64,000 bases of DNA, from NCBI GenBank assembly GCA_964618145.1, contig CAZTZR010000002.1, positions 384 through 64,383 on the forward strand. Direction: 5' to 3'. The position numbers and the translations under genes are program-made. The stretch comes from an uncultured Kofleriaceae bacterium. GTDB taxonomy: Bacteria; Myxococcota_A; Polyangia; HGW-17. This document shows positions 1 to 64,000 of the stretch, piece after piece; the first letter of the stretch is position 1; every line of letters begins with the position of its first letter. Under the pieces are notes generated by a model that ran no database searches, had not been told where the DNA came from, and saw only the letters and a list, made by a program, of their open reading frames with translations.

Positions 1-791
1 CCGTCTTCGAGCAACCGCTCATGAATGCTGTCAAAAGCATCCTCCCCCTTTTGCTCCAGAAGTTCCAGAAATCCTTCCAGTGCTCCGGTGCTCCGGCCAA
101 GGCGTGACGGAACGGGAATGACATTCCACTTGACCTGGCCATCAAACCGGCGCATCACCCCCCGCATGGCCGTGCCAAAACGGCGATCGTGAACCCCGGC
201 ATAACTGACATACCAGGTGATGGTGACAGGAGCCGAAGCAGGACCGATCGTCAGGGTGGGCCAGTCATCCGGGAGACTGTCCGCCAGGAGTTTGTCAAAG
301 TTTTCCGGCAGGCTTTTGCGGGAACCGTCGATCCGGGACATCCAGCGTTCTTTTTCCCGCTGTTCCCTTTCCTCCTCCATCCTGACCTTCCTCTGGTCAG
401 CCTCTTCCCGGATCTTTTCGGCGCGTGTCTGGGCCTGTTGGGTCTGCTGTTTTACCCCGGTCATGGTCACGGCAGTGATGACCCCACCCAGAATGAGCAT
501 GGAAAAAATGATAATGGCTGGAAGGAAAGCCGATACCTTCACGGCAGTCTGCACCTGTCGATGCATGTTTGCCGCACTGTGGGGAATTTCGATGACCGCA
601 GGTCCCTGATATGCAGGTCCGGCCTGGGGGGCAGAGGCCTTGGTTGGGTTGGGGGCCGGTTCGGGATCCGGTGCCTCGAACACCAGGGTGTTGCCACAAT
701 AATCGCAACGAATGGTCATAACCCCCGGATCGTTGCGCAACGAAGCGCCGCAACCAGGACAATTGAGGGATTGTAACTTGGGCTTTTTCAT
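1..791 (-). CDS. Membrane protein, 5' portion only (ORF runs off the window start and is absent from the ORF track). N-terminal Cys4 zinc-ribbon (CPGCG...CDYCG), one TM helix, an ER-rich coiled coil, then a thioredoxin/DsbA-like region without a CxxC motif.
   Basis: Manual translation of the reverse strand from ATG (rc 789-791): MKKPKLQSLNCPGCGASLRNDPGVMTIRCDYCGN...TM...REEADQRKVRMEEEREQREKE...TITWYVSYAGVHDRRF. Open to position 1 with no stop. Confidence 0.5.
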   Translation of the reverse strand, partial: MKKPKLQSLNCPGCGASLRNDPGVMTIRCDYCGNTLVFEAPDPEPAPNPTKASAPQAGPAYQGPAVIEIPHSAANMHRQVQTAVKVSAFLPAIIIFSMLILGGVITAVTMTGVKQQTQQAQTRAEKIREEADQRKVRMEEEREQREKERWMSRIDGSRKSLPENFDKLLADSLPDDWPTLTIGPASAPVTITWYVSYAGVHDRRFGTAMRGVMRRFDGQVKWNVIPVPSRLGRSTGALEGFLELLEQKGEDAFDSIHERLLED

Positions 792-846
792 GACAGATTC
801 ATACCCATGAACCTCTCTTGTGTCAACCTGGAAAGGATGTGTGGTC

Positions 847-1374
847 ATGATGGAGCACCCTCGGGGATTTCATAAAGCCTACTTTGCCGGCGGATGTTTC
901 TGGGGCGTCGAATATCACCTGCGCCGCATCCCGGGTGTGATGGATGTTCTCTCCGGGTTCATGGGAGGCCATCTGGAAAACCCGACGTACCGGGACGTCT
1001 GCACCCGGAACACCGGACACATCGAAACCGTGGAGGTGACTTTCGACCCGGCCATCACGGATTTTGAAACCATTGCCAGGCGTTTCTTTGAAATCCATGA
1101 CCCCACCCAGACGGATCGTCAGGGCCCCGACATCGGGGAGCAATACCGTTCCGTGGTTTTTTTTGTGGATGCAGAACAACAGGCTGTGGCCAGCCGGTTG
1201 ATGGAAGCCCTGCAACACAACGGATATGACGTGGCAACCCGCCTGGAACCGGCATCCCGTTTCTGGTCCGCCGACGAAACCCACCAGCAGTATTATGACC
1301 GTCACCGACGGGAACCTGCCTGCCATTTTCCGGTGGACCGTTTCCGGAAACAGGCCCCCGGGAATGTTGAATAA
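847..1374 (+). CDS. msrA: Peptide methionine sulfoxide reductase MsrA
   Basis: GGCFWG active-site motif near the N-terminus (AYFAGGCFWGVE), typical MsrA length. Start chosen at MMEHPRG; the track start at 820 is also possible. Confidence 0.9.
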   Translation: MMEHPRGFHKAYFAGGCFWGVEYHLRRIPGVMDVLSGFMGGHLENPTYRDVCTRNTGHIETVEVTFDPAITDFETIARRFFEIHDPTQTDRQGPDIGEQYRSVVFFVDAEQQAVASRLMEALQHNGYDVATRLEPASRFWSADETHQQYYDRHRREPACHFPVDRFRKQAPGNVE

Positions 1375-1444
1375 TTCCACTTGCCATCTGTGGGTTTTTC
1401 TGACAATATCCCGCGAAGAGTTTTTTCCGATGAGGATGTGACCC

Positions 1445-2077
1445 ATGACGCAGAACGGGCATGACATGAATTGTTCCTCCACCGGCTGTCGGCTGGTCCG
1501 GGATGATTCCTTCCATGAAGTCGAGCGTCAGGTTACCTTTTCTCCCTTGCAGAAAACCGGATACTTCCTGAGTTACAACCGGTATGCCATACTCATCACC
1601 ACCCTGTCGGTGGTTCTTCCCGGGGCGGCCTTGTGGTTCTTTCCCTGGTATGTCTGGATTCCGGTAACCCTTGTCGCGCTCCGGTCCCTGCTGTGGGCCT
1701 GGCAGATTGCCCGGCAGTACCCCAAGAAACTGCACATCACGAAAAAACAGTTGCTGGCATTGCGCAACGGTTCCTTTCAGAACGAGGCCATTGTCCGCTA
1801 TTGTGGCGATCCCTGCTACCGTGTGGTGGCCCACCACGTGCTGGCCCAGGCCCTGGTGCCTGCCTCCGAACGCAGGAAACTCGTTCGCGAAAACATCGAA
1901 AAAGCTCAAAGCCTGTCCCACGCCATGGTGTTTGTGGATCACGAACACAAAAACGTGGTGACAGTCATCAATGGTGTGATGACGAAAAAACCCTTAACTG
2001 AAACAGGAGAAACCCATGGTTCAAATGACACCGAAAACCCAGGAAGCGCTCAATCATGTCCAACTGCTGCAGGGTGA
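1445..2077 (+). CDS. Hypothetical membrane protein with two TM helices and a bacterial PH-like C-terminal region
   Basis: ORF with hydrophobic hairpin (AILITTLSVVLPGAALWFFPWYVWIPVTLVAL) followed by a soluble domain. The 3' end overlaps the next gene by about 60 bp in another frame, so the C-terminal tail is uncertain. Confidence 0.4.
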   Translation: MTQNGHDMNCSSTGCRLVRDDSFHEVERQVTFSPLQKTGYFLSYNRYAILITTLSVVLPGAALWFFPWYVWIPVTLVALRSLLWAWQIARQYPKKLHITKKQLLALRNGSFQNEAIVRYCGDPCYRVVAHHVLAQALVPASERRKLVRENIEKAQSLSHAMVFVDHEHKNVVTVINGVMTKKPLTETGETHGSNDTENPGSAQSCPTAAG

Positions 2078-2477
2078 AGAAATCCAGTATGCCATTCAGG
2101 CGGATGGATTCTTCGTCGGCACCAGCCCCATCGAAAAGGCCATTGCCCAGTTCCAGGCCTTCATTACCAAAGTCACGGGCGGACACATCCGGATGTTCCT
2201 GATCATCACCAACATGCGCGTCCTGCTGATTGAATCCACCGCCAAGTGCTGTGGTTTCTCCGCCACCCGCGTGGTTCACACCATCGCCGCCAAATCCGTG
2301 GTGGAAGCCGGCACCATCCGTGAAACCCAGTGGTGCTGCTTCCACACCCGCATGATCCAGGTGGAAAGCCTGACCCAGAAGTACGTGCTGGTCACCAAGA
2401 AGATGACCGACCAGGAACTGCTGGAATTCATCACCCGCATGTCCCTTCTGATCACGCGCAACCCGGCCGCGCACTAG
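2016..2477 (+). CDS. Hypothetical cytoplasmic protein (PH/GRAM-like fold suspected)
   Basis: Good RBS (AGGAGA) 7 nt upstream of the ATG. 153-aa ORF ending 56 bp before iorA. Confidence 0.5.
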   Translation: MVQMTPKTQEALNHVQLLQGEEIQYAIQADGFFVGTSPIEKAIAQFQAFITKVTGGHIRMFLIITNMRVLLIESTAKCCGFSATRVVHTIAAKSVVEAGTIRETQWCCFHTRMIQVESLTQKYVLVTKKMTDQELLEFITRMSLLITRNPAAH

Positions 2478-2533
2478 CACCGGAAGTATTCCCCTTTTTT
2501 CCGGCAACCCCAAATAACCAATGGAAAACCGAT

Positions 2534-4438
2534 ATGGATAATACCCATTTTCTTGTACGTCCCGAAGCCGTCTCGGAGATCATGATGGGCAACACCGCCA
2601 TCGTGCGCGCCATGGCCGTGGCCAAAACCCGGGTGGTCACCGCCTATCCGGGTTCTCCCACCCCGGAGATCGCGGATGCCATCTCCCGCATTCCTGCCGG
2701 GGAAAGACCCTTTGCCTTCGAGTTTTCCACCAATGAAAAGGTGGCCACCGAAGTGGCCTTCGGCGCTTCCATCAACGGGCACCTTTCCTGCGTGTTTTTC
2801 AAGAGTGTGGGACTGAACGTGGCCGCCGACACTTTCGTGCAACTGTCCCTCATGGAACTGACCGGAGGCATGGTGATTGTCCTGGGGGACGACCCCGGCT
2901 GCAATTCCAGCCAGAATGAACAGGACAATCGCCACATTGCACGCATGGCCTACACTCCGGTATGGGAACCCGTGGACCCCCAGGAGGTCCACGACATGTA
3001 CCTGGAGGCGGCTGCCTGGTCCCAACAGATGAAGATGCCCGTGATCCTGCGGCTGACCACCCATGTCTGCCACGCCAAAATGCGGGTGAACAGTCCGGAA
3101 AATACCCCGGCCATCCCGGATGACACCCCACGGTTCGATCCGACTGCCGGCCCCTACATGCCCATCACCCGGCTGGTGCCGCCCCTGAAGAAAAAAGCCC
3201 GGGAAAAACTGGAAAAAACCCGGGAAATATCCGAAAATACCCCCTTCACCCGGGTGATTCGATCCAGTAACGGATCCCCCCGGGGCATCATCACCGCAGG
3301 TCTTCCCCTGGCCTCCCTGCTGGAGGTGATCCAGAACCTGGACTCCCCACCGGACATCCTGCGTCTGGGATTGGTGCACCCATTGCCCGAAAAAGCCATC
3401 GGTCAGTTCCTGCAGGAGCATGAGGAAGTGAAAATCCTGGAGGAACTGGACGACTTCATCGAGCAGGGAGTCTATCGCATCGCCTGTCGCCAAGGCCTGA
3501 GATGCCGCATTTACGGCAAGGAAAATGCCGAAGACTGGATCGGGGAATACACCCCGTCCAAGGTGCGGGACATCCTGCACCACCTCTGGCCGGACATGGT
3601 CCCGGCTGGTCCACGCACGGAGACCGGACTGACCCCCCGTGCCCCGCAGATGTGTCCGGGGTGCGGGCATCGCAGTGCATTCTTTGCCATCAAGCAGGCC
3701 CTTCGTGAAGATGACATCACCGTGGCCGACATCGGCTGTCATACCCTGGGGTTTTTGCCTCCCTACCAGGTGGGCCAGGTGCTTTTGTGCATGGGTGCCT
3801 CCTGCGGCATCGCGGCAGGGCTTTCCCTGTTCCAGAAATCCAGGCGGGTGGTGGCCTTTCTGGGGGATTCCACCTTGTTCCATGCAGGAATACCGGGGAT
3901 CATCAACGCGCTGTTCAACCGCCACGACTTTACCCTGATCGTGATGGAGAACGGCACGACTGCCATGACCGGTCACCAGGCCCACGCCGGTTCCGGAGCC
4001 AACTTCAACGGTCCCTCCGAAGCCATTTCCATCCGCCGCCTTCTGGAATCCCTGGGCGCAAGGGTTTCCGAAGTGGACACCTATTCCCAGGGAAAACTCA
4101 CCCAACTGGTAAAAGCAGCCAATGAGGAAGGCGGGTTCCAGGTGATCATCGCCCGGCATCCCTGCATGCTGGCCCAGCAGCGCAGGGAAAGCCGCAAACC
4201 CGGTTTCATCCGGCGTCAGGTCCATATCCTGCAGGAGACCTGCAACCAGCAACATGTATGTGTCAAGAAGTTCGGCTGCCCATCGTTCTTCCTGGAGCCC
4301 GACGGCATGGTGCACGTCAACACGGATCTTTGCATCGGGGATGGCTCCTGTCTGCAGACATGCCCGCAAAAGGCCATTTCCCCACCCCAAGCGGTAAAAA
4401 CCATTGAAACCCCTCCTGAAAGGCCGGTGAAACCATGA
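2534..4438 (+). CDS. iorA: Indolepyruvate:ferredoxin oxidoreductase alpha subunit (TPP-binding, C-terminal 4Fe-4S ferredoxin domain)
   Basis: N-terminus MDNTHFLVRPEAVSEIMMGNTAIVRAMAV, TPP motif region GDSTLFHAGIPGIINA, C-terminal CxxCxxC...CP clusters. The track start at 2330 is an upstream in-frame extension with no protein-like content. Confidence 0.9.
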   Translation: MDNTHFLVRPEAVSEIMMGNTAIVRAMAVAKTRVVTAYPGSPTPEIADAISRIPAGERPFAFEFSTNEKVATEVAFGASINGHLSCVFFKSVGLNVAADTFVQLSLMELTGGMVIVLGDDPGCNSSQNEQDNRHIARMAYTPVWEPVDPQEVHDMYLEAAAWSQQMKMPVILRLTTHVCHAKMRVNSPENTPAIPDDTPRFDPTAGPYMPITRLVPPLKKKAREKLEKTREISENTPFTRVIRSSNGSPRGIITAGLPLASLLEVIQNLDSPPDILRLGLVHPLPEKAIGQFLQEHEEVKILEELDDFIEQGVYRIACRQGLRCRIYGKENAEDWIGEYTPSKVRDILHHLWPDMVPAGPRTETGLTPRAPQMCPGCGHRSAFFAIKQALREDDITVADIGCHTLGFLPPYQVGQVLLCMGASCGIAAGLSLFQKSRRVVAFLGDSTLFHAGIPGIINALFNRHDFTLIVMENGTTAMTGHQAHAGSGANFNGPSEAISIRRLLESLGARVSEVDTYSQGKLTQLVKAANEEGGFQVIIARHPCMLAQQRRESRKPGFIRRQVHILQETCNQQHVCVKKFGCPSFFLEPDGMVHVNTDLCIGDGSCLQTCPQKAISPPQAVKTIETPPERPVKP

Positions 4439-5007
4439 ACACCCAGATTTACATGATTGGCGTGGGCGGACAGGGTATCGGACTGCTGGCAGAAGTGCTG
4501 GCGTTCGCCTGCGATGCGGCCGGTCTGGACCTGCGGGCGGTAGACACCCACGGTCTCGCCCAGCGGGGCGGTTCCGTGGAAAGTTTTTTGCGGGTGGGGA
4601 AGGTGCATTCCCCTTTGATTGCCCCCCACGAGGCGGATCTGGTGATTGCCCTGGAACGCACGGAAGCCCTGCGGGGACTGTTGTCCTACGCCAAACCCGG
4701 CGGTCAATTGTATTACTACGACACTTCCTGGCAACCCCTGTCGGTCCGCCTGGGAAGTGAAAACACCTGCACCGATGAATCCATTCAGAAACAGGCAGAT
4801 CGTCTGGGGGTGCACATCCACCGGATCTTCATTCCGGATTTGCCGGACACCCGGATGCAGAATGTGGCGGTACTCGCCCGGCTGGCCGCCGATGAAGTCA
4901 TCCCCTCCGTGAAGAAGGAACACTTTCTGGAAGCCTTGCAAAGTCTTCTTCCCCCCAAGGTATCCCAAGGCAACCTGGATTTGTTTGAAAGAATTTACAA
5001 TCAGTAA
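4435..5007 (+). CDS. iorB: Indolepyruvate:ferredoxin oxidoreductase beta subunit (pyruvate/2-oxoacid oxidoreductase gamma-like family)
   Basis: MIGVGGQGIGLLAEVLA motif. ATGA start/stop overlap with iorA indicates translational coupling. Confidence 0.85.
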   Translation: MNTQIYMIGVGGQGIGLLAEVLAFACDAAGLDLRAVDTHGLAQRGGSVESFLRVGKVHSPLIAPHEADLVIALERTEALRGLLSYAKPGGQLYYYDTSWQPLSVRLGSENTCTDESIQKQADRLGVHIHRIFIPDLPDTRMQNVAVLARLAADEVIPSVKKEHFLEALQSLLPPKVSQGNLDLFERIYNQ

Positions 5008-5021
5008 AAAATGGGAGCCTG

Positions 5022-5366
5022 TCAGATTCCCGCTGTCAGGGAAGAGAAGTATTTAGTCACTGCCCATACTTCCTTGGCTTTGAGTCCCAGGAACTGAACC
5101 CCCACTCCCCACATCTGATCGCCAACCTTTTCCGTCCATCGGACCACTGCGTCCACCTTGACCGGAACATCCAGCGTGGGAATGGAAAAAACGAGTTTGA
5201 ACAACTCCTGGCGTTCCACAGGAAAATCACAATGAAAATACAGGCCACCGACACTGATGTTCTGGATTTCGGCAGTCCGGATGGTTTCGTTCTGCTGGAT
5301 TTCGATCGGCAGGATCACATCGTGACGCTGGTTCACGCGCCGGGTGGAAGGATTCAGGGTCATCAT
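5022..5366 (-). CDS. PilZ-domain protein (putative c-di-GMP receptor)
   Basis: 114 aa, RxxxR...D/NxSxxG-type PilZ signature (RRVNQRHDV ... NISVGGLYF). Confidence 0.7.
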   Translation of the reverse strand: MMTLNPSTRRVNQRHDVILPIEIQQNETIRTAEIQNISVGGLYFHCDFPVERQELFKLVFSIPTLDVPVKVDAVVRWTEKVGDQMWGVGVQFLGLKAKEVWAVTKYFSSLTAGI

Positions 5367-5397
5367 GTCACCTGTCGGACCTGCAATGCAGGCAAAA

Positions 5398-6300
5398 TCA
5401 TCGATCCGGAACCGTTTCCAGACCGGTTACATCATTCAGAAGCCGGATGGCCAACTCGCCACCGGCCAGCACCAGTTCACCACGAGCCAAAAGGCGATTG
5501 TCATACAGCAGTTGGACCTGCTGGCCAAAAGCGCCGTGAAGGGGAATGACTGCCCCCTGGGTCAGGGCTGACAATTCACTTCCACGCAGCCGGATTCTTC
5601 CGATCTCCACGGAAATTTCAAGCGGAAACTGATCCGGCGGCGAAGGTTTCATGACCCATTCTCCATCGACAATCAGGCCCTCCGGGGAGGGCCTCACGGG
5701 CAACCACATATCATGTCGGCCAAGCCAAGCCAAATGTTTAGTTGTCCAACCCGGAAAAACCACTTCCCGGGCCCGGGCATTCCACACAGCCTCCACAGGC
5801 AAAAAACCGGCACAAAGGCTCAGATGGAACAAAAAGGAGGGGAACGTGGAAACCGGGAAAAAAGGTTCGTCTTCGTCCACGAGGCCCGGGGAACAATACA
5901 CCATGAAATGACCGCCGGGAACATGAACAAGTGCGGCCTTTGCCCGACCGGTGGACACCTCCGGAAAAGGACCACGGCGATTAACAGAAAATACCATGGG
6001 CCGATCCACCTCCATGCAACGAAAAAAACTGTCTGCAGGGTCCTGGGGAAACAACATCTGCAGCATGCGCAGGGAGGGTTGTGGCAGGCCAATGGAAACC
6101 TCCCCCGGAAAAATCCACCACGAAGCCGGTTCCGGACGGAACCCGGGAAGGTTCTGCCAGAAACAGGAGCCATGCACCTCTTGCCCGAATGCTGTCAGGG
6201 TCCCTTCCAGATAGCGGGACAACCGGCATTCCTGCAATTGTTGTTGCCAGTGCACCGGAGGGAGCCGACGAAGCAACGGATTAAGAACAGAACCATGCAT
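5398..6300 (-). CDS. SpoA-domain protein (FliN/FliY/SctQ family, C-terminal surface-presentation-of-antigens domain). N-terminal ~210 aa are unassigned.
   Basis: C-terminus PLEISVEIGRIRLRGSELSALTQGAVIPLHGAFGQQVQLLYDNRLLARGELVLAGGELAIRL matches the FliN/YscQ SpoA fold. Lies 31 bp upstream of PilZ on the same strand. Confidence 0.65.
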   Translation of the reverse strand: MHGSVLNPLLRRLPPVHWQQQLQECRLSRYLEGTLTAFGQEVHGSCFWQNLPGFRPEPASWWIFPGEVSIGLPQPSLRMLQMLFPQDPADSFFRCMEVDRPMVFSVNRRGPFPEVSTGRAKAALVHVPGGHFMVYCSPGLVDEDEPFFPVSTFPSFLFHLSLCAGFLPVEAVWNARAREVVFPGWTTKHLAWLGRHDMWLPVRPSPEGLIVDGEWVMKPSPPDQFPLEISVEIGRIRLRGSELSALTQGAVIPLHGAFGQQVQLLYDNRLLARGELVLAGGELAIRLLNDVTGLETVPDR

Positions 6301-6393
6301 AGTAATTCATCACAGAATGAAACCGATTGAATTATTTAGTGGATTTGGATTATTTTTTCAAGAGAAAAATGAAAAATACAAAAAAGAAGGAAA

Positions 6394-8367
6394 TCAGGGG
6401 TTAACCGTGATCTGCAGGCGCCAGGAGTTGAGCGTTCCTGCATCAGCCTCATACTGGTCAATGACAATCAGGCGCCAGGAACCCTGGGTGGAGACGCCGT
6501 TGAGGGCAGTCACCTGGAAGGTGCGAATGAGGTTTTCCTCATAGTCCGAATCATCCGCAAACAGTACGACTTCCTGCCCGCCGGGGGCGCGCAGTTTGAC
6601 GATCAGGTCGGGACGGAACGGGTGGGTGATGTTCACATCCACCGAGAGAGCCGCCACGGTACCGGCTACCGGAACCTCAATGATGGAGGTCACTCCGTTT
6701 TCATCGCCATCGGGGATACCCACGGCATTGGTGTTCGTCATATCCACCGCCTGTACTTCCTGACAGGCCGCATCCTCCGCGCAGGCCGGATCCGCGCAGT
6801 CAATCATGCCATTTCCATCGTTGTCGATTCCATCGTCACAGATTTCCGCCGGCACTTCCCCGGTCAGGAAGAATTCCAGGGACCAGGAATTCAGGCGACC
6901 CGTATCGGAACCGGCCCGGTCGGAAACCCGCAGCGTCCAGTCTCCTGTGATGCTCTTCTGGTCGAAGTCCGTGAGGGTATACGTCTTGCGGATGTCATCC
7001 GTGGAGCCGCCTTCGCGGTTGTGCAGGGTCGCCACGGTTCCATCGGGACCTTCGAGGGCCACGATCAGATCCCCGATGTACGTATGGGAGATGTCCACCG
7101 TGACAAACAGTTTGCCGATGGTGCCGGGCTGAGTCACCTGAATCACCGAGGAAATGCCTGTGGTGGTGTTGTCGGGGATGTTCATCTGGGTGTTGTTCGA
7201 GAAAACCAGACCGGCAGGCCGGCAAGCCGGATGATCCGCACAGTCTTCGTCCGCGCAGTCAATCTTGCCGTCAAAATCATTGTCCACGCCGTCATCACAG
7301 ACTTCCCGCAGGTCGAGTTTGGGAACGCCAGAACCGTAAACCGTGGCGTATTCTTCCACATAGCGATAGGACAGCCAGCCATAACCGGCGCCGAACTTGT
7401 TGCGAATGCCGAATCCGGTGGTGCCCCAGGAATTCTTGAACAGGAAAAAGCCTTTTTCCATCATGGGATTGCCATTGGCGTCCTTGATGATCTTGCCTTC
7501 GCCGTCCCGCATGGGAACCTCAAGGTTGTCATCCCATCCCAGAAGCAGGATGGCATGACCGGCGCGCTTCTTCAGGCTTTCTTCCTTGTCCTTTTCGTTC
7601 GGATAGGTGACATACCCTTCGCTCCAGTAGTCGGAATTGATGGGCAACGTACCCGCCCGGTGATTCCAGGACTGGTAGAAAAAGGTCATACCGGCAACGA
7701 CTCCGGCCTGGTTTTCGGATATGAAGGCCTTGATGGAGCGGTTGCGGGAGTTGACGAAACGACCGGCAGGAAGCTTGAAGCGGTGGGAAGACATGGCGGA
7801 TTCCGGCGGATCACCATTGGTGAAACACACCACAGGACGGGTGTCTTCCTCGCCGGTACAGCGCGGATCATCGGAAGCACTCCAGGGGCGGCTCTGATAC
7901 GGCCAGGCGCTTTCCTGCACCACTCCATAGCGGGAGATGGCGGCCAGGTTGTCCCGGGCGGAGGAACCTTCCGTGTTGGTGAAGGCGCCAACTTCCACCT
8001 TTACAGACCACTGAAGGAACTGCTCGGAGAAGTCCGGGTTGGGAATGCTGCCTTCCTTGAGATACAGATGTTCCATCAGCGCTACGGCGGCAAAAATGGA
8101 GCATACACCCCGGCTGCCCTGGCTCTTGACCGGACTCTGGGTGTCAATCAGGTCGAATGTCGCAGGATAGGTCGCGTCAAATTTGCCGTCCTCAGGCAGT
8201 TCGGAATTGGAAGGAGCTCCCGCAAAGAGGGAAGCCTCATCGGAAAGTGGCGCTTCGCTGTCATGCGGATTCGCCGTGATGGGACCTTTTTTGGATTCCT
8301 CGCAACCCGTGCCCAGCACCAGCGCAAGCATAATGAACAAAGAAATCAACATCCTTGTCGTTTTCAC
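6394..8367 (-). CDS. Secreted lipoprotein: papain-like (C1) cysteine peptidase domain followed by two [Cys/Asp-rich module + proprotein-convertase P-domain] units
   Basis: Signal peptide with lipobox (LVLGTGC). C1 catalytic motifs QGSRGVCSIFAAVA (Cys), GHAILLLGWDD (His), NSWGTTGFG (Asn). Two P_proprotein-like domains (ISHTYIGDLIVALEGPDGT...GDWTLRVSDRAGSDTGRLNSWSLEF and ITHPFRPDLIVKLRAPGG...GSWRLIVIDQYEADAGTLNSWRLQI). Two CDDGxDNDxxGxIDCADxxC modules. Confidence 0.8.
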   Translation of the reverse strand: MKTTRMLISLFIMLALVLGTGCEESKKGPITANPHDSEAPLSDEASLFAGAPSNSELPEDGKFDATYPATFDLIDTQSPVKSQGSRGVCSIFAAVALMEHLYLKEGSIPNPDFSEQFLQWSVKVEVGAFTNTEGSSARDNLAAISRYGVVQESAWPYQSRPWSASDDPRCTGEEDTRPVVCFTNGDPPESAMSSHRFKLPAGRFVNSRNRSIKAFISENQAGVVAGMTFFYQSWNHRAGTLPINSDYWSEGYVTYPNEKDKEESLKKRAGHAILLLGWDDNLEVPMRDGEGKIIKDANGNPMMEKGFFLFKNSWGTTGFGIRNKFGAGYGWLSYRYVEEYATVYGSGVPKLDLREVCDDGVDNDFDGKIDCADEDCADHPACRPAGLVFSNNTQMNIPDNTTTGISSVIQVTQPGTIGKLFVTVDISHTYIGDLIVALEGPDGTVATLHNREGGSTDDIRKTYTLTDFDQKSITGDWTLRVSDRAGSDTGRLNSWSLEFFLTGEVPAEICDDGIDNDGNGMIDCADPACAEDAACQEVQAVDMTNTNAVGIPDGDENGVTSIIEVPVAGTVAALSVDVNITHPFRPDLIVKLRAPGGQEVVLFADDSDYEENLIRTFQVTALNGVSTQGSWRLIVIDQYEADAGTLNSWRLQITVNP

Positions 8368-8516
8368 TTTTCACCTCGGTTTTTCCCAAATGGTTAGTCA
8401 AACTTCCTTGCAAAGTAAGGAATACACACACAAAAGGCGTTTTGTAGGGCAGTACACCCTCTTTGTCAAGGAAAAAAGAAAGGTTGTAGTATAAATAATA
8501 TTGAACTCTCTGGATT

Positions 8517-9560
8517 TCATTCCGGCGAAGACTCTTCCTGACTTTCGTCCACCGGTTCCATCACTGGCATGACAATGATGCGCAGCGGATTTTCCCGATC
8601 ATCCAGATATATTGTCTGTACCTTCTCCAGGGGAAGATCCATTGTGGCCAGCAGTTGGTCCAGATACACCAGCCGGGCGGGCAAATCCGACGGTTCCAGA
8701 TGAATGGCACAGGGAGAATGTTTCAGGTACAACACCACCACATCATTGGCCAGATAGATTTCACTCAGTTCCGGACGGGCCGGATTTTCCTGATACAGTT
8801 TCAGGATTTCAAGACTCCGGCGGACGGCACGATGCACCATCCGGGGTTTGTTCCGGAACAACTCCCGGGACAATCCCGTGACGATCACTTTCTGGCGCAA
8901 TTCCTCGGGAGCCGCACGCTTGAAGATCTCGCCTTCCGGATTGATCAGGTAAAAGGGGGTACTTTCGATATCGCAGGGTTCGTTGTCGCAGGAGGAGTCG
9001 CCGGAAAACAGGATGGCCAACACGCTCTCATGCTCGGTGACTTCGATGTGCAGGGTGGAAGGGAGGCTTTTCCACACGGAAACTGCCTTCACCCAGGGAT
9101 GCATCAGTATGCGCTTTCTGACATCCCCCGGACGAATCCTGAAAAGGTTTTGGCCCCAGGACAATTGTGCCATGGATATGAGCGTTTCCCTGTCCGCATG
9201 GTACGTAGGGCTGATTTCAATGTGTTTCAGACCGAAATTCGGAGAATTGTACAGATACTGATAACCCTTCCATGCTCCCAGGGCCAAAATGCCCATGAAC
9301 AGCAGGCCCGTGACACCGAGATGAAATTGCCTGGACAGCAACAACCGGACCGGGGCACTTCGCCGCAACCTTTCAACCAGCCGGTCTTCGGGGCGGGAGT
9401 TTTCCCCTTTGGTGTCCCCTTTGGTTTCAGATTCCTTTTCCTGGGGATCTCCTTCGGGTTCCGAAGTGTCCGTTTCGGGATTTTTCAGGGGACGAATGGG
9501 TACAACGCCGGTGGTTTTCTTTACCGTTTTCCTCGTGCGTTGCTTCCCCGGTCCCTTCAT
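8517..9560 (-). CDS. ftsQ: Cell division protein FtsQ (POTRA domain), with a long basic/acidic N-terminal cytoplasmic extension
   Basis: Single TM helix (VTGLLFMGILALGAW) followed by a POTRA-like region. Immediately downstream of murC with a 4-bp overlap. Confidence 0.75.
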   Translation of the reverse strand: MKGPGKQRTRKTVKKTTGVVPIRPLKNPETDTSEPEGDPQEKESETKGDTKGENSRPEDRLVERLRRSAPVRLLLSRQFHLGVTGLLFMGILALGAWKGYQYLYNSPNFGLKHIEISPTYHADRETLISMAQLSWGQNLFRIRPGDVRKRILMHPWVKAVSVWKSLPSTLHIEVTEHESVLAILFSGDSSCDNEPCDIESTPFYLINPEGEIFKRAAPEELRQKVIVTGLSRELFRNKPRMVHRAVRRSLEILKLYQENPARPELSEIYLANDVVVLYLKHSPCAIHLEPSDLPARLVYLDQLLATMDLPLEKVQTIYLDDRENPLRIIVMPVMEPVDESQEESSPE

Positions 9561-10948
9561 GGTTCCTGCAAACGATCCAGAAGTTTTCCTGACAACTGCG
9601 TAATGGTACCGGCACCCAGCATCAGAACCAGATCACCGGGTTCCAGGCGGGACACAAGCGTTTCCAGTGTACTGTCCAGATCTCCGGTGGCCATGGCTGT
9701 CTTGTTGCTCAGACGACTGATGCCCTCGGCCAGGGACACCGAGTCAATGCCCGGAATCAACAGTTCACCGGCACCGTAGATATCCGTCACCAGAACTTCA
9801 TCGGCCGCAAAAAACGCCCGGCCGAACTCGGTAAATAGCGCCTGTACACGGGTATAACGATGGGGTTGCAAAACAGCCCAGAGCCGGCGGTGGGGATAGC
9901 CCTGCCGGGCAGCGGACAAGGTGGCCGCGATCTCCGTGGGATGATGGGCGTAATCATCCACCACCATCACCCCTCCTTTTTCACCACGTATGGAGAAACG
10001 TCTGTCCACGCCGGCGAAGTTTTCCAGGGAAGTGGCAATTTCCCCGAAGTCAATGCCCAGTTCCACCCCGAGAACCACGGTAGCCAGGGAATTCAGCACA
10101 TTGTGGCGTCCCAGCATTCGAAGACGGATTTCTCCGAGAAGTTTGCCGTGACGCAAAACGGAATAGCGGCTTCCATGACCTTCGGGCACCACATCCACCG
10201 CCTGATAATGGGCCTTTCTGGAAAACCCGTAGGTGATGTTGCGACGGTGGACCCGTTCCACCAGTTCCTGGCAGTTTTCGTTGTCAATGCAGACTATGTT
10301 GAATCCGTAAAACGGAATGCTGGAGCAGAACTGTGTGAAACTGTCCACAATCTGTTCCAGGGAACTGTAGTGATCCATGTGTTCTTCGTCGATGTTGGTG
10401 ACCACCGTGATCAACGGACGCAGGAACAAAAAGGAGCCGTCACTCTCGTCGGCTTCCACCACAATCAGTCCCCCGCTGCCGCGGTGGGCGTTGGTACCGA
10501 TGGCATTGAGTTTTCCTCCGATGACAACCGTCGGATCCTGATGGGTCAGGATGGTTGCACACAATGAGGTGGTGGTGGTCTTGCCATGGGTCCCGGCAAT
10601 GGCAATGCCATCTCCGAAACGCAAGAGTTCGGCGAGCATCTCCGCCCTTGGAATCACCGGAATGTCCAGATTGCGGGCCCGCATCAGTTCGGGATTTTCC
10701 GGACGGATGGCCGAAGAAAACACTACCACGGCAGCTCCCTCCACCGCATCGGGGTGATGCCCGATATTGATCTGCACACCGTGTTCCCGCAACCGCTGGG
10801 TGTTCTCGTTTTCCCGCAAATCGGATCCCGTGACCATGTATCCGAGTTCAATGAAAATCTCCGCGATGCCACTCATCCCGATGCCACCGATACCGACAAA
10901 ATGGATGCGCCGGACGCGTTCCTGAAACAAGATGCCTGGTTCTTTCAT
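9557..10948 (-). CDS. murC: UDP-N-acetylmuramate--L-alanine ligase
   Basis: GIGGIGMSGIA, TGTHGKTTTT and DESDGSF Mur ligase motifs; 463 aa. Confidence 0.92.
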   Translation of the reverse strand: MKEPGILFQERVRRIHFVGIGGIGMSGIAEIFIELGYMVTGSDLRENENTQRLREHGVQINIGHHPDAVEGAAVVVFSSAIRPENPELMRARNLDIPVIPRAEMLAELLRFGDGIAIAGTHGKTTTTSLCATILTHQDPTVVIGGKLNAIGTNAHRGSGGLIVVEADESDGSFLFLRPLITVVTNIDEEHMDHYSSLEQIVDSFTQFCSSIPFYGFNIVCIDNENCQELVERVHRRNITYGFSRKAHYQAVDVVPEGHGSRYSVLRHGKLLGEIRLRMLGRHNVLNSLATVVLGVELGIDFGEIATSLENFAGVDRRFSIRGEKGGVMVVDDYAHHPTEIAATLSAARQGYPHRRLWAVLQPHRYTRVQALFTEFGRAFFAADEVLVTDIYGAGELLIPGIDSVSLAEGISRLSNKTAMATGDLDSTLETLVSRLEPGDLVLMLGAGTITQLSGKLLDRLQEP

Positions 10949-11014
10949 GAAATGCTCCGAAACCGGATGACAGTCCAGACCCTTTCGGGGTCCAGGTGAA
11001 CGTATCCGGGAAAC

Positions 11015-13216
11015 TTACTTGGTGGGATCATCCCAGATGTTGCCCTGGAATCCGGGGGTGGTGGGGGTGGTGGTACCCGGACCCTTGTAGATCACCTTCG
11101 GGTCCTGCTGCGGACATTGCCAGGTGTACGGGGCGGGAAGCGTCTGGGCCACCCTCTCCTCTGGCTTCCAGTAGCGATACGTGATGTTGATCGAACAGAC
11201 CCGCTTTTCCTCTCCAGCCTTTTTCTCGGACTCGAAGAACTTCTGGAAATCGGAAGTCACCTTCAATTCATTGGTACCCAACTGCATAAGTACCCAGGAG
11301 GGTTTCAGCAATGCATTGAAAGGGCTTTCAGGTTTCATGGCCAGCACCACCAGGCCACTGGCGGTCTTCTGGAAGGCCCAGTTGAGCCCCGGGAAAAACC
11401 GGACCAGCGTCATGCCCTCGTATTCCTCGCGGGTGGATAGGGAGGTAATGATCTCCTCCACCGCACGCAGGGGAAAATCCATGCGGATGTAGACCTTGAA
11501 GTATTCATTCTGTGGAACCTTGTCCCGGGTTTCCACAAACTTCTCCCAATAGGATTCCCGGTGCTTCAGGTCCCGGCCGTAGGCAATCTTGAAGGAGGTG
11601 GAGATGTCCCGCTGGATGTCACGGATCTGGTTCATGATCTCCCGCTGGCGATCCCGGTTGCCGCCCATGGTCCGGTAGCGGCTGAGAAGATCTTCACGGG
11701 GCTGGTAATACAGGCCGCGAATGACGGTCTTCCATACGCCGTCCTTGTCGGCAATGCGGTTTCCGATGTGTTCCACCAACAAGTCCAGGGCCCACCCCTC
11801 GGCATCCGCGATACCACTCTTTTCATCGGGGGCATCCAGCACACTGGTATAGATGATCAGGTTGCCATCCTTCTCGAGAATGACGTGCTCGTCCTTGACC
11901 CATTCCGGGCGGGCGTCAGCGGAACTGCTGACCCTCTCCGTCACCAGTTCGGAACCTCCCGTCTGCTGGCTTCCGATCCGCTTGTACAGGAACCAGCCTC
12001 CGGCGGTAACGGCTATGATCAACAACAACACCGTAATGGCCAGACCGATGAAACTGCTCCCCACTGCCGCCGGTTCCGGGGCAACCGCAGTGGACGCAGC
12101 CTGGGCCTTCTTCAGTTCGTCCTTCACATTCTCTACGAACTTGATCCAGTTCTTTCCGAAATCCGGTTTGGGCAGCACGGCCAGTTTGGCCAGAAGGCTC
12201 TCCTGCACCTGGGCAAACGCCTTGCCCTTGCAGTCCGGGCAAGGCAACTCCGGTGCCGTGGCAAATTTGAGCACTTCAAAGTTTTCATCCACATTCACCC
12301 GCAGGTCCATGGTGGTGTTGCATGCAGTACAGGTGTACGGCAGGAAAAAATCCACAATGCGGGCCTTGCCGCCGGCCATGGCCTGGGGAATCAGCAACTT
12401 CTCCAGAAAGGTGTGGGGCACCCCCAACAGATAGATGGTCTGCACCAGGGGCTCCATGGTAGACATCATCTGCAACCATACGGAAGCACCCTCTTCGTGG
12501 ATCTCCCCGACACCATGCAGGTCCATGACCACCACACCCTCAACCCCCTCGGCGATCTTGCGACCCGGAAAGGAACCGTCCAGATCCCCGATGAACCGGA
12601 TATAGGTGGCATCCCCCACGTGCTTGTCGATCTTGAGTTTCTGTTTTTTCGAGGAAACCTTGTAGCGGAGTCGGTGCGCCAGAAAGGAAATCACCTCCGG
12701 ATCCGGCTCGGGTTTGTCCTGGCTGGCCAGATAGGAGAGGAAACTGTCGGGATCTTCGTCCAGATACTCCGCATTACCGCACTTCTCGCAGGGCTGGTCC
12801 GGAATCTTCTTGTCCTTGATGGTGTCAAAATGGTCCGCCACCTCCAGCAGAATGCTGTCGTCCCGCTCGCAATAGTCACAATGATAAGGAGCAAAGAAAC
12901 TCAGAATCCGGCCCTTTCCGCCGAAATTCGCGACCATGTTGAACTGGTCGATGAGTCGCGGCGGGCACTTGATGAAGTAGATGGCTTCACAGCGTTCGTT
13001 CGCCACCTTCAGGAATTCAAGCCACTCCCGGATACCGAAGGAACTGATGCGCCGGACACCGGAAAGGTCCACAATGAGCGTATCCTTGATGCCCTCGGCA
13101 ATCTGCTTGGAGTTGAAACTTTCGTCGATGGTACCGTTGAACTGCAACGCAGTGATTTTCTCTTCGACGATCTTGCGGACTTCCAGACGGGATTCTTCAG
13201 CCATATTGATCTCCAA
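11015..13216 (-). CDS. Membrane sensor protein: cytoplasmic tandem [STAS (anti-sigma-antagonist-like) + Cys4 zinc ribbon] x2, one TM helix, ~330-aa extracytoplasmic domain
   Basis: STAS-like segments (LIVDLSGVRRISSFGIREWLEFLK... and VVVMDLHGVGEIHEEGASVWLQMM...), each followed by CxxC...CxxC (HCDYCE...CEKCG and CTAC...CPDCK). TM helix SSFIGLAITVLLLIIAVTAGGWFLY. Long hydrophilic C-terminal domain. Confidence 0.6.
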   Translation of the reverse strand: MEINMAEESRLEVRKIVEEKITALQFNGTIDESFNSKQIAEGIKDTLIVDLSGVRRISSFGIREWLEFLKVANERCEAIYFIKCPPRLIDQFNMVANFGGKGRILSFFAPYHCDYCERDDSILLEVADHFDTIKDKKIPDQPCEKCGNAEYLDEDPDSFLSYLASQDKPEPDPEVISFLAHRLRYKVSSKKQKLKIDKHVGDATYIRFIGDLDGSFPGRKIAEGVEGVVVMDLHGVGEIHEEGASVWLQMMSTMEPLVQTIYLLGVPHTFLEKLLIPQAMAGGKARIVDFFLPYTCTACNTTMDLRVNVDENFEVLKFATAPELPCPDCKGKAFAQVQESLLAKLAVLPKPDFGKNWIKFVENVKDELKKAQAASTAVAPEPAAVGSSFIGLAITVLLLIIAVTAGGWFLYKRIGSQQTGGSELVTERVSSSADARPEWVKDEHVILEKDGNLIIYTSVLDAPDEKSGIADAEGWALDLLVEHIGNRIADKDGVWKTVIRGLYYQPREDLLSRYRTMGGNRDRQREIMNQIRDIQRDISTSFKIAYGRDLKHRESYWEKFVETRDKVPQNEYFKVYIRMDFPLRAVEEIITSLSTREEYEGMTLVRFFPGLNWAFQKTASGLVVLAMKPESPFNALLKPSWVLMQLGTNELKVTSDFQKFFESEKKAGEEKRVCSINITYRYWKPEERVAQTLPAPYTWQCPQQDPKVIYKGPGTTTPTTPGFQGNIWDDPTK

Positions 13217-13242
13217 TCAAGTATTGAAACAGGGCATGGGTC

Positions 13243-14196
13243 CTATTCATGAAAAACATGCACTGATCTGGGCAAAGTTGTAAATTCACGCCGGTTCAAA
13301 CCCAAATCATAAAGTACCGTAACTTCAGTGCTGATTCCAGGTTTTATCGTGAAAAAACTGGCATAGCCGTGTTGATAGATGTACATCATCCCCAACCCGG
13401 CCCCTCCTCCTTCGGTGTCGATCTGGCCGGCCTGGGACAAGGCCCGGTGCATACCCCCGAAGACATGCTTCCGTTTGAGTCCCCCGAAAGGATCACGTAC
13501 GGAAACTGCCAGGGTTTCCCCATCGGTTCCGATGCAGAAGGAAGCCGCCTGATGTTCTTCAAGTTGGACTTCCTGTTTGCGATCCTGGGCGTACAGGTGC
13601 TGTCCCTGTTCATCCACGGGCGCATCATACACGGCATTCATCAGCAACTCATGGGTCAGTTCAGCGAATGACTCCTGCACTTTCGGTGGCGTCCCCAGTT
13701 TCTCGCAGAAGGTGGGAACCCAGTCCACAATCAGGTGGAGATCCTCCGAGCTGAAAACAGGGGTTTCATGCAGGCGTGCTCCCCAGTGCAAAAACGGCTT
13801 TACACCCTCAATATCATAACTCTTGATGTGGCGACGCACCACATGAAGCACTTCCCAGAGCCTCAGCGGATTGGCGGCCCGGCGTCCGAAAATGTGATCC
13901 ACGCGGGCATCCGAAGCGGCCACTCCAAGGGCGCTGGCGGGATCCTCCTCCATGAGCACCAGAATGGCACACTCCGGAGGTGCCGCAACAAGAGCCAATT
14001 GTAAAAAACACTCGGATACCAGGAGAATCCTGGTATCCTCACCGAAATCTCCCGTGCTGGGAGCGCTCTCTTTTGTCAGACACTTCAGACCCGCAGCGAA
14101 GAACACTTTTTCCAGTCGACGCAGAGTGATGACATCCTTGTCGCAAGCCAGTATCATGGGCTTGTTTGTCGAATCGGTCATGAGTTTCCTGTCCAT
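13243..14196 (-). CDS. Receiver-like (probable pseudo-receiver) domain fused to a GHKL/HATPase_c anti-sigma-factor-type serine kinase domain (RsbW/SpoIIAB-like)
   Basis: N-terminal beta-alpha REC-like pattern with Glu at the usual phospho-Asp position (ILLVSE). C-terminal N-box ELLMNAVYDA and G2 box GGGAGLGMMY. 26 bp downstream of the STAS gene. Confidence 0.55.
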   Translation of the reverse strand: MDRKLMTDSTNKPMILACDKDVITLRRLEKVFFAAGLKCLTKESAPSTGDFGEDTRILLVSECFLQLALVAAPPECAILVLMEEDPASALGVAASDARVDHIFGRRAANPLRLWEVLHVVRRHIKSYDIEGVKPFLHWGARLHETPVFSSEDLHLIVDWVPTFCEKLGTPPKVQESFAELTHELLMNAVYDAPVDEQGQHLYAQDRKQEVQLEEHQAASFCIGTDGETLAVSVRDPFGGLKRKHVFGGMHRALSQAGQIDTEGGGAGLGMMYIYQHGYASFFTIKPGISTEVTVLYDLGLNRREFTTLPRSVHVFHE

Positions 14197-14322
14197 GAAT
14201 CGGGTTTCCGGGACACCTGAACCATCCCGGTCTCATGAAAAATCCAAAACAGTATAATGAAGTCTTCCAAAATCCTCAAGAATCATCTAGTATTCTTTGG
14301 CGGGACAACTCATATTTCCCTG

Positions 14323-15411
14323 ATGGAGTCATCCATGACAACACTTTTTCTTGCATTTTTCATCCTTTCCACACCGGACCCGATGGCTGCCAACCTGCTG
14401 TCGGAAGGCCAGAAGTTCTATAATGACGGTGATGTCGCCCGTGCAGCCACCCTGTATGATGCCTACCTCCAACTGGTTCCCCGGGACAGGGATATCCTTT
14501 TGCGGTTGGCGGAACTTTATCAGTCCAGCGGAAGAAACGATCAGGCCGTGCCCCATTACCAGAACCTCCTGAAACACTTCTGCGGCAAAACCTGCAAGGA
14601 AAACTGTTTCAGCGAGGCAGAATGCAGGCGAACCGGGGAAATCGTGAAACGCATTTCCTCCGTCGCCACCGATGATGACCAGGTGCCGCTTTCGGCCCGG
14701 GTCCCCGAAATGGCAGCGAAGGTGTTTTCCCAGGCCGTGGAACTGAAGAAAAAGCGCAATTTCGAGGAAGCCCGGAAGTTTCTTACCGTGGCGCTGAAAC
14801 TGGATCCCGATCTGGTGGGAGTCTACCGTCATCTCGGTGAAGTGTACGAACAACTCAAGGATCAGAAGCAGGCAGATGAATTCTATCTCTGGTACCTGAG
14901 GGTACGGCCTGCCGGCCCCCTGGCGGCGCAGGTCCGCGGAAAACTCAGTGAGGAAGCCACCAAAAACCTTGCACGCCTCACACTGAACGCCTCGTGGAAC
15001 TGCTTTATCGTCATCGGATCGGAATCCCTCACGGACACCCGCGGCAAGGCCATCCGCACCCCCGTAAAGGAACTGACCCTTCCGGCAGGCCGATACGGCA
15101 TCGGTTTCGTCTGTCCGGAACAGCATCTGGCACGCCGGTTCTGGGTGGATCTTGCCGCCCAGGAAAACCGGACCCTGGATTTTGAGTTCGGAGCCATCGT
15201 GGTGAACATGAATCCCTGGGCCCGCATTCTGGCGGCCCCTGTCGTCACCGAAGGAAAGCAGCAGTTCATGGATCTTGGCCTGTTTGACATCATCGGCCTG
15301 CCAGCGGGAAAATACACGGTCAAGCTGAACGCCTTTGACAAATCCCGCACCAAAACCATGAATCTGGAAATCAAGCCAAAGGAAATCGTCCGCATCACCC
15401 AGTGGGACTGA
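14323..15411 (+). CDS. Secreted TPR-repeat protein
   Basis: Signal peptide (MTTLFLAFFILSTPDPMAA) and TPR-like helical repeats (YNDGDVARAATLYDAYLQLVP..., ARKFLTVALKLDPDLVGVYRHLGEVYEQL). Start could be 14323 or 14335. Confidence 0.55.
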   Translation: MESSMTTLFLAFFILSTPDPMAANLLSEGQKFYNDGDVARAATLYDAYLQLVPRDRDILLRLAELYQSSGRNDQAVPHYQNLLKHFCGKTCKENCFSEAECRRTGEIVKRISSVATDDDQVPLSARVPEMAAKVFSQAVELKKKRNFEEARKFLTVALKLDPDLVGVYRHLGEVYEQLKDQKQADEFYLWYLRVRPAGPLAAQVRGKLSEEATKNLARLTLNASWNCFIVIGSESLTDTRGKAIRTPVKELTLPAGRYGIGFVCPEQHLARRFWVDLAAQENRTLDFEFGAIVVNMNPWARILAAPVVTEGKQQFMDLGLFDIIGLPAGKYTVKLNAFDKSRTKTMNLEIKPKEIVRITQWD

Positions 15412-16815
15412 TCAAAAGGCCGCGACCTTCATCGTCACATAATACAGAACCGTATCCGTCCCATACAAACCCCGGCACACACCAATGGCGGCATGGGTGC
15501 CCTTGGCATGCTGCATGTTCAGCCGGTGTCCTTCGCTCTTGATCCAGGCGGCCACCACTTCTTCGGGCGAAGGTCCCATGGCTACATTCTCCGCCACCAG
15601 TTGGGGTTTGAGTCCTGCCTTGATCACCCGGTTCAGGGGGGAACCGGTACTCCCGGAGATATGGAATATCTTGCGGTGTTGGCACATTTCTTCGCTGTGG
15701 CTGCGGGAGAGGGCCGCCAGTTTCGCATGGTGCAAAAACGGCTTCATGTTGAGTCGTTTGCGGTATTCGTTGACCCTGTCCATAACATCCTTTTCGAAAA
15801 CATCAATACTTATCTCCCTGGTTGGTTCCTGCATGCGTGCCGCAGTCTTCTTCTCTGCATAGGATTCTCCGCAACCCACCGGAAACAGGGCTGCCACAAA
15901 CGGCCCCTGGGCATCCTTTCCCAGAAGTTCCACATTGTAAAAACCCCGTTTGTCCTGGTCATTGCAGAAATCCAGCCGGACCGTAAACGAACCGTCCGCA
16001 GCGAGTTTCACCGGCATTCTGGCAATTCCCTCGTCCGGGGAAGTCACCAGGACCTCCAGTCCAAAGGTACCTCTCTCCATGGTACCCTTTACGGTCAGAA
16101 AATCCCCGGGTTCCACCCAACGGGGAAACGGGGCATGGGACAACCGGCGTTTCTGCATCAACAGGACCAGAACATCTGAACCGTCATCCTTTTTGCCCCT
16201 TGCAAAACCAAAATGGGTGATTCCATGCTGGCTACGGTATTGATGGAGGTTTTTGGCCACCCATTGGGCCATGAAGGCATCATCATACCCGGAAGCCACC
16301 AGATAATTCTGCAGGATCCACGGACTGGAGATCCCCCAGCGGGAAGCTATTTCCATCAACGAACTCGGTTGCAGCGGCTTGCCCTGGAACACCAGCAAGT
16401 GTCCTGCAAGTCCACTGAGTGCCTGACTGTGTACTGTCGGGAGTTTGCCGGACTCAAACCGTTCCCGGATTTTATTATACATGGAAATAGAGTTTGCCGG
16501 CACTTCTTCGGAATCCGCATACTGGCGAATCACTACGGGCGGTACAGGAACCGTCACGGATTTCTCCCCAGGTTCGTCAACGGGAGTGCCTCCCTTGACC
16601 TCCGGATGCACGATCTCCCGGTTTTGTGCCCTCCCCTCCACCATGGTGGCCCCGTGGACCGTTTCCGGCCGGCTGGATGTTCCCTGTTGGGTGCAATGAG
16701 CCAACAACAGACATCCGAAATACAGGAGTCCAAAAGAAATGCGGTACCCCTGTATCGTGGAGTGCACGCCATTGCCCAATGGGCACGCAACAAATGAAAT
16801 ACCCGGATTCATCAT
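15412..16815 (-). CDS. Lipoprotein with C-terminal CAP (SCP/PR-1/YkwD-like) domain
   Basis: Lipobox LLLAHC after a signal peptide starting MMNPGISF. C-terminal CAP signature region (VNEYRKRLNMKPF...HSEEMCQHRKIFHIS...GENVAMG...WIKSEGHRLNM). The track start at 17238 is an unlikely 141-codon upstream extension. Confidence 0.65.
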   Translation of the reverse strand: MMNPGISFVACPLGNGVHSTIQGYRISFGLLYFGCLLLAHCTQQGTSSRPETVHGATMVEGRAQNREIVHPEVKGGTPVDEPGEKSVTVPVPPVVIRQYADSEEVPANSISMYNKIRERFESGKLPTVHSQALSGLAGHLLVFQGKPLQPSSLMEIASRWGISSPWILQNYLVASGYDDAFMAQWVAKNLHQYRSQHGITHFGFARGKKDDGSDVLVLLMQKRRLSHAPFPRWVEPGDFLTVKGTMERGTFGLEVLVTSPDEGIARMPVKLAADGSFTVRLDFCNDQDKRGFYNVELLGKDAQGPFVAALFPVGCGESYAEKKTAARMQEPTREISIDVFEKDVMDRVNEYRKRLNMKPFLHHAKLAALSRSHSEEMCQHRKIFHISGSTGSPLNRVIKAGLKPQLVAENVAMGPSPEEVVAAWIKSEGHRLNMQHAKGTHAAIGVCRGLYGTDTVLYYVTMKVAAF

Positions 16816-17041
16816 GGAATTGCCTCTTGCCTGACCAGTTGCCAGGAAAGGAATCACCCGGAAAACCCGGAATGTTCCCCATACCAATTCATACAGGTTT
16901 TTTGATGTTTTGGGAGTGTTTTTTTCTTGTGGAGGTTCCGGGATTCTTTCCCTTTGATTTCCTGTTCGATTTCTGTTAGCCTTATCGCCCTGTGACTGGA
17001 TATGACTGAAGGTCATCAACACATCCATTGAGGAGTACACC

Positions 17042-17956
17042 ATGAAAAAATCCACCATTCTTCTTCTTTCCTTCGCTCTTCTGTTTGCGGTTGCCGCATG
17101 CAAGAAGAAAGGCTCCAAGTCCTCCGGAAAAGCTGCCGAAGCCACCAAGGCCGCTGCTGGAGAAAGTGCCGCCACCGCTGAAAAGGAACTGGGTCTCAAA
17201 CCCGGACTCATGCTTTCCCTGAATATCAAGTCCCTCAAGAAAACCCCGTTCTATGATGACATCCTCAAGGGCGTCAAATCGGATGAAACCACCGGAAAAT
17301 GCATGGAAAAAGCCCTTGAGTCCGCCGACTCCCTGTTGCTCATGATGGATGTTGCCGCCATGGTGGCTGACGAGAACAGTGAGCCCAACATGTATGTGGC
17401 GATTTTCGGCATTGATTCCAAGGAAACCATCGACTGCATCAAGAAGATGGAAGACAGTGATCTCAAGGAAGGCAAACTCAACGGAGCCGATGCCTTTGTT
17501 TCCGAAAAGGACGGAAAGAAATACATCTGGGCACCCAACGACAAGACCATCGTTGCCGTGGGCGGCAAATATTCCGAAAAAATCACTCCCGGAAAAGACG
17601 CCCTCGGAAAGGGTGAACTGAAGCCCTTCGGCGGTGACAAATCCATCGCCTTCAGCGTGGGTGAAGTAAAGAATCCCATGGTCAGTCTGAAGGAAGCTTC
17701 CGGCATGGTTGATTTCGCCAGCGGTCTTGCGGTCGACATTTCAGCCACCCTTTCGAGTGAAAAGGAAGCGGAAGAACTTGAAAAGCAGTATGAGCAAGGC
17801 AAAGCCATGGCGGAACCCCTGGGCATGGGAGATCTGGTGAAAAACCTGAAGTTCTCCCGCAAGGGCGCCACCCTGGGCATCAACCTGAAACTTTCTGACA
17901 GCGAGTTCAAGGGTCTGATCGAAAAAGCCAAGGGCATGGGCGGACTTTCCATGTAA
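17042..17956 (+). CDS. Lys/Glu-rich lipoprotein of unknown function
   Basis: Signal peptide plus lipobox (LLFAVAAC). Strong C/G third-position codon bias (AAG, GCC, TCC) suggests high expression. Confidence 0.6.
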   Translation: MKKSTILLLSFALLFAVAACKKKGSKSSGKAAEATKAAAGESAATAEKELGLKPGLMLSLNIKSLKKTPFYDDILKGVKSDETTGKCMEKALESADSLLLMMDVAAMVADENSEPNMYVAIFGIDSKETIDCIKKMEDSDLKEGKLNGADAFVSEKDGKKYIWAPNDKTIVAVGGKYSEKITPGKDALGKGELKPFGGDKSIAFSVGEVKNPMVSLKEASGMVDFASGLAVDISATLSSEKEAEELEKQYEQGKAMAEPLGMGDLVKNLKFSRKGATLGINLKLSDSEFKGLIEKAKGMGGLSM

Positions 17957-17987
17957 TTTCCCCCGCAAGTCTCGCTGATATCACTTA

Positions 17988-18899
17988 TCACACCGCCAAA
18001 AAACGCTCCAGCGTTTCCAGGGAAATGTTTTCGACCGGCCAGACATGCTCGGGAAGATCCCTGAACCAGGTCCGCTGCTGTCTGACATATTTTTCGTGGG
18101 CCCGAACGATCCGATCCTCCAGATCCTGCCGGGTGGCCCCCCGTACCAGCGTGTCCACCACCTCCCGGTATCCTACCGACTGCAGGGAACGCAAATCCGG
18201 CGAATACTGGTTCAGCAGGTTCTGCACTTCTTCCACAAACCCGTCCTGGAGCATTTTTTGCGCCCGGATACGGATGCGTGCAGACAGTTCCTCCCTGGGT
18301 GGATCCAGCACAAACATCAGGGATTTGCAGGGGGGAGGCTGAACTGCATGACGACGGTGATGCTCCGAGATGGGCAATCCTGTCTTTTCGTACACCTCCA
18401 GAGCCCTGACAAGCCGTACACGATCCCTCGGATGCAATCGGGCGGCCGTTTCCGGATCCACCTCATGCAGCCTCCCGTGCAACATCCCCGGGTTTGCATC
18501 TTCCGTTGCTTCCAGCCTCCTGCGCAATTCCAGGTCGGCAGCAGGACCCTCAAACAGGCCATTGGTGAGGGAACGGATGTAGAGCCCCGTTCCTCCCACC
18601 ACCACCGGCACCTTGCCCCGGGCAAGGATGCCATCAATACATGCCAGGGCCCAATGTTGGTAGGCTCCCACAGAGAACATTTCGTCGGGTTCGACCAGAT
18701 CAATTCCATGGTGGGGAACCTGGCTTCGCTCCTCTGCGGTGGGTTTGGCGGATCCAATGTCCAGTCGCCGGTAAACCTGCACCGAATCGGCTCCCACAAT
18801 CTCACCCCCCAACTGAAGGCATATCCGGATGGCCATCGCCGTTTTGCCACTGGCAGTCGGACCCGCCAGCACCAGAATCCGTCTTTTTGTGTTTGGCAT
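17988..18899 (-). CDS. miaA: tRNA dimethylallyltransferase
   Basis: P-loop LVLAGPTASGKTAMAI and characteristic GGTGLY motif. Confidence 0.9.
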   Translation of the reverse strand: MPNTKRRILVLAGPTASGKTAMAIRICLQLGGEIVGADSVQVYRRLDIGSAKPTAEERSQVPHHGIDLVEPDEMFSVGAYQHWALACIDGILARGKVPVVVGGTGLYIRSLTNGLFEGPAADLELRRRLEATEDANPGMLHGRLHEVDPETAARLHPRDRVRLVRALEVYEKTGLPISEHHRRHAVQPPPCKSLMFVLDPPREELSARIRIRAQKMLQDGFVEEVQNLLNQYSPDLRSLQSVGYREVVDTLVRGATRQDLEDRIVRAHEKYVRQQRTWFRDLPEHVWPVENISLETLERFLAV

Positions 18900-18997
18900 C
18901 CCGAATCCTCATTCACGGGCCTTTGCCCGGTCTTGAGAAATCCCATTTTCGGGAAGAAAAAACAACTTCTATTCGTCCTTTCGACAGAAGTTTTGTC

Positions 18998-19026
18998 TTG
19001 CTTTTCGAAAAGGTCTCCATTATAAG
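18998..19026 (+). promoter_or_regulatory. Candidate sigma70-type promoter for the tRNA-Ser/ffs/dnaX transcription unit (TTGCTT - 17 bp - TATAAG)
   Basis: -35 and -10 hexamers with 17-bp spacing, ~40 nt upstream of the first tRNA 5' end. Confidence 0.3.
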
Positions 19027-19066
19027 ACTCAGTCGGTAAGAGAAAGGACTTCGCCTTTCTCCATCC

Positions 19067-19154
19067 GGAGAGATGTCCGAGTGGTCGAAGGAGCCTGACT
19101 CGAAATCAGGTGTACGAGTTATCGTACCGGGGGTTCGAATCCCTTTCTCTCCGC
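19067..19154 (+). tRNA. tRNA-Ser (anticodon CGA), long variable arm, no encoded CCA
   Basis: Cloverleaf read by eye: acceptor GGAGAGA/TCTCTCC, anticodon stem CCTGA/TCAGG, loop CTCGAAA, T-loop GGTTCGAATCC. Confidence 0.85.
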
Positions 19155-19196
19155 GACATTCCGGTCATCTTGACCGGAAGTGAACGAATCATCTCT

Positions 19197-19284
19197 GGAG
19201 AGATGTCCGAGTGGCCGAAGGAGCACGATTGGAAATCGTGTGTGTCGCAAGGCACCGAGGGTTCGAATCCCTCTCTCTCCGCCA
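19197..19284 (+). tRNA. tRNA-Ser (anticodon GGA), long variable arm, CCA encoded
   Basis: Same acceptor/D-arm as the upstream tRNA; anticodon stem CACGA/TCGTG, loop TTGGAAA; ends ...CTCTCTCCGCCA. Confidence 0.85.
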
Positions 19285-19286
19285 TG

Positions 19287-19398
19287 TCAGCCTTTGAGGC
19301 TCCGGGCGACGCAAGCTTTGTGAACCCCGCCAGGTCCGGAAGGAAGCAACGGTAGCTTGGCAAGCGGGTGCCTGGAGCCTCAAGGGCTGCTTTTTTTC
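19287..19398 (+). ncRNA. ffs: Signal recognition particle RNA (4.5S RNA, small bacterial type) with 3' U-tract
   Basis: Conserved domain IV motif CCAGGUCCGGAAGGAAGCAAC (19331-19351) inside a long hairpin closed by CAGCCUUUGAGGCUCC / GGAGCCUCAAGGGCUG (19288-19303 with 19375-19390), followed by CTTTTTTTC. Canonical position upstream of dnaX. Confidence 0.75.
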
Positions 19399-19409
19399 AG
19401 GTTCCTCCC

Positions 19410-21233
19410 ATGGCATATCTGGTTCTGGCCCGCCGTTATCGACCGTCCACTTTCGCCGAACTGGTGGGGCAGGATCATATTGTCACCATACTATCCAATG
19501 CCATCACCTCTTCGCGTGTGCATCATGCCTTCCTGTTCACAGGTGCACGCGGCACCGGCAAAACCACCACTGCCCGGATCCTCGCCAAAAGCATCAATTG
19601 TGTGAATGGGCCCACGGTCACACCCTGCAATGCCTGTTCCCATTGTCTTGATATTGCAGCCTGCAAGGATGTAGACGTTCTCGAGATTGACGGGGCCACC
19701 AATACAGGTGTTGACAGCGTTCGTGCACTCAGGGAAGACATCCGCTATCTTCCGGCCTCCGGGAAATACCGCATTGTCATCATTGATGAAGTCCACATGC
19801 TCACCACTTCCGCATTCAATGCGTTGCTCAAGACGCTGGAAGAACCTCCTCCCCATGTGATCTTCATTCTTGCCACCACCGAACCCCACAAGATTCCTGC
19901 CACCATCCTGTCCCGGGTGCAGCGGTTTGATTTCCATCGCGTCGACGCCGATGTGCTGACAAACTATTTGATGGGTCTTCTTCAAAGTGAGGGTTTTTCA
20001 GCAAAGCGGGATGCGCTTCGAATCATCGCCCTGGAAGGTGAAGGCAGTGTGCGGGACAGCCTCAGTCTTCTGGACCAGGTTCTTGCTCACCACATCGAGG
20101 GAGAAATCACCGCCGAAGAGGTCAGCAGGGTTCTTGGTCTTTCCGATCGTCGGGCCCTGCTCCAGATGGCATTTGCCCTCCTGTCGCGCAATGGCCAGGA
20201 AGTTTTCGACCTTTTGCAGACCATATTCCGGGATGGTCATGACCTGGTGCACTTCACCAAATCCCTGGCGGGTTGCCTCAGGGATCTCGCCCTGTGCCGA
20301 CTGGCAGAAGATCCCTTGAAGTTCCTGCCATTGACTCCTGCTGAAATCACTGAAATCACTGAAAAAACCAGGTCCCATACCCCCGAACACATCACCCATC
20401 TGTTTTCCCGTGTTTTTTTCGGCATCGACCAGGTTGCCCGAGCCCCTTCAGCAAGAATGGCACTGGAGATGGTCCTGTGTGAAATCCTTCTTGCCGAGCC
20501 ACTGGCTCCGCTTTCCGATCTCTTTTCCAGACTTGAAAATCTGGAAACCCGAAATCCCGGATCCTTCCAGGCTACACAGGCTGTCCTGTCACCCAAGCCT
20601 CAAAAAGGCCGTTCCCGTGATTCTTCACCCCATACTACGGCTCAGGAAAATCCGGCCTTCGATCGAAAATCGCCTCCTGCAGATCCGGCGAGCCCTCCTG
20701 CCACCACAAGTACAATCCCCGTAGCCGAAACCATGCCGCAAACCGTAGACAACCCGGCTGTATCACCTTCGGCACCCGACGGTTTCGACCTGCAGGCATG
20801 GCTCGCCTTTTTGGCCGTCATCAGGCCTGCTTTTCCCACTCTCAGCATGCTTCTGGATGACGGGAAATTCTGCGGAGCCCGCGTGCTGGATGGGGTTTGG
20901 GATATTCAACTGTGGTTTGAAAAGGGCAGGCATGACTTCAATGTCCAGCGGTTAAGGGACAATCTTTCAATACTCAACGAACAACTATCCATCCAACTAG
21001 GTTCGGCTCGTGTGGTTCTGCTGCATTCTGACAAACCTCCTTCCCTCTCACAAACATCGCATCCCGTGCAGGGAATCGGATTGGGGTCCTCGGCCAGGGA
21101 AATGCGGGAACGCAAGGTGGCCCGGGAACAATTGCGTTCCAGGGAACATATGAACCAGCATCCGTTCATCAGGCAACTGGTGGACAAACTCCATGGTGAA
21201 ATCACGGAATTCCGCGATTTGAGCCTTGACTGA
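19410..21233 (+). CDS. dnaX: DNA polymerase III subunit gamma/tau
   Basis: MAYLVLARRYRP N-terminus, Walker A GARGTGKTT, zinc module CxxC..CxxC, SRC/sensor motifs. The track start at 19368 would overlap ffs. Confidence 0.9.
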   Translation: MAYLVLARRYRPSTFAELVGQDHIVTILSNAITSSRVHHAFLFTGARGTGKTTTARILAKSINCVNGPTVTPCNACSHCLDIAACKDVDVLEIDGATNTGVDSVRALREDIRYLPASGKYRIVIIDEVHMLTTSAFNALLKTLEEPPPHVIFILATTEPHKIPATILSRVQRFDFHRVDADVLTNYLMGLLQSEGFSAKRDALRIIALEGEGSVRDSLSLLDQVLAHHIEGEITAEEVSRVLGLSDRRALLQMAFALLSRNGQEVFDLLQTIFRDGHDLVHFTKSLAGCLRDLALCRLAEDPLKFLPLTPAEITEITEKTRSHTPEHITHLFSRVFFGIDQVARAPSARMALEMVLCEILLAEPLAPLSDLFSRLENLETRNPGSFQATQAVLSPKPQKGRSRDSSPHTTAQENPAFDRKSPPADPASPPATTSTIPVAETMPQTVDNPAVSPSAPDGFDLQAWLAFLAVIRPAFPTLSMLLDDGKFCGARVLDGVWDIQLWFEKGRHDFNVQRLRDNLSILNEQLSIQLGSARVVLLHSDKPPSLSQTSHPVQGIGLGSSAREMRERKVAREQLRSREHMNQHPFIRQLVDKLHGEITEFRDLSLD

Positions 21234-21243
21234 AGAGGCTGTG

Positions 21244-21585
21244 ATGTCCAATCCTTTTGACTTGAATCAACTCGGATCCCTTCTTCCCGGTTTGAATGAA
21301 CTTCCGCAGAAAATGGAGAAAATCCAGAAGCGGTCCGCCCAGGAAACGGTAACCGCCGAAACCGGTGGTGGACTTGTCACCATGGAGGCTACTGCCAACA
21401 TGCGGGTGAAGCGCGTTGTTTTGTCCGATTCCCTGCTTGAACTCAATGACCGGGAAATGACAGAGGATCTTGTAGCCTCCTGCTGCAATCTCATCATCGA
21501 ACGATGCCGGGAAAAGGCCCAATCCATTGCCACCGAAGAACTGGGGGCCATGGCATCTTTTCTGCAAAACAATCCCCTTTTCTGA
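21244..21585 (+). CDS. ybaB: Nucleoid-associated protein YbaB/EbfC
   Basis: ~113 aa with the characteristic GGGLV (TAETGGGLVTMEA) core. Position between dnaX and recR. Confidence 0.85.
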   Translation: MSNPFDLNQLGSLLPGLNELPQKMEKIQKRSAQETVTAETGGGLVTMEATANMRVKRVVLSDSLLELNDREMTEDLVASCCNLIIERCREKAQSIATEELGAMASFLQNNPLF

Positions 21586-21606
21586 TTTTGTCGTTCTCGG
21601 TTTTTC

Positions 21607-22212
21607 ATGTCAACCCTTCTGCCGCCCAGCCTTACGGAACTAGTAACGGCCTTGTCACAACTTCCTGGCATTGGAAACAAGACCGCCCGCAGACACGCTT
21701 TTCACCTGATCGAAGGTCCACCGGATCGTCTCCAGAGACTCTCGGAGGCCCTCGAGCGCGTTCAACAGGAACTTTCCCGTTGTTCCATCTGCGGTTTCTT
21801 CGCCTCGGATGTTTCCGGATGTCCCATCTGCACGCGCCATGAACGTCACACCCGAGAACTTTGTGTCGTTGGTCGTATCCAGGATGTGCTCGCCATTGAG
21901 GAGGCTGGCATTTATCAGGGACGATATCATGTTCTCGGAGGATACGTATCTCCGTTGAACCGTGTGTTTCCCGAAAACCTGCGTATCCGCGAATTGCTTG
22001 AGCGCATCGAACCTGAAAAAATCCAGGAAATCATTCTCGCTTTTGATGCCAATCTCGATGCGGATTTTACCGAAAAATACCTGGTGGATGCCCTTCCCAA
22101 ATCCATTGTCATTCATCGGATAGCCGCAGGGATTCCTTTTGGCGGGGAACTTGAGTACACCGATGGTGTCACCCTCTCCCATGCTTTCTCCCTGAAAAGA
22201 CCCATTTCATAA
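21607..22212 (+). CDS. recR: Recombination protein RecR
   Basis: HhH (LPGIGNKTARR), C4 zinc finger (CSICGFF...CPIC), Toprim domain. Confidence 0.92.
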   Translation: MSTLLPPSLTELVTALSQLPGIGNKTARRHAFHLIEGPPDRLQRLSEALERVQQELSRCSICGFFASDVSGCPICTRHERHTRELCVVGRIQDVLAIEEAGIYQGRYHVLGGYVSPLNRVFPENLRIRELLERIEPEKIQEIILAFDANLDADFTEKYLVDALPKSIVIHRIAAGIPFGGELEYTDGVTLSHAFSLKRPIS

Positions 22213-22287
22213 CGGTATTTTTTCAGAAAAGTTTGTTTTTATTGAATGGGGAATTTGGGTCTGAACGACCGTTCGATGACAGGAGGA

Positions 22288-22842
22288 TCAGCCACCGCGT
22301 GTCTTGACGATGGCGAAACTGAATCGAACGTATTTGGCACGCGTGGCGGTCAGCATGACCTGGTTCACCAGTTTCCAGGGAATATTGGTATCTGCCGCAA
22401 TGAATGCGTCTCCCTGGAAATTCGCTTCCGACCCTGCCGCTCCACCCCTGGCATCAATTTCCTTCTGACGGATTTCATCCAGGGCATCCTTGAGTGCATT
22501 GATGATGAAGCCGTCAGATGTATCGGAAGAAGCCACGGTCCCGTTGGTGACGGCTACAATCTTCTTGCCTTTCACCACGATGGTGGTACGGGAAATCTGG
22601 ATGTCCACACATTCCACCATGTTGCTCATGGAATCCGACTTCGGAACCATCAACTCGTTTTTCTTCTGGGGAACCTGCATCGGATCGGATCCGTAACTCT
22701 TCAGAAGAAAGATCAGGATGATGGTGAGAGCGTCCATCAGGGAGGTGATGGTCAGCGGATTGTCCCCAGGAGTCCAGGGCTTTTTCTTTTTGGATTTCAT
22801 CTGCTCGAATAACAGTTCGTCTTCCGTTTTCACATCAGACAT
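22288..22842 (-). CDS. TolR/ExbD/AglS-like proton-channel stator subunit (paralog 2), Asp present in TM helix
   Basis: LTITSLMDALTIILIFLL TM helix with conserved Asp; ExbD/TolR periplasmic fold length. Confidence 0.75.
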   Translation of the reverse strand: MSDVKTEDELLFEQMKSKKKKPWTPGDNPLTITSLMDALTIILIFLLKSYGSDPMQVPQKKNELMVPKSDSMSNMVECVDIQISRTTIVVKGKKIVAVTNGTVASSDTSDGFIINALKDALDEIRQKEIDARGGAAGSEANFQGDAFIAADTNIPWKLVNQVMLTATRAKYVRFSFAIVKTRGG

Positions 22843-22855
22843 GAGAGTACTCCTT

Positions 22856-23509
22856 TTAGGGACGACCCACAGCTACGAGGGGGAACATACAGTTGCCTTC
22901 AAGGGCCCAGTCCTTGTCGCCTGCCTTTTTCTTGAACATGCAGGCCAGGGTGCTTCCCTTGATGGCATCCGGTGTTTCGGCCCGGGCTTCCGGAGGAAGT
23001 TCACGGGCGGCATCCAGCGTTTCAATGACGGTTTCGTACAGGATGGTGTCTTCCGGCACGATGGTCACCTTGCCCCAGTCAGAGAAACCACCGGACTTGG
23101 CATCCTTGGACCCGTCCAGGGAATTGTTCTTGTAGTAGGGCTTGTAGAACTTGTCGAACAGGAACTTGCGAAGGGCGCTTGCGTTGTACACGCGCTTGCC
23201 GCCGGCGTGCGTCACCGGAATGCAGACCCGGTTGTTGGCGGTCGCCTGGGGACAGGCGGAACCACCGGCCTTGGTCGTGACATCGTAGCCGTCCTGCTTG
23301 ATATTGATGGTCAAGCCCAGGGATTTCTGGGTATCATCCTGTTTCTGCTGCTGGGACCGCGACTGCCTCGGCGTGTCGACCAGAACAATACCGATCTGGA
23401 TGAATTGCGCGCTCAGCAGAAGGAACGGAATCAGCAGGCACAGCAGATTCATGATCGGCATCAGATTCAGGTCTTCCATTTTTTCATCAACAGCCATCTT
23501 TTTGCCCAT
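22856..23509 (-). CDS. TolR/ExbD/AglQ-like subunit (paralog 1) with Cys-containing periplasmic insertion; TM helix lacks the canonical Asp
   Basis: EDLNLMPIMNLLCLLIPFLLL TM helix motif; 217 aa. Confidence 0.7.
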   Translation of the reverse strand: MGKKMAVDEKMEDLNLMPIMNLLCLLIPFLLLSAQFIQIGIVLVDTPRQSRSQQQKQDDTQKSLGLTINIKQDGYDVTTKAGGSACPQATANNRVCIPVTHAGGKRVYNASALRKFLFDKFYKPYYKNNSLDGSKDAKSGGFSDWGKVTIVPEDTILYETVIETLDAARELPPEARAETPDAIKGSTLACMFKKKAGDKDWALEGNCMFPLVAVGRP

Positions 23510-23609
23510 GACTATGACTCCTCAGCCAATGGTTATCCGGTACAATCCCGGAATCCTTGCCTGTAGCGGCCACTCCGCGGGAAGGCCGCCCCTGTGACAA
23601 CAAGACAAA

Positions 23610-24245
23610 TCAGCGGGCGCGGGTCAGGCGCCGGGCCAGCAGGTTGTCCAGTTTGGTTGAGAACAGTTCCACGTCGTCGATGATCTTCTTGGTGAAGGAG
23701 GTCAGCAGAAGATGTGCGGTCAGACAGGGAACCGCAACGATCAGACCGAACGCGGTGGTGTTCATGGCGATGGCGATACCGCTGGAGAGAACCGCGGAGC
23801 GGTTTTCGGGGGTCGCCTGACCAAGAGCGTCGAACGCCGCGATCATACCAAGAATCGTTCCGAGCAGACCGCAAAGGGTGGCGATGTTGGCCACGCCCTG
23901 CAGGGCCGGGGTACGACGGGTCACTTCCGGAGCGATTTCCAGTTTGGCTTCCTCAATGGCTGCAGACACGGCAGCGGCGCCATCGCCGTACTTGGTCAGT
24001 CCGGCCTTGATCACCCGGGGAAGCGCTGCGGTGGGGGCAGCATTGCAGAGCTTGATGGCAGAGTCGATGTTGTTGGCTCCCACCAACTGCATGATCTGGC
24101 TCATGAAAGCTTCCGCATTGATGTTGTAGCGGAAAAGAAGGAAAATGGACCGTTCAATGATGATTGCGATACCGAATGCAGAAGCAAACAGAATCACGTA
24201 CATGAATTCGCCACCATCAACAAATGCCTTTGCGAGACCACTCAT
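23610..24245 (-). CDS. TolQ/ExbB/MotA/AglR-like proton channel subunit
   Basis: Three TM helices, conserved C-terminal helices (GIAIAMNTTAFGLIVAVP). Confidence 0.8.
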   Translation of the reverse strand: MSGLAKAFVDGGEFMYVILFASAFGIAIIIERSIFLLFRYNINAEAFMSQIMQLVGANNIDSAIKLCNAAPTAALPRVIKAGLTKYGDGAAAVSAAIEEAKLEIAPEVTRRTPALQGVANIATLCGLLGTILGMIAAFDALGQATPENRSAVLSSGIAIAMNTTAFGLIVAVPCLTAHLLLTSFTKKIIDDVELFSTKLDNLLARRLTRAR

Positions 24246-24424
24246 TTGTACTTCCTCCGAATGGGCAAGATGCCCGGTTAAAGTGAGTTAAACCTATAAA
24301 AACTGTTTGAGAAAATCAATTGTTATTCTCTCTTCAAAAGTCGAATTCGCCCGGGCATTTCCGCAGGCGCTGGCATTTATAACGTATTTTCCCGCCCATG
24401 GGAAAGAAAATTGTACGCATTCCA

Positions 24425-24673
24425 TCAGAAAGGTCCTTTTCCAAGCGATTCATGGATTTTCCTCAGGAAATTCTGGAAAAACCGGGGATCTTTTTCATCC
24501 CATCGCCAGAAACCCCCGTATTCCCATGCCTTGAAAATCTCGAAACGGGGACGGGGGATCTGTACCTCAAGGACGTCTGAATCATTTTTCGCTCCCTGGG
24601 CAGCGGCAGGGGAGATCTTTCCAGCGGAATAAAACAAACAACTCATGAACAGCAAAAAGTGAATGATTTTCAT
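24425..24673 (-). CDS. Small secreted protein (signal peptide, ~60-aa mature region, Trp-rich)
   Basis: ORF start overlaps the stop of the upstream TPR lipoprotein gene, so it sits inside the operon. Signal peptide MKIIHFLLFMSCLFYSAG. Confidence 0.4.
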   Translation of the reverse strand: MKIIHFLLFMSCLFYSAGKISPAAAQGAKNDSDVLEVQIPRPRFEIFKAWEYGGFWRWDEKDPRFFQNFLRKIHESLGKGPF

Positions 24674-25809
24674 TATTTGGATCCTTTTCCAAGACTGTCG
24701 ATCCGCTGCTTCGCCTGTTCCATCCAGGATTCCACCCGGATCTGCAACGCTCGATCGGGGGACTTCTGTTTTTTCAGGGAATCCCTTACTGCCCTGGCAT
24801 GAAACATGGCCTTTTCCATTCTGGCCTTTTCAGCAAGATTGCCTATCTGTGGATACTCTTCCATACTGATGTACAAAAGAGCCAGATTGTAATGGCACTT
24901 TTCGCAGTTTTTATTGAGATTCAACGCATACTCCAACTTGGTCAGGGCCTGGGACGCCTTTTTTTGCATCATATAGCCGGCACCAAGATTCAGGGGCAGA
25001 CGCCACTCCCGGCTCAGTGCGCCCTTTGCTGCAAGTTTCTCGGCATTCTCCAGGACGGTGACGGCCTGGTTCACTTCCTGCCTTTCCAGCAGCAACACCC
25101 CCAGCAGGAACTGGGCTTCCCCGTGACCAGCCAGCGATGAATGCGACAAATACTTTTCCGCCTGGGACTTCAGGCCGATGGCACCAATGTTCATGCCTTT
25201 GCTTTCAGCGTTTTTCGCCTGGAAAACAAAATATTTCCCCATCATGAAATGCCATCCCGCCCCCGGTTCCGTGGGGGGATTCTGCTTCTTGTGCATCCCC
25301 TCGACGTATTCGAGTACGGAACGCAGTTTTTCCATGTTTTCCTGCTGATAGTGGATGGTGGCCATCACCATGAGGGCATCCACATTGGAGAAGTCCAGTT
25401 TGAGAACATCTGTAATCAGCCGGAAAGCCTCGGCGTAGGCGGCTTCGGTTTTCTTCTCGGCATGTTTGGCCGCCTGGTTCACGAGGACCTTGATACGTTC
25501 CGGTTCGGACAAATCCCCGGTCTCGGCGGTACCCGATTCGGTGCCCTCGCCCCCCGCAACAACCCCCTCGCCACCTTCACCGGAGGAACCTTCATCCCCG
25601 GTTTCCGTGGAAGTGGTTGTGGCGGGCTTTTTCGGGTCGGAAGAGTCCGTTTTTCCGGTTTTCGTTTCGGTAAACGGGTCCTTGTCCGCAGTGGTCTTTC
25701 CCTTTTTCTTGGTGCATCCTGCCCCCGCCATCGCGAAAACAAGCACCATGCAGAGCTGTGCCAGAATGAACTGGCGATACGGTTCCAGCGCGGAGATCCT
25801 TCTCATCAC
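24673..25809 (-). CDS. TPR-repeat lipoprotein with low-complexity Thr/Gly/Glu-rich linker
   Basis: Lipobox MAGAGC; TPR-like helices (AEKYLSHSSLAGHGEAQFLLGVLLLERQE..., NCEKCHYNLALLYISMEEY). Confidence 0.6.
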   Translation of the reverse strand: MMRRISALEPYRQFILAQLCMVLVFAMAGAGCTKKKGKTTADKDPFTETKTGKTDSSDPKKPATTTSTETGDEGSSGEGGEGVVAGGEGTESGTAETGDLSEPERIKVLVNQAAKHAEKKTEAAYAEAFRLITDVLKLDFSNVDALMVMATIHYQQENMEKLRSVLEYVEGMHKKQNPPTEPGAGWHFMMGKYFVFQAKNAESKGMNIGAIGLKSQAEKYLSHSSLAGHGEAQFLLGVLLLERQEVNQAVTVLENAEKLAAKGALSREWRLPLNLGAGYMMQKKASQALTKLEYALNLNKNCEKCHYNLALLYISMEEYPQIGNLAEKARMEKAMFHARAVRDSLKKQKSPDRALQIRVESWMEQAKQRIDSLGKGSK

Positions 25810-25820
25810 GTATTCTCCTC

Positions 25821-28800
25821 TTACCTGGTCAGACTTTCCACCTCGGGCAAATAGGTTCGCCGAAGGGACTTCTTCCCGGAAAAGACACGGTATTCCTCCA
25901 GCGCCTCTTCAATAAGACCACTGGACAGTTTTTCAGCCTCCACCAACTCATACAGCGTGGCAAAGGTCTTGTTGTACTCGTCCGTGATTTTGTCCAGGGG
26001 TACAATGGCCAGATCCTGCTCTTTTCCATCGATGGTGACACGATACGTCTGCTGGTAGTAGGTCTTCTGGCTCCACTTCAGGAAACAGGTTTCCTTTTCC
26101 TCGGCTTTGGTCTGGGTACAGCCGGACTTCTTGACTTCCTCTTCATCCTTCATGGCCTCCCGCGCCAGGGCCACCGGATTGGGCGCCTCCTCGAAGGCCC
26201 GGATCCCACGATAGAGCAACTGCATCTTCAATGCCAGCAAATCCCCCTTGATCTGGGCCACCTGCTTGCGGAACACACCCTTTTGTTCCTTGTACCAGTC
26301 ATATCCCCGGGCCAGGTTGTCCAGGGCACTGCCATTGCCCAGCATCAGGGTCACCGTGTTGGTGGCTGACTGGAAGACACTCATGAATGCCAGCGTTGGC
26401 AACACGTTCGCCAGCAACTGCTGGATGTCCTCCATCTTTCCCTCATCCGGCTTGATCTTTTTGAGGATGTCCTCTGCCTTGGTAATCGCCGGGTTGTTCT
26501 GTCCCGAATATCGCTTCTTGACGCTGGCCAGGGCCTTTTGTGCATGGGGCAATTGGTCCCGAAGGAACTTGGAATTGCTGTCCGGGCTGAGTTTCTGGCT
26601 GGCCGCGCCCAGGGACTGCTGCTCCTTGAGGATGGCCGTGATGTCCTTTCGTGCCATGATGGTCTTCTGTGCCGCTGCGGCAAAGTCACCCGAAGCCGAG
26701 AGATCCTTGATGAAATTCGGATATTTCTTGTTGAGGGACTGGTACTTGTTGACAGCGGCCTGCACATCCTTGTTCGGTACGGAACCAGGCTCGGCCTGCA
26801 CCTTCTGGATCAACTGGATGGCCGTCACCAGTTCGACCAGTTCAGCCTGGACTTCCTGGATGATCTTGTTCTTGTCTTCTTCGAGTTTGTTGAAGCGGGC
26901 GACAATCTCGTCACTCTTGCCCTGCAACTGCTTGACCCAGGTCTGGTAATTCATGGCAACCCGTTCATAGGCATCAATTTCCACAGTGGTTTTCTCGCTG
27001 AACGGGTTTTCAAAACTCCTCACCAGGGCGTTCTCGGCAAACTGGATCAGGGCGATGGCATAGTTGATCACCATGATTCCAGGATCGAGCCCTTCGCGTA
27101 CACCCTGATCATAAAGTTGCTTGTACTCTTCGAGAAGTTTTACATATTCCTCGCCGGCCTTTTTGGCCCGGTCCGCATGGCGGGTCTGGAGGGCCTGCAA
27201 CATCTTCCAGTGGTTCGCCTTGCGGAACATCAGATCCAGCCGGGCTTTCCACATGCTTTCGTTTTCCTTGCTTTTGACCTTTGCCAGGGGTACATAGCCG
27301 TCCAGGAATTTCTCGTACTGCTCAATGCGGGAGATGATATCCCGCACAACCGTTTCGGAAGAAGTTTTCCGGGCCAGTTCATCCATGTGCATGTTGAAAA
27401 CGATGTCGGTATAAAAGAGCGTCTTGTCCGAGACCGTTACCCGGCATTTTCCGCCTGAACACTCCGGACGAACCATATAGAAGTTTTCGAGGTTTTCCTC
27501 GCTCACACCCATGCGCTGCGCCACCTGCTTGAGCATGTCGTTTTCGGACACTTCAAACACCCTGTTGTATGTCTTTTTCCCCTTCCGGAAAATCTCGAGC
27601 AACCGATCGGCCTGGGCCAGGGCCCGGTTGAACTGCTTCGGACCGCCGGTCCGGTATATGGAGAAGAGGTTTTCTTCGGCCAGGATGCGGTAGGTGCTTT
27701 CCTCACGGGTATCAATCTTGCCACCCGCCCGGCGAATCCGCCAGGCGCCTGCCTTCACGACGGTCAACTCCTGCCACATTTTCAGGGCCAGATCCTCCAT
27801 GAAGAACTTCGTGGCAGCCTGGGCCAACTCAAAGAGGATTTCCTGCTTGTAGGCTTCCTCGTGGGCCAACGCCATCATGCGCCCCGTGGGTTCCTCGTAA
27901 ATCCTGCGGTGCAGGATCTCAATGGCTCCCGGATAATCCCCCAACTCCTTGTAGCATGTATAGATTTTCCAGTAGACCCCGAAGAGGTTTTTCTCGAACT
28001 CCCGGACTTTGGCGGTTTCCTTGTCATCGGGACGCCGGTCCTTCATCATGGTTTCCAACTGACGGTAAATCAGCAGGGTTTCACGCCATTTTTTCGTATC
28101 GTTCTTGCCGTCCTTCTTGAGTGCCTCCGCCTCGGCAAACACATCCTCGGCCTTTTTGACCAACTCGTTGAATTCCAGTGCAGAAATCATCATCATCAGT
28201 TCGCGGTGTTCCTTGTCTCCGCCACATTTCTGCTTTTCCAGACGCTTGATGGCCGCTTCCCGCTCGGCCACAAACGTGGATTGCGCCGCGGGGTCCACAT
28301 CCTGGAACTTGTAGGACAGGAACAACTTGATGGAAGCATTCATGGCCGCCGTATGGGTGCAATATTTTTCCAGAATCTGCCAATACAACTTCCTGGCTTC
28401 CTCAATTTGCCCGAAATGCAGGTAGATATCGGCGATGTTGTTGAAAAACACCGGCGAATTGTTGTGCGCCGGGAAGATCTTCATGTACTCGTATGCATCC
28501 TGGATATAGTCCTTGAAGTCCGCTGTCAGTTCCCGGGGCTCATATCTGACTTTTTTGTCCTCATCCTTGACATCAAAGGGCGGCTCTGGAATTTTCAGAT
28601 CCATTTTCTGATCGTAAATGGAATAGATCATTTCAGCGGCATCCCGCTGGTGTCGGCTGCCGAGATGGGAATCCCGCACGCGCCGCCCCCAGTTCAGGGC
28701 GGTCTGGATGAACTCGCGGCGCTGTTCCTCCGAGGAGGCCAGATCGATAATGTAACTGTGGTAGATGATCAATATATTGTACATGGAAGTATATTCCATG

Positions 28801-30848
28801 GAACTGTTGGGGTAATCCCGGATTACTTCCATATAGTAGGCAATCACCCGTTCAAATTCTTCCAGGGCCTTTTTGGACAATTTGGCCTTTTCCGCTCCCG
28901 TGGCCTCCTTGGCCTGGTCCCCGACCTGCATTGCCTGGGAAATCATGGCCTGGCCAGTATCAATCAAGGCATATACCCGAATCCGGAGCAGTTCTTCACG
29001 CAGTTGATCCAGGGTCATGGCCCGCAACCGGACATTTTTTTTCATATTTTCATTCAAAAATCTCTGATGGGAGATGAGATATTGCTGGATTTCATCATTG
29101 GTAAAGGCTTTGTTCACAGCAAACTGGTAGATTTCCCTCTTCTTGTCCTGCCAGGTACTCAGTTGCCCACGCAGGGTGTTCTTGTCCCTCTCCGAACGGA
29201 CTTCGATAATCTCCCGCTCGATGGCCTGAATCTTCATGTCAATCAGGGAAATCATGTTCCAGAAGATGGCCGGCTTGTCCGGATTGTGTCTCCATCCGCC
29301 TTCCACCGTCATGTTGCGAAAAATGTAATCATACAGTTCATAGGCAAAGTTGTAGTCCGTTTCCGAACGTTGATAGGTCCGGTTTTCCTCATATCCCATG
29401 AAGAAATCCGCCACACCTTTCCATATGCGCTTGACGTGGGGCTCATTTTCCCTGCCCTTGTAAAAGGTGGTCAGTTTTTTCATCGGGCATTTGTCAGTGC
29501 ATTTGACTTCGAAGGGTGCTGTCCAACTGAACTGCCGCTCCGGATCACTTTCCCCTTCGATGTATTTCTCCTCCTGAAGCAAAAAACCGATGTATTTGAT
29601 GGCAGCTTCATGGGGACTGTTTTCATCGAGATTCTGCCCCATGAGAACGACCTGATCGAACAATTGCATTCCCAATGCCGAGTTGATGTCGTTCTGGTAC
29701 ATCATGAGGCCGGAAAAATACACGATATAGCCACGGGTGGAGAGGGAGCGGAATTCCGGGCCAAGAGCCTGCTTGTATGCGGAAAGGGAATACCACTTGG
29801 TCAGGGCCAGATTGAAGAGCACCTCCCGGTCTGAACGGGCCTCTGCAAGAAATCCCAGTCCATTGGTGGCCGAAAGATACTTGCCGAGGGTGGCCCAGGC
29901 AGTCCCCAGAAACTCCGTATTGCCCTTGATGGGACGACAGGTGGCAAAGGGGTCGAAAGGGAGATGGGCGGGGAAGTCCGTAATGGTCCACTGCGTATAA
30001 TCCCCCATGGCGGTGGGGGGCATGACTTCCAGGCCCTTGCGGGTCAAAAACGTACGCAGATCATCGGAAAAGGGGGAAAAACCCCAGTTGCCACAAACCG
30101 AAGCCAGGGACAACTTTGCAGGCATGATCTCGTCAGGATCATCCAGGGAAAACGGAGGTTTCTCGTAGATGCGGGCCAGAAGGTGCAGAACCGACCCGAT
30201 ATCCCTGAACTGGGGGTAGTGAATGACCAGTTTGCGGAGGTTTTCCTCACTTTTTTTACGGAAAAAATCAATTCCCATGTCCGCTTCCGCCGGACGCACG
30301 GTCCCCTTGGCCAGTTCATGGGCACGCTTCAGGATGTCCTGATATTCTTCGTCGTAGATTTCCTTCCCGGTGGCTTCATCGTTGGAGATGTAATACAAAA
30401 ACAATTCTTCCGCGATCTCCTGGTAGATGACCGCCGTCCGCCACAGAAGTTCCGGTGTCCAGGTGGGATCCGGGTTCTTTTCGTATTTGTCCAGCCGCTG
30501 TTCCAGAAGGCGCAACAATTTGGCGCGTTCCACGATATCCCGGGCCTTGGCCAGACGACTTTCCTGATCCACCTGGGCCCGCTGGAATTTTTCCTCGTTG
30601 CTTTTCTGGCGTCGAACGAGATAATCCGCCGTTTCGGAAAAGCGGATGATTCCTTCCTTGTATAAAAGGTAGTCCCTTCGAAGTGCATCAATTTCCTTTT
30701 GAACCAAAGGATTTTCGGTTTTCTGTGGAATTTCCGCCTTTTCCGGTTCCTTTTCAGGCTCGGGCTTTTTCGGTTTTGCCTGCGCCATGACCAGGGAAGG
30801 ACCGAACAACAGGCCGGAAAAAAGAAAAACAATGAATCGGATTTTCAT
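25821..30848 (-). CDS. Giant (1675 aa) secreted alpha-helical TPR/coiled-coil protein
   Basis: Signal peptide MKIRFIVFLFSGLLFGPSLVMAQA. Almost entirely helical repeat sequence. Stop overlaps the downstream gene start region by 12 bp; start overlaps the upstream gene stop by 4 bp. Confidence 0.65.
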   Translation of the reverse strand: MKIRFIVFLFSGLLFGPSLVMAQAKPKKPEPEKEPEKAEIPQKTENPLVQKEIDALRRDYLLYKEGIIRFSETADYLVRRQKSNEEKFQRAQVDQESRLAKARDIVERAKLLRLLEQRLDKYEKNPDPTWTPELLWRTAVIYQEIAEELFLYYISNDEATGKEIYDEEYQDILKRAHELAKGTVRPAEADMGIDFFRKKSEENLRKLVIHYPQFRDIGSVLHLLARIYEKPPFSLDDPDEIMPAKLSLASVCGNWGFSPFSDDLRTFLTRKGLEVMPPTAMGDYTQWTITDFPAHLPFDPFATCRPIKGNTEFLGTAWATLGKYLSATNGLGFLAEARSDREVLFNLALTKWYSLSAYKQALGPEFRSLSTRGYIVYFSGLMMYQNDINSALGMQLFDQVVLMGQNLDENSPHEAAIKYIGFLLQEEKYIEGESDPERQFSWTAPFEVKCTDKCPMKKLTTFYKGRENEPHVKRIWKGVADFFMGYEENRTYQRSETDYNFAYELYDYIFRNMTVEGGWRHNPDKPAIFWNMISLIDMKIQAIEREIIEVRSERDKNTLRGQLSTWQDKKREIYQFAVNKAFTNDEIQQYLISHQRFLNENMKKNVRLRAMTLDQLREELLRIRVYALIDTGQAMISQAMQVGDQAKEATGAEKAKLSKKALEEFERVIAYYMEVIRDYPNSSMEYTSMYNILIIYHSYIIDLASSEEQRREFIQTALNWGRRVRDSHLGSRHQRDAAEMIYSIYDQKMDLKIPEPPFDVKDEDKKVRYEPRELTADFKDYIQDAYEYMKIFPAHNNSPVFFNNIADIYLHFGQIEEARKLYWQILEKYCTHTAAMNASIKLFLSYKFQDVDPAAQSTFVAEREAAIKRLEKQKCGGDKEHRELMMMISALEFNELVKKAEDVFAEAEALKKDGKNDTKKWRETLLIYRQLETMMKDRRPDDKETAKVREFEKNLFGVYWKIYTCYKELGDYPGAIEILHRRIYEEPTGRMMALAHEEAYKQEILFELAQAATKFFMEDLALKMWQELTVVKAGAWRIRRAGGKIDTREESTYRILAEENLFSIYRTGGPKQFNRALAQADRLLEIFRKGKKTYNRVFEVSENDMLKQVAQRMGVSEENLENFYMVRPECSGGKCRVTVSDKTLFYTDIVFNMHMDELARKTSSETVVRDIISRIEQYEKFLDGYVPLAKVKSKENESMWKARLDLMFRKANHWKMLQALQTRHADRAKKAGEEYVKLLEEYKQLYDQGVREGLDPGIMVINYAIALIQFAENALVRSFENPFSEKTTVEIDAYERVAMNYQTWVKQLQGKSDEIVARFNKLEEDKNKIIQEVQAELVELVTAIQLIQKVQAEPGSVPNKDVQAAVNKYQSLNKKYPNFIKDLSASGDFAAAAQKTIMARKDITAILKEQQSLGAASQKLSPDSNSKFLRDQLPHAQKALASVKKRYSGQNNPAITKAEDILKKIKPDEGKMEDIQQLLANVLPTLAFMSVFQSATNTVTLMLGNGSALDNLARGYDWYKEQKGVFRKQVAQIKGDLLALKMQLLYRGIRAFEEAPNPVALAREAMKDEEEVKKSGCTQTKAEEKETCFLKWSQKTYYQQTYRVTIDGKEQDLAIVPLDKITDEYNKTFATLYELVEAEKLSSGLIEEALEEYRVFSGKKSLRRTYLPEVESLTR

Positions 30849-33502
30849 TTGGGTTTTCCCCCTGTGGAGGATTCTTTGGATTCTCCGGGCTTCTTTTTTT
30901 CATCCGGGGAATCTTCTTTCCGGTCGAAGGGATCCTTCATCCGGTCTTCATCGAATTTCACCTCGAACTGCTCGACTTCCCTGTACCGCTGCCTCATCTC
31001 CGTGGTGATCTGGATGTTCCGGTCATTCAACTGAATCCATTCCAGACGGGTCTTGGAACGCAGGGACCAGTTCACGTCCACCACTCCAAGATCCGATTCC
31101 ACCACCACATCATAAAAATGTTTGGCCACCTGACGGATGCTCTCCCGGGTGATTTCCCGGTTGAGAAGGCCGGATTCCTGCCGGTACTGTTGATACTGCA
31201 ATTCATAGGTCTTCAGATTGGCTTCCTCAAAATCGATCTCCTGCCTGATCTTTTCCAGCCTCTCATCCGCCATGGCCTGCAGTTTCCCGTTCAGGACATC
31301 CAGTCGTGTGTCCATGGTCGCCGCGCTGTTCATGAGCATGACCATCCTGTCATAGACAGCCATCTCCTGCGGAGAAAACCGCGACTTGACGGATTCCCAG
31401 GATGCAAACTCCCCGTTGATGGCCTGCCGGTACTTCTCCCGGACAATCCGTTCCGACTCCATGTCTGCATCATCCACACCGATATTCAGGCTGGCATCGG
31501 TGATCTGGCTGCGTACCTGTCTGGCCATTTCCAGTGCCGACTCCACATCCGCCGCCTCCTCGCGCAACTGTTCCATGAACGGCGCCAGTTGCCTTTGCCG
31601 GGCCTCGGACTGCTTTTTGTAGTATTCATACAACCCGGTGATGATTTGCTGGTATCCCTGAAGATCCTTGGCCAGATTTTCCACCTGGAGGATTTTCTCG
31701 TCGTAGACCTTCCGGCGCGTGGTCATGCGTGATTCCAGGGAATCCGTACTCTTTGGCATGGTGGAGAAGATCTTTTCCAGTTCCTGCCGTTCCTTCTCGT
31801 GTTTCTTCATCTGGCTGGCCACGTTTCCTGTCAGGTGGCGGGAAAACCTTTCCCGGGCCACCTTGAGAAGTGCCGCCCGGGCTTCCATGTTGCGGATCTC
31901 CATCTCGTACGTCTTCTGGCGGGTTTCAGCCAGCAGGGGAAAAAGTCCGATTTTGCTTGCAGACTGAAGCCTTCGCTTGACCATCTGCATGTTTTCCCGG
32001 GCCAGTTCCAGGTTCTTTCCGATTCCCGAAATATCCTCACTCAGAATGATGGCCTTCATGAGGGTCTGGTTTTCGTGGAACAGGGGAAGGCTTTCCGCCG
32101 GAATGTTGTAGCGGACCCTGAAGGCGTCCGTGGGTCCGGACGTCTCCCTTCCCGGGTCGCGGGCCCGGACGATCTGGTCAAAAAAGGCCTGTACATCGAT
32201 TTCCCCGTCAGCCAGTTTCTGCACGGTTTCGTGTACTCCACGGTAACGTTCGGCGGTTCCGTCAAAGTATTCCGTGGCTTCCTTCCACTTTTCCCCCCTG
32301 AGATTGAGATATCCCAAAAGGAGGCGGGCCCGGGGAAGAAACACACTGTTCTTGTTGCGGGCTTCCATGATGGCCAGGGTCTCGGCCGCCTTCATGACTT
32401 CTTCATCCCGGACATACACCCAGGCCATTTCATACAGGGCATCCTCGTAATGTGCCGATTTGTCGGAAATCATGCGGTACCAGCGGATGGCTTCCCCGGT
32501 TTCCCCGAGTTCATAAAAAATCCGGCCCAGGGCCATGCGGGCCAGGGCCTGCACTTCATTTTCGTCGTTATTGCGGGGCTTGAACGGTGCAAATGTCTTT
32601 CCTTCCAGTGCCAACACCGTTTCAAGCCACTTCCGGGTCACTTCGTCCGATGCCAGGATGGCAAATCTCCGGGCAGCCTCAAAGAGCAACATTTCCCGCA
32701 TTTCCGCCAGGGAAGTGGTCACTTGCGTCAGTTGGATATGGGTTCCGTCCCTCACAAAAGAAGTGGCCCCCACCTGTGCCATGTGAACCAGGGTGGCTCC
32801 GGAGTAATAGACTGCCTGGGAAAACAGTTCCGGAAAAACCGGTTGTTTGTCCCCGCCGGTTTGCGGCCGGATACGGCCGAAAAACCGAAGGGCTTCGATA
32901 AACTTTTCCTGGGCCCATACTTCCCGGCGTTCCACCGCAGGTTTCTGGAATTCTTCGTGAGCCTGGTGATAGGCAAATTTTCCGCGGGCATAGTTGACTT
33001 CGGGAGAGTCCTTCAAATCAGGCATCTGTTCCACCAGGGAAACGAGTTTTTCGATACCCCGGTAACTATGGGTCCTGATGGAGATCTCCAGCAACCGGCG
33101 AATGGCCGTGGAGCGAAAGGCCGGATCCCACCTCTGCTCCACCACCATCCAGTAATAGTCTGCCGCCACCTGGTAATTGGCACTGGCAAACATGGACTCG
33201 GACAGGTAAAAGGTGGCCTCCTTGCCCAGTTCAGGGTGTTCAATGAGGGAGAGGAAAAGTGCCGCCGCATCCTGGGGACGGTTGTTCCGGAAAAGATACA
33301 CCGCATTCAGGAAACGCTGCATGTCATCCTGACGCTTGCCTTGGGCCACCCTGGTGGCACTTTGGATCACTTCCTCCAATCGCTTGATGGCAAAATCCAG
33401 GGTGGAAAATGATTCTCCCACCTTGACCATGGAATCGGCCTGGGAAATGGCAGGCCATGCAAGCACGAACAGGGAAGCCAGAATTATCACCCGAGTCTTC
33501 AT
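30845..33502 (-). CDS. Secreted TPR + long coiled-coil protein (~885 aa)
   Basis: Signal peptide MKTRVIILASLFVLAWPAISQA with RBS AAGGA upstream of the ATG at 33502. The track's GTG at 33553 adds 17 non-signal residues. C-terminal E/K/R-rich coiled coil. Confidence 0.6.
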   Translation of the reverse strand: MKTRVIILASLFVLAWPAISQADSMVKVGESFSTLDFAIKRLEEVIQSATRVAQGKRQDDMQRFLNAVYLFRNNRPQDAAALFLSLIEHPELGKEATFYLSESMFASANYQVAADYYWMVVEQRWDPAFRSTAIRRLLEISIRTHSYRGIEKLVSLVEQMPDLKDSPEVNYARGKFAYHQAHEEFQKPAVERREVWAQEKFIEALRFFGRIRPQTGGDKQPVFPELFSQAVYYSGATLVHMAQVGATSFVRDGTHIQLTQVTTSLAEMREMLLFEAARRFAILASDEVTRKWLETVLALEGKTFAPFKPRNNDENEVQALARMALGRIFYELGETGEAIRWYRMISDKSAHYEDALYEMAWVYVRDEEVMKAAETLAIMEARNKNSVFLPRARLLLGYLNLRGEKWKEATEYFDGTAERYRGVHETVQKLADGEIDVQAFFDQIVRARDPGRETSGPTDAFRVRYNIPAESLPLFHENQTLMKAIILSEDISGIGKNLELARENMQMVKRRLQSASKIGLFPLLAETRQKTYEMEIRNMEARAALLKVARERFSRHLTGNVASQMKKHEKERQELEKIFSTMPKSTDSLESRMTTRRKVYDEKILQVENLAKDLQGYQQIITGLYEYYKKQSEARQRQLAPFMEQLREEAADVESALEMARQVRSQITDASLNIGVDDADMESERIVREKYRQAINGEFASWESVKSRFSPQEMAVYDRMVMLMNSAATMDTRLDVLNGKLQAMADERLEKIRQEIDFEEANLKTYELQYQQYRQESGLLNREITRESIRQVAKHFYDVVVESDLGVVDVNWSLRSKTRLEWIQLNDRNIQITTEMRQRYREVEQFEVKFDEDRMKDPFDRKEDSPDEKKKPGESKESSTGGKPK

Positions 33503-33549
33503 GGTTCCAATCCTTACGCTGGAAAAATGTACCGGTTGGCGGAAGTGAC

Positions 33550-34311
33550 TCACTTGGAGCCCTTGGATTCTCCGTCACCGTCCTGGACAACCAGAGCACC
33601 GGACTTCAGTTGGAATTCAATGTGCGGCCGTTGATCCAGCGGAGTGGTCCATCCACCCTTTTCAACACCCCTTACTTCAAGGATGTATTGCTTGCCGGGC
33701 TCCACATTGAATGAGTACGTATTATGAACATCCCATTTCCATTCCCTTACATACCGGAACATCCCATAGCCATTGCCCTGGTAGGTGATGAATACCCGGA
33801 ACCGTACATTTCCGGGAGAAACATGCCCCACCGGAATGGAAATCTCCTTTTTGGCCAGCGTTTCCCGGTCCTTTTCACCGGCATCACTGTAGGATGCAAT
33901 CAGTTTCCCGTCCATCATGTAGCGCAGGCGAATCATCCTGAAAGCCCCACCCATGCGGTTGAGATGGCGAATCTCGATGCGGGCTCCTCCCAGGACTGCA
34001 CCCCGCTCCACGGTCATGGCTTCCTTGAGGAGCTGCAGGCGAAACTTGGTGGCAGTAACCTTGTTTTTCAGATCTTCCACAAGTTCGGCCAACTGGCGCA
34101 ACTTCAATTCGTTGCTGGATACCTCCGCGGCCTGGATGCGATCCGGGGCGGGACTGGTATCCCGGTCTTTTTCCGTTCCCACCGTCAGGGGTACTCCCGT
34201 GACGGCCGGAGGCGTTTTCACCTCGGGAGAGGTGGGGGGTTCCTGTGCATATGTACGGCTGCCCAGCGCCAATACGAGCATCATAACTGGAAATAGGATT
34301 CGCGTTTTCAT
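33550..34311 (-). CDS. Secreted protein of unknown function (N-terminal coiled coil, beta-rich C-terminal half). First gene of the 8-gene operon.
   Basis: Signal peptide MKTRILFPVMMLVLALGSRTYAQ; RBS GAGAGG 5 nt upstream of the ATG at 34311. Confidence 0.5.
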   Translation of the reverse strand: MKTRILFPVMMLVLALGSRTYAQEPPTSPEVKTPPAVTGVPLTVGTEKDRDTSPAPDRIQAAEVSSNELKLRQLAELVEDLKNKVTATKFRLQLLKEAMTVERGAVLGGARIEIRHLNRMGGAFRMIRLRYMMDGKLIASYSDAGEKDRETLAKKEISIPVGHVSPGNVRFRVFITYQGNGYGMFRYVREWKWDVHNTYSFNVEPGKQYILEVRGVEKGGWTTPLDQRPHIEFQLKSGALVVQDGDGESKGSK

Positions 34312-34546
34312 GGTGCCTCTCAAACTCTATGGTTCATTCCCCCGGCAAAAACCGAAGATGGTGCGGCCTATATATACAATTCATTTATTTCGGGGTCAAA
34401 CCATTTTTGCAGCAGGGTTCAAACCACAAATCCAGGGGACTACCCTGGCAGGCATGACAACCGATACCCAAAGCAACAATGTGGTCAAAAAGCTGGCCAG
34501 AGGAATCGATTTTCGATACAAGTGCCACCCAGGAAGGGAAACATCC

Positions 34547-35857
34547 ATGCTCATCCAGGACATCATTGCCAGAAAACGTGACGGACAGATACTGAACCAG
34601 GAGGAAATCCGGTTTTTCATCCGGAATTACACGGACGGCCAACTCCCGGATTACCAGGCTGCCGCATTGCTCATGGCCATTTACCTCAACGGGATGAACC
34701 CGGAGGAACTCAGTTGTCTGACCCAGGCCATGCTGCACAGCGGCACCGTCGTGGATCTTTCCCACATTCCCGGATGCAAGGTCGACAAACACAGTACCGG
34801 CGGTGTGGGCGACAAGATCAGCATCCCCCTGGCACCGCTGGTGGCTGCCTGCGGCGTCCCGGTACCCATGGTTTCCGGTCGGGGCCTGGGGCATACCGGT
34901 GGCACCCTGGACAAACTGGAGTCCATCCCCGGGTTTTCCGTCAGGCTCTCCCTGGAAGATTATGCCCGTATCGTGGAAAAGGTGGGCGTGTGCATGATTG
35001 GCCAAACCCGGGAACTGGCTCCTGCCGATCGCCTGATTTATTCCCTGCGTGATGCCACGGCCACCGTTCCCTCCATCCCGCTGATTGCCTCAAGTATCAT
35101 GAGCAAAAAACTTGCCGAAGGCATTGATGCCCTCATTCTGGATGTGAAGGTCGGAACCGGGGCCTTCATGCCCACGGAGGAAAAGGCCGAGGAACTGGCC
35201 CGCACCCTGGTGGACATCGGTGTTCGGGCCGGCAAGAAGGTGACTGCCCTGCTGACCCGGATGGATGATCCCCTGGGAATCGCCGTGGGCAATGCCTGCG
35301 AAGTCATCGAGTCCATTGAAGTCCTTTCCGGGGGTGGACCACAGGACATCCGTGAACTGACTTTGCTCATGGCTTCCCATATGCTGGTCATGGGACAGGC
35401 GGCACCGGATCTGGAAAGTGCCGCAAGACGCTGCGAACAGGCCATCGCCGATGGTTCCGCCCTGGAAAAAATGCGCGCGATGATTGCCGCACAGGGTGGA
35501 AACCCGGAGGCGGTGGACCATCATGAACTTTTCGCCCGGGGTTCCGGTCATGCCCGGGTGACTGCCCCTCGATCCGGCATCATCCAGTCCGTGAACTCAA
35601 CGGAAATCGGCATGGCAGGCGTCCTTCTCGGGGCCGGCAGACGCCAGGTCAGCGATCCGGTGGACCATGGGGTCAGCCTGTTCATCCGGAAAAAAATCGG
35701 AGATCCCGTGGCACAGGGTGACACGCTTGTGGACGTACATTACAATAACGATCAAAGCCTGGCAGCTGCATTGGCCCGCATGGAACATGCCTATGTCATC
35801 ACAAATGATTCTGTAATCAAAAAACCATTGGTAATCAAAACAATTCAGGGCGGCTGA
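34547..35857 (+). CDS. deoA: Thymidine/pyrimidine-nucleoside phosphorylase
   Basis: MLIQDIIARKRDGQ N-terminus, KHSTGGVGD phosphate-binding motif, GHTGGTLDKLES. Confidence 0.88.
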   Translation: MLIQDIIARKRDGQILNQEEIRFFIRNYTDGQLPDYQAAALLMAIYLNGMNPEELSCLTQAMLHSGTVVDLSHIPGCKVDKHSTGGVGDKISIPLAPLVAACGVPVPMVSGRGLGHTGGTLDKLESIPGFSVRLSLEDYARIVEKVGVCMIGQTRELAPADRLIYSLRDATATVPSIPLIASSIMSKKLAEGIDALILDVKVGTGAFMPTEEKAEELARTLVDIGVRAGKKVTALLTRMDDPLGIAVGNACEVIESIEVLSGGGPQDIRELTLLMASHMLVMGQAAPDLESAARRCEQAIADGSALEKMRAMIAAQGGNPEAVDHHELFARGSGHARVTAPRSGIIQSVNSTEIGMAGVLLGAGRRQVSDPVDHGVSLFIRKKIGDPVAQGDTLVDVHYNNDQSLAAALARMEHAYVITNDSVIKKPLVIKTIQGG

Positions 35858-35890
35858 ACACCGGACCTGGAAATCCCCGGGGGAGGAACC

Positions 35891-37318
35891 TTGCCTGTCA
35901 CCCGATCCATTGATGCTTCCGAACTGCCATCACGATGGAGTTCCGTCTATTCCTTCAAACTTCCGTACTGGAAGGAAATCCTGCTTCTGGCCGGTCCCGT
36001 GGTGGGTGCCATGCTGGCCCAGGCCTTGGTGAACCAGGCGGACTCCATCATGGTGGGACGACTGCCTGCCGTAGACGGCGTTCCCGGCCAGAGCGCCGTG
36101 GGGCTTACCACCAAGATACTGTGGGCTTTTGGAGGATTCCTCTCCGCCATTGCCATCGGCACCCAGGCACTCACGGCACGTCGCATGGGCGAGAACAATC
36201 CAAAAACGGCCGGCGCAGTCCTCATGAACTCCTTGCTGGTGGCCTTCGTCACCTCCGGCATCGCCTCGGTGCTTGGTTTCGTGTACGGACCCACCCTGTT
36301 GTCCCTGATATCCGGGGACAATCCCGAGATCATGCGTGTGGGAGGTCCATTCATCCAGTGGCGTTTGCTGGGCATCATCACCATGGTCGTTACGACAACC
36401 TACAAGGCCTTTTTTGATGGCCTCGGGAGAACCTATGTCCATTTCGTGGCTTCCATCATCATGAATGCTACGAACATATTGTTAAACTACATGCTTATTT
36501 ACGGAAAATTGGGAGCGCCCTATCTGGGCGTCCGGGGTGCTGCCATAGCCTCGGTGTTGAGCACGGTTGTGGGATTGGCGATCATGGTCGTTTTTTCCCT
36601 CCAGCCAAAGTTGATCCGGAATCATCATCACTATACGCTTCATGCCTGGTCCGCCACCCTCATGAAGCAGGTGGTAAAATTGTCCCTGCCTTCTGGTGTT
36701 GCCACGCTTCTTCTCATGACCGGTTTTCTCATCGTGGACTGGATCGTCAGCGGTATCGGCACCGGGAGCGAACGCACCTTCATCCAGACCTCACACCAGA
36801 TTGTCATTACCATTCTGATGCCGGCCTTGATCACCTGCCTGGCTTTCGGGACTGCAACCGCCACGCTGGTTTCCCGATCCCTGGGAGAAAAGGAGTACAG
36901 GAAAGCCGAGATCTATGCCTGGGATTCCGTGAAAATATGGGGATTTGTCATGTTGGGAATTGGCATCTGGATCGCCGCCACACCTGCCTTCTGGATACGG
37001 ATCTTCAACCCCCATGAACCAGCGCTGGTGGCCGTGGCGGGTCCCGCCCTGAGAATGCTGGGAACCCTTTTGCCCCTGGTGGCCCTCGGAGTCATCCTCA
37101 TGCAGGCGCATTATGGCGCAGGAAACACCATGTTTGTCATGTCGGTGGAGTTCGGAAACCAGTTCTTCGTTCTGGTTCCGGGGACCTATCTGATGGGAAG
37201 GGTTTTGAACCAGGGTCTCATGGGGGTATGGATCGCCATCATTTTCTACCTTCTCATGATCTCCGGTTTCATGTCCGTCACGTTTTTCCGCGGAAAATGG
37301 AAATGCATCCGGATCTAA
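35891..37318 (+). CDS. MATE-family multidrug/oligosaccharidyl-lipid efflux transporter
   Basis: 12 predicted TM helices, 475 aa, MATE-like repeats (LAGPVVGAMLAQALVNQADSIMVGRL). Confidence 0.85.
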   Translation: MPVTRSIDASELPSRWSSVYSFKLPYWKEILLLAGPVVGAMLAQALVNQADSIMVGRLPAVDGVPGQSAVGLTTKILWAFGGFLSAIAIGTQALTARRMGENNPKTAGAVLMNSLLVAFVTSGIASVLGFVYGPTLLSLISGDNPEIMRVGGPFIQWRLLGIITMVVTTTYKAFFDGLGRTYVHFVASIIMNATNILLNYMLIYGKLGAPYLGVRGAAIASVLSTVVGLAIMVVFSLQPKLIRNHHHYTLHAWSATLMKQVVKLSLPSGVATLLLMTGFLIVDWIVSGIGTGSERTFIQTSHQIVITILMPALITCLAFGTATATLVSRSLGEKEYRKAEIYAWDSVKIWGFVMLGIGIWIAATPAFWIRIFNPHEPALVAVAGPALRMLGTLLPLVALGVILMQAHYGAGNTMFVMSVEFGNQFFVLVPGTYLMGRVLNQGLMGVWIAIIFYLLMISGFMSVTFFRGKWKCIRI

Positions 37319-37368
37319 GTACATTCCCCTCCTGCAACCCCCGGTTTGGCCGCCTGTCCCTGCAACCC

Positions 37369-38067
37369 ATGACACGGTTCCTCTGCCTCGCCATCCTTTT
37401 TTCCGCCGGCTGCATCGAAAGCCGTTCCTACCTCACCACCCGGCACCGGCACCTGCACTACGAAGTGGAGGTGAAACCAAACATCCGGAAGGAAATCCGT
37501 GTCACACACGAAGTATCGGACAACCGGCTGACACTTTTTTTCGAAGAAATCAGTTACTGCCGCCATGTACAGTACGACGTGGAAAAAATGAGCCTCATCC
37601 GGACTGAAACGCGACCCGGATCCCTGTATTACATGGCCTTGGGTTCCCTGGTTGCCGCTCTTTCCGTCCCGTCGTATTACATGGGAATTGCAAAGAGTTC
37701 GGGCACCGCACGGGCCATTCATTTCTCTGTGGGAACCGGACTTTTCCTGGGACCCGGACTGGCCCTCGGCGGCTATGGTGCCTGGAAATTCCTGGAAGAG
37801 GAAACTGTCTCCGAGGACATTGGCAATGTCAGGCGCGAAGTGAAAAACACGGATTTTTCCTGTGGCCAGGGACCTCCTCCTGAAGGGGCCCGGGTGGAAG
37901 TACTGACGCGCACGGGACATGTGGACCTTGGAATTTTGCCTGTCAACGGCCGTATCACTGCGGATCTGGCGCGTTTGTCTCCCATGGTGAACGATCAGAC
38001 CGGAAAAGCCTACCTGGATGTTTTCGTCAATTCCATGCGAATCGGAACCATCGTAATTTCTGAATAA
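37369..38067 (+). CDS. Lipoprotein of unknown function
   Basis: Signal peptide plus lipobox (LFSAGC). The track start at 37228 overlaps the MATE gene and was trimmed. Confidence 0.5.
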   Translation: MTRFLCLAILFSAGCIESRSYLTTRHRHLHYEVEVKPNIRKEIRVTHEVSDNRLTLFFEEISYCRHVQYDVEKMSLIRTETRPGSLYYMALGSLVAALSVPSYYMGIAKSSGTARAIHFSVGTGLFLGPGLALGGYGAWKFLEEETVSEDIGNVRREVKNTDFSCGQGPPPEGARVEVLTRTGHVDLGILPVNGRITADLARLSPMVNDQTGKAYLDVFVNSMRIGTIVISE

Positions 38068-38165
38068 TTACATATATTTACAGATTTCTTGGACCGAAAA
38101 TTCGCGACCCTTCGCCGGTTCATGTAAATCTGACTGGCGTTGAAACACGCAAAAAGGAGCTGCCC

Positions 38166-39437
38166 ATGCGTGCATCAAGTGTCAATCACATGCCGGTCCC
38201 CTGCGAAGAAAACATCCAGTTCATAGCCGCCCTTGACATCGGCTCGAACAAGATCTCGTTGAGCATCGCCCAAACCTCCGGTGGACGGTTTGATGCAATT
38301 CTGGGGGTGGTGCAAAACAAATGTCACGGTGTCACGAACGGCCGAATCACCAATCTCGAAGCCGTCACACACACCATCCGGCAGTGCCTCAGCGATGCTG
38401 AAAACATTCTGGGATTCTCCGTGCCGGAAGTGTTCGTCGGCATTTCCGATCCGGATGTTGCGGTCCACCGCAATACGGCCATGGTGCCCGTGGCTGGTGA
38501 TTCCGTCACATCAGAGGATATCCGGGATGTCCTGGACGCAGCGGAAAATTCCATGCCGTTGCGTGAAAACGAGGCCATCCTGCATGTTATTCCCGAACAG
38601 TTCCTGGTCAACGGGCATCCGGCGTCCGATCCCGTGGGACGTTCCGGCGTCCGGGTGGATGTCCACGCCACCGTGCTGACAGTTCCGAAAACCAGCATCC
38701 AGAATGTCCAGCGGGTCTGCAAGAATGCAAACCTGGCCGTCAGGGACATCATTTTCTCCCCCCTCGGAACCCTGGAAGCCGTCACCCGGCCCAGGCAAAG
38801 GCAACTGGGTGTTCTGATGCTGGACATTGGCGCAGGCACCACGGATGTCCTCATGGTGGAGGGAGACAGGGTTCGTTACTGCGATGTGGTGCCCCTCGGC
38901 GGCAATTCATTCACGGAAGCCATCGCCAACGGACTGCGGTGCCTTCGCGAAGAAGCGGAAAACATCAAGATCAAATGCGGAGCCGCCTCACCGGCTTACG
39001 TTGATTCCGTGGAAAAACCGGTCGATCCTCGCCTGCTTTGCGGCAGTTCTCCCGTTTCCTACGGTCAGATTGCCCATCTCATCGAGGGCCGCATCTCCGA
39101 GATCCTCCATATCGCCCTGAACCGGTTGCACTATGCCGGGATAGAGCTTACGGCACCGCATTCCATTGTCATCACCGGTGGTACCGCCCAGATTCCAGGG
39201 CTTCTGCATTTCATCCAGGAGTTGATCGAACTGCCCGTGGAACTCGGATATGCCAATCTTCCCAGCGGCATGTTCGACATGGCGAGGCAACCGATTTTCT
39301 CCTCCTCGGTGGGTCTGGTGATGTATGCTGCCGCGAATGGAGAAGGCAAGGCCACCCTGACCAATGAAAGTCCTGCAAAGGTAAAACCCGGTTTCATGAA
39401 CCGTTTCATTTCTTTTCTTGGCGATTTTTTTGACTGA
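38166..39437 (+). CDS. ftsA: Cell division protein FtsA (actin-like ATPase)
   Basis: LDIGSNKISLSIAQ phosphate-1 motif, GGGTTD-like motifs (IGAGTTDVL, ITGGTAQIPGL). Start could be 38166 or 38190. Confidence 0.88.
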   Translation: MRASSVNHMPVPCEENIQFIAALDIGSNKISLSIAQTSGGRFDAILGVVQNKCHGVTNGRITNLEAVTHTIRQCLSDAENILGFSVPEVFVGISDPDVAVHRNTAMVPVAGDSVTSEDIRDVLDAAENSMPLRENEAILHVIPEQFLVNGHPASDPVGRSGVRVDVHATVLTVPKTSIQNVQRVCKNANLAVRDIIFSPLGTLEAVTRPRQRQLGVLMLDIGAGTTDVLMVEGDRVRYCDVVPLGGNSFTEAIANGLRCLREEAENIKIKCGAASPAYVDSVEKPVDPRLLCGSSPVSYGQIAHLIEGRISEILHIALNRLHYAGIELTAPHSIVITGGTAQIPGLLHFIQELIELPVELGYANLPSGMFDMARQPIFSSSVGLVMYAAANGEGKATLTNESPAKVKPGFMNRFISFLGDFFD

Positions 39438-39538
39438 CGGGAAAAGGTCACTTAGGATGCCCATTAGTCAGTCGGAGACTTATGAATTCACTGCTGATTT
39501 AACCACAATTTGTGGATTTGCCCGTAACGGAGGAATCG

Positions 39539-40795
39539 ATGCCATACACCCTTGATGAAAACACAACCGGAGAAGCCCGCATCAAGATCATCGGAGTCGG
39601 CGGAGCCGGAGGCAACGCCGTCAACAACATGGTCACCAACCATCTCGAAGGTGTACAGTTTTATGTCGCCAACACGGATCGCCAGGCATTGGAAAAGAGT
39701 TCTGCCACGAACCGGATCCAGTTGGGGGACAAGATCACTTCGGGCCTCGGCGCAGGGGCCAATCCGGAAGTGGGACGCAAGGCTGCCGAGGAAAGTGCAG
39801 AAGCCATCCGCAGCGCCGTCAATGGAGCCGACATGATTTTTGTCGCCGCCGGAGAAGGGGGCGGAACGGGTTCCGGAGCCGCACCCGTGATCGCACGCAT
39901 CGCCCGGGAAACCGGTGCGTTGACCGTAGGTGTGGTGACCAAGCCGTTCCGGTTTGAGGGAAAACGCCGCATGCGCCAGGCGGAAGAGGGGATTTCCGCC
40001 CTGCAGGATGAGGTGGATGCACTCATCGTCATTCCCAATGAAAAACTGCTTACCCTTTCCACCAACATCAGCATGATGGAAGCCTTCATGCGTGCGGACG
40101 AGGTCCTCCTGAACGCCGCCCGCGGCATCACCGACCTGATCCTGGAAAGCGGATACATCAACGTGGACTTCATGGACGTGCGTTCCGTGATGTCCAACAA
40201 GGGCCGTGCCCTGATGGGCATCGGGGTCCACAAAGGCGACCGGGCTGCCATTGAAGCAGTCAGGAATGCCATTTCCTCCCCCCTTCTGGAAGATGTATCC
40301 ATCGAAGGAGCCACCGGAGTTCTGGTCAACATCACCTGTTCCCAGAATATCTCACTGCAGGAAATTTCCGAGGCAGCCATGCTCATCGAGGACATGGCCC
40401 ACGAGGATGCCAACGTCATCTGGGGTTCGGTGGTGGACAACAATCTCCAAAACGAGGTGCGTGTAACGATCATCGCCACCGGGTTTGACACGGTCAGGCA
40501 GGCGGTTAAACCCAACCCGGCCCACGAGATCGTCAATACCGGAACCTCCATCCGCAAACAGCAATTGACGTTGCCCTGCACCGCCCATGCCAACGGATGC
40601 ACTCCCCGTGATGCAGAACCGGTCCGCGCCTCCCACATCACGGCGGAAATGCCCCGGGCATCATCCTCCCAGGAAATTCCCCACATGGATGCCGGACGAT
40701 CGGCAGCCATGGATAACGGAAAATATTCCAAACCGGATTATATCCGGAGACTTGAAATGGCCCATCCTGTTCCCCCCATGCCGCCTGCTCCCTGA
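39539..40795 (+). CDS. ftsZ: Cell division GTPase FtsZ with extended C-terminal linker
   Basis: GVGGAGGNAVNNM tubulin signature, NTDRQAL, GLGAGANP. RBS GGAGGA 6 nt upstream of the ATG at 39539. Confidence 0.93.
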   Translation: MPYTLDENTTGEARIKIIGVGGAGGNAVNNMVTNHLEGVQFYVANTDRQALEKSSATNRIQLGDKITSGLGAGANPEVGRKAAEESAEAIRSAVNGADMIFVAAGEGGGTGSGAAPVIARIARETGALTVGVVTKPFRFEGKRRMRQAEEGISALQDEVDALIVIPNEKLLTLSTNISMMEAFMRADEVLLNAARGITDLILESGYINVDFMDVRSVMSNKGRALMGIGVHKGDRAAIEAVRNAISSPLLEDVSIEGATGVLVNITCSQNISLQEISEAAMLIEDMAHEDANVIWGSVVDNNLQNEVRVTIIATGFDTVRQAVKPNPAHEIVNTGTSIRKQQLTLPCTAHANGCTPRDAEPVRASHITAEMPRASSSQEIPHMDAGRSAAMDNGKYSKPDYIRRLEMAHPVPPMPPAP

Positions 40796-40938
40796 ACCCG
40801 GACGTGGGTCCAGGTTTGTGAACCACTGCCCTCCACGCGGTTTCAGCTTGACCTCCACATAAAATCGTATATAAATACCGTGTTTTTCCGTCGACAGTCT
40901 CCTGTCGGCTTATCCTGATTGGAAAATGGAGTATTCCC

Positions 40939-41238
40939 ATGGCCAAAACCCAGACCCGTCGTTCCATCTCCGTCCGCGGGGAGTTGTATGACCGCATTCA
41001 CCAGTATTGTGAAGCAAACAGCATCAGCATGAGTTCCTTCGTCGAAAACCGCATTTCCTCCTTTTTGAACGGTTCCATGATGGATGAGCAACCACCCCTG
41101 CCCTATGGCGACGATGAACCGGAAATCGTAATTCCGGGCAGCAACGATTCACCGCCGCCCGTGCGGTCCGTTTCTGCCAGATCGTCGCTTTCCAGTGCTG
41201 AACTGGCTTCCGAAATCCAACAGCATTTTACTTTCTGA
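40939..41238 (+). CDS. Ribbon-helix-helix (CopG/Arc-like) DNA-binding protein with acidic/Pro-rich tail
   Basis: N-terminal RRSISVRGELYDRIHQYCEANSISMSSFVE matches the RHH beta-strand plus helix pattern. Confidence 0.5.
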   Translation: MAKTQTRRSISVRGELYDRIHQYCEANSISMSSFVENRISSFLNGSMMDEQPPLPYGDDEPEIVIPGSNDSPPPVRSVSARSSLSSAELASEIQQHFTF

Positions 41239-41314
41239 GTTCATGTTTTTTGTCCATCCCTTGATGCGGCTTGTACATGGCCGCCTTTTTTTCCCCCGAG
41301 TTTCTGGAGGTTTC

Positions 41315-42424
41315 ATGCACGCCGGCTTTTCCGACAGAGTTTACCTGGCGTTGCTCGTTGCGGGTGGCATCCTGATCCTGGCCGGAGGGTGCCGGAAAAA
41401 GGATCCTGACTTCATGAAACCCGGTTCCTGGGAAAGCCGAAGTCTGCAATGTGCATCGGAAACCTTGGTGGACCTGGAAAAACGCCTTCTGGATCGGGCC
41501 CAGGAAGCCGACCGCCTGATGAAGGAACTGCAGAAGCATCTGGAGGACAACCAGTGTCCGGGAGGCAAACACCCGCAATGTGTTCCCGGCGCAGGCATCC
41601 AGGCCATCGCCACACTGATCAGCGGTGCCCGGATCCCTGGAGACGAAACCCCCTACGAGGAACCTGAAAGCCTTCCGGATGAAGGGGACGATCTGGGTGA
41701 AATCGGTTCTTTGGACGTCGAAGCCGCCAGCAAGGCCAAATCCGTCCGGAGAAAAAGTCGCCTCTTCAAGGAGGAGATGGGGGATGATGTCAAGGAAACC
41801 AGAAAAGAAACCCTGCCTGGAACCGGCCCGGCCTCTGAAACCGAGCCAGGACCCAAAGAGATTGCAGGCAAGGCCGGTTGTGGGGTTGAGGTCACTGACA
41901 AATGCTCTTTTTTGGTACAAGATACCGTCATTTCCCGGTTGACCATTTTTCTGGAACAGGCTGCACAACTCGAACTGGAAGCCCACCGCTATCTTGAATC
42001 CACAGGCCAGCGTCTCAACGAACAACCCGTGCAGAACCTTTTCGCCGGCATGCGCACACTGGAAGGACAGATTCACGAACTCGTGACCCGCGAAGAACTT
42101 GCCATGCGCCGCAAAGGAGCCGACGAAGCCTTTTTTCAGACCATGCATCCCCTGGTCATCAAGGGAATAGTCAGCGACCTCTCGGTGGCTGTACCGGCCA
42201 AACTCATCGAAGATCTGAAAAAACTGGTTCCCATGGTCAACCGGGGCCACGGGTTTTTCCAGCGTCATGAAACGGAATGGAGACAGAAAGTGGCTGCAGC
42301 CATCCGGCACCTGCACAAGTCACAGCGGGTCCATGCAAATGTTTGTCTGCAAAGACCCAACTGCTGGCAGTTCAGGCAATGCGTCAAACGTTACCAACTG
42401 CCTGGCATTCTCATGCTCGACTAG
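41315..42424 (+). CDS. Lipoprotein of unknown function (coiled-coil, acidic linker, four conserved Cys at C-terminus)
   Basis: RBS TGGAGG upstream. Signal peptide plus lipobox (ILILAGGC). Confidence 0.5.
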   Translation: MHAGFSDRVYLALLVAGGILILAGGCRKKDPDFMKPGSWESRSLQCASETLVDLEKRLLDRAQEADRLMKELQKHLEDNQCPGGKHPQCVPGAGIQAIATLISGARIPGDETPYEEPESLPDEGDDLGEIGSLDVEAASKAKSVRRKSRLFKEEMGDDVKETRKETLPGTGPASETEPGPKEIAGKAGCGVEVTDKCSFLVQDTVISRLTIFLEQAAQLELEAHRYLESTGQRLNEQPVQNLFAGMRTLEGQIHELVTREELAMRRKGADEAFFQTMHPLVIKGIVSDLSVAVPAKLIEDLKKLVPMVNRGHGFFQRHETEWRQKVAAAIRHLHKSQRVHANVCLQRPNCWQFRQCVKRYQLPGILMLD

Positions 42425-42461
42425 GCTTGCTGCTGAATCCTTCCGGGAGAGGACCACCACA

Positions 42462-43175
42462 TTGTATTGCGTGACCACCCAGAAAAGCCGGCATCTGGTC
42501 GGTGCTTTGACCCGTGGAATGGAGCTGCCGGCCGCCTTTGACCGGATTTTCTCCGACAACCTTGCCAGATCCGGCAATATCCGCCTCGGAGGTGTTCTGG
42601 AACATGCGGTCCTTTTGACTGAAAGCGGGACACCCTTGACCATCTTGCAACAATCCCGCATTCTCTCCTGTGAAGGAACCATTTCCGACACGGATGGAAG
42701 GATCGAGGCTTTTCTGACGGTCTGCCTGCAATTCTCCGGCCCGCTGGGACCCCAGATCGTCGGAGGAACCCTGAAGGAAGCCCGCATTCTGGCGTGCGAA
42801 TTTGATCTGGTCGTGTTTGACGACATCCTGATTGTCAAGAAGACAGACCCGCGACTGCCGATCCCCGTCTGGACCGATTGTTTTGCCGAGTCGGAAGAAA
42901 ACGTGACCGGTTCCGGACCCCTTCCTGGTCCGGATCGTGAGTCAGAGGAACCCTCATCGGATTCTTCCCTTCTTCCCGGTCCCGGAGATATTGTGGAACA
43001 TTTCCGGTTCGGGACCTGCCGGGTCCAGAAGGTGGATAACGGGGAATCCCTTGAGGTTTGGCTTCCCAGCAAAAACAAGGCCCGTCTGAGCATGCAGGTT
43101 CTGCAGTTCACCCTGGAACGCACCGAGGAGGACGGCACCAACGTGTTTCGGGCAAAACCACACAAGACCAGGTAA
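42462..43175 (+). CDS. Hypothetical protein with PPC/DUF296-like N-terminal region
   Basis: Candidate TTG start at 42462 after GGGAGAGGA; ATG at 42519 is also possible. Ends 4 bp before the sigma factor gene. Confidence 0.4.
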   Translation: MYCVTTQKSRHLVGALTRGMELPAAFDRIFSDNLARSGNIRLGGVLEHAVLLTESGTPLTILQQSRILSCEGTISDTDGRIEAFLTVCLQFSGPLGPQIVGGTLKEARILACEFDLVVFDDILIVKKTDPRLPIPVWTDCFAESEENVTGSGPLPGPDRESEEPSSDSSLLPGPGDIVEHFRFGTCRVQKVDNGESLEVWLPSKNKARLSMQVLQFTLERTEEDGTNVFRAKPHKTR

Positions 43176-43178
43176 CCG

Positions 43179-43859
43179 ATGCAGACATCGACCGCGTTTC
43201 AGGATGAACTGGTCAACCGAAACATGGATCTGGTCAAGAAAATTGCCCACGAGGTCCATAAACTGGTCAAGAAGCGGATCGATATCCAGGAGTTGATCAA
43301 CCTGGGAACCATTGGCCTGATCGAAAGTGCCCGGAGGTATGATCCTGAACGCGGAAACCAGTTCGGCACTTTTGCCTACTACCGGGTCAAGGGTGCCATG
43401 TTCGATGGGGTAAGGGATCTTTGGTTTGAAGTGTCCAGGGTGGAAGGGTTCACTGTCCAGGAATCCGCCAACCGGTACATGAAGGAAAAGATCAAGGAAC
43501 GGAAAAAATCAGAGGAAAAGAAAAACACTGCCCATGTGGTGGAACAGTTGCAGGACACCCTGTCCGGTCTGGCCGCCTGCTACCAGGTCAGTTCACCCCG
43601 GCGCATTCAATCCATTCCCGACGAACGGGCACAAAAGGGCTTTGATCTGATTGAAGTGGAATCCGACATGGAAATCGTGAAACAACTCATGCAGAAGTTG
43701 CCTGAGGATCTCCAGGATGCGTTGCACTGTATCTACATGGAGGACATGTCTCTGGATCAATATGCAAAATTGCGTGGACGTTCCAAGAGTTGGGCCTCCC
43801 GGATGCATGTCAAGTCCATTGATTCCCTGAAAAGTTTGTGGAGAAGTCAAAGAAGATGA
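43179..43859 (+). CDS. Sigma-70 family RNA polymerase sigma factor (group 3, FliA/WhiG-like)
   Basis: Region 2 (LINLGTIGLIESARRYDPERGNQFGTFAYYRVKGAM) and region 4 HTH (SLDQYAKLRGRSKSWASRMHVKSIDSLKS). Confidence 0.8.
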   Translation: MQTSTAFQDELVNRNMDLVKKIAHEVHKLVKKRIDIQELINLGTIGLIESARRYDPERGNQFGTFAYYRVKGAMFDGVRDLWFEVSRVEGFTVQESANRYMKEKIKERKKSEEKKNTAHVVEQLQDTLSGLAACYQVSSPRRIQSIPDERAQKGFDLIEVESDMEIVKQLMQKLPEDLQDALHCIYMEDMSLDQYAKLRGRSKSWASRMHVKSIDSLKSLWRSQRR

Positions 43860-44500
43860 TCAGTGAAGCCACCGTCAGCGAAGAAGTCTTCCTGGATTTC
43901 AGGATGTTCTTCACCGAAACCGTCGGGGAGGTGGCCTTTGCCCGTTTCGTCCACCTGCTTCCCACCACTCTCAAGGCGCTTTTTGCCAGGGATCCGGTTC
44001 CGGGAGCACAGGTGCCGGCGCGTCTGTTTACCGTTCTGTGGGCAGCCGTGGACCTGCAGGTACATCATCAGTTCATGGACTTTGCCACCCAATGGGGACA
44101 GCATTTCATCCTGGCAAGGGAAAAACGTTTCACTGCGGATCTTTCTCCCACACAACTGGAAAAACTGCCCGAATTGTGGATGCGAAACCGGTCTACCGCC
44201 ATTTTGGCCGTGGCCAACCGCCTGCAGACAGGCATGGACCTTCTGGGCGAATGGTTTTCGCCTCTGGCGTTGGCCGTGGACGAACGCATCTCCCCTTCCA
44301 ACCTGTCCTTCAACGCCCATGTCCGTCCTGTCTCCCTGCCGTTGTTCTGCGATGTTCTGGCAGGCTTTGCAAGCGGCCTTTTGATGATTCACCATATCCC
44401 TTTTCTGCGCATCCAGGAAACCTTTTGCATGACGGATGGACACCTGGCATGTTCCTTCCAGATCCTTTTCGAACCGGAAACCCCTCTTTCATTCCTGTAG
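43856..44500 (+). CDS. Hypothetical protein, possible V4R-type (4-vinyl reductase-like) small-molecule-binding domain
   Basis: ATGA overlap with the sigma gene stop. C-terminal CMTDGHLACSF motif resembles V4R conserved cysteines. Confidence 0.4.
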   Translation: MISEATVSEEVFLDFRMFFTETVGEVAFARFVHLLPTTLKALFARDPVPGAQVPARLFTVLWAAVDLQVHHQFMDFATQWGQHFILAREKRFTADLSPTQLEKLPELWMRNRSTAILAVANRLQTGMDLLGEWFSPLALAVDERISPSNLSFNAHVRPVSLPLFCDVLAGFASGLLMIHHIPFLRIQETFCMTDGHLACSFQILFEPETPLSFL

Positions 44501-44576
44501 TTGAAAATACTGCCTGCATGTGGTTAACTCCGGGTGCCATACAAGGCCGGCATGGCGCCGCAGCTAGGATCCCCGA

Positions 44577-45896
44577 ATGAAAGTCACCTACAAGTCACTG
44601 AAGGATTATGCCTTTTCCCATTTTCAACAGGGCAACCTGGAACAGACCATGCACGCTTTGGTATCTGCGCTGACCACGGACCCGCTGGATCTGGAGATGC
44701 GCTTTTTGGCTGCGGACGTCCTGATGAAACTGAACGCAATGGAAGAACTGGAGAAAGTGCTGGTCTTTTCCTCCGAAATTGCCATGCGTTCCGGACACCC
44801 CGTGGCTGCCATGGCCTTTCTGCACCGTATCGAGGCCCTTGGCAAGGATGCCGATCCACTCTGGAAGCGGCTGGCATACATGTATTCATCGGATTCCTCC
44901 CAACTGTCCGCCAGCGGTTCCAAGGTGGCCCCCCTTCCCGAGGATACACCAGTCAATGCACCGGAAGGCACACTGGACATTCCCGGGTTGGTCCGGCAAG
45001 TGACGCAATTATCCCAGACCATCACAAAGAATGAGGATTTTCCGCCGAAACTGCTTCCAATGCCTCTTCTTTCCGATGTTCCGGCACACCACTTCGTGGA
45101 AGTGGCCCGTGTGCTTCGTTTGCTGGCGCTTTCGCCCTCCCAGTGCCTGATCCGGGAAGGTGAACCCGGCAATTCCTTTTTCATGATCGGCACGGGGGAG
45201 TTCACCGTGTTCAAGACCGACGTGCATGGCCGGACAACCACCCTGGCCACCCTGCATGCCGGAGCCATTGTCGGTGAGATGGCGCTGGTTCAAAGGGCAC
45301 CCCGTTCCGCATCGGTGGCCGCCATGACTCATGCCCATGTACTTGAATTTCCCGCCGAGGCCATCGCCCGCCTGGCTGGCCATCTCGAACAGGTGGCCAT
45401 CGCACTGGACAAGTTCACCCGGGAGCGCCTCATCGGAAACCTGCTGGCCACCAGTCCCCTTTTCCGCCCCTTTTCCCGGACCCAGCGCAAGGAACTTTTG
45501 CAGCACTTCCAGGCGTATGTGGTGGAACCCGACACCGTGGTGGTGCGCCAGGGAGAAGAAGGCACCGGATTGTATCTGGTTCTTGGCGGAGAGGTGGACG
45601 TCATCCGGGATCAGGACACCCCTTCCCGGTTGCAACTGGCCACGCTGGGGGCTCCGGAAAGTTTCGGTGAAATCAGCCTGCTGACCGAATCCGCCACCAC
45701 TGCATCCGTCATCGCCACCCGCCGGACCACGCTTCTGTTCCTGGCACGGCATTACTTCCTGAGACTTGTTTCCAGTGTACCGGAAATGAAGGAGTATTTT
45801 TCCCAACTGGCTGAAAACCGGCTTTCCTCCACGGCGGCTGCACTCGAGGCACAGGAAGTCGTGGATGCAGACGAAGAAGAAATCATCCTCATCTGA
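44577..45896 (+). CDS. Protein with TPR-like N-terminus and two cyclic-nucleotide-binding (cNMP) domains
   Basis: Two CAP/cNMP-binding beta-roll signatures (GEPGNSFFMIGTGEF...GEMAL and GEEGTGLYLVLGGEV...FGEISLL). Confidence 0.7.
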   Translation: MKVTYKSLKDYAFSHFQQGNLEQTMHALVSALTTDPLDLEMRFLAADVLMKLNAMEELEKVLVFSSEIAMRSGHPVAAMAFLHRIEALGKDADPLWKRLAYMYSSDSSQLSASGSKVAPLPEDTPVNAPEGTLDIPGLVRQVTQLSQTITKNEDFPPKLLPMPLLSDVPAHHFVEVARVLRLLALSPSQCLIREGEPGNSFFMIGTGEFTVFKTDVHGRTTTLATLHAGAIVGEMALVQRAPRSASVAAMTHAHVLEFPAEAIARLAGHLEQVAIALDKFTRERLIGNLLATSPLFRPFSRTQRKELLQHFQAYVVEPDTVVVRQGEEGTGLYLVLGGEVDVIRDQDTPSRLQLATLGAPESFGEISLLTESATTASVIATRRTTLLFLARHYFLRLVSSVPEMKEYFSQLAENRLSSTAAALEAQEVVDADEEEIILI

Positions 45897-45909
45897 TGAT
45901 CGGGAACCA

Positions 45910-47019
45910 ATGGTAAAAATAAAGAAAAGCCAACTATTCAACATCATCGCGTTCCTGGTGGGCACCGCCGTCATCATCACGCTGATCCGCAACATCGGAT
46001 GGCAAAACACGAAGGAACACCTTTACCGCACGGGGTGGGGCTTTTTCTGGCTGTTCCCCATCTATTTCATCACCATGATCGGGGATACCCTCTCCTGGCG
46101 ACTGTTGATACGCAAACCTGTATCCCTGTTGCGCGTGATTCTGGTAGCCAATTCCGGTACGGCCATCAATGCGCTCACCCCCACCGGTGACGGAGGGGAA
46201 TTCGTCAAGGGAAATCTCATTGGTGCCGACATCGGGGCTTCCGAAGCCGTCTCCTCCCTTTTGCTGTGGAATTTTTTGTATGCTGTTACAAAAAAACTGG
46301 TCACTGTTGCAGGTCCCATCCTGTATCTGGTGTTCGGACCGTTTGATTCCGACCCGAAGGCCATCCGTCCGGTATTGGTTTTCTGGTTTCTGGGACTTGG
46401 ACTTTTCACCACCCTGTATCTTCCTTTTGCCTGGTTCCTTGTGACCCGCATCGGGGTCGAGCGCATCGCCCGCAGGCTTCACCGGCTCTGGCTGGTACGC
46501 AGACTGGATCTTTCCAGAATGGAAAAATTCGCCCGGCAACTGGATGAAACCTTCTCGGATTTTGGTGCACAACACAAAATGCGCCTTCTGGGAGCAGCCC
46601 TCCTGCTTTTGGTCGTCCACATCAGCGTCTGTCTCGAAATATGGTTTGTACTGGGTTTGCTCGGAGTGGAGGTTTCCTGGGCCACCAGCGTCTTTTTGTT
46701 CACAGGTGCCTCTCTGCTTCAGACAATCGTCTCGGTGTCCCCGGTGGAAATGGGAGTCACGGAAGCCGGTTCCATGGGGATCTACCAACTGATCGGCTTT
46801 GATCCCATGTTCGGCTTCATGCAGGAATTCATCCGCCGTCTAAGACGACTGGTGTTCAACATCATCGGTCTGGCTTACCTGGGATACGTGGCCTTTTTAC
46901 CATCGCGGGATCCTGGAAAACCCGCAAACCAGGATCCGAAGGACACGGATGACTCCGAAAAACCGGAAATACAGGATACAGACCCATGCCAGGAACAAAA
47001 CCCGAGCCCCAATCCCTGA
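45910..47019 (+). CDS. Flippase-like integral membrane protein (LPG-synthase TM / UPF0104 family)
   Basis: Eight hydrophobic helices; conserved GDxxSWRLL-like motif (MIGDTLSWRLLIRK). Confidence 0.55.
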   Translation: MVKIKKSQLFNIIAFLVGTAVIITLIRNIGWQNTKEHLYRTGWGFFWLFPIYFITMIGDTLSWRLLIRKPVSLLRVILVANSGTAINALTPTGDGGEFVKGNLIGADIGASEAVSSLLLWNFLYAVTKKLVTVAGPILYLVFGPFDSDPKAIRPVLVFWFLGLGLFTTLYLPFAWFLVTRIGVERIARRLHRLWLVRRLDLSRMEKFARQLDETFSDFGAQHKMRLLGAALLLLVVHISVCLEIWFVLGLLGVEVSWATSVFLFTGASLLQTIVSVSPVEMGVTEAGSMGIYQLIGFDPMFGFMQEFIRRLRRLVFNIIGLAYLGYVAFLPSRDPGKPANQDPKDTDDSEKPEIQDTDPCQEQNPSPNP

Positions 47020-48035
47020 TCCGGACCCGCACGTTGGTTCTTTTTTCCCTGGTATTACCCGGATTGTTGGTTCTTTTGAACGCTTGCATATCTTCCCGCC
47101 CTGAACCGAAACACAAAGAACCAATCCCGAATTCTCCCGGGAAAGTGAATGAAAAAAGCCGAAATGCCGATCCGGAACTGTTGAAACAGTATGTTCTCAT
47201 GTTGCTGGATACCCCGAGGCCCCGAAACTGGAAGCATACCGACATGCTGGACAAATCAGCCGGGCGCATCCACAAAGTGCTTTCCCGGCACCTGGACTGC
47301 CGGTATCAGGACTATTCCGCCAAGGGTAACACCTACCGCAATGTGGTCTGCACGGGCGGCAAGACCACTTCAGGGGATGTATGGGTGGTAGGTGCCCATT
47401 ATGATGTCTATGGTGATTTTCCGGGAGCCGATGACAACGCATCGGGAGTGGCCGGACTTCTGGAATTCGCCCGGATTGTCGAACCGCTTCTGCCAGAATT
47501 GCCGTTTCGGCTGGAATTGGTGGCCTATACCCTCGAAGAGCCACCCTTTTTCCGCACCCCCGACATGGGAAGCCGTGTTCACGCCCGTTCGCTTGCAAAT
47601 GCCGGGGATCGGGTGCTGGGCATGCTGTGTCTGGACATGATCGGCTATTTCACGGAGAAACCGGTCCAGAAAGTGCCCCATGAGGCCCTTCGCATGGTGG
47701 TTCCCCGGCATGGCAATTTCATAGCGGCCATAGCCAATCCCCCGTCCGCATCCCTGGCAGCGCGGTATGCCCGGGCCGTGGAGCAATCCGGACAACTGGA
47801 AGCCCTGCATCTTGTGGTCCCCGAATCCGTGCGCGGCGCAGATTTTTCCGACCATGGAAGTTACTGGCACGAAGGTTTTCCGGCGATTCTGATCACCGAC
47901 AGTGCTTTTTACCGCAACCCCCATTACCATACGGAAATGGACACTCCGGACACTCTGGATTATAAAAAAATGGCCCATACCGTGGATGGATTGAGAGCCT
48001 TTTTTGAAAGCATCCTGTCCTCCCGTTCCCCATGA
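46986..48035 (+). CDS. M28-family zinc aminopeptidase lipoprotein
   Basis: Lipobox LLNAC. M28 metal-binding motifs (GAHYDVYG, GADDNASGVAGLLE, EEPPF, HTEMDT). Confidence 0.7.
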   Translation: MPGTKPEPQSLIRTRTLVLFSLVLPGLLVLLNACISSRPEPKHKEPIPNSPGKVNEKSRNADPELLKQYVLMLLDTPRPRNWKHTDMLDKSAGRIHKVLSRHLDCRYQDYSAKGNTYRNVVCTGGKTTSGDVWVVGAHYDVYGDFPGADDNASGVAGLLEFARIVEPLLPELPFRLELVAYTLEEPPFFRTPDMGSRVHARSLANAGDRVLGMLCLDMIGYFTEKPVQKVPHEALRMVVPRHGNFIAAIANPPSASLAARYARAVEQSGQLEALHLVVPESVRGADFSDHGSYWHEGFPAILITDSAFYRNPHYHTEMDTPDTLDYKKMAHTVDGLRAFFESILSSRSP

Positions 48036-48047
48036 CCAAATGGACAT

Positions 48048-49106
48048 TCATGGCCAGATCAGGGGGGGATCCAGATGCATGGCCGCCAATTGGGCTGCCA
48101 AAGCCGGACGGGAATCAGATGCCGGAAACTGTACAACCACCATCGGATAATGGGTGGGTACCTCCAGGTGGGAGATTCCAAACCGTTTTCCACTGGCCAG
48201 CCAGTACATGCGATCGGTCCCCGTTCCCAGCGCACACAACACCGTCATGCCCCACCGGGCGAACAACTCCCTGGAGAACCGCTCCTGCATGGGCACCGGT
48301 TCCAGAATTTCCACAATGGTATCCTTGCCCCGGGCACGAATCGTATTGGCAAAGGTGGTCAACCGATCCCTGAGCCGGGTCCGGAGCCTGAGCACCTGAT
48401 CATCCATCTCGGTGAAATCGCGGGTCATCGACTCAAAGTGTTCAGTGCTCACCACAAAGGAAGGATACCGGTACAGCCTGACATCCAGCGGCAGCACCTC
48501 CTGGACAAAAGCCCCCACGAGTTCCCGCACATCCTCGGGGTCGTGGACCACCGGAACCTTCAGCACAGTGGCCCGGTGGGTCGGATGCAGCCGGGCCGTG
48601 GTGATCAGGTTCCCCAGATGCTTCCGGGCTCCCGGCTTGAGTTCATACGTCTCCGAATCCATGCGTATGGAACGGCATTCCCACTGGATCTCCACCATGG
48701 AAACCTTTTCATTGTCGAATACATGCAACTGCCAATCCGTCCCGCAATCCACCGGAGCAACGGATTTGGACAATTCCAGCATCCGGAGGGTTTCCCGGGC
48801 GGATTCCCCCTGCTGGAGAAGCACTCCCACATCCACACGCCTGGACGAGAAGAGGGAAATGTCTCCAGGCACCAACAACACCCGGGTGGTGACGGAGGAA
48901 GACGTGGCGGCAAACAACCTGGAACGGGGGGCCTTCATCCGGTTCGCAAACTCGGAAAAGATGCTTTTCTTTTCCCTGGCGGGACTGACACGCTTTCCAA
49001 TCTTTTTCGGGTCCGCATTGCACCCGGAAAACAACAAGAGAAATCCATATGCCAAAAGCAAAAGAACCGGATTCAGACATCCGGTTTTGACCGGATTTTC
49101 CCTCAT
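48048..49106 (-). CDS. Lipoprotein of unknown function
   Basis: Lipobox LLFSGC. Track start trimmed from 49169 to MRENPV to remove overlap with tadA. Confidence 0.5.
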   Translation of the reverse strand: MRENPVKTGCLNPVLLLLAYGFLLLFSGCNADPKKIGKRVSPAREKKSIFSEFANRMKAPRSRLFAATSSSVTTRVLLVPGDISLFSSRRVDVGVLLQQGESARETLRMLELSKSVAPVDCGTDWQLHVFDNEKVSMVEIQWECRSIRMDSETYELKPGARKHLGNLITTARLHPTHRATVLKVPVVHDPEDVRELVGAFVQEVLPLDVRLYRYPSFVVSTEHFESMTRDFTEMDDQVLRLRTRLRDRLTTFANTIRARGKDTIVEILEPVPMQERFSRELFARWGMTVLCALGTGTDRMYWLASGKRFGISHLEVPTHYPMVVVQFPASDSRPALAAQLAAMHLDPPLIWP

Positions 49107-49588
49107 TCTTCGGCCGGATCTTCTTTTTGTCTCAGTCGGGAAAAAAAGGATTGAAGAACTTTCGAGCATGATTCGGCACAGATTCCGGATACAACTTCCA
49201 CACGGTGATTCAGACGGGGATCCTCACACAGCGCATAAAGACTGCGGACACCGCCGGCCTTGGGATCCGAAACGCCAAACACCAAAGACCGGATGCGCGC
49301 ATGCACAAGGGCGGCGGCACACATCGGACATGGCTCCAGCGTCACATATACATCCACACCGGACAAACGCCAGTCTTTCTGCGCCATCCCGACTTCCCGC
49401 AAAAGCAGGATTTCGGCATGGGCACAGGGATCCCCGGAGGTCTCGCGCAGATTATGGGCCCTGGCGATAATCCGGTTGTCCCGTACAGCCACAGCGCCCA
49501 CAGGGATTTCCCCTTTTTGGGCGGCCAGAGCGGCTTCCTCCAGCGCCGCCCGCATGAAACGGGCACGATGGGAACGGGGCGTGGTCAT
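49103..49588 (-). CDS. tadA: tRNA-specific adenosine(34) deaminase
   Basis: CDA zinc motifs HAEILLL and PCPMCAAAL. Confidence 0.88.
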   Translation of the reverse strand: MTTPRSHRARFMRAALEEAALAAQKGEIPVGAVAVRDNRIIARAHNLRETSGDPCAHAEILLLREVGMAQKDWRLSGVDVYVTLEPCPMCAAALVHARIRSLVFGVSDPKAGGVRSLYALCEDPRLNHRVEVVSGICAESCSKVLQSFFSRLRQKEDPAEE

Positions 49589-50362
49589 CTAACCGATTTG
49601 TGCAGCGGCGGCCACGATGGACGCGAAACCTTCGGCCACAAGGGCCGCTCCGCCCACCAGTGCGCCGTCAATGTCAGGACAGGCAAACAGTTCCGCCGCA
49701 TTGTCCGCCTTCACGGAACCGCCATACTGGATGATCAATTCCCCCGCGGCAGTACCGCCCCAGAGTTCCGCCACCCGGGAGCGGATAAGGGCATGTACTT
49801 CCTGGGCCTGGGCAGGTGTTGCGGTCCTTCCGGTGCCAATGGCCCACACCGGTTCGTAGGCCACTATGATCCGGGAACGGAGATCTTCCGCCACATGGGG
49901 GAGCACAGCGTCGATCTGACTGCCAACAACCTCCCAGGTCCTTTCGGCTTCGCGTTGTTCAAGGGTCTCACCCACGCAAAAGACCACTTCCAGCCCACAA
50001 GCCAGGGCGGCCTGGACCTTTTCCCGGATGACTGCATCGGTTTCCTGGAACAGGGAACGCCGTTCCGAATGCCCGAGAATGACGCCATCCATGCCCGCAT
50101 CGCGGAGCAGTGCAAACGCCACCTCACCGGTGAAGGCACCCTTTGGTGCCGGATGACCATTTTGACCCAACACCTTTACATGAGGGTGCCGTGCCACAGT
50201 CCCGCGGACAGATGGCAGGGACAGGAAAACCGGAGCCATGCCCACCACCACCCGATCCCGGAATTCCTCCGTGTGGTGGATCACCTGCCTTGCCAGTTCC
50301 ACAGACTGTTCGATGGTATTGTGCATTTTCCAGTTGCCATAAATATGGAATTTCCGGGACAT
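49589..50362 (-). CDS. tpiA: Triosephosphate isomerase
   Basis: GNWKMH, AYEPVWAIGTG, GGSV motifs. Confidence 0.9.
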   Translation of the reverse strand: MSRKFHIYGNWKMHNTIEQSVELARQVIHHTEEFRDRVVVGMAPVFLSLPSVRGTVARHPHVKVLGQNGHPAPKGAFTGEVAFALLRDAGMDGVILGHSERRSLFQETDAVIREKVQAALACGLEVVFCVGETLEQREAERTWEVVGSQIDAVLPHVAEDLRSRIIVAYEPVWAIGTGRTATPAQAQEVHALIRSRVAELWGGTAAGELIIQYGGSVKADNAAELFACPDIDGALVGGAALVAEGFASIVAAAAQIG

Positions 50363-50381
50363 GGGATTTCCTTTCTGTTTC

Positions 50382-51572
50382 CTATTTTTCCAGGGCTGCC
50401 ACGCCGGGAAGAATGCGGCCTTCCATCATTTCCAGGGAAGCACCGCCTCCGGTGGATACATGGCTGATCCGGTCGCCGACCTGGGCCTTGTTGATGGCGG
50501 CAACGGAATCTCCACCACCTACGACGGATACAGCCGAACCCGTGGCCACGGCCCGGGCCACCGACAACGTACCCTCGGCCAGAACCGGGTTTTCAAATAC
50601 TCCCATGGGACCGTTCCAGAAGATGGTGGCCGCCGTGCCGATCACCTCGGCAAAGGCCCTTCGGGTTTCAGGTCCGATGTCCAGGGCCATGCGATCCGCA
50701 GGAACCACTGCGCCGGCAGCCACGGTTTCCACTTCTACCGCATCCAGGGAGGATGCCACCACCAGATCGGAAGGAAGCAGCAATTCCACGTTCCGGGCGC
50801 GGGCCGCCTCTTCGATTTCCCTGCAGAGGCCGAACTTGTCTTCCTCCACCCGGGAAGCACCGAGTTCCCGTCCGCGGGCGGCCAGGAACGTGTTGGCCAT
50901 GGCCCCCCCGATGAGGATGGCGTTGACCCGTTCCAGCAGGTTCCGGATGACTCCCACCTTGTCGGCCACCTTGGCACCGCCCAGAATGGCCACAAACGGT
51001 TTGTCGGGATTTTTCAGCAATTTGGTGAAAAACTCCACTTCCTTCATCATCAGGAAGCCGGCACCCTTGTCATCGAAGTGCTCCACCATACCGGCAGTGG
51101 AACCATGGGCGCGATGCGCGGTCCCGAAGGCATCGTTGATGTACACATCGGCCAGGGCTGCCAGTTCCTTCGAAAAAGCCGGATCATTTCCCTCTTCTCC
51201 GGAATCGTAGCGCAGGTTTTCCAGCAACAGGATCTGGTTGGGCTTCAGGTCGGCCGCAAGCCGGGTAACCCCGTCACCCACGGGCTCGTCCGCCACCAGG
51301 ATTTCCACGCCGGGCAGTTTTTCCGCCAGGACTTTTCCCACCGGCTGCATGCTGTATTTCGGATCGGGTTTTCCCTTGGGCCGGCCAAGATGGCTGGCCA
51401 GAATCACCCGGGCACCCTGTTCCTGGGCATACCGGATGGTCGGCAGGGCGGCGTCAATGCGTGTGGTGTCGGACACCTCTCCCGTAGCCTTGTCGAAGGG
51501 CACGTTGAAATCCACCCGGATGAAGACACGTTTTCCCTCGATGGGGATGTCACGGATGCTGTAGATAGCCAT
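50382..51572 (-). CDS. pgk: Phosphoglycerate kinase
   Basis: RVDFNVP, ILASHLGRPKG, GGGAS motifs. Confidence 0.93.
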   Translation of the reverse strand: MAIYSIRDIPIEGKRVFIRVDFNVPFDKATGEVSDTTRIDAALPTIRYAQEQGARVILASHLGRPKGKPDPKYSMQPVGKVLAEKLPGVEILVADEPVGDGVTRLAADLKPNQILLLENLRYDSGEEGNDPAFSKELAALADVYINDAFGTAHRAHGSTAGMVEHFDDKGAGFLMMKEVEFFTKLLKNPDKPFVAILGGAKVADKVGVIRNLLERVNAILIGGAMANTFLAARGRELGASRVEEDKFGLCREIEEAARARNVELLLPSDLVVASSLDAVEVETVAAGAVVPADRMALDIGPETRRAFAEVIGTAATIFWNGPMGVFENPVLAEGTLSVARAVATGSAVSVVGGGDSVAAINKAQVGDRISHVSTGGGASLEMMEGRILPGVAALEK

Positions 51573-51617
51573 TTCTCACCCCTTGTTCCTCGCGATGTGT
51601 TTCGCGACGGACTCGTT

Positions 51618-52619
51618 TTACAGTTTGGCCGCCACCAGTTGGGCCAGGTCCAGAAGCCGGGCGGAATACCCCACTTCATTGTCATACCAGGCCAGCGTCT
51701 TGACCATGTTCCCCATGACGGTGGTGTTGGCCAGATCCACCGTGGAGGAAGCCTGCGAACCATTGAAGTCAATGGAAACCAGCGGCTCCGAGCACACATG
51801 CAGGTAGCCCGCCAGGGGACCCTCCACACTGGCCCGACGCAGGGCTTCGTTGACTTCCTGGGCGTTGGTGGCCTTTTCCACCGTGCAGACGAAATCCACC
51901 ACCGACACGTTCGGGGTGGGAACCCGCATGGCAAAACCGTCGATCTTGCCATTGAGTTCCGGCATCACCAGACCGATGGCCTTCGCGGCACCCGTGGTGG
52001 TGGGAATCATGGAGAGGGCGGCGGCCCGGGCACGACGCAGATCCTTGTGGGGCAGGTCCAGAATGTTCTGGTCGTTGGTGTAGGAATGGATGGTGGTCAT
52101 CAGGCCATGCTGGATCTTGTAGTTGTCGTGCAGCACCTTAACCACCGGGGCCAGGCAGTTGGTGGTGCAGGAAGCATTGCTCATGACATGATGCTTGTCG
52201 GGATCGTAATTGTTCTCGTTCACACCCAGAACGAACGTGGGTACGCCCTTTTCACCGGGAGCGGAAATCAACACCTTGCGGGCGCCGGCATCCAGATGGG
52301 GCTGGGCCTTTTCCAGGGAGCGGAAGATACCCGTGCATTCCAGCACGATATCCACACCCAGATCCCGCCAGGGGAGTTCCGCCGGATTTTTCACGGCGTA
52401 GATTTTCGCATGGTGTTTTCCCACCATCAGCGTATCCCCTTCAAGATGGACATCCTGAAAGGCTCCGTGCACGGAGTCATATTTGAACAGGTGTGCCAGC
52501 GTGGCGGGACTGGTGAGATCGTTGATGGCAACAACCTGCAGCGTGCTTTCCCGCTGGGCCAGAAGACGCAGCACCGCGCGTCCGATTCGTCCAAAACCAT
52601 TGATTGCTACTTTCGTCAT
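51618..52619 (-). CDS. gap: Glyceraldehyde-3-phosphate dehydrogenase (type I)
   Basis: [12 protein letters not shown] motif, [10 protein letters not shown] catalytic Cys. RBS AGGAGG upstream of MTKVAING. The track start at 52685 is an upstream extension. Confidence 0.93.
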
Positions 52620-52736
52620 GTGAACCTCCTTGGGGTTGACGTGAAACCGGTCCCGAGAGTATGTGAAATACCCATTTCCTGTCAAGTCAGAAGAATGGGG
52701 TTCCGGACGGTCACCAAATGTTTTTTCGATTGTTTC

Positions 52737-55208
52737 CTAATGGATGATGAAGGGGACGCGGGCGTCAAACAACACATTGAAACCAAACAGGAAATCCATG
52801 GCGAACGACCAGTTTCCCCCCTGACGCTTCAGGGCATAGGCTTCATGGGTGAAGTTGAAGAAGATCCGGTTGGACAGGGCAAAGTATAATTTGTTTGTCG
52901 CCTGGATCTCATAGGCTTTCGGGGTCCCGTCGCTGTCCAGGATGAATCCGTCCAGACGACTCTCCCCCTTGACTCCCTGTCCGAAGACCTTGAACAGATC
53001 CCCGTTGTTGAGTTGCCATCCGGCATATATGGTGCGCTGGGCCTTGACGTCCTCTTCTCCGTATTCCCGGCGAAGACCCGCTCCGGCCTTGAAGAACAGC
53101 CGGTTCTCCCAGACTTCCATCCCCATGCCGACAACCCCGGTGAACAGTTTTGCCCGGTAGGTTTCGTCCCGCAGGGAGGCGGTGAACTCCGTGTTGTATC
53201 CCACATCCACGAAAGGAATGGGAGCCCACCAGGAACCCTTCCACCAGGTGTTCTTGGGGCTCTTCAACTGGTACAGCACATTGAAGCGCACTTCATCGGC
53301 CGTTTCCTTGTCAATGTCGATGGTCTGCCCCAATTCGTCTTCAATGGTCGTCCATGTCTTGCCATACAGCAGCCGGGTCCGCATGGACAGCGCGTGGTTG
53401 ACATTGGAAATCCCCGTAAAGAAAGTGATATCCACGTTCACGGAAGTCAGATCCCGACCCATCAACTTGGGCTTGTCTTCATACAGACCCGACTGGTAGA
53501 TGCTCGAATGCCCAAAGGTGATGCCGACATTTCCTCCACCGTTCCACACATAATTCTTCCATAGATCCGGAAAATCCGAGGCAAAATCCAGTTTGCGGCT
53601 TTCCTCGTTGCGGTTCTGGAAAAACCCGATCACCAACTGCCGGACCCCTTTTTCCAGGGTTGAAAAGTCGGTACGGGGAGTCAGAATGCCGCCGCCGCCG
53701 GACATGACATACTGGGTGCTGACCACCTTGTAGTGCAATTCGTCTTCAATGTCCCGCTGGTTGATGGTGAATCCGCCCCCTTTTTTCGCCTCCAGACCCA
53801 GCACTTTGAGGGCTCCGTCCTTCTTGTCGGCATACGCCCCCAGCAAACCCTTGATGTCCTTGCCCTTCAAATGCAGTGTCACAATCCCGGAATCACTGCG
53901 GATCAGTCGTGCGATCATTTCCCTGGTAACCGTTCCGGTGACCGGAAAGTCGTATTGCATGAGGATATCCCGGTTGATCACCGCCAGTTCGGCCCGCTCC
54001 GATGCCCGCATGATGCCCAGAATGTATCCGAGGAAACTGTCCAGATCCATGGATCCGTCGATGATGTTCTTGCCGAGGGGAACATTGAATGCCTCGCAGA
54101 ATTTCGAAACATACAGGGTACCCGGATCGGCTTCGGTAAGGTTTTCCACCGTGACAGGCACATCCATGGCTTCACTTTCGGAAGCGTTCACATCAAAACC
54201 GCCGCCCTCTTTGGGCGCAAGCGCCAGCCGCAACCTTGTGATGCTGCGTCCGAAACGGGAGGACCCCACAATCAGGGATCCGTGGTTGCGCTTGATCAGG
54301 CTGATGAATCCCAGTTTGACCACATTCGGGGACTGGCTCTGGGAAGCGAATACCACATGGGGTTCGGGAACATCCAGACCCCGCAAAAAAGACAGCACCT
54401 GGGCCGGATAGGTGATCTCCGTGTCCAGGTGGGAAACGAGGAAGATCAGGTGCACACCCTCTTTGACGAGTTTTTCGTGGGATTCCTTGTAGGCCTTGGC
54501 GGGAGCTGTGAACTTGAAAAGTTCCCGGGAGGCTTTGGGCAGGCGGGCGGTGTGGTTTTCGGGAAACAGGGCCACAATCCCGATTTTCACCCCATCCATT
54601 TCGAAAATGTGATGTGTCCGGATGCGCTCTGCACAGGCCTTTTCCTTTCCCTTTTCGCACTCGATGTTGGTGGCCAGCAAGGGAATCTCCTGCCGGAAAA
54701 ACATGCGCGAAGCCATTTCCAGAACCCCGTCCGTAGCCAGAAAATCCTGGGGACCCCAGGCATTGACCACCATACCCATTTTCTTGTAATTGGACGCAAC
54801 AAACACCGCTCCGGAAAGGTTTTCCAGCAGGTAAAGTCCCATGGCATCGGGTGAAAACAGGTTTCCACCACCTATCATGGCCAGGGGTTTTCCCTCCTGG
54901 TCCAGTTGCTGCCGGATCCTGTCCACCTGTTCCACCATGGAAAGCAGGTAGGACCGGGGATTTTTCCCCGTGCAATCCGGGGTAAAAAACCGACCGTACA
55001 GGTCGGAAGTATAAACAAAGTTCAGTTGTTTCAGTTCCCTGGCTTCGGGTGACCCGGATTCACCGGGCTTTTCGGCTTTCTCCCCCTTTTCCGGCGGATC
55101 GGCGTGTTCTTTATGGTCAGGATCATGTTTTTCTCCCGGTTTGGACGTATCCGCCCAGACCCTGCCGGAACCGAAAAACACGAATAGCAATATGAGTATT
55201 TGTTTCAT
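52737..55208 (-). CDS. Secreted protein: degenerate (probably inactive) calcineurin-like/5'-nucleotidase-type phosphoesterase domain fused to a C-terminal beta-barrel-like domain
   Basis: Signal peptide MKQILILLFVFFGSGRVWA. Metallophosphoesterase-like motifs with substitutions (SDLYGR instead of DxH, GGGN instead of GD, ATNIE instead of GNHE). C-terminal ~400 aa of alternating aromatic beta-strands ending FIIH. Confidence 0.55.
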   Translation of the reverse strand: MKQILILLFVFFGSGRVWADTSKPGEKHDPDHKEHADPPEKGEKAEKPGESGSPEARELKQLNFVYTSDLYGRFFTPDCTGKNPRSYLLSMVEQVDRIRQQLDQEGKPLAMIGGGNLFSPDAMGLYLLENLSGAVFVASNYKKMGMVVNAWGPQDFLATDGVLEMASRMFFRQEIPLLATNIECEKGKEKACAERIRTHHIFEMDGVKIGIVALFPENHTARLPKASRELFKFTAPAKAYKESHEKLVKEGVHLIFLVSHLDTEITYPAQVLSFLRGLDVPEPHVVFASQSQSPNVVKLGFISLIKRNHGSLIVGSSRFGRSITRLRLALAPKEGGGFDVNASESEAMDVPVTVENLTEADPGTLYVSKFCEAFNVPLGKNIIDGSMDLDSFLGYILGIMRASERAELAVINRDILMQYDFPVTGTVTREMIARLIRSDSGIVTLHLKGKDIKGLLGAYADKKDGALKVLGLEAKKGGGFTINQRDIEDELHYKVVSTQYVMSGGGGILTPRTDFSTLEKGVRQLVIGFFQNRNEESRKLDFASDFPDLWKNYVWNGGGNVGITFGHSSIYQSGLYEDKPKLMGRDLTSVNVDITFFTGISNVNHALSMRTRLLYGKTWTTIEDELGQTIDIDKETADEVRFNVLYQLKSPKNTWWKGSWWAPIPFVDVGYNTEFTASLRDETYRAKLFTGVVGMGMEVWENRLFFKAGAGLRREYGEEDVKAQRTIYAGWQLNNGDLFKVFGQGVKGESRLDGFILDSDGTPKAYEIQATNKLYFALSNRIFFNFTHEAYALKRQGGNWSFAMDFLFGFNVLFDARVPFIIH

Positions 55209-55342
55209 GGGGCATCCTTTCAATATATGATTAAACATAGCCCGTCAAAGATAATGGAAATGTATTTCCGTTTTTTCCTCTTGTCAATTCCTGTTTTTCG
55301 TGTAGCGTTTTGAACAACCTATTTTTTTTTGGAGGTTTCTAC

Positions 55343-56158
55343 ATGAACTTTGAAAAACTCTGGTACAGTTATCAACCCCATATCACCGCACTGAGCCTGC
55401 GCATTCTGGCCGTCGTCATCATCTACATTGGTGGCAAGATTGCGTTGCGCATCATCGACAGCATTCTGGACAGGTTGTTCAAGAAGACCAAAATCGACAC
55501 CACCGTCACCCGTTTTTTGCGCAACCTCATCCACGTGGCGGTCAATGTGTTCGTCTTTCTGGCCATACTCAGCAAACTCGGCATTGAAACCACCTCGTTT
55601 GTGGCCATCCTCGGTGCAGCCACCCTGGCCATCGGTTTTGCCCTTCAGGGTTCTTTGGCCAATTTTTCGGCCGGAGTGCTCATCATGCTCTTTCGCCCCT
55701 TCAAGGTGGGTGATGTCATCGAAGCCAGCGGTCAGATCGGTGTCGTGGACACCATCGGAATCCTGGTGTGCGAGTTGACCTCCCCGGACAACCGGCACAT
55801 CATCATTCCCAATGGCAAGATCATGGCCGACACCATCATCAACTACACCTCCCTGGGTACCCGCCGAATTGACCTGGTGGTGGGCGTTTCCTATGGTGCC
55901 AACCTTCAAAAAGCCCAGCAGGTCATGCTGGATGAACTGAAGAAAAACCCGAAGATTCTGGAGGAACCCGAACCCGTGGTAGCATTGAGCGAACTGGCTG
56001 ACAGTTCCCTGAACTTCGTGGTCCGCCCTTGGGTGAATGTCGCCGACTACTGGACTGTCCGGGCCGAGGTGCTCGTCGCCATCAAGGACCGCCTGGACGC
56101 CGAAGGCATCGAAATCCCCTTCCCCCAGCGGGACGTGCATCTGCATCAAGTAAAATAG
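55343..56158 (+). CDS. mscS: Small-conductance mechanosensitive channel
   Basis: Three TM helices plus the conserved MscS beta-domain (GDVIEASGQIGVVDTIGILVCELTSPDNRHIIIPN). RBS GGAGG upstream of the ATG at 55343. Confidence 0.85.
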   Translation: MNFEKLWYSYQPHITALSLRILAVVIIYIGGKIALRIIDSILDRLFKKTKIDTTVTRFLRNLIHVAVNVFVFLAILSKLGIETTSFVAILGAATLAIGFALQGSLANFSAGVLIMLFRPFKVGDVIEASGQIGVVDTIGILVCELTSPDNRHIIIPNGKIMADTIINYTSLGTRRIDLVVGVSYGANLQKAQQVMLDELKKNPKILEEPEPVVALSELADSSLNFVVRPWVNVADYWTVRAEVLVAIKDRLDAEGIEIPFPQRDVHLHQVK

Positions 56159-56460
56159 GTCCGTCCTTTCGCCTGGCGGGTTTTCCGCGTCAACTGTTTT
56201 TAAAAAGCCCCGCATGATCCACCAGGGCAATAGAGTTCACATTTTTCCCAGTTCAACTGAGATTGAAGGTGAGGGTCAAGGTACCTTAAGGAACCGTACT
56301 TTTCCGGGAGATCCTCGACTGCTTACCACTTTCGGTGTTCACGGCAGAAACAACGGGATCAGACTTTTGGGCCCTTGTCCAGAAAAAACAGAACTCGATT
56401 GCCCTGCATGATCCTCAAGGGGTCGTTGTATTTCGGGGGACTTCATGGTATTCACTCTGC

Positions 56461-57094
56461 CATGACCGTTGTGGATCTTCTGCGCCTGGTGGTGACAGGT
56501 CTTTTCGTGTGGCTTTTACGGCCGCATCTGGCTCTTTTGTGGCGTTTTGCCCTGCCCGGACGTGTGCGGCACGCCTTGCTTCCCCAGGAACGGCCCCCCG
56601 AAGGTCTCTGGAAAAAAATGCTGGAACAGGCGGGTTTTAAACCCGTCGGATTCAGGCGGGAAAGAATTCCCCTTCTGGAAAACCGGGGCTTTTTCGTATT
56701 TCATCACTCTGAGGGTGTATATGCGGATGTTCCGGAACAGGCCTTCTTCTCCCCCCGTAAACAGGTTCCCACCGGACTGTACCTGACCACCTGGTTGCCG
56801 GACACCCTGTTCCTGATCACCAAGCGCGTGGGAGGAAACATCCATCAGGATCTGTATGTTTCACAGAAACGTTCCGGATCCCTCCAGGACATGATGCGGG
56901 CCCACCGGGCCACGCTGCTGCAACTCGGACTCGGCCAGAACGTGGACGAGCCGGGCACCTGCGAACGCCGGGAGGAAATCTTCCGGCTGTGGCATGCCCG
57001 GTTTGCGAGGATCGAACAGAGGAATTTTGCCGTACTCTCATTCGTTCTGAGCATCATTATGATCGTTTTTTTGATACGAATGTGGATGATATGA
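56461..57094 (+). CDS. Hypothetical membrane protein (N- and C-terminal TM helices)
   Basis: ORF abutting the next gene; start uncertain (track 56375). Confidence 0.35.
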
Positions 57095-57095
57095 A

Positions 57096-58673
57096 ATGAA
57101 CATGACTTGCGCTCCCCCTCCGTCATGGCCCCTTTTACTCCGCAACCGGCAAGTCCGGTTCCTGGTCTGGTGTCTTTTCCTGCCGGGACTTTTCGTCTCC
57201 TGCAGCGAAACCTGGCAACTGAAATTCGATGTCATCACCGCTGCGGACAACAATCCGTTTGAAGACATCCACACACTGGAAGTGACACTCAGTGGCATTA
57301 CCCGCACCGTGCAATGCAGTGACTCCGGTTGCCCGTTTGATGTGAAGTTCAAACTGCAGGAAGGGGAGACAGGACGGCTCGTCCTGAAAGGTTACAACGC
57401 CGACAACCTCATGGTGGCGGCGGGTTTCTCTCCCCGATTCACCGCAGTGGATGCCGCCGTGAGACTGGGAGTCCATTTGGGACGGCTCCAGAGCGCCGGC
57501 GTGGTGGACACCTTTTTCGAGGCTCCCCCGGAGCATGCGTCAGTGGCACCATTGCATGCCCCGGGTCCCCGGGATCTTTCCACCAATGTGGGTACCCTGC
57601 TCTTCGGGGGGAAAAACCTCGAAGGTCTGCCTTCGGACGAAGTCTGGTATTACGACCCGTACATTTTGGCCCTGATCCCCCAGCCTCCCCTGAGTCTGCC
57701 CCTTTCAGGCGCCGGGATCATGGAACTGGGGAACGGCAATTTCCTGTTGTATGGGGGCCAAACGGAAAACAACCGCATCTCCGGAACCATGCTGTACTAC
57801 ACGACTTCCTCCGTACAGGCTCCCGGAAGCCACGTCATCACGTTGCCGCCGGACCAGGCTCCGGTTCCAGCCGCATTTGTCCGGACCGTGGAAATCGGTC
57901 CTTTTGACAGTCTTTTCGATTCCTCCACAAATGAATATCTCTTGACTGCATTCTTGCTGCTGTCCGGTGAAACGGAAGACCAGTCCCCCGCGCCGATCAC
58001 TTGGGTCTTCGTATATTATTCCATCCAGACCTCCACCACCACCATCCGGACATCCCGCAGCGAACTGACCCTGCCTGCAGGGGTATCCGCCATGGCCACC
58101 CGGCTGCATGACACCGCATACAGGATCATTATTCCGGAATCCCGATTGTTCCTCACGGCGACAGTGGAAACCGGTCCGCTGGGACTGACCCCGCTTTTGG
58201 TGACCGAGGACATGCCGGAACTTCCCGAACGCTCGGGGTGGCACCTTGTTCCTGCAGGCGATGAGAGGATGCTTGCCATAGCGGGCAGGGATTCCGAAGG
58301 ACATTGCGTGGCCGAATGGTTTGACGTACACATGCGGGCAAAGACCGTGACCCCCCTGCCAGGAGGACCCCAACGGTGTGACGGACGGTTTTTCCAGGTT
58401 GGAAAACTGCTGGTGGCTGTGGGCGGCGTGAACATGGAAGATCTGTCCATCCAGTCTGCATGCTGGGAAATGAATGCCACCGAAACGGGCATATCCCTCG
58501 GGGAACGCCTGGACATCACGGGGGCAATTTCCAGAAAACATCCCCAGGTGTTCATGCTTCCTTCGGGAAACCTGGCCGCATACGGTGGCAGGCATCCGGA
58601 CACCAACGAACTTGCAGTTGCCCTGGAACTGTTTACATTTGACCCCAGAATCAGTATGGTACCCTCACCATGA
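57096..58673 (+). CDS. Lipoprotein with Kelch/beta-propeller-like repeats
   Basis: Lipobox LFVSC. Repeated GG-containing blades (LLFGGKNLEG, FLLYGGQTENN, LVAVGGVNMED, LAAYGGRHPD). Confidence 0.5.
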   Translation: MNMTCAPPPSWPLLLRNRQVRFLVWCLFLPGLFVSCSETWQLKFDVITAADNNPFEDIHTLEVTLSGITRTVQCSDSGCPFDVKFKLQEGETGRLVLKGYNADNLMVAAGFSPRFTAVDAAVRLGVHLGRLQSAGVVDTFFEAPPEHASVAPLHAPGPRDLSTNVGTLLFGGKNLEGLPSDEVWYYDPYILALIPQPPLSLPLSGAGIMELGNGNFLLYGGQTENNRISGTMLYYTTSSVQAPGSHVITLPPDQAPVPAAFVRTVEIGPFDSLFDSSTNEYLLTAFLLLSGETEDQSPAPITWVFVYYSIQTSTTTIRTSRSELTLPAGVSAMATRLHDTAYRIIIPESRLFLTATVETGPLGLTPLLVTEDMPELPERSGWHLVPAGDERMLAIAGRDSEGHCVAEWFDVHMRAKTVTPLPGGPQRCDGRFFQVGKLLVAVGGVNMEDLSIQSACWEMNATETGISLGERLDITGAISRKHPQVFMLPSGNLAAYGGRHPDTNELAVALELFTFDPRISMVPSP

Positions 58674-58729
58674 CTTCAACCCTATCCGGATCCCTGGATC
58701 CAATCCAACCCCATTGAAGGAGAGAATCT

Positions 58730-60190
58730 ATGAGCGACGTGACTTCCGGTTTGAAACCCCAGGCCCTGTGGAACTACTTTTCCCAGATGGCCGCCATCCC
58801 CCACAAGTCCAAAAACGAAGCCGCCATCATCGCATGGCTCGAGAAGGTCGGGCGCGACCACAATGTGGAAGTGAAAAAGGATGAGGTCGGCAACATCGTG
58901 CTGTGCGTCCCCGCCACCGCCGGCCACGAAAACGCCCCGGTGGTGATCCTGCAGGGACACATGGACATGGTCTGCGAACAGAACGCCGACTCCACCCATG
59001 ACTTCGCGAAGGATCCGCTGAAACTGCAGGTCAACGGTGAATGGCTTTCTGCCACCGGCACCACACTGGGCGCCGACAACGGCATTGGTCTTGCCGCTGC
59101 ACTGGCCATTCTGGACGATCCGGATGTGGTGCACGGACCCCTGGAAATCCTGGCCACGGTGGATGAGGAAACCGGCATGACCGGAGCATTCAACCTCAAG
59201 ACGGAATTCCTCAAGGGACGCATGATGCTGAACCTGGATTCCGAAGAGGACGGAGCGATTTACGTGGGCTGCGCCGGCGGCGCCGACGTGAAGGCTTTCT
59301 TCGACATCGCACAGAATCCGGTACCCGCCAACAGCGTGCGGTTTGACATCACCGTAAAGGGTCTGCGGGGCGGACACTCCGGGCTGAATATCATTGAAAA
59401 CCGCGCCAACGCGCTGCGCATGCTCGCCCGCATGCTCAAAAACCTGGAAAAACAGGGAATTGCCTGTCACCTCCAGAACCTGTTCGGTGGTTCAGCCCAC
59501 AACGCCATCCCGCGGGAAGCCACGGCCGTGGTCATCGTGGACAAGGGCGATGCTTCCCGGACGCAGGAATGGTTTGAAATGCGCTTCGAAGACATGCGTG
59601 CCGAATACGGCAAGCGGGACAAGAACATGACCCTCGAATGCGTGAACAAGGGCGAAGCCTCCGGCATGGTCTGGAAGCCTGAAGTATCTGCCGGCCTGGT
59701 GGACTTCATGCTGCTGGCCCCCAACGGCACACTGACCATGAGTCAGGATTTGCCGAACCTGGTGGAAAGTTCCTGCAACCTGGCCACCGTCAAGACCGAA
59801 GGGGACAAACTGGTAGTACATCTTTCCTGCCGGTCCAGTGTGCAACCGGTCATCCCGGAGATTCAGGAAACCATCGCCATCGCAGCCGCCCGGGTGGGCG
59901 CCCATGCGGAACTCGGGGATGGATACCCTGCCTGGCAGCCCGACATGGACAGCCCGTTGCTGGCATCGGCCCGCAGCGTGTTTGAGCGCGTCTTTGGCCG
60001 CACACCGGAAATCAAGGCCATTCACGCAGGTCTGGAATGCGGCATCATCGGCGAGAAGTTCCCCGGCATCAAGATGATCAGTTTCGGACCCGAAATCCAT
60101 GGGGCCCACAGCCCCGAGGAAAAAGTGAGCATTCCCTCGACCGAGCGTTTCTACCGCGCCCTTTGCGGCATTTTGACTGATCTCGCCTGA
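58730..60190 (+). CDS. pepD: Aminoacyl-histidine (Xaa-His) dipeptidase, M20C family
   Basis: LQGHMDMV, DNGIGLAAALA, DEETGMTGA motifs; 486 aa. Confidence 0.88.
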   Translation: MSDVTSGLKPQALWNYFSQMAAIPHKSKNEAAIIAWLEKVGRDHNVEVKKDEVGNIVLCVPATAGHENAPVVILQGHMDMVCEQNADSTHDFAKDPLKLQVNGEWLSATGTTLGADNGIGLAAALAILDDPDVVHGPLEILATVDEETGMTGAFNLKTEFLKGRMMLNLDSEEDGAIYVGCAGGADVKAFFDIAQNPVPANSVRFDITVKGLRGGHSGLNIIENRANALRMLARMLKNLEKQGIACHLQNLFGGSAHNAIPREATAVVIVDKGDASRTQEWFEMRFEDMRAEYGKRDKNMTLECVNKGEASGMVWKPEVSAGLVDFMLLAPNGTLTMSQDLPNLVESSCNLATVKTEGDKLVVHLSCRSSVQPVIPEIQETIAIAAARVGAHAELGDGYPAWQPDMDSPLLASARSVFERVFGRTPEIKAIHAGLECGIIGEKFPGIKMISFGPEIHGAHSPEEKVSIPSTERFYRALCGILTDLA

Positions 60191-60208
60191 TCCCCTTTTT
60201 TTCCTGTC

Positions 60209-61042
60209 CTATAACCAGAGTGTCATGCCTTCGCGGGCCAGTTCGACTTCCATGGATGAACGGCCGCGCAGGGAATCCACCAGGGCCTCGAGTTCCGCAT
60301 CCGTGGAATCGAAATGGTAATGGGTGAGAACCAGTTTTTCCACGCCTGCCGCCTCGGCCGCCCGCAGGGCATCCATAGCCGAAAATGCTTCCCGTACATG
60401 CCTTCGTTCGGAACCGGGCAAATGGCTGCGCACGTCATGAACCAACACATCGGCACCGGAATAAAACCGGATGACCTCCGGGGATATCTCCCCTTCGGGG
60501 TAGTTGACATCGGGCGCGAAAACAATGCTGCGGTTTTCCTTGCACAAACGAACGCCAGTGGCCTGCTCGGTCATGTGCGGAAGTTGTTCGATCATCACAC
60601 CCAAACCGCCAATGGAAAACCGGGAACCCGGTGTAATATCCGAAAACACCAGGTTGGAATTCAGGTTTTTCAAACTCTGGATCGGGGAAAAAATGGGGTT
60701 CATCTGGCTTTCGAGCACCTGCTCCATGGTCCGCTTGCAAAACCGGCTTCCATACAGGCGTATGGTGTTTCCGGGGATGAATGCGGGAATGAAGAAGGGA
60801 AAGCCCTGGATATGGTCATAATGGGGATGGGTGATGAAAAGGTCCAGTTCCCCCTGACCCTTGCCAAAAACCCCCGCCATCAGGTTGCGGCCCCATGTGG
60901 TGATACCGGTGCCGGCATCAATGGCCAGCGTTTCCCCGTTCTCCCCCTGCACGGTTACGCACAGGGTATTTCCGCCGACCAATGTCGTCTGTTCTCCCGG
61001 TGAAGGAACGAGCGCTCGAACGCCCCAGAACGTGATCTGCAT
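60209..61042 (-). CDS. MBL-fold metallo-hydrolase
   Basis: HxHxDH motif (ITHPHYDHIQG); N-terminus MQITFWGVRALVPSPG. Confidence 0.7.
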   Translation of the reverse strand: MQITFWGVRALVPSPGEQTTLVGGNTLCVTVQGENGETLAIDAGTGITTWGRNLMAGVFGKGQGELDLFITHPHYDHIQGFPFFIPAFIPGNTIRLYGSRFCKRTMEQVLESQMNPIFSPIQSLKNLNSNLVFSDITPGSRFSIGGLGVMIEQLPHMTEQATGVRLCKENRSIVFAPDVNYPEGEISPEVIRFYSGADVLVHDVRSHLPGSERRHVREAFSAMDALRAAEAAGVEKLVLTHYHFDSTDAELEALVDSLRGRSSMEVELAREGMTLWL

Positions 61043-61073
61043 GCAAACCTCGGGTACCGGCCAAAAACCGGCC

Positions 61074-61982
61074 TTACTCCACTATGATTTCACGGCCCTC
61101 GACGGCCGGGCTGATCTCCAGTGAATCCGTACGGAACTTCTGCACAATCTGCTCCATCAATTGATCCATCTGGTCATCCGTACGTTCTGGAGCATGGTGA
61201 AAAATGACCAGATGTTTGGCACCGGCTTTTTGACACACTTCCACGGCATGGGAGGCCGCCGAATGTCCCCAGTGCGGATTGCGCTGGTATTCCTCGTCGG
61301 TGAACATGGTATCGTAAATGACCACGTCCGCGCTTTGGCACAACTTCAGGAGGGAATCCCGCATTGCAGCCAGTTGTTCCCCCACATCCGGATCCACCGG
61401 GACCGTCAGGTCCGGGGCCTTCGCAATGAATTCACGGTCCAGGATCATGTGTTCGAACGGAGCTGTGTCCGTCACATAGACCACACTTTTATCCCGGTGC
61501 TGCACCCGGTAGGCATTGGCAATCAGGGGGTGGTTCAACCGGCTCGAGAAAACCTCCAGTTCCGGCCCCAGGGGAACAGAAGCTCCGTCCTGCAATTCAA
61601 CGAACTGCACGGTCGCCTTCCAGTCTTCGTGGGAAAGGGGAAAATAGGGATCCTCAATCACCTTGTGAATGACGTCCTTCAGGCAAAACTCGTCACGGTG
61701 GCGGGAATAAAAGGTCACCCGGTTTCCGGCCTGGTACAGGGGATCGAAAAACGGAAGCCCCTGGATGTGATCCCAATGGGCATGGGAAATGAAGATATGG
61801 ATGTCCAGGTTTCCCTGCACGGCCAGTTTCTGACCGAGCCGGCGAATCCCCGTACCCGAATCCAGGATGATGACGGGAGCTCCGACATCCACCTGGATGC
61901 AGGATGTGTTTCCACCGTAGCGCTGCGTCAGGGGACCGGGAACTGGAATGGAACCTCGTACACCCCAGAACAGTACTTTCAT
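61074..61982 (-). CDS. MBL-fold metallo-hydrolase (paralog of the downstream gene)
   Basis: ISHAHWDHIQG motif; N-terminus MKVLFWGVRGSIPVPG paralogous to the neighbour. Confidence 0.7.
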   Translation of the reverse strand: MKVLFWGVRGSIPVPGPLTQRYGGNTSCIQVDVGAPVIILDSGTGIRRLGQKLAVQGNLDIHIFISHAHWDHIQGLPFFDPLYQAGNRVTFYSRHRDEFCLKDVIHKVIEDPYFPLSHEDWKATVQFVELQDGASVPLGPELEVFSSRLNHPLIANAYRVQHRDKSVVYVTDTAPFEHMILDREFIAKAPDLTVPVDPDVGEQLAAMRDSLLKLCQSADVVIYDTMFTDEEYQRNPHWGHSAASHAVEVCQKAGAKHLVIFHHAPERTDDQMDQLMEQIVQKFRTDSLEISPAVEGREIIVE

Positions 61983-62180
61983 CCTTCAGCTCCTTGCATT
62001 GGAATCGGATTTTTCATGTTCTTTCCCCGAAATGCCATGCCCGGGCCGCGAAGAACCTCCACGGTTCGTCCAGAAGTACCCAGTCACACATCAGGCGTGC
62101 CCAAACTAACACAGAAAATGTGATTTTCAAAAAAGAATTTCAAGGTGACATGAAAGTTGCCAAAAAAAGGAAAAATGGGA

Positions 62181-62209
62181 TTGACACCATGCAAGATTCT
62201 CACATAACT
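62181..62209 (+). promoter_or_regulatory. Candidate sigma70 promoter (TTGACA - 17 bp - ATAACT) for the PAS gene; would give a very short or absent leader
   Basis: Hexamers read directly; the spacing is canonical. Confidence 0.3.
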
Positions 62210-62210
62210 T

Positions 62211-62753
62211 ATGGGCATGAGCCAGACCCATGCCTTTTCGCAAATCAAGGACGTGGTGATCGATGCGTGGTGCATCACCGATGCCAGCGGTGTCATCACC
62301 GACTACAACCGCGTGTTCTTTTCGCTGTTCCCGCGTAACGTGGCCCGCAAACTCAAGGGTCTGACCCTGCCCGAGGTATTGGCCATGCCGGTGAACATCG
62401 TGGCCGAAGCCATCACCCAGAACAGGCAGGTCCGCTTTGACGAAGTGGTGGCAGCCATCCTGGAAACCGCCGAGGAATTCCGGTTCATCCTGAGTGCAAT
62501 CCCTCTCCTGGACGAAGCCCAGAATCTGGAAGGAGCCCTGGTGATCATGCGCAACGTCACGGACGAAGCCATGGTGCAGATCAAATACCAGGAAATGCTG
62601 GAACGGGAAGCTCGTGAACGTGAATTGTTGAAGGCGGAACTGGTGCGACGCACCGAACGGCTGATTCAGGTTTCCGAGCGATATTATGAACTCAAGGCCC
62701 AGATCCGCAAACGGGCCAAGGGTCAGGTATCTCCGTTCAAACTCAAGTTCTGA
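62211..62753 (+). CDS. PAS-domain protein with C-terminal coiled coil
   Basis: PAS-like core (VVIDAWCITDASGVITDYNRVFFSLF...). Start at 62211 or 62217. Confidence 0.6.
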   Translation: MGMSQTHAFSQIKDVVIDAWCITDASGVITDYNRVFFSLFPRNVARKLKGLTLPEVLAMPVNIVAEAITQNRQVRFDEVVAAILETAEEFRFILSAIPLLDEAQNLEGALVIMRNVTDEAMVQIKYQEMLEREARERELLKAELVRRTERLIQVSERYYELKAQIRKRAKGQVSPFKLKF

Positions 62754-62843
62754 CACCCCGCAGGTCAGGTGAATGGGGGGGCGAAAGTTGCGTTCCGGAC
62801 AAATTCATGCTTTGTTGGGGCGGATTCTTTCGGGGGGTTTTTC

Positions 62844-63743
62844 ATGAAATTTCCAGTTGTGCCCAAATGGATTGCCTGTTTGTTTCCGGTTGTTGCCGCC
62901 TGTCTGTGTCTCTGGCCGGCACGGGCCGGGGCCTATGAACCCTGGCTCGAACCCATGGGTGCCCGGGGACTGGGACTAGGCGGAGCAGTCATCGCTTCGG
63001 GAACCGGCTCCGATGCACTGATCGCGAATCCGGCCGCCATGTCCCTGGTGCGCTCTTACATCTGGGAAAATTATTACCGGTACCAGACAAAGCCTTCCGG
63101 CCACGCCGGACTGACCGCCCTGGTGGATTCATACAAAAACGAGAGGCTGGCTGCCGGCCTTTTCACTTCCTATGTGCATTCCGAGCCGGAAGATGAACTC
63201 ACCGGGGAAACCTCGAAGGAAAAGATCATGAGGACAGGTTTGGCCCTGTCCCTGAAATTCACGGACTATCTGGCCGTCGGGGTGCATGGTCACTGGTTCA
63301 ACTACCAGCATACAAAACTGCCCGAAGGTGACATCAAGGAAAAAAAATTCACCCTGGATGTCGGGGTCATCGTCAAGATCAGTGACATGTTCCAGGTGGG
63401 GGCAGTTGCCTATGATCTGCTCACGGACCACTCGGAGGAGCGTCCGTACACGTTTGGTGCCGGTCTGGCCACCCGTTTTTTCAACAACCGGTTCCTGATG
63501 GAAGCCAATGTCCTGATGGAAGGGAAAAAACCGTGGTATCGGGGTGGGGCCGAATACCTGTTCCAACAGGGAATCGTGATCCGGGGCGGGGGAGGCATAC
63601 GGGAGTTCACGGACCAGAAGTTCGTGAGCGGGGGCATGGGGTACATCACCCAGAAAAGTTCCGTGGAATTTTCCGTACAGCAGGAAATCCAGGGTTTGCG
63701 TTCCACCATTGTCGGCCTGGATCTGCGGTTCTTCATCAGGTGA
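62844..63743 (+). CDS. Outer-membrane beta-barrel protein (~300 aa)
   Basis: Signal peptide MKFPVVPKWIACLFPVVAACLCLWPARAGA. Alternating amphipathic beta-strands. C-terminal aromatic-x-aromatic end (DLRFFIR). Confidence 0.5.
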   Translation: MKFPVVPKWIACLFPVVAACLCLWPARAGAYEPWLEPMGARGLGLGGAVIASGTGSDALIANPAAMSLVRSYIWENYYRYQTKPSGHAGLTALVDSYKNERLAAGLFTSYVHSEPEDELTGETSKEKIMRTGLALSLKFTDYLAVGVHGHWFNYQHTKLPEGDIKEKKFTLDVGVIVKISDMFQVGAVAYDLLTDHSEERPYTFGAGLATRFFNNRFLMEANVLMEGKKPWYRGGAEYLFQQGIVIRGGGGIREFTDQKFVSGGMGYITQKSSVEFSVQQEIQGLRSTIVGLDLRFFIR

Positions 63744-63746
63744 AAC

Positions 63747-64000
63747 ATGTCTGAATCCAAAAAATCCCGAGGTATTTTCATCGCCGTGGAAGGCATTGAC
63801 GGGGCCGGCACAACCACGTTCACTGGCAACCTGACGGCCCAACTCGCCCAGATGGGCATTTCGGCCCACCGTACCATGGAGCCCACCTCCGGTGTCATCG
63901 GAAAACTTCTGCGTGAGTTGCTCAAATCCCATACCATTCCCGATCCTGCCATCTACGCACTGTTGTTCGCCGCAGACCGCCGGGATCACTGGCTTCACGA
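63747..64000 (+). CDS. tmk: Thymidylate kinase (N-terminal part; continues beyond the window)
   Basis: GIFIAVEGIDGAGTTT P-loop and DRY-like (AADRRDH) motif. Confidence 0.8.
   Translation, partial: MSESKKSRGIFIAVEGIDGAGTTTFTGNLTAQLAQMGISAHRTMEPTSGVIGKLLRELLKSHTIPDPAIYALLFAADRRDHWLH

Follow-up and report, generated by a model that had tools for sequence, protein, structure and literature searches.

The window, by which we mean the whole 64,000-nucleotide stretch of DNA that was analysed, carries on its minus strand the two adjacent genes considered here. Both open reading frames described in an earlier note on this DNA are present: one of 317 amino acids at 13243..14196 and one of 733 amino acids, opening with TTG, at 11015..13216. 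Public gene calls and identical database proteins have 312 and 729 amino acids, so that ATG 14181 and ATG 13204 are the likely true starts; a GGAG stands 7 nt upstream of the latter. The shorter gene had been placed downstream of the longer one. On the minus strand it lies upstream (5'), and a 38-nt spacer separates the two. We will call their products the kinase and the membrane STAS protein. A TPR protein (Pfam) with a signal-peptide-like N-terminus and the C-terminal end ...ITQWD is encoded divergently at 14257..15411 on the plus strand. On the other side, 66 nt downstream of the STAS gene, lie murC and ftsQ (8517..10948, minus strand; Pfam), and a scan of these 66 nt found no terminator-like site. 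This murC-ftsQ arrangement occurs only in six loci at 76-78% identity, the clade of the window.

The AlphaFold model of the kinase (pLDDT 93.6) has two domains. Residues 14-125 (13822..14157, minus strand, as are all features of the two genes below) have the (beta-alpha)5 topology of a receiver, match receiver domains and the Leptospira protein LvrC in Foldseek searches, and with the family profile reach PDB 3hv2 at E 0.004. The receiver-like fold that had been suspected is thus there, in a degenerate form. The suggestion that Glu replaces the phospho-acceptor Asp does not hold: when the family is aligned, Ser61 occupies the acceptor position, which is Asp in 32 of 45 homologs, and Glu62 is the residue after it; the T and K columns contain Met82 and Arg105. 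Residues 141-316 (13249..13776) form a GHKL (Bergerat) domain of the SpoIIAB/RsbW type, as had been proposed. Foldseek aligns it with SpoIIAB (1tid/1th8; E about 1e-5, TMt 0.74-0.77), with RsbW (6m36; TMt up to 0.89) and also with SiaB and UsfX. Its ATP-binding boxes read HELLMNAVYDA (N-box), RDPFGGL (G1) and GGGAGLG (G2), the 'DPFGG' of G1 departing from the usual DxGxG. E183, N187 and D191 of the N-box, D235 and G238 of G1 and G264-G269 of G2 are invariant in all 45 kinase sequences. Pfam finds nothing in the window protein, which misses the thresholds of both HATPase_c and Response_reg, but it does recognize HATPase_c in 9 of the 45 family members.

The membrane STAS protein (AlphaFold model pLDDT 88.1) begins with two STAS domains, each followed by a Cys4 zinc ribbon, and in this respect the earlier note was right. 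STAS domain 1 comprises residues 12-94 (12935..13183) and is supported by the model, the module profile, Pfam matches in relatives and Foldseek matches to SpoIIAA (1thn_B), RsbV (6m36_B) and 4hyl, a Haliangium antagonist; the profile of the STAS-ribbon module finds 4hyl at E 0.0023. Ribbon 1 follows at residues 106-152 (12761..12901; C113, C116, C143 and C146) and is modelled as a beta-hairpin. STAS domain 2, residues 195-283 (12368..12634), is defined by hhalign, column frequencies and the model, and ribbon 2, residues 289-335 (12212..12352; C296, C299, C326 and C329), by the model. Pfam does not place STAS in the window protein above threshold (E 0.01-0.02 only), but within the family STAS is matched in 21 and STAS_2 in 14 of 42 members. 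All four cysteines of each ribbon are retained in 42/42 sequences. The two modules align with each other in hhalign with a probability of 99.9% (E 1.6e-36); they are a tandem duplication.

A search for a phosphorylatable residue gave different answers for the two copies. STAS domain 1 has Ser59 (codon 13040..13042), the predicted phospho-acceptor. Its counterparts in alignments are the phospho-Ser of TM1442 ('DSAG') and 'MSSAG' in 4hyl, and it lies within the motif R-I-S-S-F-G-I-R-E-W (13022..13051). Ser59 and the surrounding motif are invariant in 42/42 membrane-protein sequences, 'SSFGIREW' being the best-conserved stretch of a family whose overall identity is only about 32%. STAS domain 2 has no Ser at this position; it reads 'HEEG' in the window and 'DPAG' in most relatives. 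At about 30% overall identity, then, what stays invariant is the eight ribbon cysteines and 'ISSFGIREW' in the STAS protein, and the N, G1 and G2 residues in the kinase. Weak profile and fold matches to MlaB and to the STAS domain of prestin might instead suggest accessory or ligand-binding domains of a transport system, MlaB-like or SLC26-like, with no phospho-switch. We regard this as very improbable: the protein has a single transmembrane helix, the conserved gene cluster contains no ABC or SulP transporter gene, a GHKL kinase gene adjoins in about 80/83 loci and no sequence has lost the Ser at the phospho-position.

The single transmembrane helix (residues about 391-417; 11966..12046) is a long helix in the model and the sole strongly hydrophobic 19-mer, with a family mean Kyte-Doolittle value of 2.5 against 1.16 for the next best segment. 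An N-terminus-inside, C-terminus-outside topology is probable, although the flanking charges do not settle it: the K+R figure rises from 0.95 N-terminal of the helix to 2.6 C-terminal of it, where acidic residues are enriched too. Beyond the helix, residues 425-594 (11435..11944; pLDDT above 85) form an alpha/beta domain with three long helices; W439 and A472 in it are invariant, and Foldseek found no convincing match for it in the PDB. It is followed by an HtrA/DegP-like PDZ domain (residues 597-698; 11123..11428), identified by the family profile (E 2.7e-11 to DegP-like PDZ), by Foldseek (HtrA2 PDZ 2pzd_A, E 1.3e-3, TMt 0.66) and by PDZ_2 matches in 9 of 42 family members. In the window's clade the PDZ sequence is degenerate, and the C-terminal domain has a conserved pair of cysteines. 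The tail (11018..11122; pLDDT below 50) has the conserved end N-I-W-D-D-P-T-K, in which N726 and W728 are nearly invariant. The outer part, about 315 amino acids long (about 330 had been suggested), ends in a recognizable domain; the single helix stands as proposed.

The two genes keep strict company. Among 83 related loci, all from Myxococcota, the kinase gene immediately precedes the STAS gene in about 80. This, together with the invariance of Ser59 and of the ATP-binding boxes, supports the earlier proposal that the two proteins are a cognate pair. The divergent TPR gene is the third member of the conserved core, with a homolog at the matching relative position in 72 of the 83. Distant homologs of its product have a C-terminal PEGA domain (Pfam), and 51 of 53 family members end in W, WK or WD. 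About ten of these, including that of the window, extend one residue past the Trp, and this weakens a strict reading of the C-terminus as a PDZ ligand.

In 60 of the 64 loci with sufficient flank there is also a Pkinase gene two genes upstream, and the STAS-ribbon module is fused to Pkinase domains in P0285, P0290, P0298 and P0354. Fusions of STAS with eukaryotic-like kinases (ELKs) have been noted in Sorangium (PMC2887360). Conceivably the tandem STAS-ribbon part serves mainly to dock or regulate eukaryotic-like (Hanks) Ser/Thr kinases. Ser59 would then be phosphorylated by the Hanks kinase or contribute to binding, and the role left to the GHKL protein would be that of a pseudokinase or of an ATP-dependent accessory binder. 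We consider this reading quite unlikely. The window and its clade (L004-L015) have no neighbouring Pkinase and nevertheless retain the pair and the invariant Ser; invariant GHKL catalytic boxes would not be expected in a pseudokinase; and the PP2C of paralogous clusters is of the SpoIIE type that is typical of partner switches.

These paralogous clusters deserve attention. STAS domains followed by Cys4 ribbons, which had been called non-canonical, are not peculiar to this protein; they belong to a large family in Myxococcota (313 clusters at E<=1e-30), and [ST]-S-[FY]-G-[IV]-R-[EK]-W is found in 104 of the best 150 representatives. In some paralogs cytoplasmic FIST or Hanks-kinase domains precede the module, a placement compatible with cytoplasmic as well as periplasmic input. 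In Sorangium (L084) and another myxobacterial genome, GCA_000601485.1 (L089), the gene order is a kinase paralog (E 9e-128 to the kinase family profile in L089), a SpoIIE-type PP2C and FIST-fused tandem STAS-ribbon proteins. That these genes share a cluster supports a phosphorylation switch. A PP2C encoded elsewhere had been suggested as a possible partner; among the annotated genes of the window and the related loci none was found, and it is in the paralogous clusters that one turned up.

What could such a switch control? By fold the kinase resembles anti-sigma factors (SpoIIAB, RsbW, UsfX) as well as LvrC, and the window encodes a group-3-like (FliA/SigB-like) sigma factor at 43179..43859, which was offered as a possible output. 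In a classical arrangement the kinase would be the anti-sigma factor for a group-3 sigma of this kind and the membrane STAS protein its antagonist. We consider this unlikely. The sigma gene is 30 kb from the pair, its product falls far below the cut-offs of all named sigma families, none of the comparisons made connects it with the pair, and the annotated gene lists of two related loci (L001 and L003) contain no sigma gene.

That no sigma gene was found in these lists fits another suggestion. The membrane protein could itself be the regulated output, phosphorylation of STAS domain 1 altering binding or scaffolding by the periplasmic PDZ and helical domains, with no sigma factor involved. Since paralogs have FIST or Pkinase domains in front of the module, their sequences suggest that signals might enter from the cytoplasm and leave through the periplasmic part. 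Candidate partners would be TPR-PEGA and outer-membrane proteins and, in the window's clade, cell-wall and division factors. Signal-peptide-like N-termini are present in products of L001 and L003, both in the divergent TPR-PEGA protein and in the downstream neighbours (a second TPR-PEGA protein, FadL/PorV-like and OmpA-family proteins and a TonB-dependent receptor). There is a precedent in a partner-switching-like module that directly regulates an enzyme (bioRxiv 10.64898/2026.04.08.717354), and All4160 of Anabaena and SypA of Vibrio fischeri are parallel cases of STAS proteins acting on non-sigma targets. We hold this alternative to be possible, though on balance improbable. Conservation is much higher in the cytoplasmic part than in the periplasmic one, a pattern more typical of receptors with a fast-evolving sensor, and with the receiver of the kinase dead and no cytoplasmic sensor domain in proteins of the window type, no cytoplasmic input is visible.

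How does the pair compare with known systems? As in SpoIIAA/SpoIIAB and RsbV/RsbW of Bacillus, a STAS domain carries a Ser where helix alpha-2 begins, the partner is a GHKL Ser kinase in which the N, G1 and G2 boxes are present, and the two genes stand side by side; the paralogous clusters also include a SpoIIE-type PP2C. Unlike in Bacillus, the antagonist is a bitopic membrane protein of 729 aa in which both STAS domains have a Cys4 ribbon behind them and the periplasmic domain contains a PDZ. The kinase, moreover, has an N-terminal degenerate receiver, and the locus has neither sigma factor nor phosphatase. LvrC (PDB 9qih; PMC13269768) comes first among the PDB matches to the whole kinase chain (Foldseek E 1.7e-8) and likewise joins a receiver to a Bergerat-fold RsbW-like domain. 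Its receiver is canonical (D53, Y-T switch) and is phosphorylated by the histidine kinase LvrB, and LvrC is proposed to sequester a sigma factor (PMC13269768). Here, in contrast, the acceptor is Ser, the T/K positions are Met/Arg and the partner is the co-encoded STAS protein.

In the Rsb system of Chlamydia (PMC11619594) periplasmic input also reaches a partner switch through a membrane-spanning component. There the receptor is the membrane sensor phosphatase RsbU, and RsbV1 and RsbV2 are soluble, whereas in our pair it is the STAS protein that crosses the membrane. In All4160/HenR/Alr3423 of Anabaena (bioRxiv 10.64898/2026.04.08.717354) and SypA/SypE of Vibrio fischeri (PMC10120452) an RsbW-like kinase phosphorylates a STAS domain with a non-sigma output. 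The STAS domain is embedded in the larger protein All4160 in the former and the kinase in the multidomain, receiver-bearing SypE in the latter, but membrane span, periplasmic domain, Cys4 ribbons and tandem STAS are absent. DegS-RseA-sigmaE and other HtrA-type PDZ sensors resemble our protein in having a periplasmic HtrA-like PDZ on a signalling protein anchored in the inner membrane, possibly with a C-terminal aromatic ligand. The protein described here has no protease domain, regulated proteolysis is not evident and its cytoplasmic transmitter is STAS-based. Closest are the FIST- and Hanks-fused paralogs of Sorangium, GCA_000601485.1 and Myxococcota metagenomes, which have the duplicated STAS and Cys4 elements with [ST]-S-F-G-[IV]-R-E-W, often a transmembrane helix and a C-terminal PDZ, and a neighbour from the same kinase family; they differ by the additional N-terminal FIST/FIST_C or Pkinase domain and, for the FIST type, by the PP2C in the cluster. 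In the literature searched no bitopic STAS antagonist with a periplasmic domain is described, in agreement with the earlier note.

The explanation that we prefer is a partner switch in which the products of the two genes are a kinase and its cognate substrate. For this reading, including the mechanism as a whole, we would give a probability of roughly 0.55. The 312-aa protein would be a SpoIIAB/RsbW-like GHKL serine kinase whose receiver domain, having no phospho-acceptor chemistry, most likely serves for dimerisation or partner binding. The kinase would bind STAS domain 1 of the 729-aa bitopic inner-membrane protein and phosphorylate Ser59; within a cytoplasmic transmitter made of duplicated STAS and Cys4 elements, phosphorylation would be possible on the first copy only. 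The periplasmic side, a helical alpha/beta domain and an HtrA-like PDZ, may read the state of the envelope, the likeliest route being binding of a C-terminal peptide by the PDZ, and the first candidate ligand would be the Trp-ended TPR protein encoded divergently. Such a reading could alter the accessibility of STAS domain 1. The kinase would then either be retained at the membrane on unphosphorylated STAS domain 1, or phosphorylate it and be released to a second partner, and resetting the switch would fall to a PP2C phosphatase whose gene lies elsewhere.

We propose the link to the envelope on account of the HtrA-like PDZ, the Cys pair of the clade, the neighbours with signal-peptide-like N-termini, murC and ftsQ in the clade and the Trp-ended TPR protein. 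If correct, the pair is a conserved variant of a classic bacterial switch, and it may report the state of the cell envelope.

The two genes of the pair are neighbours on the minus strand of the window, called there as ORFs of 317 aa (the kinase, 13243..14196) and 733 aa (the membrane protein with STAS domains, 11015..13216). Since identical proteins in the databases have 312 and 729 aa, as do the public calls for the source metagenome contig (NODE_57, 155 kb), the true starts are most likely ATG 14181 for the kinase and ATG 13204 for the membrane protein; GGAG is located 7 nt 5' of the latter. The earlier note had put the 317-aa gene downstream of the 733-aa gene. The ORF coordinates reverse that order: the kinase gene is the 5' one, separated from its neighbour by 38 nt. 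Divergently from it, a gene for a TPR protein starts at 14257 on the plus strand (14257..15411). At the other end, murC and ftsQ begin 66 nt 3' of the membrane STAS gene on the same strand, and the intergenic scan of the window found no terminator-like site in between.

Direct scans of the two window proteins with NCBIfam and Pfam were nearly empty, giving subthreshold STAS matches for one and nothing for the other. The HATPase_c_2 scan proposed earlier for the kinase came back without any Pfam match even at E<=1, and NCBIfam was blank as well. The domains were therefore assigned on the strength of family alignments, profiles and structure models. At least 126 clusters make up the family of the kinase, every one unnamed and every source a member of the Myxococcota; 9 of 45 aligned members pass Pfam HATPase_c and 1 of 45 passes HATPase_c_2. 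All 45 share the N box (E183, M186, N187, A188, D191, A192), the G1 residues D235 and G238 and the G2 residues G264, G265, A266, G267 and G269; in the window protein the G1 box reads D-P-F-G-G and not the usual DxGxG. In the AlphaFold (AF2) model (pLDDT 93.6, pTM 0.91) the C-terminal domain resembles SpoIIAB (Foldseek E about 1e-5, TMt 0.74-0.77) and RsbW (TMt up to 0.89), with further matches to SiaB and UsfX. As modelled, this domain has the Bergerat ATP-binding fold of SpoIIAB/RsbW type, and the RsbW/SpoIIAB-type HATPase domain claimed earlier is borne out by these matches and by the invariant boxes.

The N-terminal domain of the kinase has the (beta-alpha)5 topology of CheY in the AF2 model, Foldseek matches it to receiver domains, and the family profile finds the receiver of PDB 3hv2 at E 0.004. 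The phospho-acceptor column at the end of beta-3, which is Asp in 32 of 45 homologs, holds Ser61 in the window kinase. After beta-1, the acidic-pair region reads D19-K20-D21 (family consensus E-R-N); after beta-4, the Thr/Ser column has Met82, with Thr in 26 of 45 members; after beta-5, the Lys column has Arg105, with Arg in 27 of 45, and the six residues most often found there in the 45-member alignment do not include Lys. The receiver is thus degenerate by its sequence, the window protein having neither the acceptor Asp nor the Thr nor the Lys. With Ser61, Met82, Arg105 and an altered acidic pair, the label "pseudo-receiver" is right, although the acceptor is replaced by Ser and not, as had been read, by Glu. 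The best whole-chain Foldseek match of the kinase is LvrC of Leptospira (E 1.7e-8), recently described as a receiver joined to a Bergerat-fold anti-sigma factor (PMC13269768).

At 90% identity the membrane protein family forms at least 187 clusters. Its AlphaFold model (pLDDT 88.1) contains STAS1 (residues 12-94), ribbon 1 (106-152), STAS2 (195-283), ribbon 2 (289-335), a TM helix (391-417), an alpha/beta domain with three long helices (425-594), a PDZ domain (597-698) and a disordered tail (699-733). Foldseek matches the STAS fold to SpoIIAA (1thn_B), RsbV (6m36_B, TMt 0.70) and the Haliangium antagonist 4hyl. Pfam STAS is found in 21 of 42 family members, but the window protein by itself is subthreshold (E 0.01-0.02), so that the proposed domain scan succeeds for half of the aligned family and falls short for this one protein. 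Fold, structural matches and family together uphold the two STAS domains, and the Cys4 ribbon after each is present in the model, with all eight Cys invariant in the 42-sequence alignment. The STAS-ribbon unit has been duplicated in tandem, as an hhalign comparison of the two copies shows (probability 99.9%, E 1.6e-36).

Exactly one segment of the membrane protein is strongly hydrophobic; together with the long helix of the model it agrees with the single TM helix described before. Domain logic suggests that the N-terminus is inside and the C-terminus outside, because the N-terminal side has Cys4 ribbons and no signal peptide, and the C-terminal side has an HtrA-like PDZ and a clade-conserved Cys pair. 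The positive-inside rule is undecisive here, as the charges flanking the TM segment do not settle the topology. The PDZ is of the HtrA/DegP type in the predicted fold: the family profile matches a DegP-like PDZ at E 2.7e-11, Pfam PDZ_2 is found in 9 of 42 members, and Foldseek finds HtrA2 (2pzd_A, E 1.3e-3, TMt 0.66). In the window clade its sequence is degenerate around the carboxylate-binding loop and peptide groove. The tail of the receptor bears a conserved N-I-W-D...D-P-T motif.

If the pair is a partner switch, where would the phosphoryl group go? The STAS1 motif I-S-S-F-G-I-R-E-W is invariant in the 42 sequences of the family. In alignments Ser59 (codon 13040..13042), the second Ser of the motif, falls on the Ser of "DSAG" in TM1442 and of "MSSAG" in 4hyl. 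This position, at the start of helix alpha-2, is the one phosphorylated in SpoIIAA and RsbV-type proteins. The earlier note had called for a conserved Ser or Thr there. STAS1 has one in 42 of 42 sequences, but STAS2 has none, with Ala, Glu or Asp instead. Ser59 is hence the predicted phosphorylation site of the cognate kinase, the pairing of the two being suggested by synteny.

This synteny is extensive. In about 80 of 83 related loci compared by tblastn, the kinase gene directly precedes the STAS gene; the loci lacking it are mostly ones that begin at the STAS gene. A pattern scan for the membrane protein found 158 loci in GTDB species genomes; 80 were kept, nearly all of them labelled as Myxococcota or Deltaproteobacteria lineages (Polyangia, Haliangiales, Kofleriaceae MAGs), the exceptions being one MAG labelled Acidobacteriota and one labelled only "bacterium". 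A homolog of the divergent TPR gene occupies the same relative position in 72 related loci. In this TPR family, 51 of 53 members have a terminal or penultimate Trp (W, WK or WD); the Trp tail is a possible ligand of the PDZ, for which the tail of the receptor itself might compete.

The window clade retains the three-gene core only, with murC-ftsQ downstream in six loci at 76-78% identity. In the distant majority of relatives the cluster is larger. A Hanks-type Ser/Thr kinase is encoded upstream in 60 of the 64 loci with enough flank, and downstream follow genes for a second TPR-PEGA protein, a FadL/PorV-like protein, an OmpA-family protein and a TonB-dependent receptor; in two of these loci (L001, L003) those downstream products and the divergent TPR-PEGA protein have signal-peptide-like N-termini. 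The OmpA-family protein of L003 (14992..16845) resembles in its C-terminal part TraB, the Myxococcus outer-membrane exchange protein. Glt, Nfs and Tra systems were sought in the extended cluster, with sub-cut-off similarities only: the OmpA-family protein scores 180 bits against TraB (cut-off 700), and the TPR proteins give generic matches to GltE and Tgl. A role as a transport accessory, of the kind played by MlaB or SLC26-type STAS domains, is very improbable and was rejected because there is no transporter gene in the conserved cluster.

Several other features of the window may be recorded. Its division and cell-wall cluster is split, with murC-ftsQ (8517..10948, minus) directly downstream of the STAS gene and with ftsA and ftsZ on the other strand (38166..40795, plus) at a distance of about 27 kb. 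On the minus strand there are also a 657-aa papain-family (C1) peptidase, predicted to be secreted, in which a Cys-rich "CDDG(V/I)DND" stretch precedes each of two proprotein-convertase P-domains (6394..8367), and a 300-aa protein whose C-terminal domain is of the FliN/SctQ (FliMN_C) type and whose best NCBIfam match, SpaO/YscQ-type SctQ, is under cut-off (5398..6300). A 608-aa ORF starting from TTG (15412..17238, minus) has as its sole domain a C-terminal CAP/SCP (residues 487-600), and its long N-terminal part may reflect an over-called start.

How widely the STAS-ribbon module is used became apparent from a search of its profile (STAS1-ribbon1) against 1.84 billion cluster representatives, which matched 3907 proteins at E<=1e-3, 2471 at E<=1e-10 and 313 at E<=1e-30. 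Among the best 150 of these matches, 89 have the architecture of the window protein, 28 have N-terminal extensions and 7 are long with the module first; the motif [ST]-S-[FY]-G-[IV]-R-[EK]-W occurs in 104. Eight long representatives scanned with Pfam divide into four with FIST/FIST_C and four with a Hanks Pkinase domain, and PDZ was found in two. In P0285, P0290, P0298 and P0354 the tandem module is fused to the Hanks Ser/Thr kinase, on either side of it, and in locus L087 a FIST giant adjoins a Pkinase-module-PDZ protein. The module might chiefly serve Hanks kinases, as such fusions could suggest; we regard this as quite unlikely for a pair whose core in the window clade is the three genes alone. 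Most window-type loci have a separate Hanks kinase gene two genes upstream. The FIST and Pkinase fusions also favour a possible, though on balance improbable, scheme of inside-out signalling in which the membrane protein is the output and not the sensor. It differs from our preferred model in direction only, and against it the cytoplasmic half of the protein is much more conserved than the periplasmic half.

A 1675-aa ORF of the window (25821..30848) was suspected of carrying the module because one module representative, P0305, is also 1675 aa long; hmmsearch finds no module in it, and the equal length is a coincidence. The ORF has no Pfam match and belongs to a minus-strand run (23610..33553) that also encodes a MotA/ExbB-family channel (211 aa) and TPR proteins of 378 and 902 aa, and that may specify a trans-envelope machine.

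A complete partner-switching system comprises kinase, STAS protein, PP2C and target, and a PP2C of RsbU/SpoIIE type had been named as something to look for. Pfam finds no PP2C or SpoIIE domain on about 50 ORFs of the window, and phmmer with a Sorangium PP2C, a single query of limited sensitivity, finds no PP2C among all ORFs of the window and the 83 loci. Two paralogous clusters do contain a PP2C, L084 of Sorangium (9001..19026) and L089 of GCA_000601485.1 (3711..12843). The order in both is pseudo-receiver-GHKL kinase, SpoIIE PP2C, FIST-fused STAS-ribbon-TM-PDZ protein and second tandem-module protein. The kinase paralog of L084 is P0058, and both of its tandem-module proteins carry "ITSFGVREW"; the 339-aa paralog of L089, from what we take to be a Chondromyces genome, matches the kinase family profile at E 9e-128. 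These are complete kinase/phosphatase/STAS sets in cultivable myxobacteria, and of the comparative evidence they argue most strongly for reversible Ser phosphorylation as the way in which the family pair works.

Would the target then be a sigma factor? A FliA-like sigma at 43179 had been offered as a possible output. The gene (43179..43859) encodes a group-3-like sigma whose matches to the FliA/WhiG and SigB/F/G models stay below threshold; it lies 30 kb from the pair, and we found no link between them. Among the genes annotated in L001 and L003 there is none for a sigma factor. With the kinase domain resembling anti-sigma factors on one side and these results on the other, a classical anti-sigma circuit is unlikely. 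The sigma region itself (43179..45896, plus) consists of the 226-aa sigma, a 220-aa ORF without matches and a TPR protein with two cyclic-nucleotide-binding domains.

Our preferred reading is that kinase and membrane STAS protein form a partner switch as a whole, to which we give a probability of about 0.55; the rival readings overlap in part. The pseudo-receiver-GHKL kinase would bind unphosphorylated STAS1 and phosphorylate Ser59. The interaction of kinase and STAS1 would be modulated by the periplasmic domain, with the PDZ as the likeliest route and the Trp-ended TPR protein as a candidate ligand of it. The kinase would then be held at the membrane or freed for a second partner; the switch would be reset by a PP2C whose gene lies elsewhere.

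Partner switching is textbook signalling. Its known inputs arrive through phosphatases (RsbU, SpoIIE, Chlamydia RsbU) or stressosomes, and its antagonists are small and soluble. Here, in contrast, the antagonist is not a small single-domain protein but a transmembrane one of 729 aa, with two STAS domains, two ribbons, a TM helix and a PDZ predicted to be periplasmic. Individual elements have precedents: the receiver plus RsbW-like architecture in LvrC and SypE (PMC13269768; PMC10120452), periplasmic input through a membrane phosphatase in Chlamydia RsbU (PMC11619594), and a STAS domain in a larger protein with non-sigma output in All4160 (bioRxiv 10.64898/2026.04.08.717354). Sorangium has large STAS/RsbW/SpoIIE expansions and STAS-ELK fusions (PMC2887360). 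Literature searches for membrane-anchored or PDZ-linked STAS antagonists returned SLC26 papers and general reviews only, and all homologs carry the names "hypothetical", "STAS domain-containing" or "anti-anti-sigma regulatory factor". Neither in the searchable literature nor among named database entries did we find a bitopic antagonist that has tandem STAS domains, Cys4 ribbons and a periplasmic PDZ, in keeping with the suggestion that the arrangement was undescribed.

The STAS-kinase family is real, widely conserved and uncharacterised, and the mechanism is plausible. A bolder and tentative proposal, which we think improbable in its entirety, is that the window-type proteins are minimal members of a large, undescribed signalling family, so far of Myxococcota only, in which the duplicated STAS and Cys4-ribbon module takes the place that a histidine-kinase, chemoreceptor or anti-sigma transmitter has in other transmembrane receptors. 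The PDZ would read the Trp tail of a dedicated TPR(-PEGA) protein, or else C-termini that envelope proteins expose, and the reading would be passed on as phosphorylation of Ser59 by the pseudo-receiver-GHKL kinase. The output would go to cell-wall and division genes (murC-ftsQ) here and to an outer-membrane protein cluster in other clades.

The antagonist-type pattern occurs in more than 150 species-level genomes by the pattern scan, with labels of one phylum nearly throughout the 80 kept loci, and in hundreds of protein clusters the module of STAS and zinc ribbon recurs in combination with FIST and Hanks-kinase domains. If the phosphorylation model is true, these proteins would be a new class of receptors signalling from envelope to cytoplasm, or in reverse. 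It would also give a function to part of the STAS/RsbW expansions of Sorangium and, in this lineage, provide a testable link from the state of the envelope to cell-wall or division genes.

Follow-up and report, generated by a model that had tools for sequence, protein, structure and literature searches.

An eight-gene cluster of an uncultured Kofleriaceae bacterium as a probable reduced member of the Agl/Glt family of envelope machines

The question raised by this locus is what kind of machine is encoded by a cluster in which one TolQ-like and two TolR-like proteins accompany large secreted TPR proteins. The cluster was analyzed within a 64-kb stretch of DNA (64,000 nucleotides; hereafter, the window) from an uncultured Kofleriaceae bacterium. 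Eight co-oriented minus-strand genes had been recognized in the initial annotation, and all eight ORFs were present, extending from 22288 to 34311. Of the four stop/start overlaps that had been listed, only those at 30848/30845 (4 nt) and at 24673 (1 nt) are genuine, whereas 33550/33502 is a 47-nt gap with the ATG start of the public gene call (885 aa), and 25821/25809 is an 11-nt gap. The TolQ-like gene is preceded by a gap of 179 nt and followed by a gap of 100 nt. As had been assumed, the cluster is bordered by a convergent recR at its 3' end and by a divergent thymidine phosphorylase gene at its 5' end.

In the arrangement described as the core complex, aglR, aglQ, and aglS are found with gltC, gltD, gltE, and gltG in one operon, and the gene order in Methylibium is C-D-E-x-R-Q-S-G (Luciano et al. 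2011, PMC3169522). The joining of motor and scaffold genes in a single operon, which the initial annotation had pointed out, is indeed present in the window but is not new, since this layout was published in 2011 and also occurs in Bdellovibrio. The same study (Table S3, PMC3169522) listed sce5940-5945 of Sorangium, STAU_2684-2688 of Stigmatella, and MXAN_1919-1923 of Myxococcus xanthus as GltC/D/E/F/G homologs (hereafter, the Glt paralog cluster). Proteins of Polyangia clusters matched the NCBIfam models of GltC, GltE, and GltG, the last at 7e-31 and 1e-54.

The same eight genes, with the same order, flanks, and sizes, were found in at least 9 species-representative genomes (type W), among which the identity of the scaffold proteins falls to 39-44%. 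Such an arrangement is far beyond chance. A longer form, type F, was found in Persicimonas caeni (CP042468), Myxococcota MAGs, and Ca. Lernaellota (Ca. Alcyoniella australis). There, these eight genes recur in unchanged order and are followed by genes for a GltG-like (TonB-C) protein, a protein of ~190 aa, a beta-barrel resembling Wzp, and a Wza-like exporter of class 3, and some of these clusters additionally carry Wzc or Wzy. The GltG-like gene is located directly after the second TolR gene in the closest relatives of the window cluster. Wzp-like and Wza-like genes lie downstream of the cluster at loci L087, L088, L092, L093, and L094, and a Wzp-like gene alone does so at four compact Polyangia loci. 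For the motor, a neighbor-joining tree (without support values) placed type W as sister to the type F clusters of Myxococcota, and those of Lernaellota fell outside both. A literature search, which included Glt genes in Bradymonadales, yielded no paper describing type F clusters, and neither this search nor one for MXAN_1919-1924 returned anything beyond Luciano 2011.

The first gene of the cluster (33550..34311) encodes a secreted protein of 253 aa, not 254 aa as annotated, which consists of a signal peptide, a low-complexity linker, a long helix, and a beta-sandwich. It had no match in Pfam or NCBIfam, and its predicted structure was of low confidence and gave only generic Ig/FN3 matches in a fold search. 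When it was compared with the Polyangia cluster family by hhalign, an E-value of 5e-46 was obtained. It is a further conserved member, in first position, of the Glt-like cluster family.

The second gene (30845..33502) encodes an 885-aa periplasmic protein with a signal peptide, a TPR-containing N-terminal half (Pfam TPR_16, 2.9e-11), and a coiled-coil C-terminal half. This protein matched the NCBIfam GltC model NF033756 at 4.1e-10, and because its score of 39 bits is below the equivalog cut-off of 450, it is a GltC paralog and not an ortholog. Homologs with ~22% identity (E 1e-30 to 1e-50) were present at 392 loci, including Sorangium. The alignment with the sce5945-type family of Polyangia by hhalign covered 743 columns at 5e-82, and members of that family themselves match GltC at 1e-19 and 5e-16. 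The cluster thus encodes a GltC homolog.

The third protein (25821..30848; 1675 aa) has a signal peptide and a helical/TPR region, and only 13 close homologs were found, all in uncultured Myxococcota. The initial annotation had proposed that the two largest proteins be compared with Glt proteins, the giant GltI/AgmK among them; profile comparison aligned the 1675-aa protein with the sce5944-type GltD-like family (hhalign 99.9%, 1.2e-33, 809 columns, query columns 112-1100), and the GltI/AgmK identity was ruled out. By way of the sce5944-type family, which Table S3 of Luciano et al. (PMC3169522) gives as a GltD homolog, the protein is thus a GltD homolog adjoining GltC; no GltD model of NCBIfam was matched by any of the proteins tested. 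The C-terminal third is lineage-specific and all-helical. A model of the C-terminal 575 aa (pLDDT 86) showed helical bundles and two hairpins, and it matched no PDB fold at E<0.09 (best E 0.098). A GltG/TonB-C domain fused to this C-terminus was excluded by hhalign (<=1.2% probability) and by the all-helical model, and one within the 885- or 253-aa protein was excluded by hhalign at the same level.

The fourth gene (24673..25809) encodes a TPR lipoprotein of 377/378 aa (Pfam TPR_19, 6.8e-8), whose conserved lipobox reads ...G-C-S/T-K-K-K, with the Cys kept in all relatives. It did not match NCBIfam GltE at E<0.1. However, it aligned with a GltE-like family of Polyangia (hhalign 99.3%, 1e-20; a TPR control family reached 8e-6), members of which match NCBIfam GltE at 3e-25 and 6e-27, so that a GltE homolog also seems to be encoded. 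The 82-aa secreted protein that follows (24425..24673) has a signal peptide and a mature part that is near-identical across relatives, with GPF at its C-terminal end. It occupies the GltF position, at which the small proteins of related clusters all have an [E/D/G]PF end. For the 82-aa protein, the hhalign probability did not exceed 79.8% (1.5e-5), with the alignment confined to the final 16 columns, and its type F counterpart gave a weak match (1.4e-4) to NCBIfam CglF, which we take to be equivalent to GltF. Given the TPR background of 8e-6 and the 16 columns available for GltF, the links at the GltE and GltF level are weaker than the other scaffold links. Among the window scaffold proteins, NCBIfam thus gave only the sub-threshold GltC match, and its GltE, GltG, and CglF models gave none; therefore, the link to Glt was drawn through intermediate families. 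Through these families, each scaffold gene is paired with a homolog at the corresponding place in sce5940-5945, STAU_2684-2688, and MXAN_1919-1923.

The motor genes follow the scaffold genes directly, and this linkage of one TolQ-like and two TolR-like genes is kept in types W and F, in agreement with the organization of the core complex. The TolQ-like gene (23610..24245) encodes a 211-aa protein of the TolQ/ExbB/MotA family of proton-channel subunits (Pfam MotA_ExbB, 4.5e-23) that resembles AglR. Its identity amounts to 26% with E. coli TolQ and 17% with E. coli ExbB, against 61-67% with the TolQs within type F clusters (49% in Lernaellota). Its nearest relatives are embedded in Glt-like clusters, and the motor genes as a whole are closest to those of type F. 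Every type W and type F protein keeps the channel Thr residues at the positions of TolQ T145 and T178, which the orphan TolQ-like gene in Polyangia clusters has lost. The 211-aa protein is expected to supply the pentamer of a 5:2 motor.

The two TolR/ExbD-family paralogs differ at the position of the channel Asp. In the 184-aa paralog (22288..22842; Pfam ExbD, 1.3e-6; cytoplasmic tail of ~30 residues), an invariant Asp aligns with D23 of E. coli TolR and D25 of ExbD; the orthologs of this paralog, which hold the corresponding place in type F clusters, are 34-36% identical. In the 217-aa paralog (22856..23509; Pfam ExbD, 1.1e-8), the aligned residue is Asn, invariant in all type W and type F relatives. 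The earlier observation that one paralog retains the channel Asp and the other has none was thus borne out. With both channel threonines retained and the membrane Asp carried by one axle paralog, the set has the sequence features of a 5:2 proton motor. The P-x-M-N motif of the 217-aa type was present in ~138 of the 150 best cluster representatives from 1.84 billion proteins, which points to a broad Asn-type subfamily of TolR. AglQ and AglS of M. xanthus are both said to carry the membrane Asp (PMC9389320), and AglQ D28 is essential, the D28N motor being dead (PMC3858216); the Asn paralog of the window therefore departs from the model motor, AglRQS.

The window cluster corresponds to the Methylibium order C-D-E-x-R-Q-S but differs from the core complex at several points. 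The GltG-like TonB-C protein after the motor is absent and an extra 253-aa first gene is present; the GltD-like protein is 941-1292 aa in core complexes and 1675 aa here; and one TolR paralog carries Asn at the site of the channel Asp. No homolog of the type F GltG-like, ~190-aa, Wzp-like, or Wza-like proteins was found in the window, and tblastn with four GltG-like proteins gave no match in the 64 kb. A TonB_C domain search was negative for the operon proteins and their immediate neighbors, as was hhalign for the operon, in accordance with the initial annotation, and no TonB-dependent receptor lies nearby. A bitopic GltG with a TonB-like C-terminal domain is thus lacking from the 64-kb window. 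Type F clusters resemble the window cluster in pairing an Asn-type with an Asp-type TolR and in the long interval upstream of TolQ, but they continue past the motor, whereas the window cluster ends at recR. Since the downstream genes of type F are missing and the cluster ends there, it represents a reduced form of the core-complex kind. The lack of a TonB-like partner is a derived trait of the window lineage, and the cluster belongs, in trimmed-down form, to a family that has already been described; it is no novel type of system.

In the Glt paralog cluster, the first five genes are homologous to those of the window in the same order, including the ~250-290-aa first gene, the ~800-aa GltC-like protein with a coiled-coil tail, and the small PF-ending protein, although scaffold identity is only ~22%. 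That cluster has its own GltG-like protein, ~190-aa protein, and Wzp-like barrel, which the window lacks; on the other hand, it has no TolR, and its TolQ-like gene is without channel threonines, whereas the window motor looks capable of working. The Agl-Nfs system of M. xanthus likewise has an NfsC-D-E-F scaffold in the same order and a proton motor of the TolQ/TolR type, and it moves spore-coat polymer, a Wza-exported polysaccharide, and not the cell (Wartel et al. 2013, PMC3858216). However, it borrows the separate AglRQS motor through NfsG and has the outer-membrane proteins NfsA/B/H, whereas the window has a motor of its own with neither a G-type transducer nor outer-membrane genes. In Myxococcus, GltG/NfsG is the link of AglR to the scaffold.

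The resemblance of the motor to TolQR and ExbBD raises two other readings. Tol-Pal and ExbBD-TonB belong to the same 5:2 superfamily, with a threonine-bearing channel protein and an Asp-bearing TolR/ExbD partner. TolQ was the best NCBIfam match of the 211-aa protein and TolQ chains its best solved relatives, the 885- and 1675-aa proteins gave weak YbgF/CpoB TPR matches, a type F GltD-like protein scored 137 bits on the ybgF model, and ftsA/ftsZ are located at a distance of 4-7 kb from the operon, with murC likewise close. A Tol-Pal-like machine for envelope integrity or cell division, whose motor would energize TPR proteins of the YbgF/CpoB type and coordinate outer-membrane constriction, is nevertheless quite unlikely. 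The TolQ equivalog score (TIGR02796) was 66 bits against a cut-off of 221, and the scores were 19 bits on the TolR model TIGR02801 (cut-off 127) and 23 bits on the ExbD_2 model (cut-off 123); a PDB sequence search with both TolR paralogs matched no solved TolR, ExbD, or MotB chain. The absence of tolA/tolB/pal reported earlier held for the entire 64 kb, in which tblastn with E. coli TolA, TolB, Pal, and CpoB gave no match, and also just outside the operon, which ends at recR. Furthermore, the scaffold proteins are Glt paralogs, and M. xanthus has a separate, complete Tol-Pal beside its Glt clusters. As for an energizer of the ExbB-ExbD-ExbD kind serving a TonB and receptors encoded elsewhere, both small proteins do match Pfam ExbD, and a layout of one ExbB and two ExbD occurs in TonB systems of Xanthomonas and Bacteroidetes. 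This reading is very improbable in view of the ExbB equivalog scores (34 bits against cut-offs of 135-206), the lack of a TonB or TonB-dependent receptor nearby, and the consistent linkage of the motor genes to Glt-like scaffold genes across phyla. Partner genes and equivalog scores both speak against membership in either system, and with two unlike TolR paralogs, only one of them carrying Asp, and Glt-type TPR partners, the assignment of the initial annotation to an AglRQS-like motor with a Glt-like TPR scaffold is supported.

Homology to GltC/D/E and to an Agl-like motor might also suggest a compact Agl-Glt machine that moves the cell; gliding is reported for Persicimonas, whose type F cluster is the fuller form, and Bdellovibrio also glides, its clusters likewise joining motor and Glt genes. 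Surface gliding is unlikely, however, since Luciano et al. (PMC3169522) argue that the core genes by themselves do not suffice for motility, the nearest Myxococcus paralog is dispensable, with a MXAN_1922 insertion mutant gliding normally, and the window lacks both the genes that follow the motor in type F and any outer-membrane or adhesin gene in the operon. The loss of the GltG-like, Wzp-like, and Wza-like genes possessed by all of the nearest relatives could instead mark a remnant in decay, derived from a type F cluster that lost its transducer and outer-membrane half and has ceased to work; in Polyangia, decay is plainly seen in a different half, namely the motor. Against such a reading, none of the eight genes is disrupted in the 9 diverged genomes, TolQ identity within the lineage is 90-94% as opposed to ~40% for the scaffolds, the channel Thr and Asp are invariant, and the 82-aa protein is almost unchanged among relatives; a remnant is accordingly judged highly improbable.

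The best explanation, with a probability of roughly 0.75, is an Agl/Glt-family trans-envelope machine in which the motor drives the scaffold and the proposed output concerns envelope cargo. A TolQ-like pentamer would surround a heterodimer of the Asn- and Asp-type TolR proteins, proton flow through the single Asp site would be converted into movement, and this movement would be passed to the periplasmic GltD/GltC/GltE scaffold; the transducer and the outer-membrane module would have been lost from the operon in the window lineage, being encoded elsewhere or dispensable. Since the operon contains no outer-membrane, adhesin, or polysaccharide gene, the output of the machine is a guess. By analogy with Agl-Nfs and from the Wzp/Wza/Wzc neighbors of type F, the family would most likely handle or position a surface polysaccharide or some other cargo of the outer envelope, gliding as such not being its output. 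WzpB (MXAN_1916) and WzaB (MXAN_1915), the biosurfactant-polysaccharide pair, are located beside MXAN_1919-1923. Together with the Wzp/Wza/Wzc genes beside the fuller relatives in two phyla, this suggests that the handling of secreted polysaccharide was the original job. For core complexes outside the gliding myxobacteria, described in 2011, the window thereby adds a testable lead on function.

As a minimal natural form consisting of motor and periplasmic scaffold only, the window cluster shows which parts can be dropped. Its Asp/Asn axle pair bears on the stepping of 5:2 motors, since the equivalent substitution, when engineered in AglQ, kills the Myxococcus motor. It is doubtful, though conceivable, that no transducer of the TonB, TolA, or GltG kind is used at all and that the asymmetric axle engages the GltD/GltC scaffold directly. 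If so, the coupling mode would differ and a 5:2 motor would have a working cycle with a single proton site, and the Asn-type subfamily would represent a whole class of asymmetric motors with an ancestral link to polysaccharide export by Wzp/Wza.

The 179-nt region before the motor genes (24246..24424) was also compared. A gap of 150-360 nt precedes the TolQ gene in all related clusters. An Rfam search gave no match within the operon, and a generic promoter and terminator scan of the locus performed at chance level. Alignment of the region in 9 relatives revealed two conserved blocks, AAATA[C/G]GTTATA and, just upstream of the GGAGGA ribosome-binding site, TTAACCGG...GCCC. From this conservation, the region is likely to contain an internal promoter and a 5' leader hairpin.

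Eight ORFs, all on the minus strand, fill positions 22288-34311 of the window, as the initial annotation had reported. In order, they encode a 253-aa protein with a signal peptide and no family match, an 885-aa protein with a signal peptide, a TPR half and a coiled-coil half, a helical 1675-aa protein with a signal peptide, a TPR lipoprotein of 377/378 aa, an 82-aa protein with a signal peptide, a 211-aa protein of the MotA/TolQ/ExbB family (Pfam, 4.5e-23), and two ExbD/TolR family proteins of 217 and 184 aa. The stop/start overlaps ascribed to these genes were found at two junctions, but the other junctions showed no true overlap. On one side the operon is bordered by convergent recR-ybaB-dnaX, and on the other a thymidine phosphorylase gene diverges from it. 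A public gene call places a 175-aa ORF at 21655-22182 (minus strand), opposite recR (21607-22212, plus strand). Since recR has clear Pfam matches, the 175-aa ORF appears to be a shadow ORF rather than a ninth gene of the operon. The TolQ gene is preceded by a 179-nt gap (24246-24424) containing conserved blocks, AAATA[C/G]GTTATA and then a TTAACCGG...GCCC hairpin adjoining the ribosome-binding site. Because a long gap before the gene at the TolQ position was present in all related clusters, this region may supply the motor genes with a promoter or leader of their own.

When one genome per species was scanned, the eight genes were found with identical order and flanks in nine genomes; this form is referred to as type W and occurs, for example, in GCA_016937155.1 and in the bin containing ERZ17914141 NODE_57. 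Across the nine genomes, identities were 39-67% for the scaffold proteins and 90-94% for TolQ. A search of 5.8 billion proteins yielded only 13 close homologs of the 1675-aa protein, and every one came from uncultured Myxococcota. In the relatives, the 378-aa protein has kept its lipobox and the 82-aa protein its mature sequence, and the channel residues of the motor are conserved. These three features also argue for type W being a working system.

Against the NCBIfam GltC model, the 885-aa protein gave a match of 4e-10, which is well under the ortholog-level cut-off, and its relatives with ca. 22% identity occurred in 392 loci, mostly of Polyangia, including Sorangium cellulosum. In the cluster shared by these loci (type P), the gene products are, in order, ca. 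289, 800, 1100-1460, 470 (TPR), 85, 190, 480, and 193 aa. The proteins of one such cluster matched GltC (1e-19), GltE (3e-25), and GltG (7e-31), and the last of these carries an AgmX/PglI C-terminal domain above the cut-off of that model. The very clusters of this type, sce5940-5945, STAU_2684-2688, and MXAN_1919-1923, have been described as GltC/D/E/F/G homologs, and gliding was normal in an MXAN_1922 insertion mutant (Luciano et al. 2011, PMC3169522). In family-against-family comparisons (hhalign), the 253-aa protein was related to the first protein of type P (ca. 289 aa; 5e-46), the 885-aa protein to the GltC-like family (5e-82), and the 378-aa protein to the GltE-like family (1e-20; TPR control, 8e-6). 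The giant 1675-aa protein, which had been proposed as a Glt scaffold, was related to the GltD-like family of type P (1.2e-33 over 809 columns). The link of the 82-aa protein to the family at the GltF position was weak (probability of 79.8%, last 16 columns only); all of the small proteins at this position end in PF at the C terminus. The scaffold genes in the window share the order C-D-E-F with the nfs cluster and with the glt clusters of Anaeromyxobacter. For the 1675-aa protein, the last 575 aa were confidently predicted to form helical bundles and two hairpins (pLDDT 86); this model had no solved structural analog and contained no TonB-like domain, in line with the initial annotation. Modeled without an alignment, the 253-aa protein showed a long helix and, after it, an Ig/FN3-like sandwich; the fold matches of this model (pLDDT 61) were generic only.

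On the equivalog models, the TolQ-like protein scored 66 bits for TolQ against a cut-off of 221 and 34 bits for ExbB against one of 206, and it showed 26% and 17% identity to E. coli TolQ and ExbB, respectively. E. coli TolA, TolB, Pal, and CpoB used as queries gave no matches across the 64 kb, confirming the absence of tolA, tolB, and pal, and a PDB sequence search with both TolR paralogs yielded no match to a solved TolR, ExbD, or MotB chain. By sequence comparison, assignment to the Tol-Pal and to the ExbBD-TonB systems fails, and the locus belongs to the kind described as the Agl/Glt "core complex". The proposal of an Agl/Glt-like machine was borne out by the motor and the Glt scaffold homology; in two features, however, the locus departs from the model system: GltG is absent from the operon, and the axle pair has only one Asp. 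The joining of motor and scaffold genes in one operon was likewise found, but is already known (Luciano et al. 2011, PMC3169522; Bdellovibrio).

The closest TolQ relatives beyond type W (61-67% identical) lay within fuller clusters (type F), in which the eight genes of type W are followed by genes for a GltG-like protein, a ca. 190-aa protein, a Wzp-like BBP2_2 barrel, and a Poly_export protein. The GltG-like protein matched the GltG model at 1e-54, and its C-terminal domain model scored 107 bits (cut-off, 40). The Poly_export protein is short and class-3 Wza-like, and Wzc or Wzy is sometimes also present. Type F was found in Persicimonas caeni, a cultured species, in three metagenome contigs of Myxococcota, in Ca. 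Alcyoniella australis (phylum Ca. Lernaellota), and in one relative whose residue at the Asn position of the 217-aa TolR (see below) is Tyr. A neighbor-joining tree, which carries no support values, placed type W as sister to the Myxococcota type F, with the Lernaellota type F outside both. The simplest reading of these sequences is that type W has lost the 3' half of the cluster. Type P shows the opposite course: it has no TolR, and a ca. 190-aa gene occupies the sce5941 position, after the GltF-like gene and before the GltG-like one (L004, 18448-18999; L006, 8765-9373; L021, 11839-12501; L036, 18196). Its product matched TolQ by hhalign at 3e-13, and both channel threonines are gone; on this comparison it is a degenerate TolQ relic, a gene absent from the published listing of type P clusters.

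The expectation that one TolR retains the channel Asp and the other lacks it held in the alignment. The 184-aa paralog has Asp aligned with TolR D23 and ExbD D25, and the 217-aa paralog has Asn at that position in all type W and type F sequences aligned. With the 217-aa protein as the query of an exhaustive search, 500 cluster representatives were recovered at E<=1e-3. Among the best 150 (P0155-P0304), ca. 138 share the motif L-N-x-x-P-x-M-N...L-I-P-F-L-L, and in a few the Asn is replaced by Ser, Gly, Ala, or Tyr; P0157, the closest relative beyond type W, has Tyr. Judged from this shared motif, the Asn-type TolR is a broad subfamily and no local accident. In the model AglRQS motor, by contrast, Asp is carried by both AglQ and AglS according to a review (PMC9389320), and AglQ D28N abolishes gliding and sporulation (PMC3858216). 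The widespread Asn-type TolR and the reduced type W form appear to be undescribed so far.

A pentamer of the TolQ-like protein would surround the TolR(Asn)/TolR(Asp) pair and be driven by the proton gradient. The GltD-like protein would serve as a periplasmic pillar to which the GltC-like, GltE-like, and small proteins attach (cf. the AlphaFold model of Glt), and the 378-aa lipoprotein would anchor the complex to a membrane. GltG joins the motor to the scaffold in Myxococcus. Since the window operon contains no GltG-like transducer, coupling must occur via the TolR periplasmic domains or via a gene elsewhere in the genome.

Within the 64-kb window, no support was found for any particular output of type W. 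In every type F relative, across two phyla, the Wzp-like barrel and the class-3 Wza-like protein follow the Glt-like/motor cluster (L087, 14547-16563; L088, 15043-17227; L092, 14370-16394; L093, 7990-10088; L094, 13771-15705). A literature search found no paper reporting this link, and the consistent Wzp/Wza neighborhood of type F appears to be undescribed so far. In M. xanthus, WzaB/WzpB (MXAN_1915/1916) adjoin the paralog cluster MXAN_1919-1923, and Agl-Nfs provides a precedent for polysaccharide handling (PMC3858216). On the basis of these neighborhoods and this precedent, we hypothesize that the output of the family is polysaccharide or outer-envelope cargo.

Elsewhere in the window, the segment at 19067-19387, immediately upstream of dnaX, encodes the small SRP RNA and two tRNA-Ser with the anticodons CGA and GGA. 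Because the longest ORF for dnaX, which starts at 19368, overlaps with the SRP RNA, the real dnaX start is further downstream. Between murC and this tRNA/SRP locus, at 11015-14196 and 15412-17238, there are large ORFs of 733 and 317 aa without a Pfam match and a 608-aa protein that has a CAP (cysteine-rich secretory protein) domain at its C terminus. At 43179-45896, the gene for a sigma-70 region-2 protein precedes an unannotated ORF of 220 aa and a gene whose 439-aa product combines TPR with two cyclic-nucleotide-binding domains; together, they may constitute a small regulatory module.
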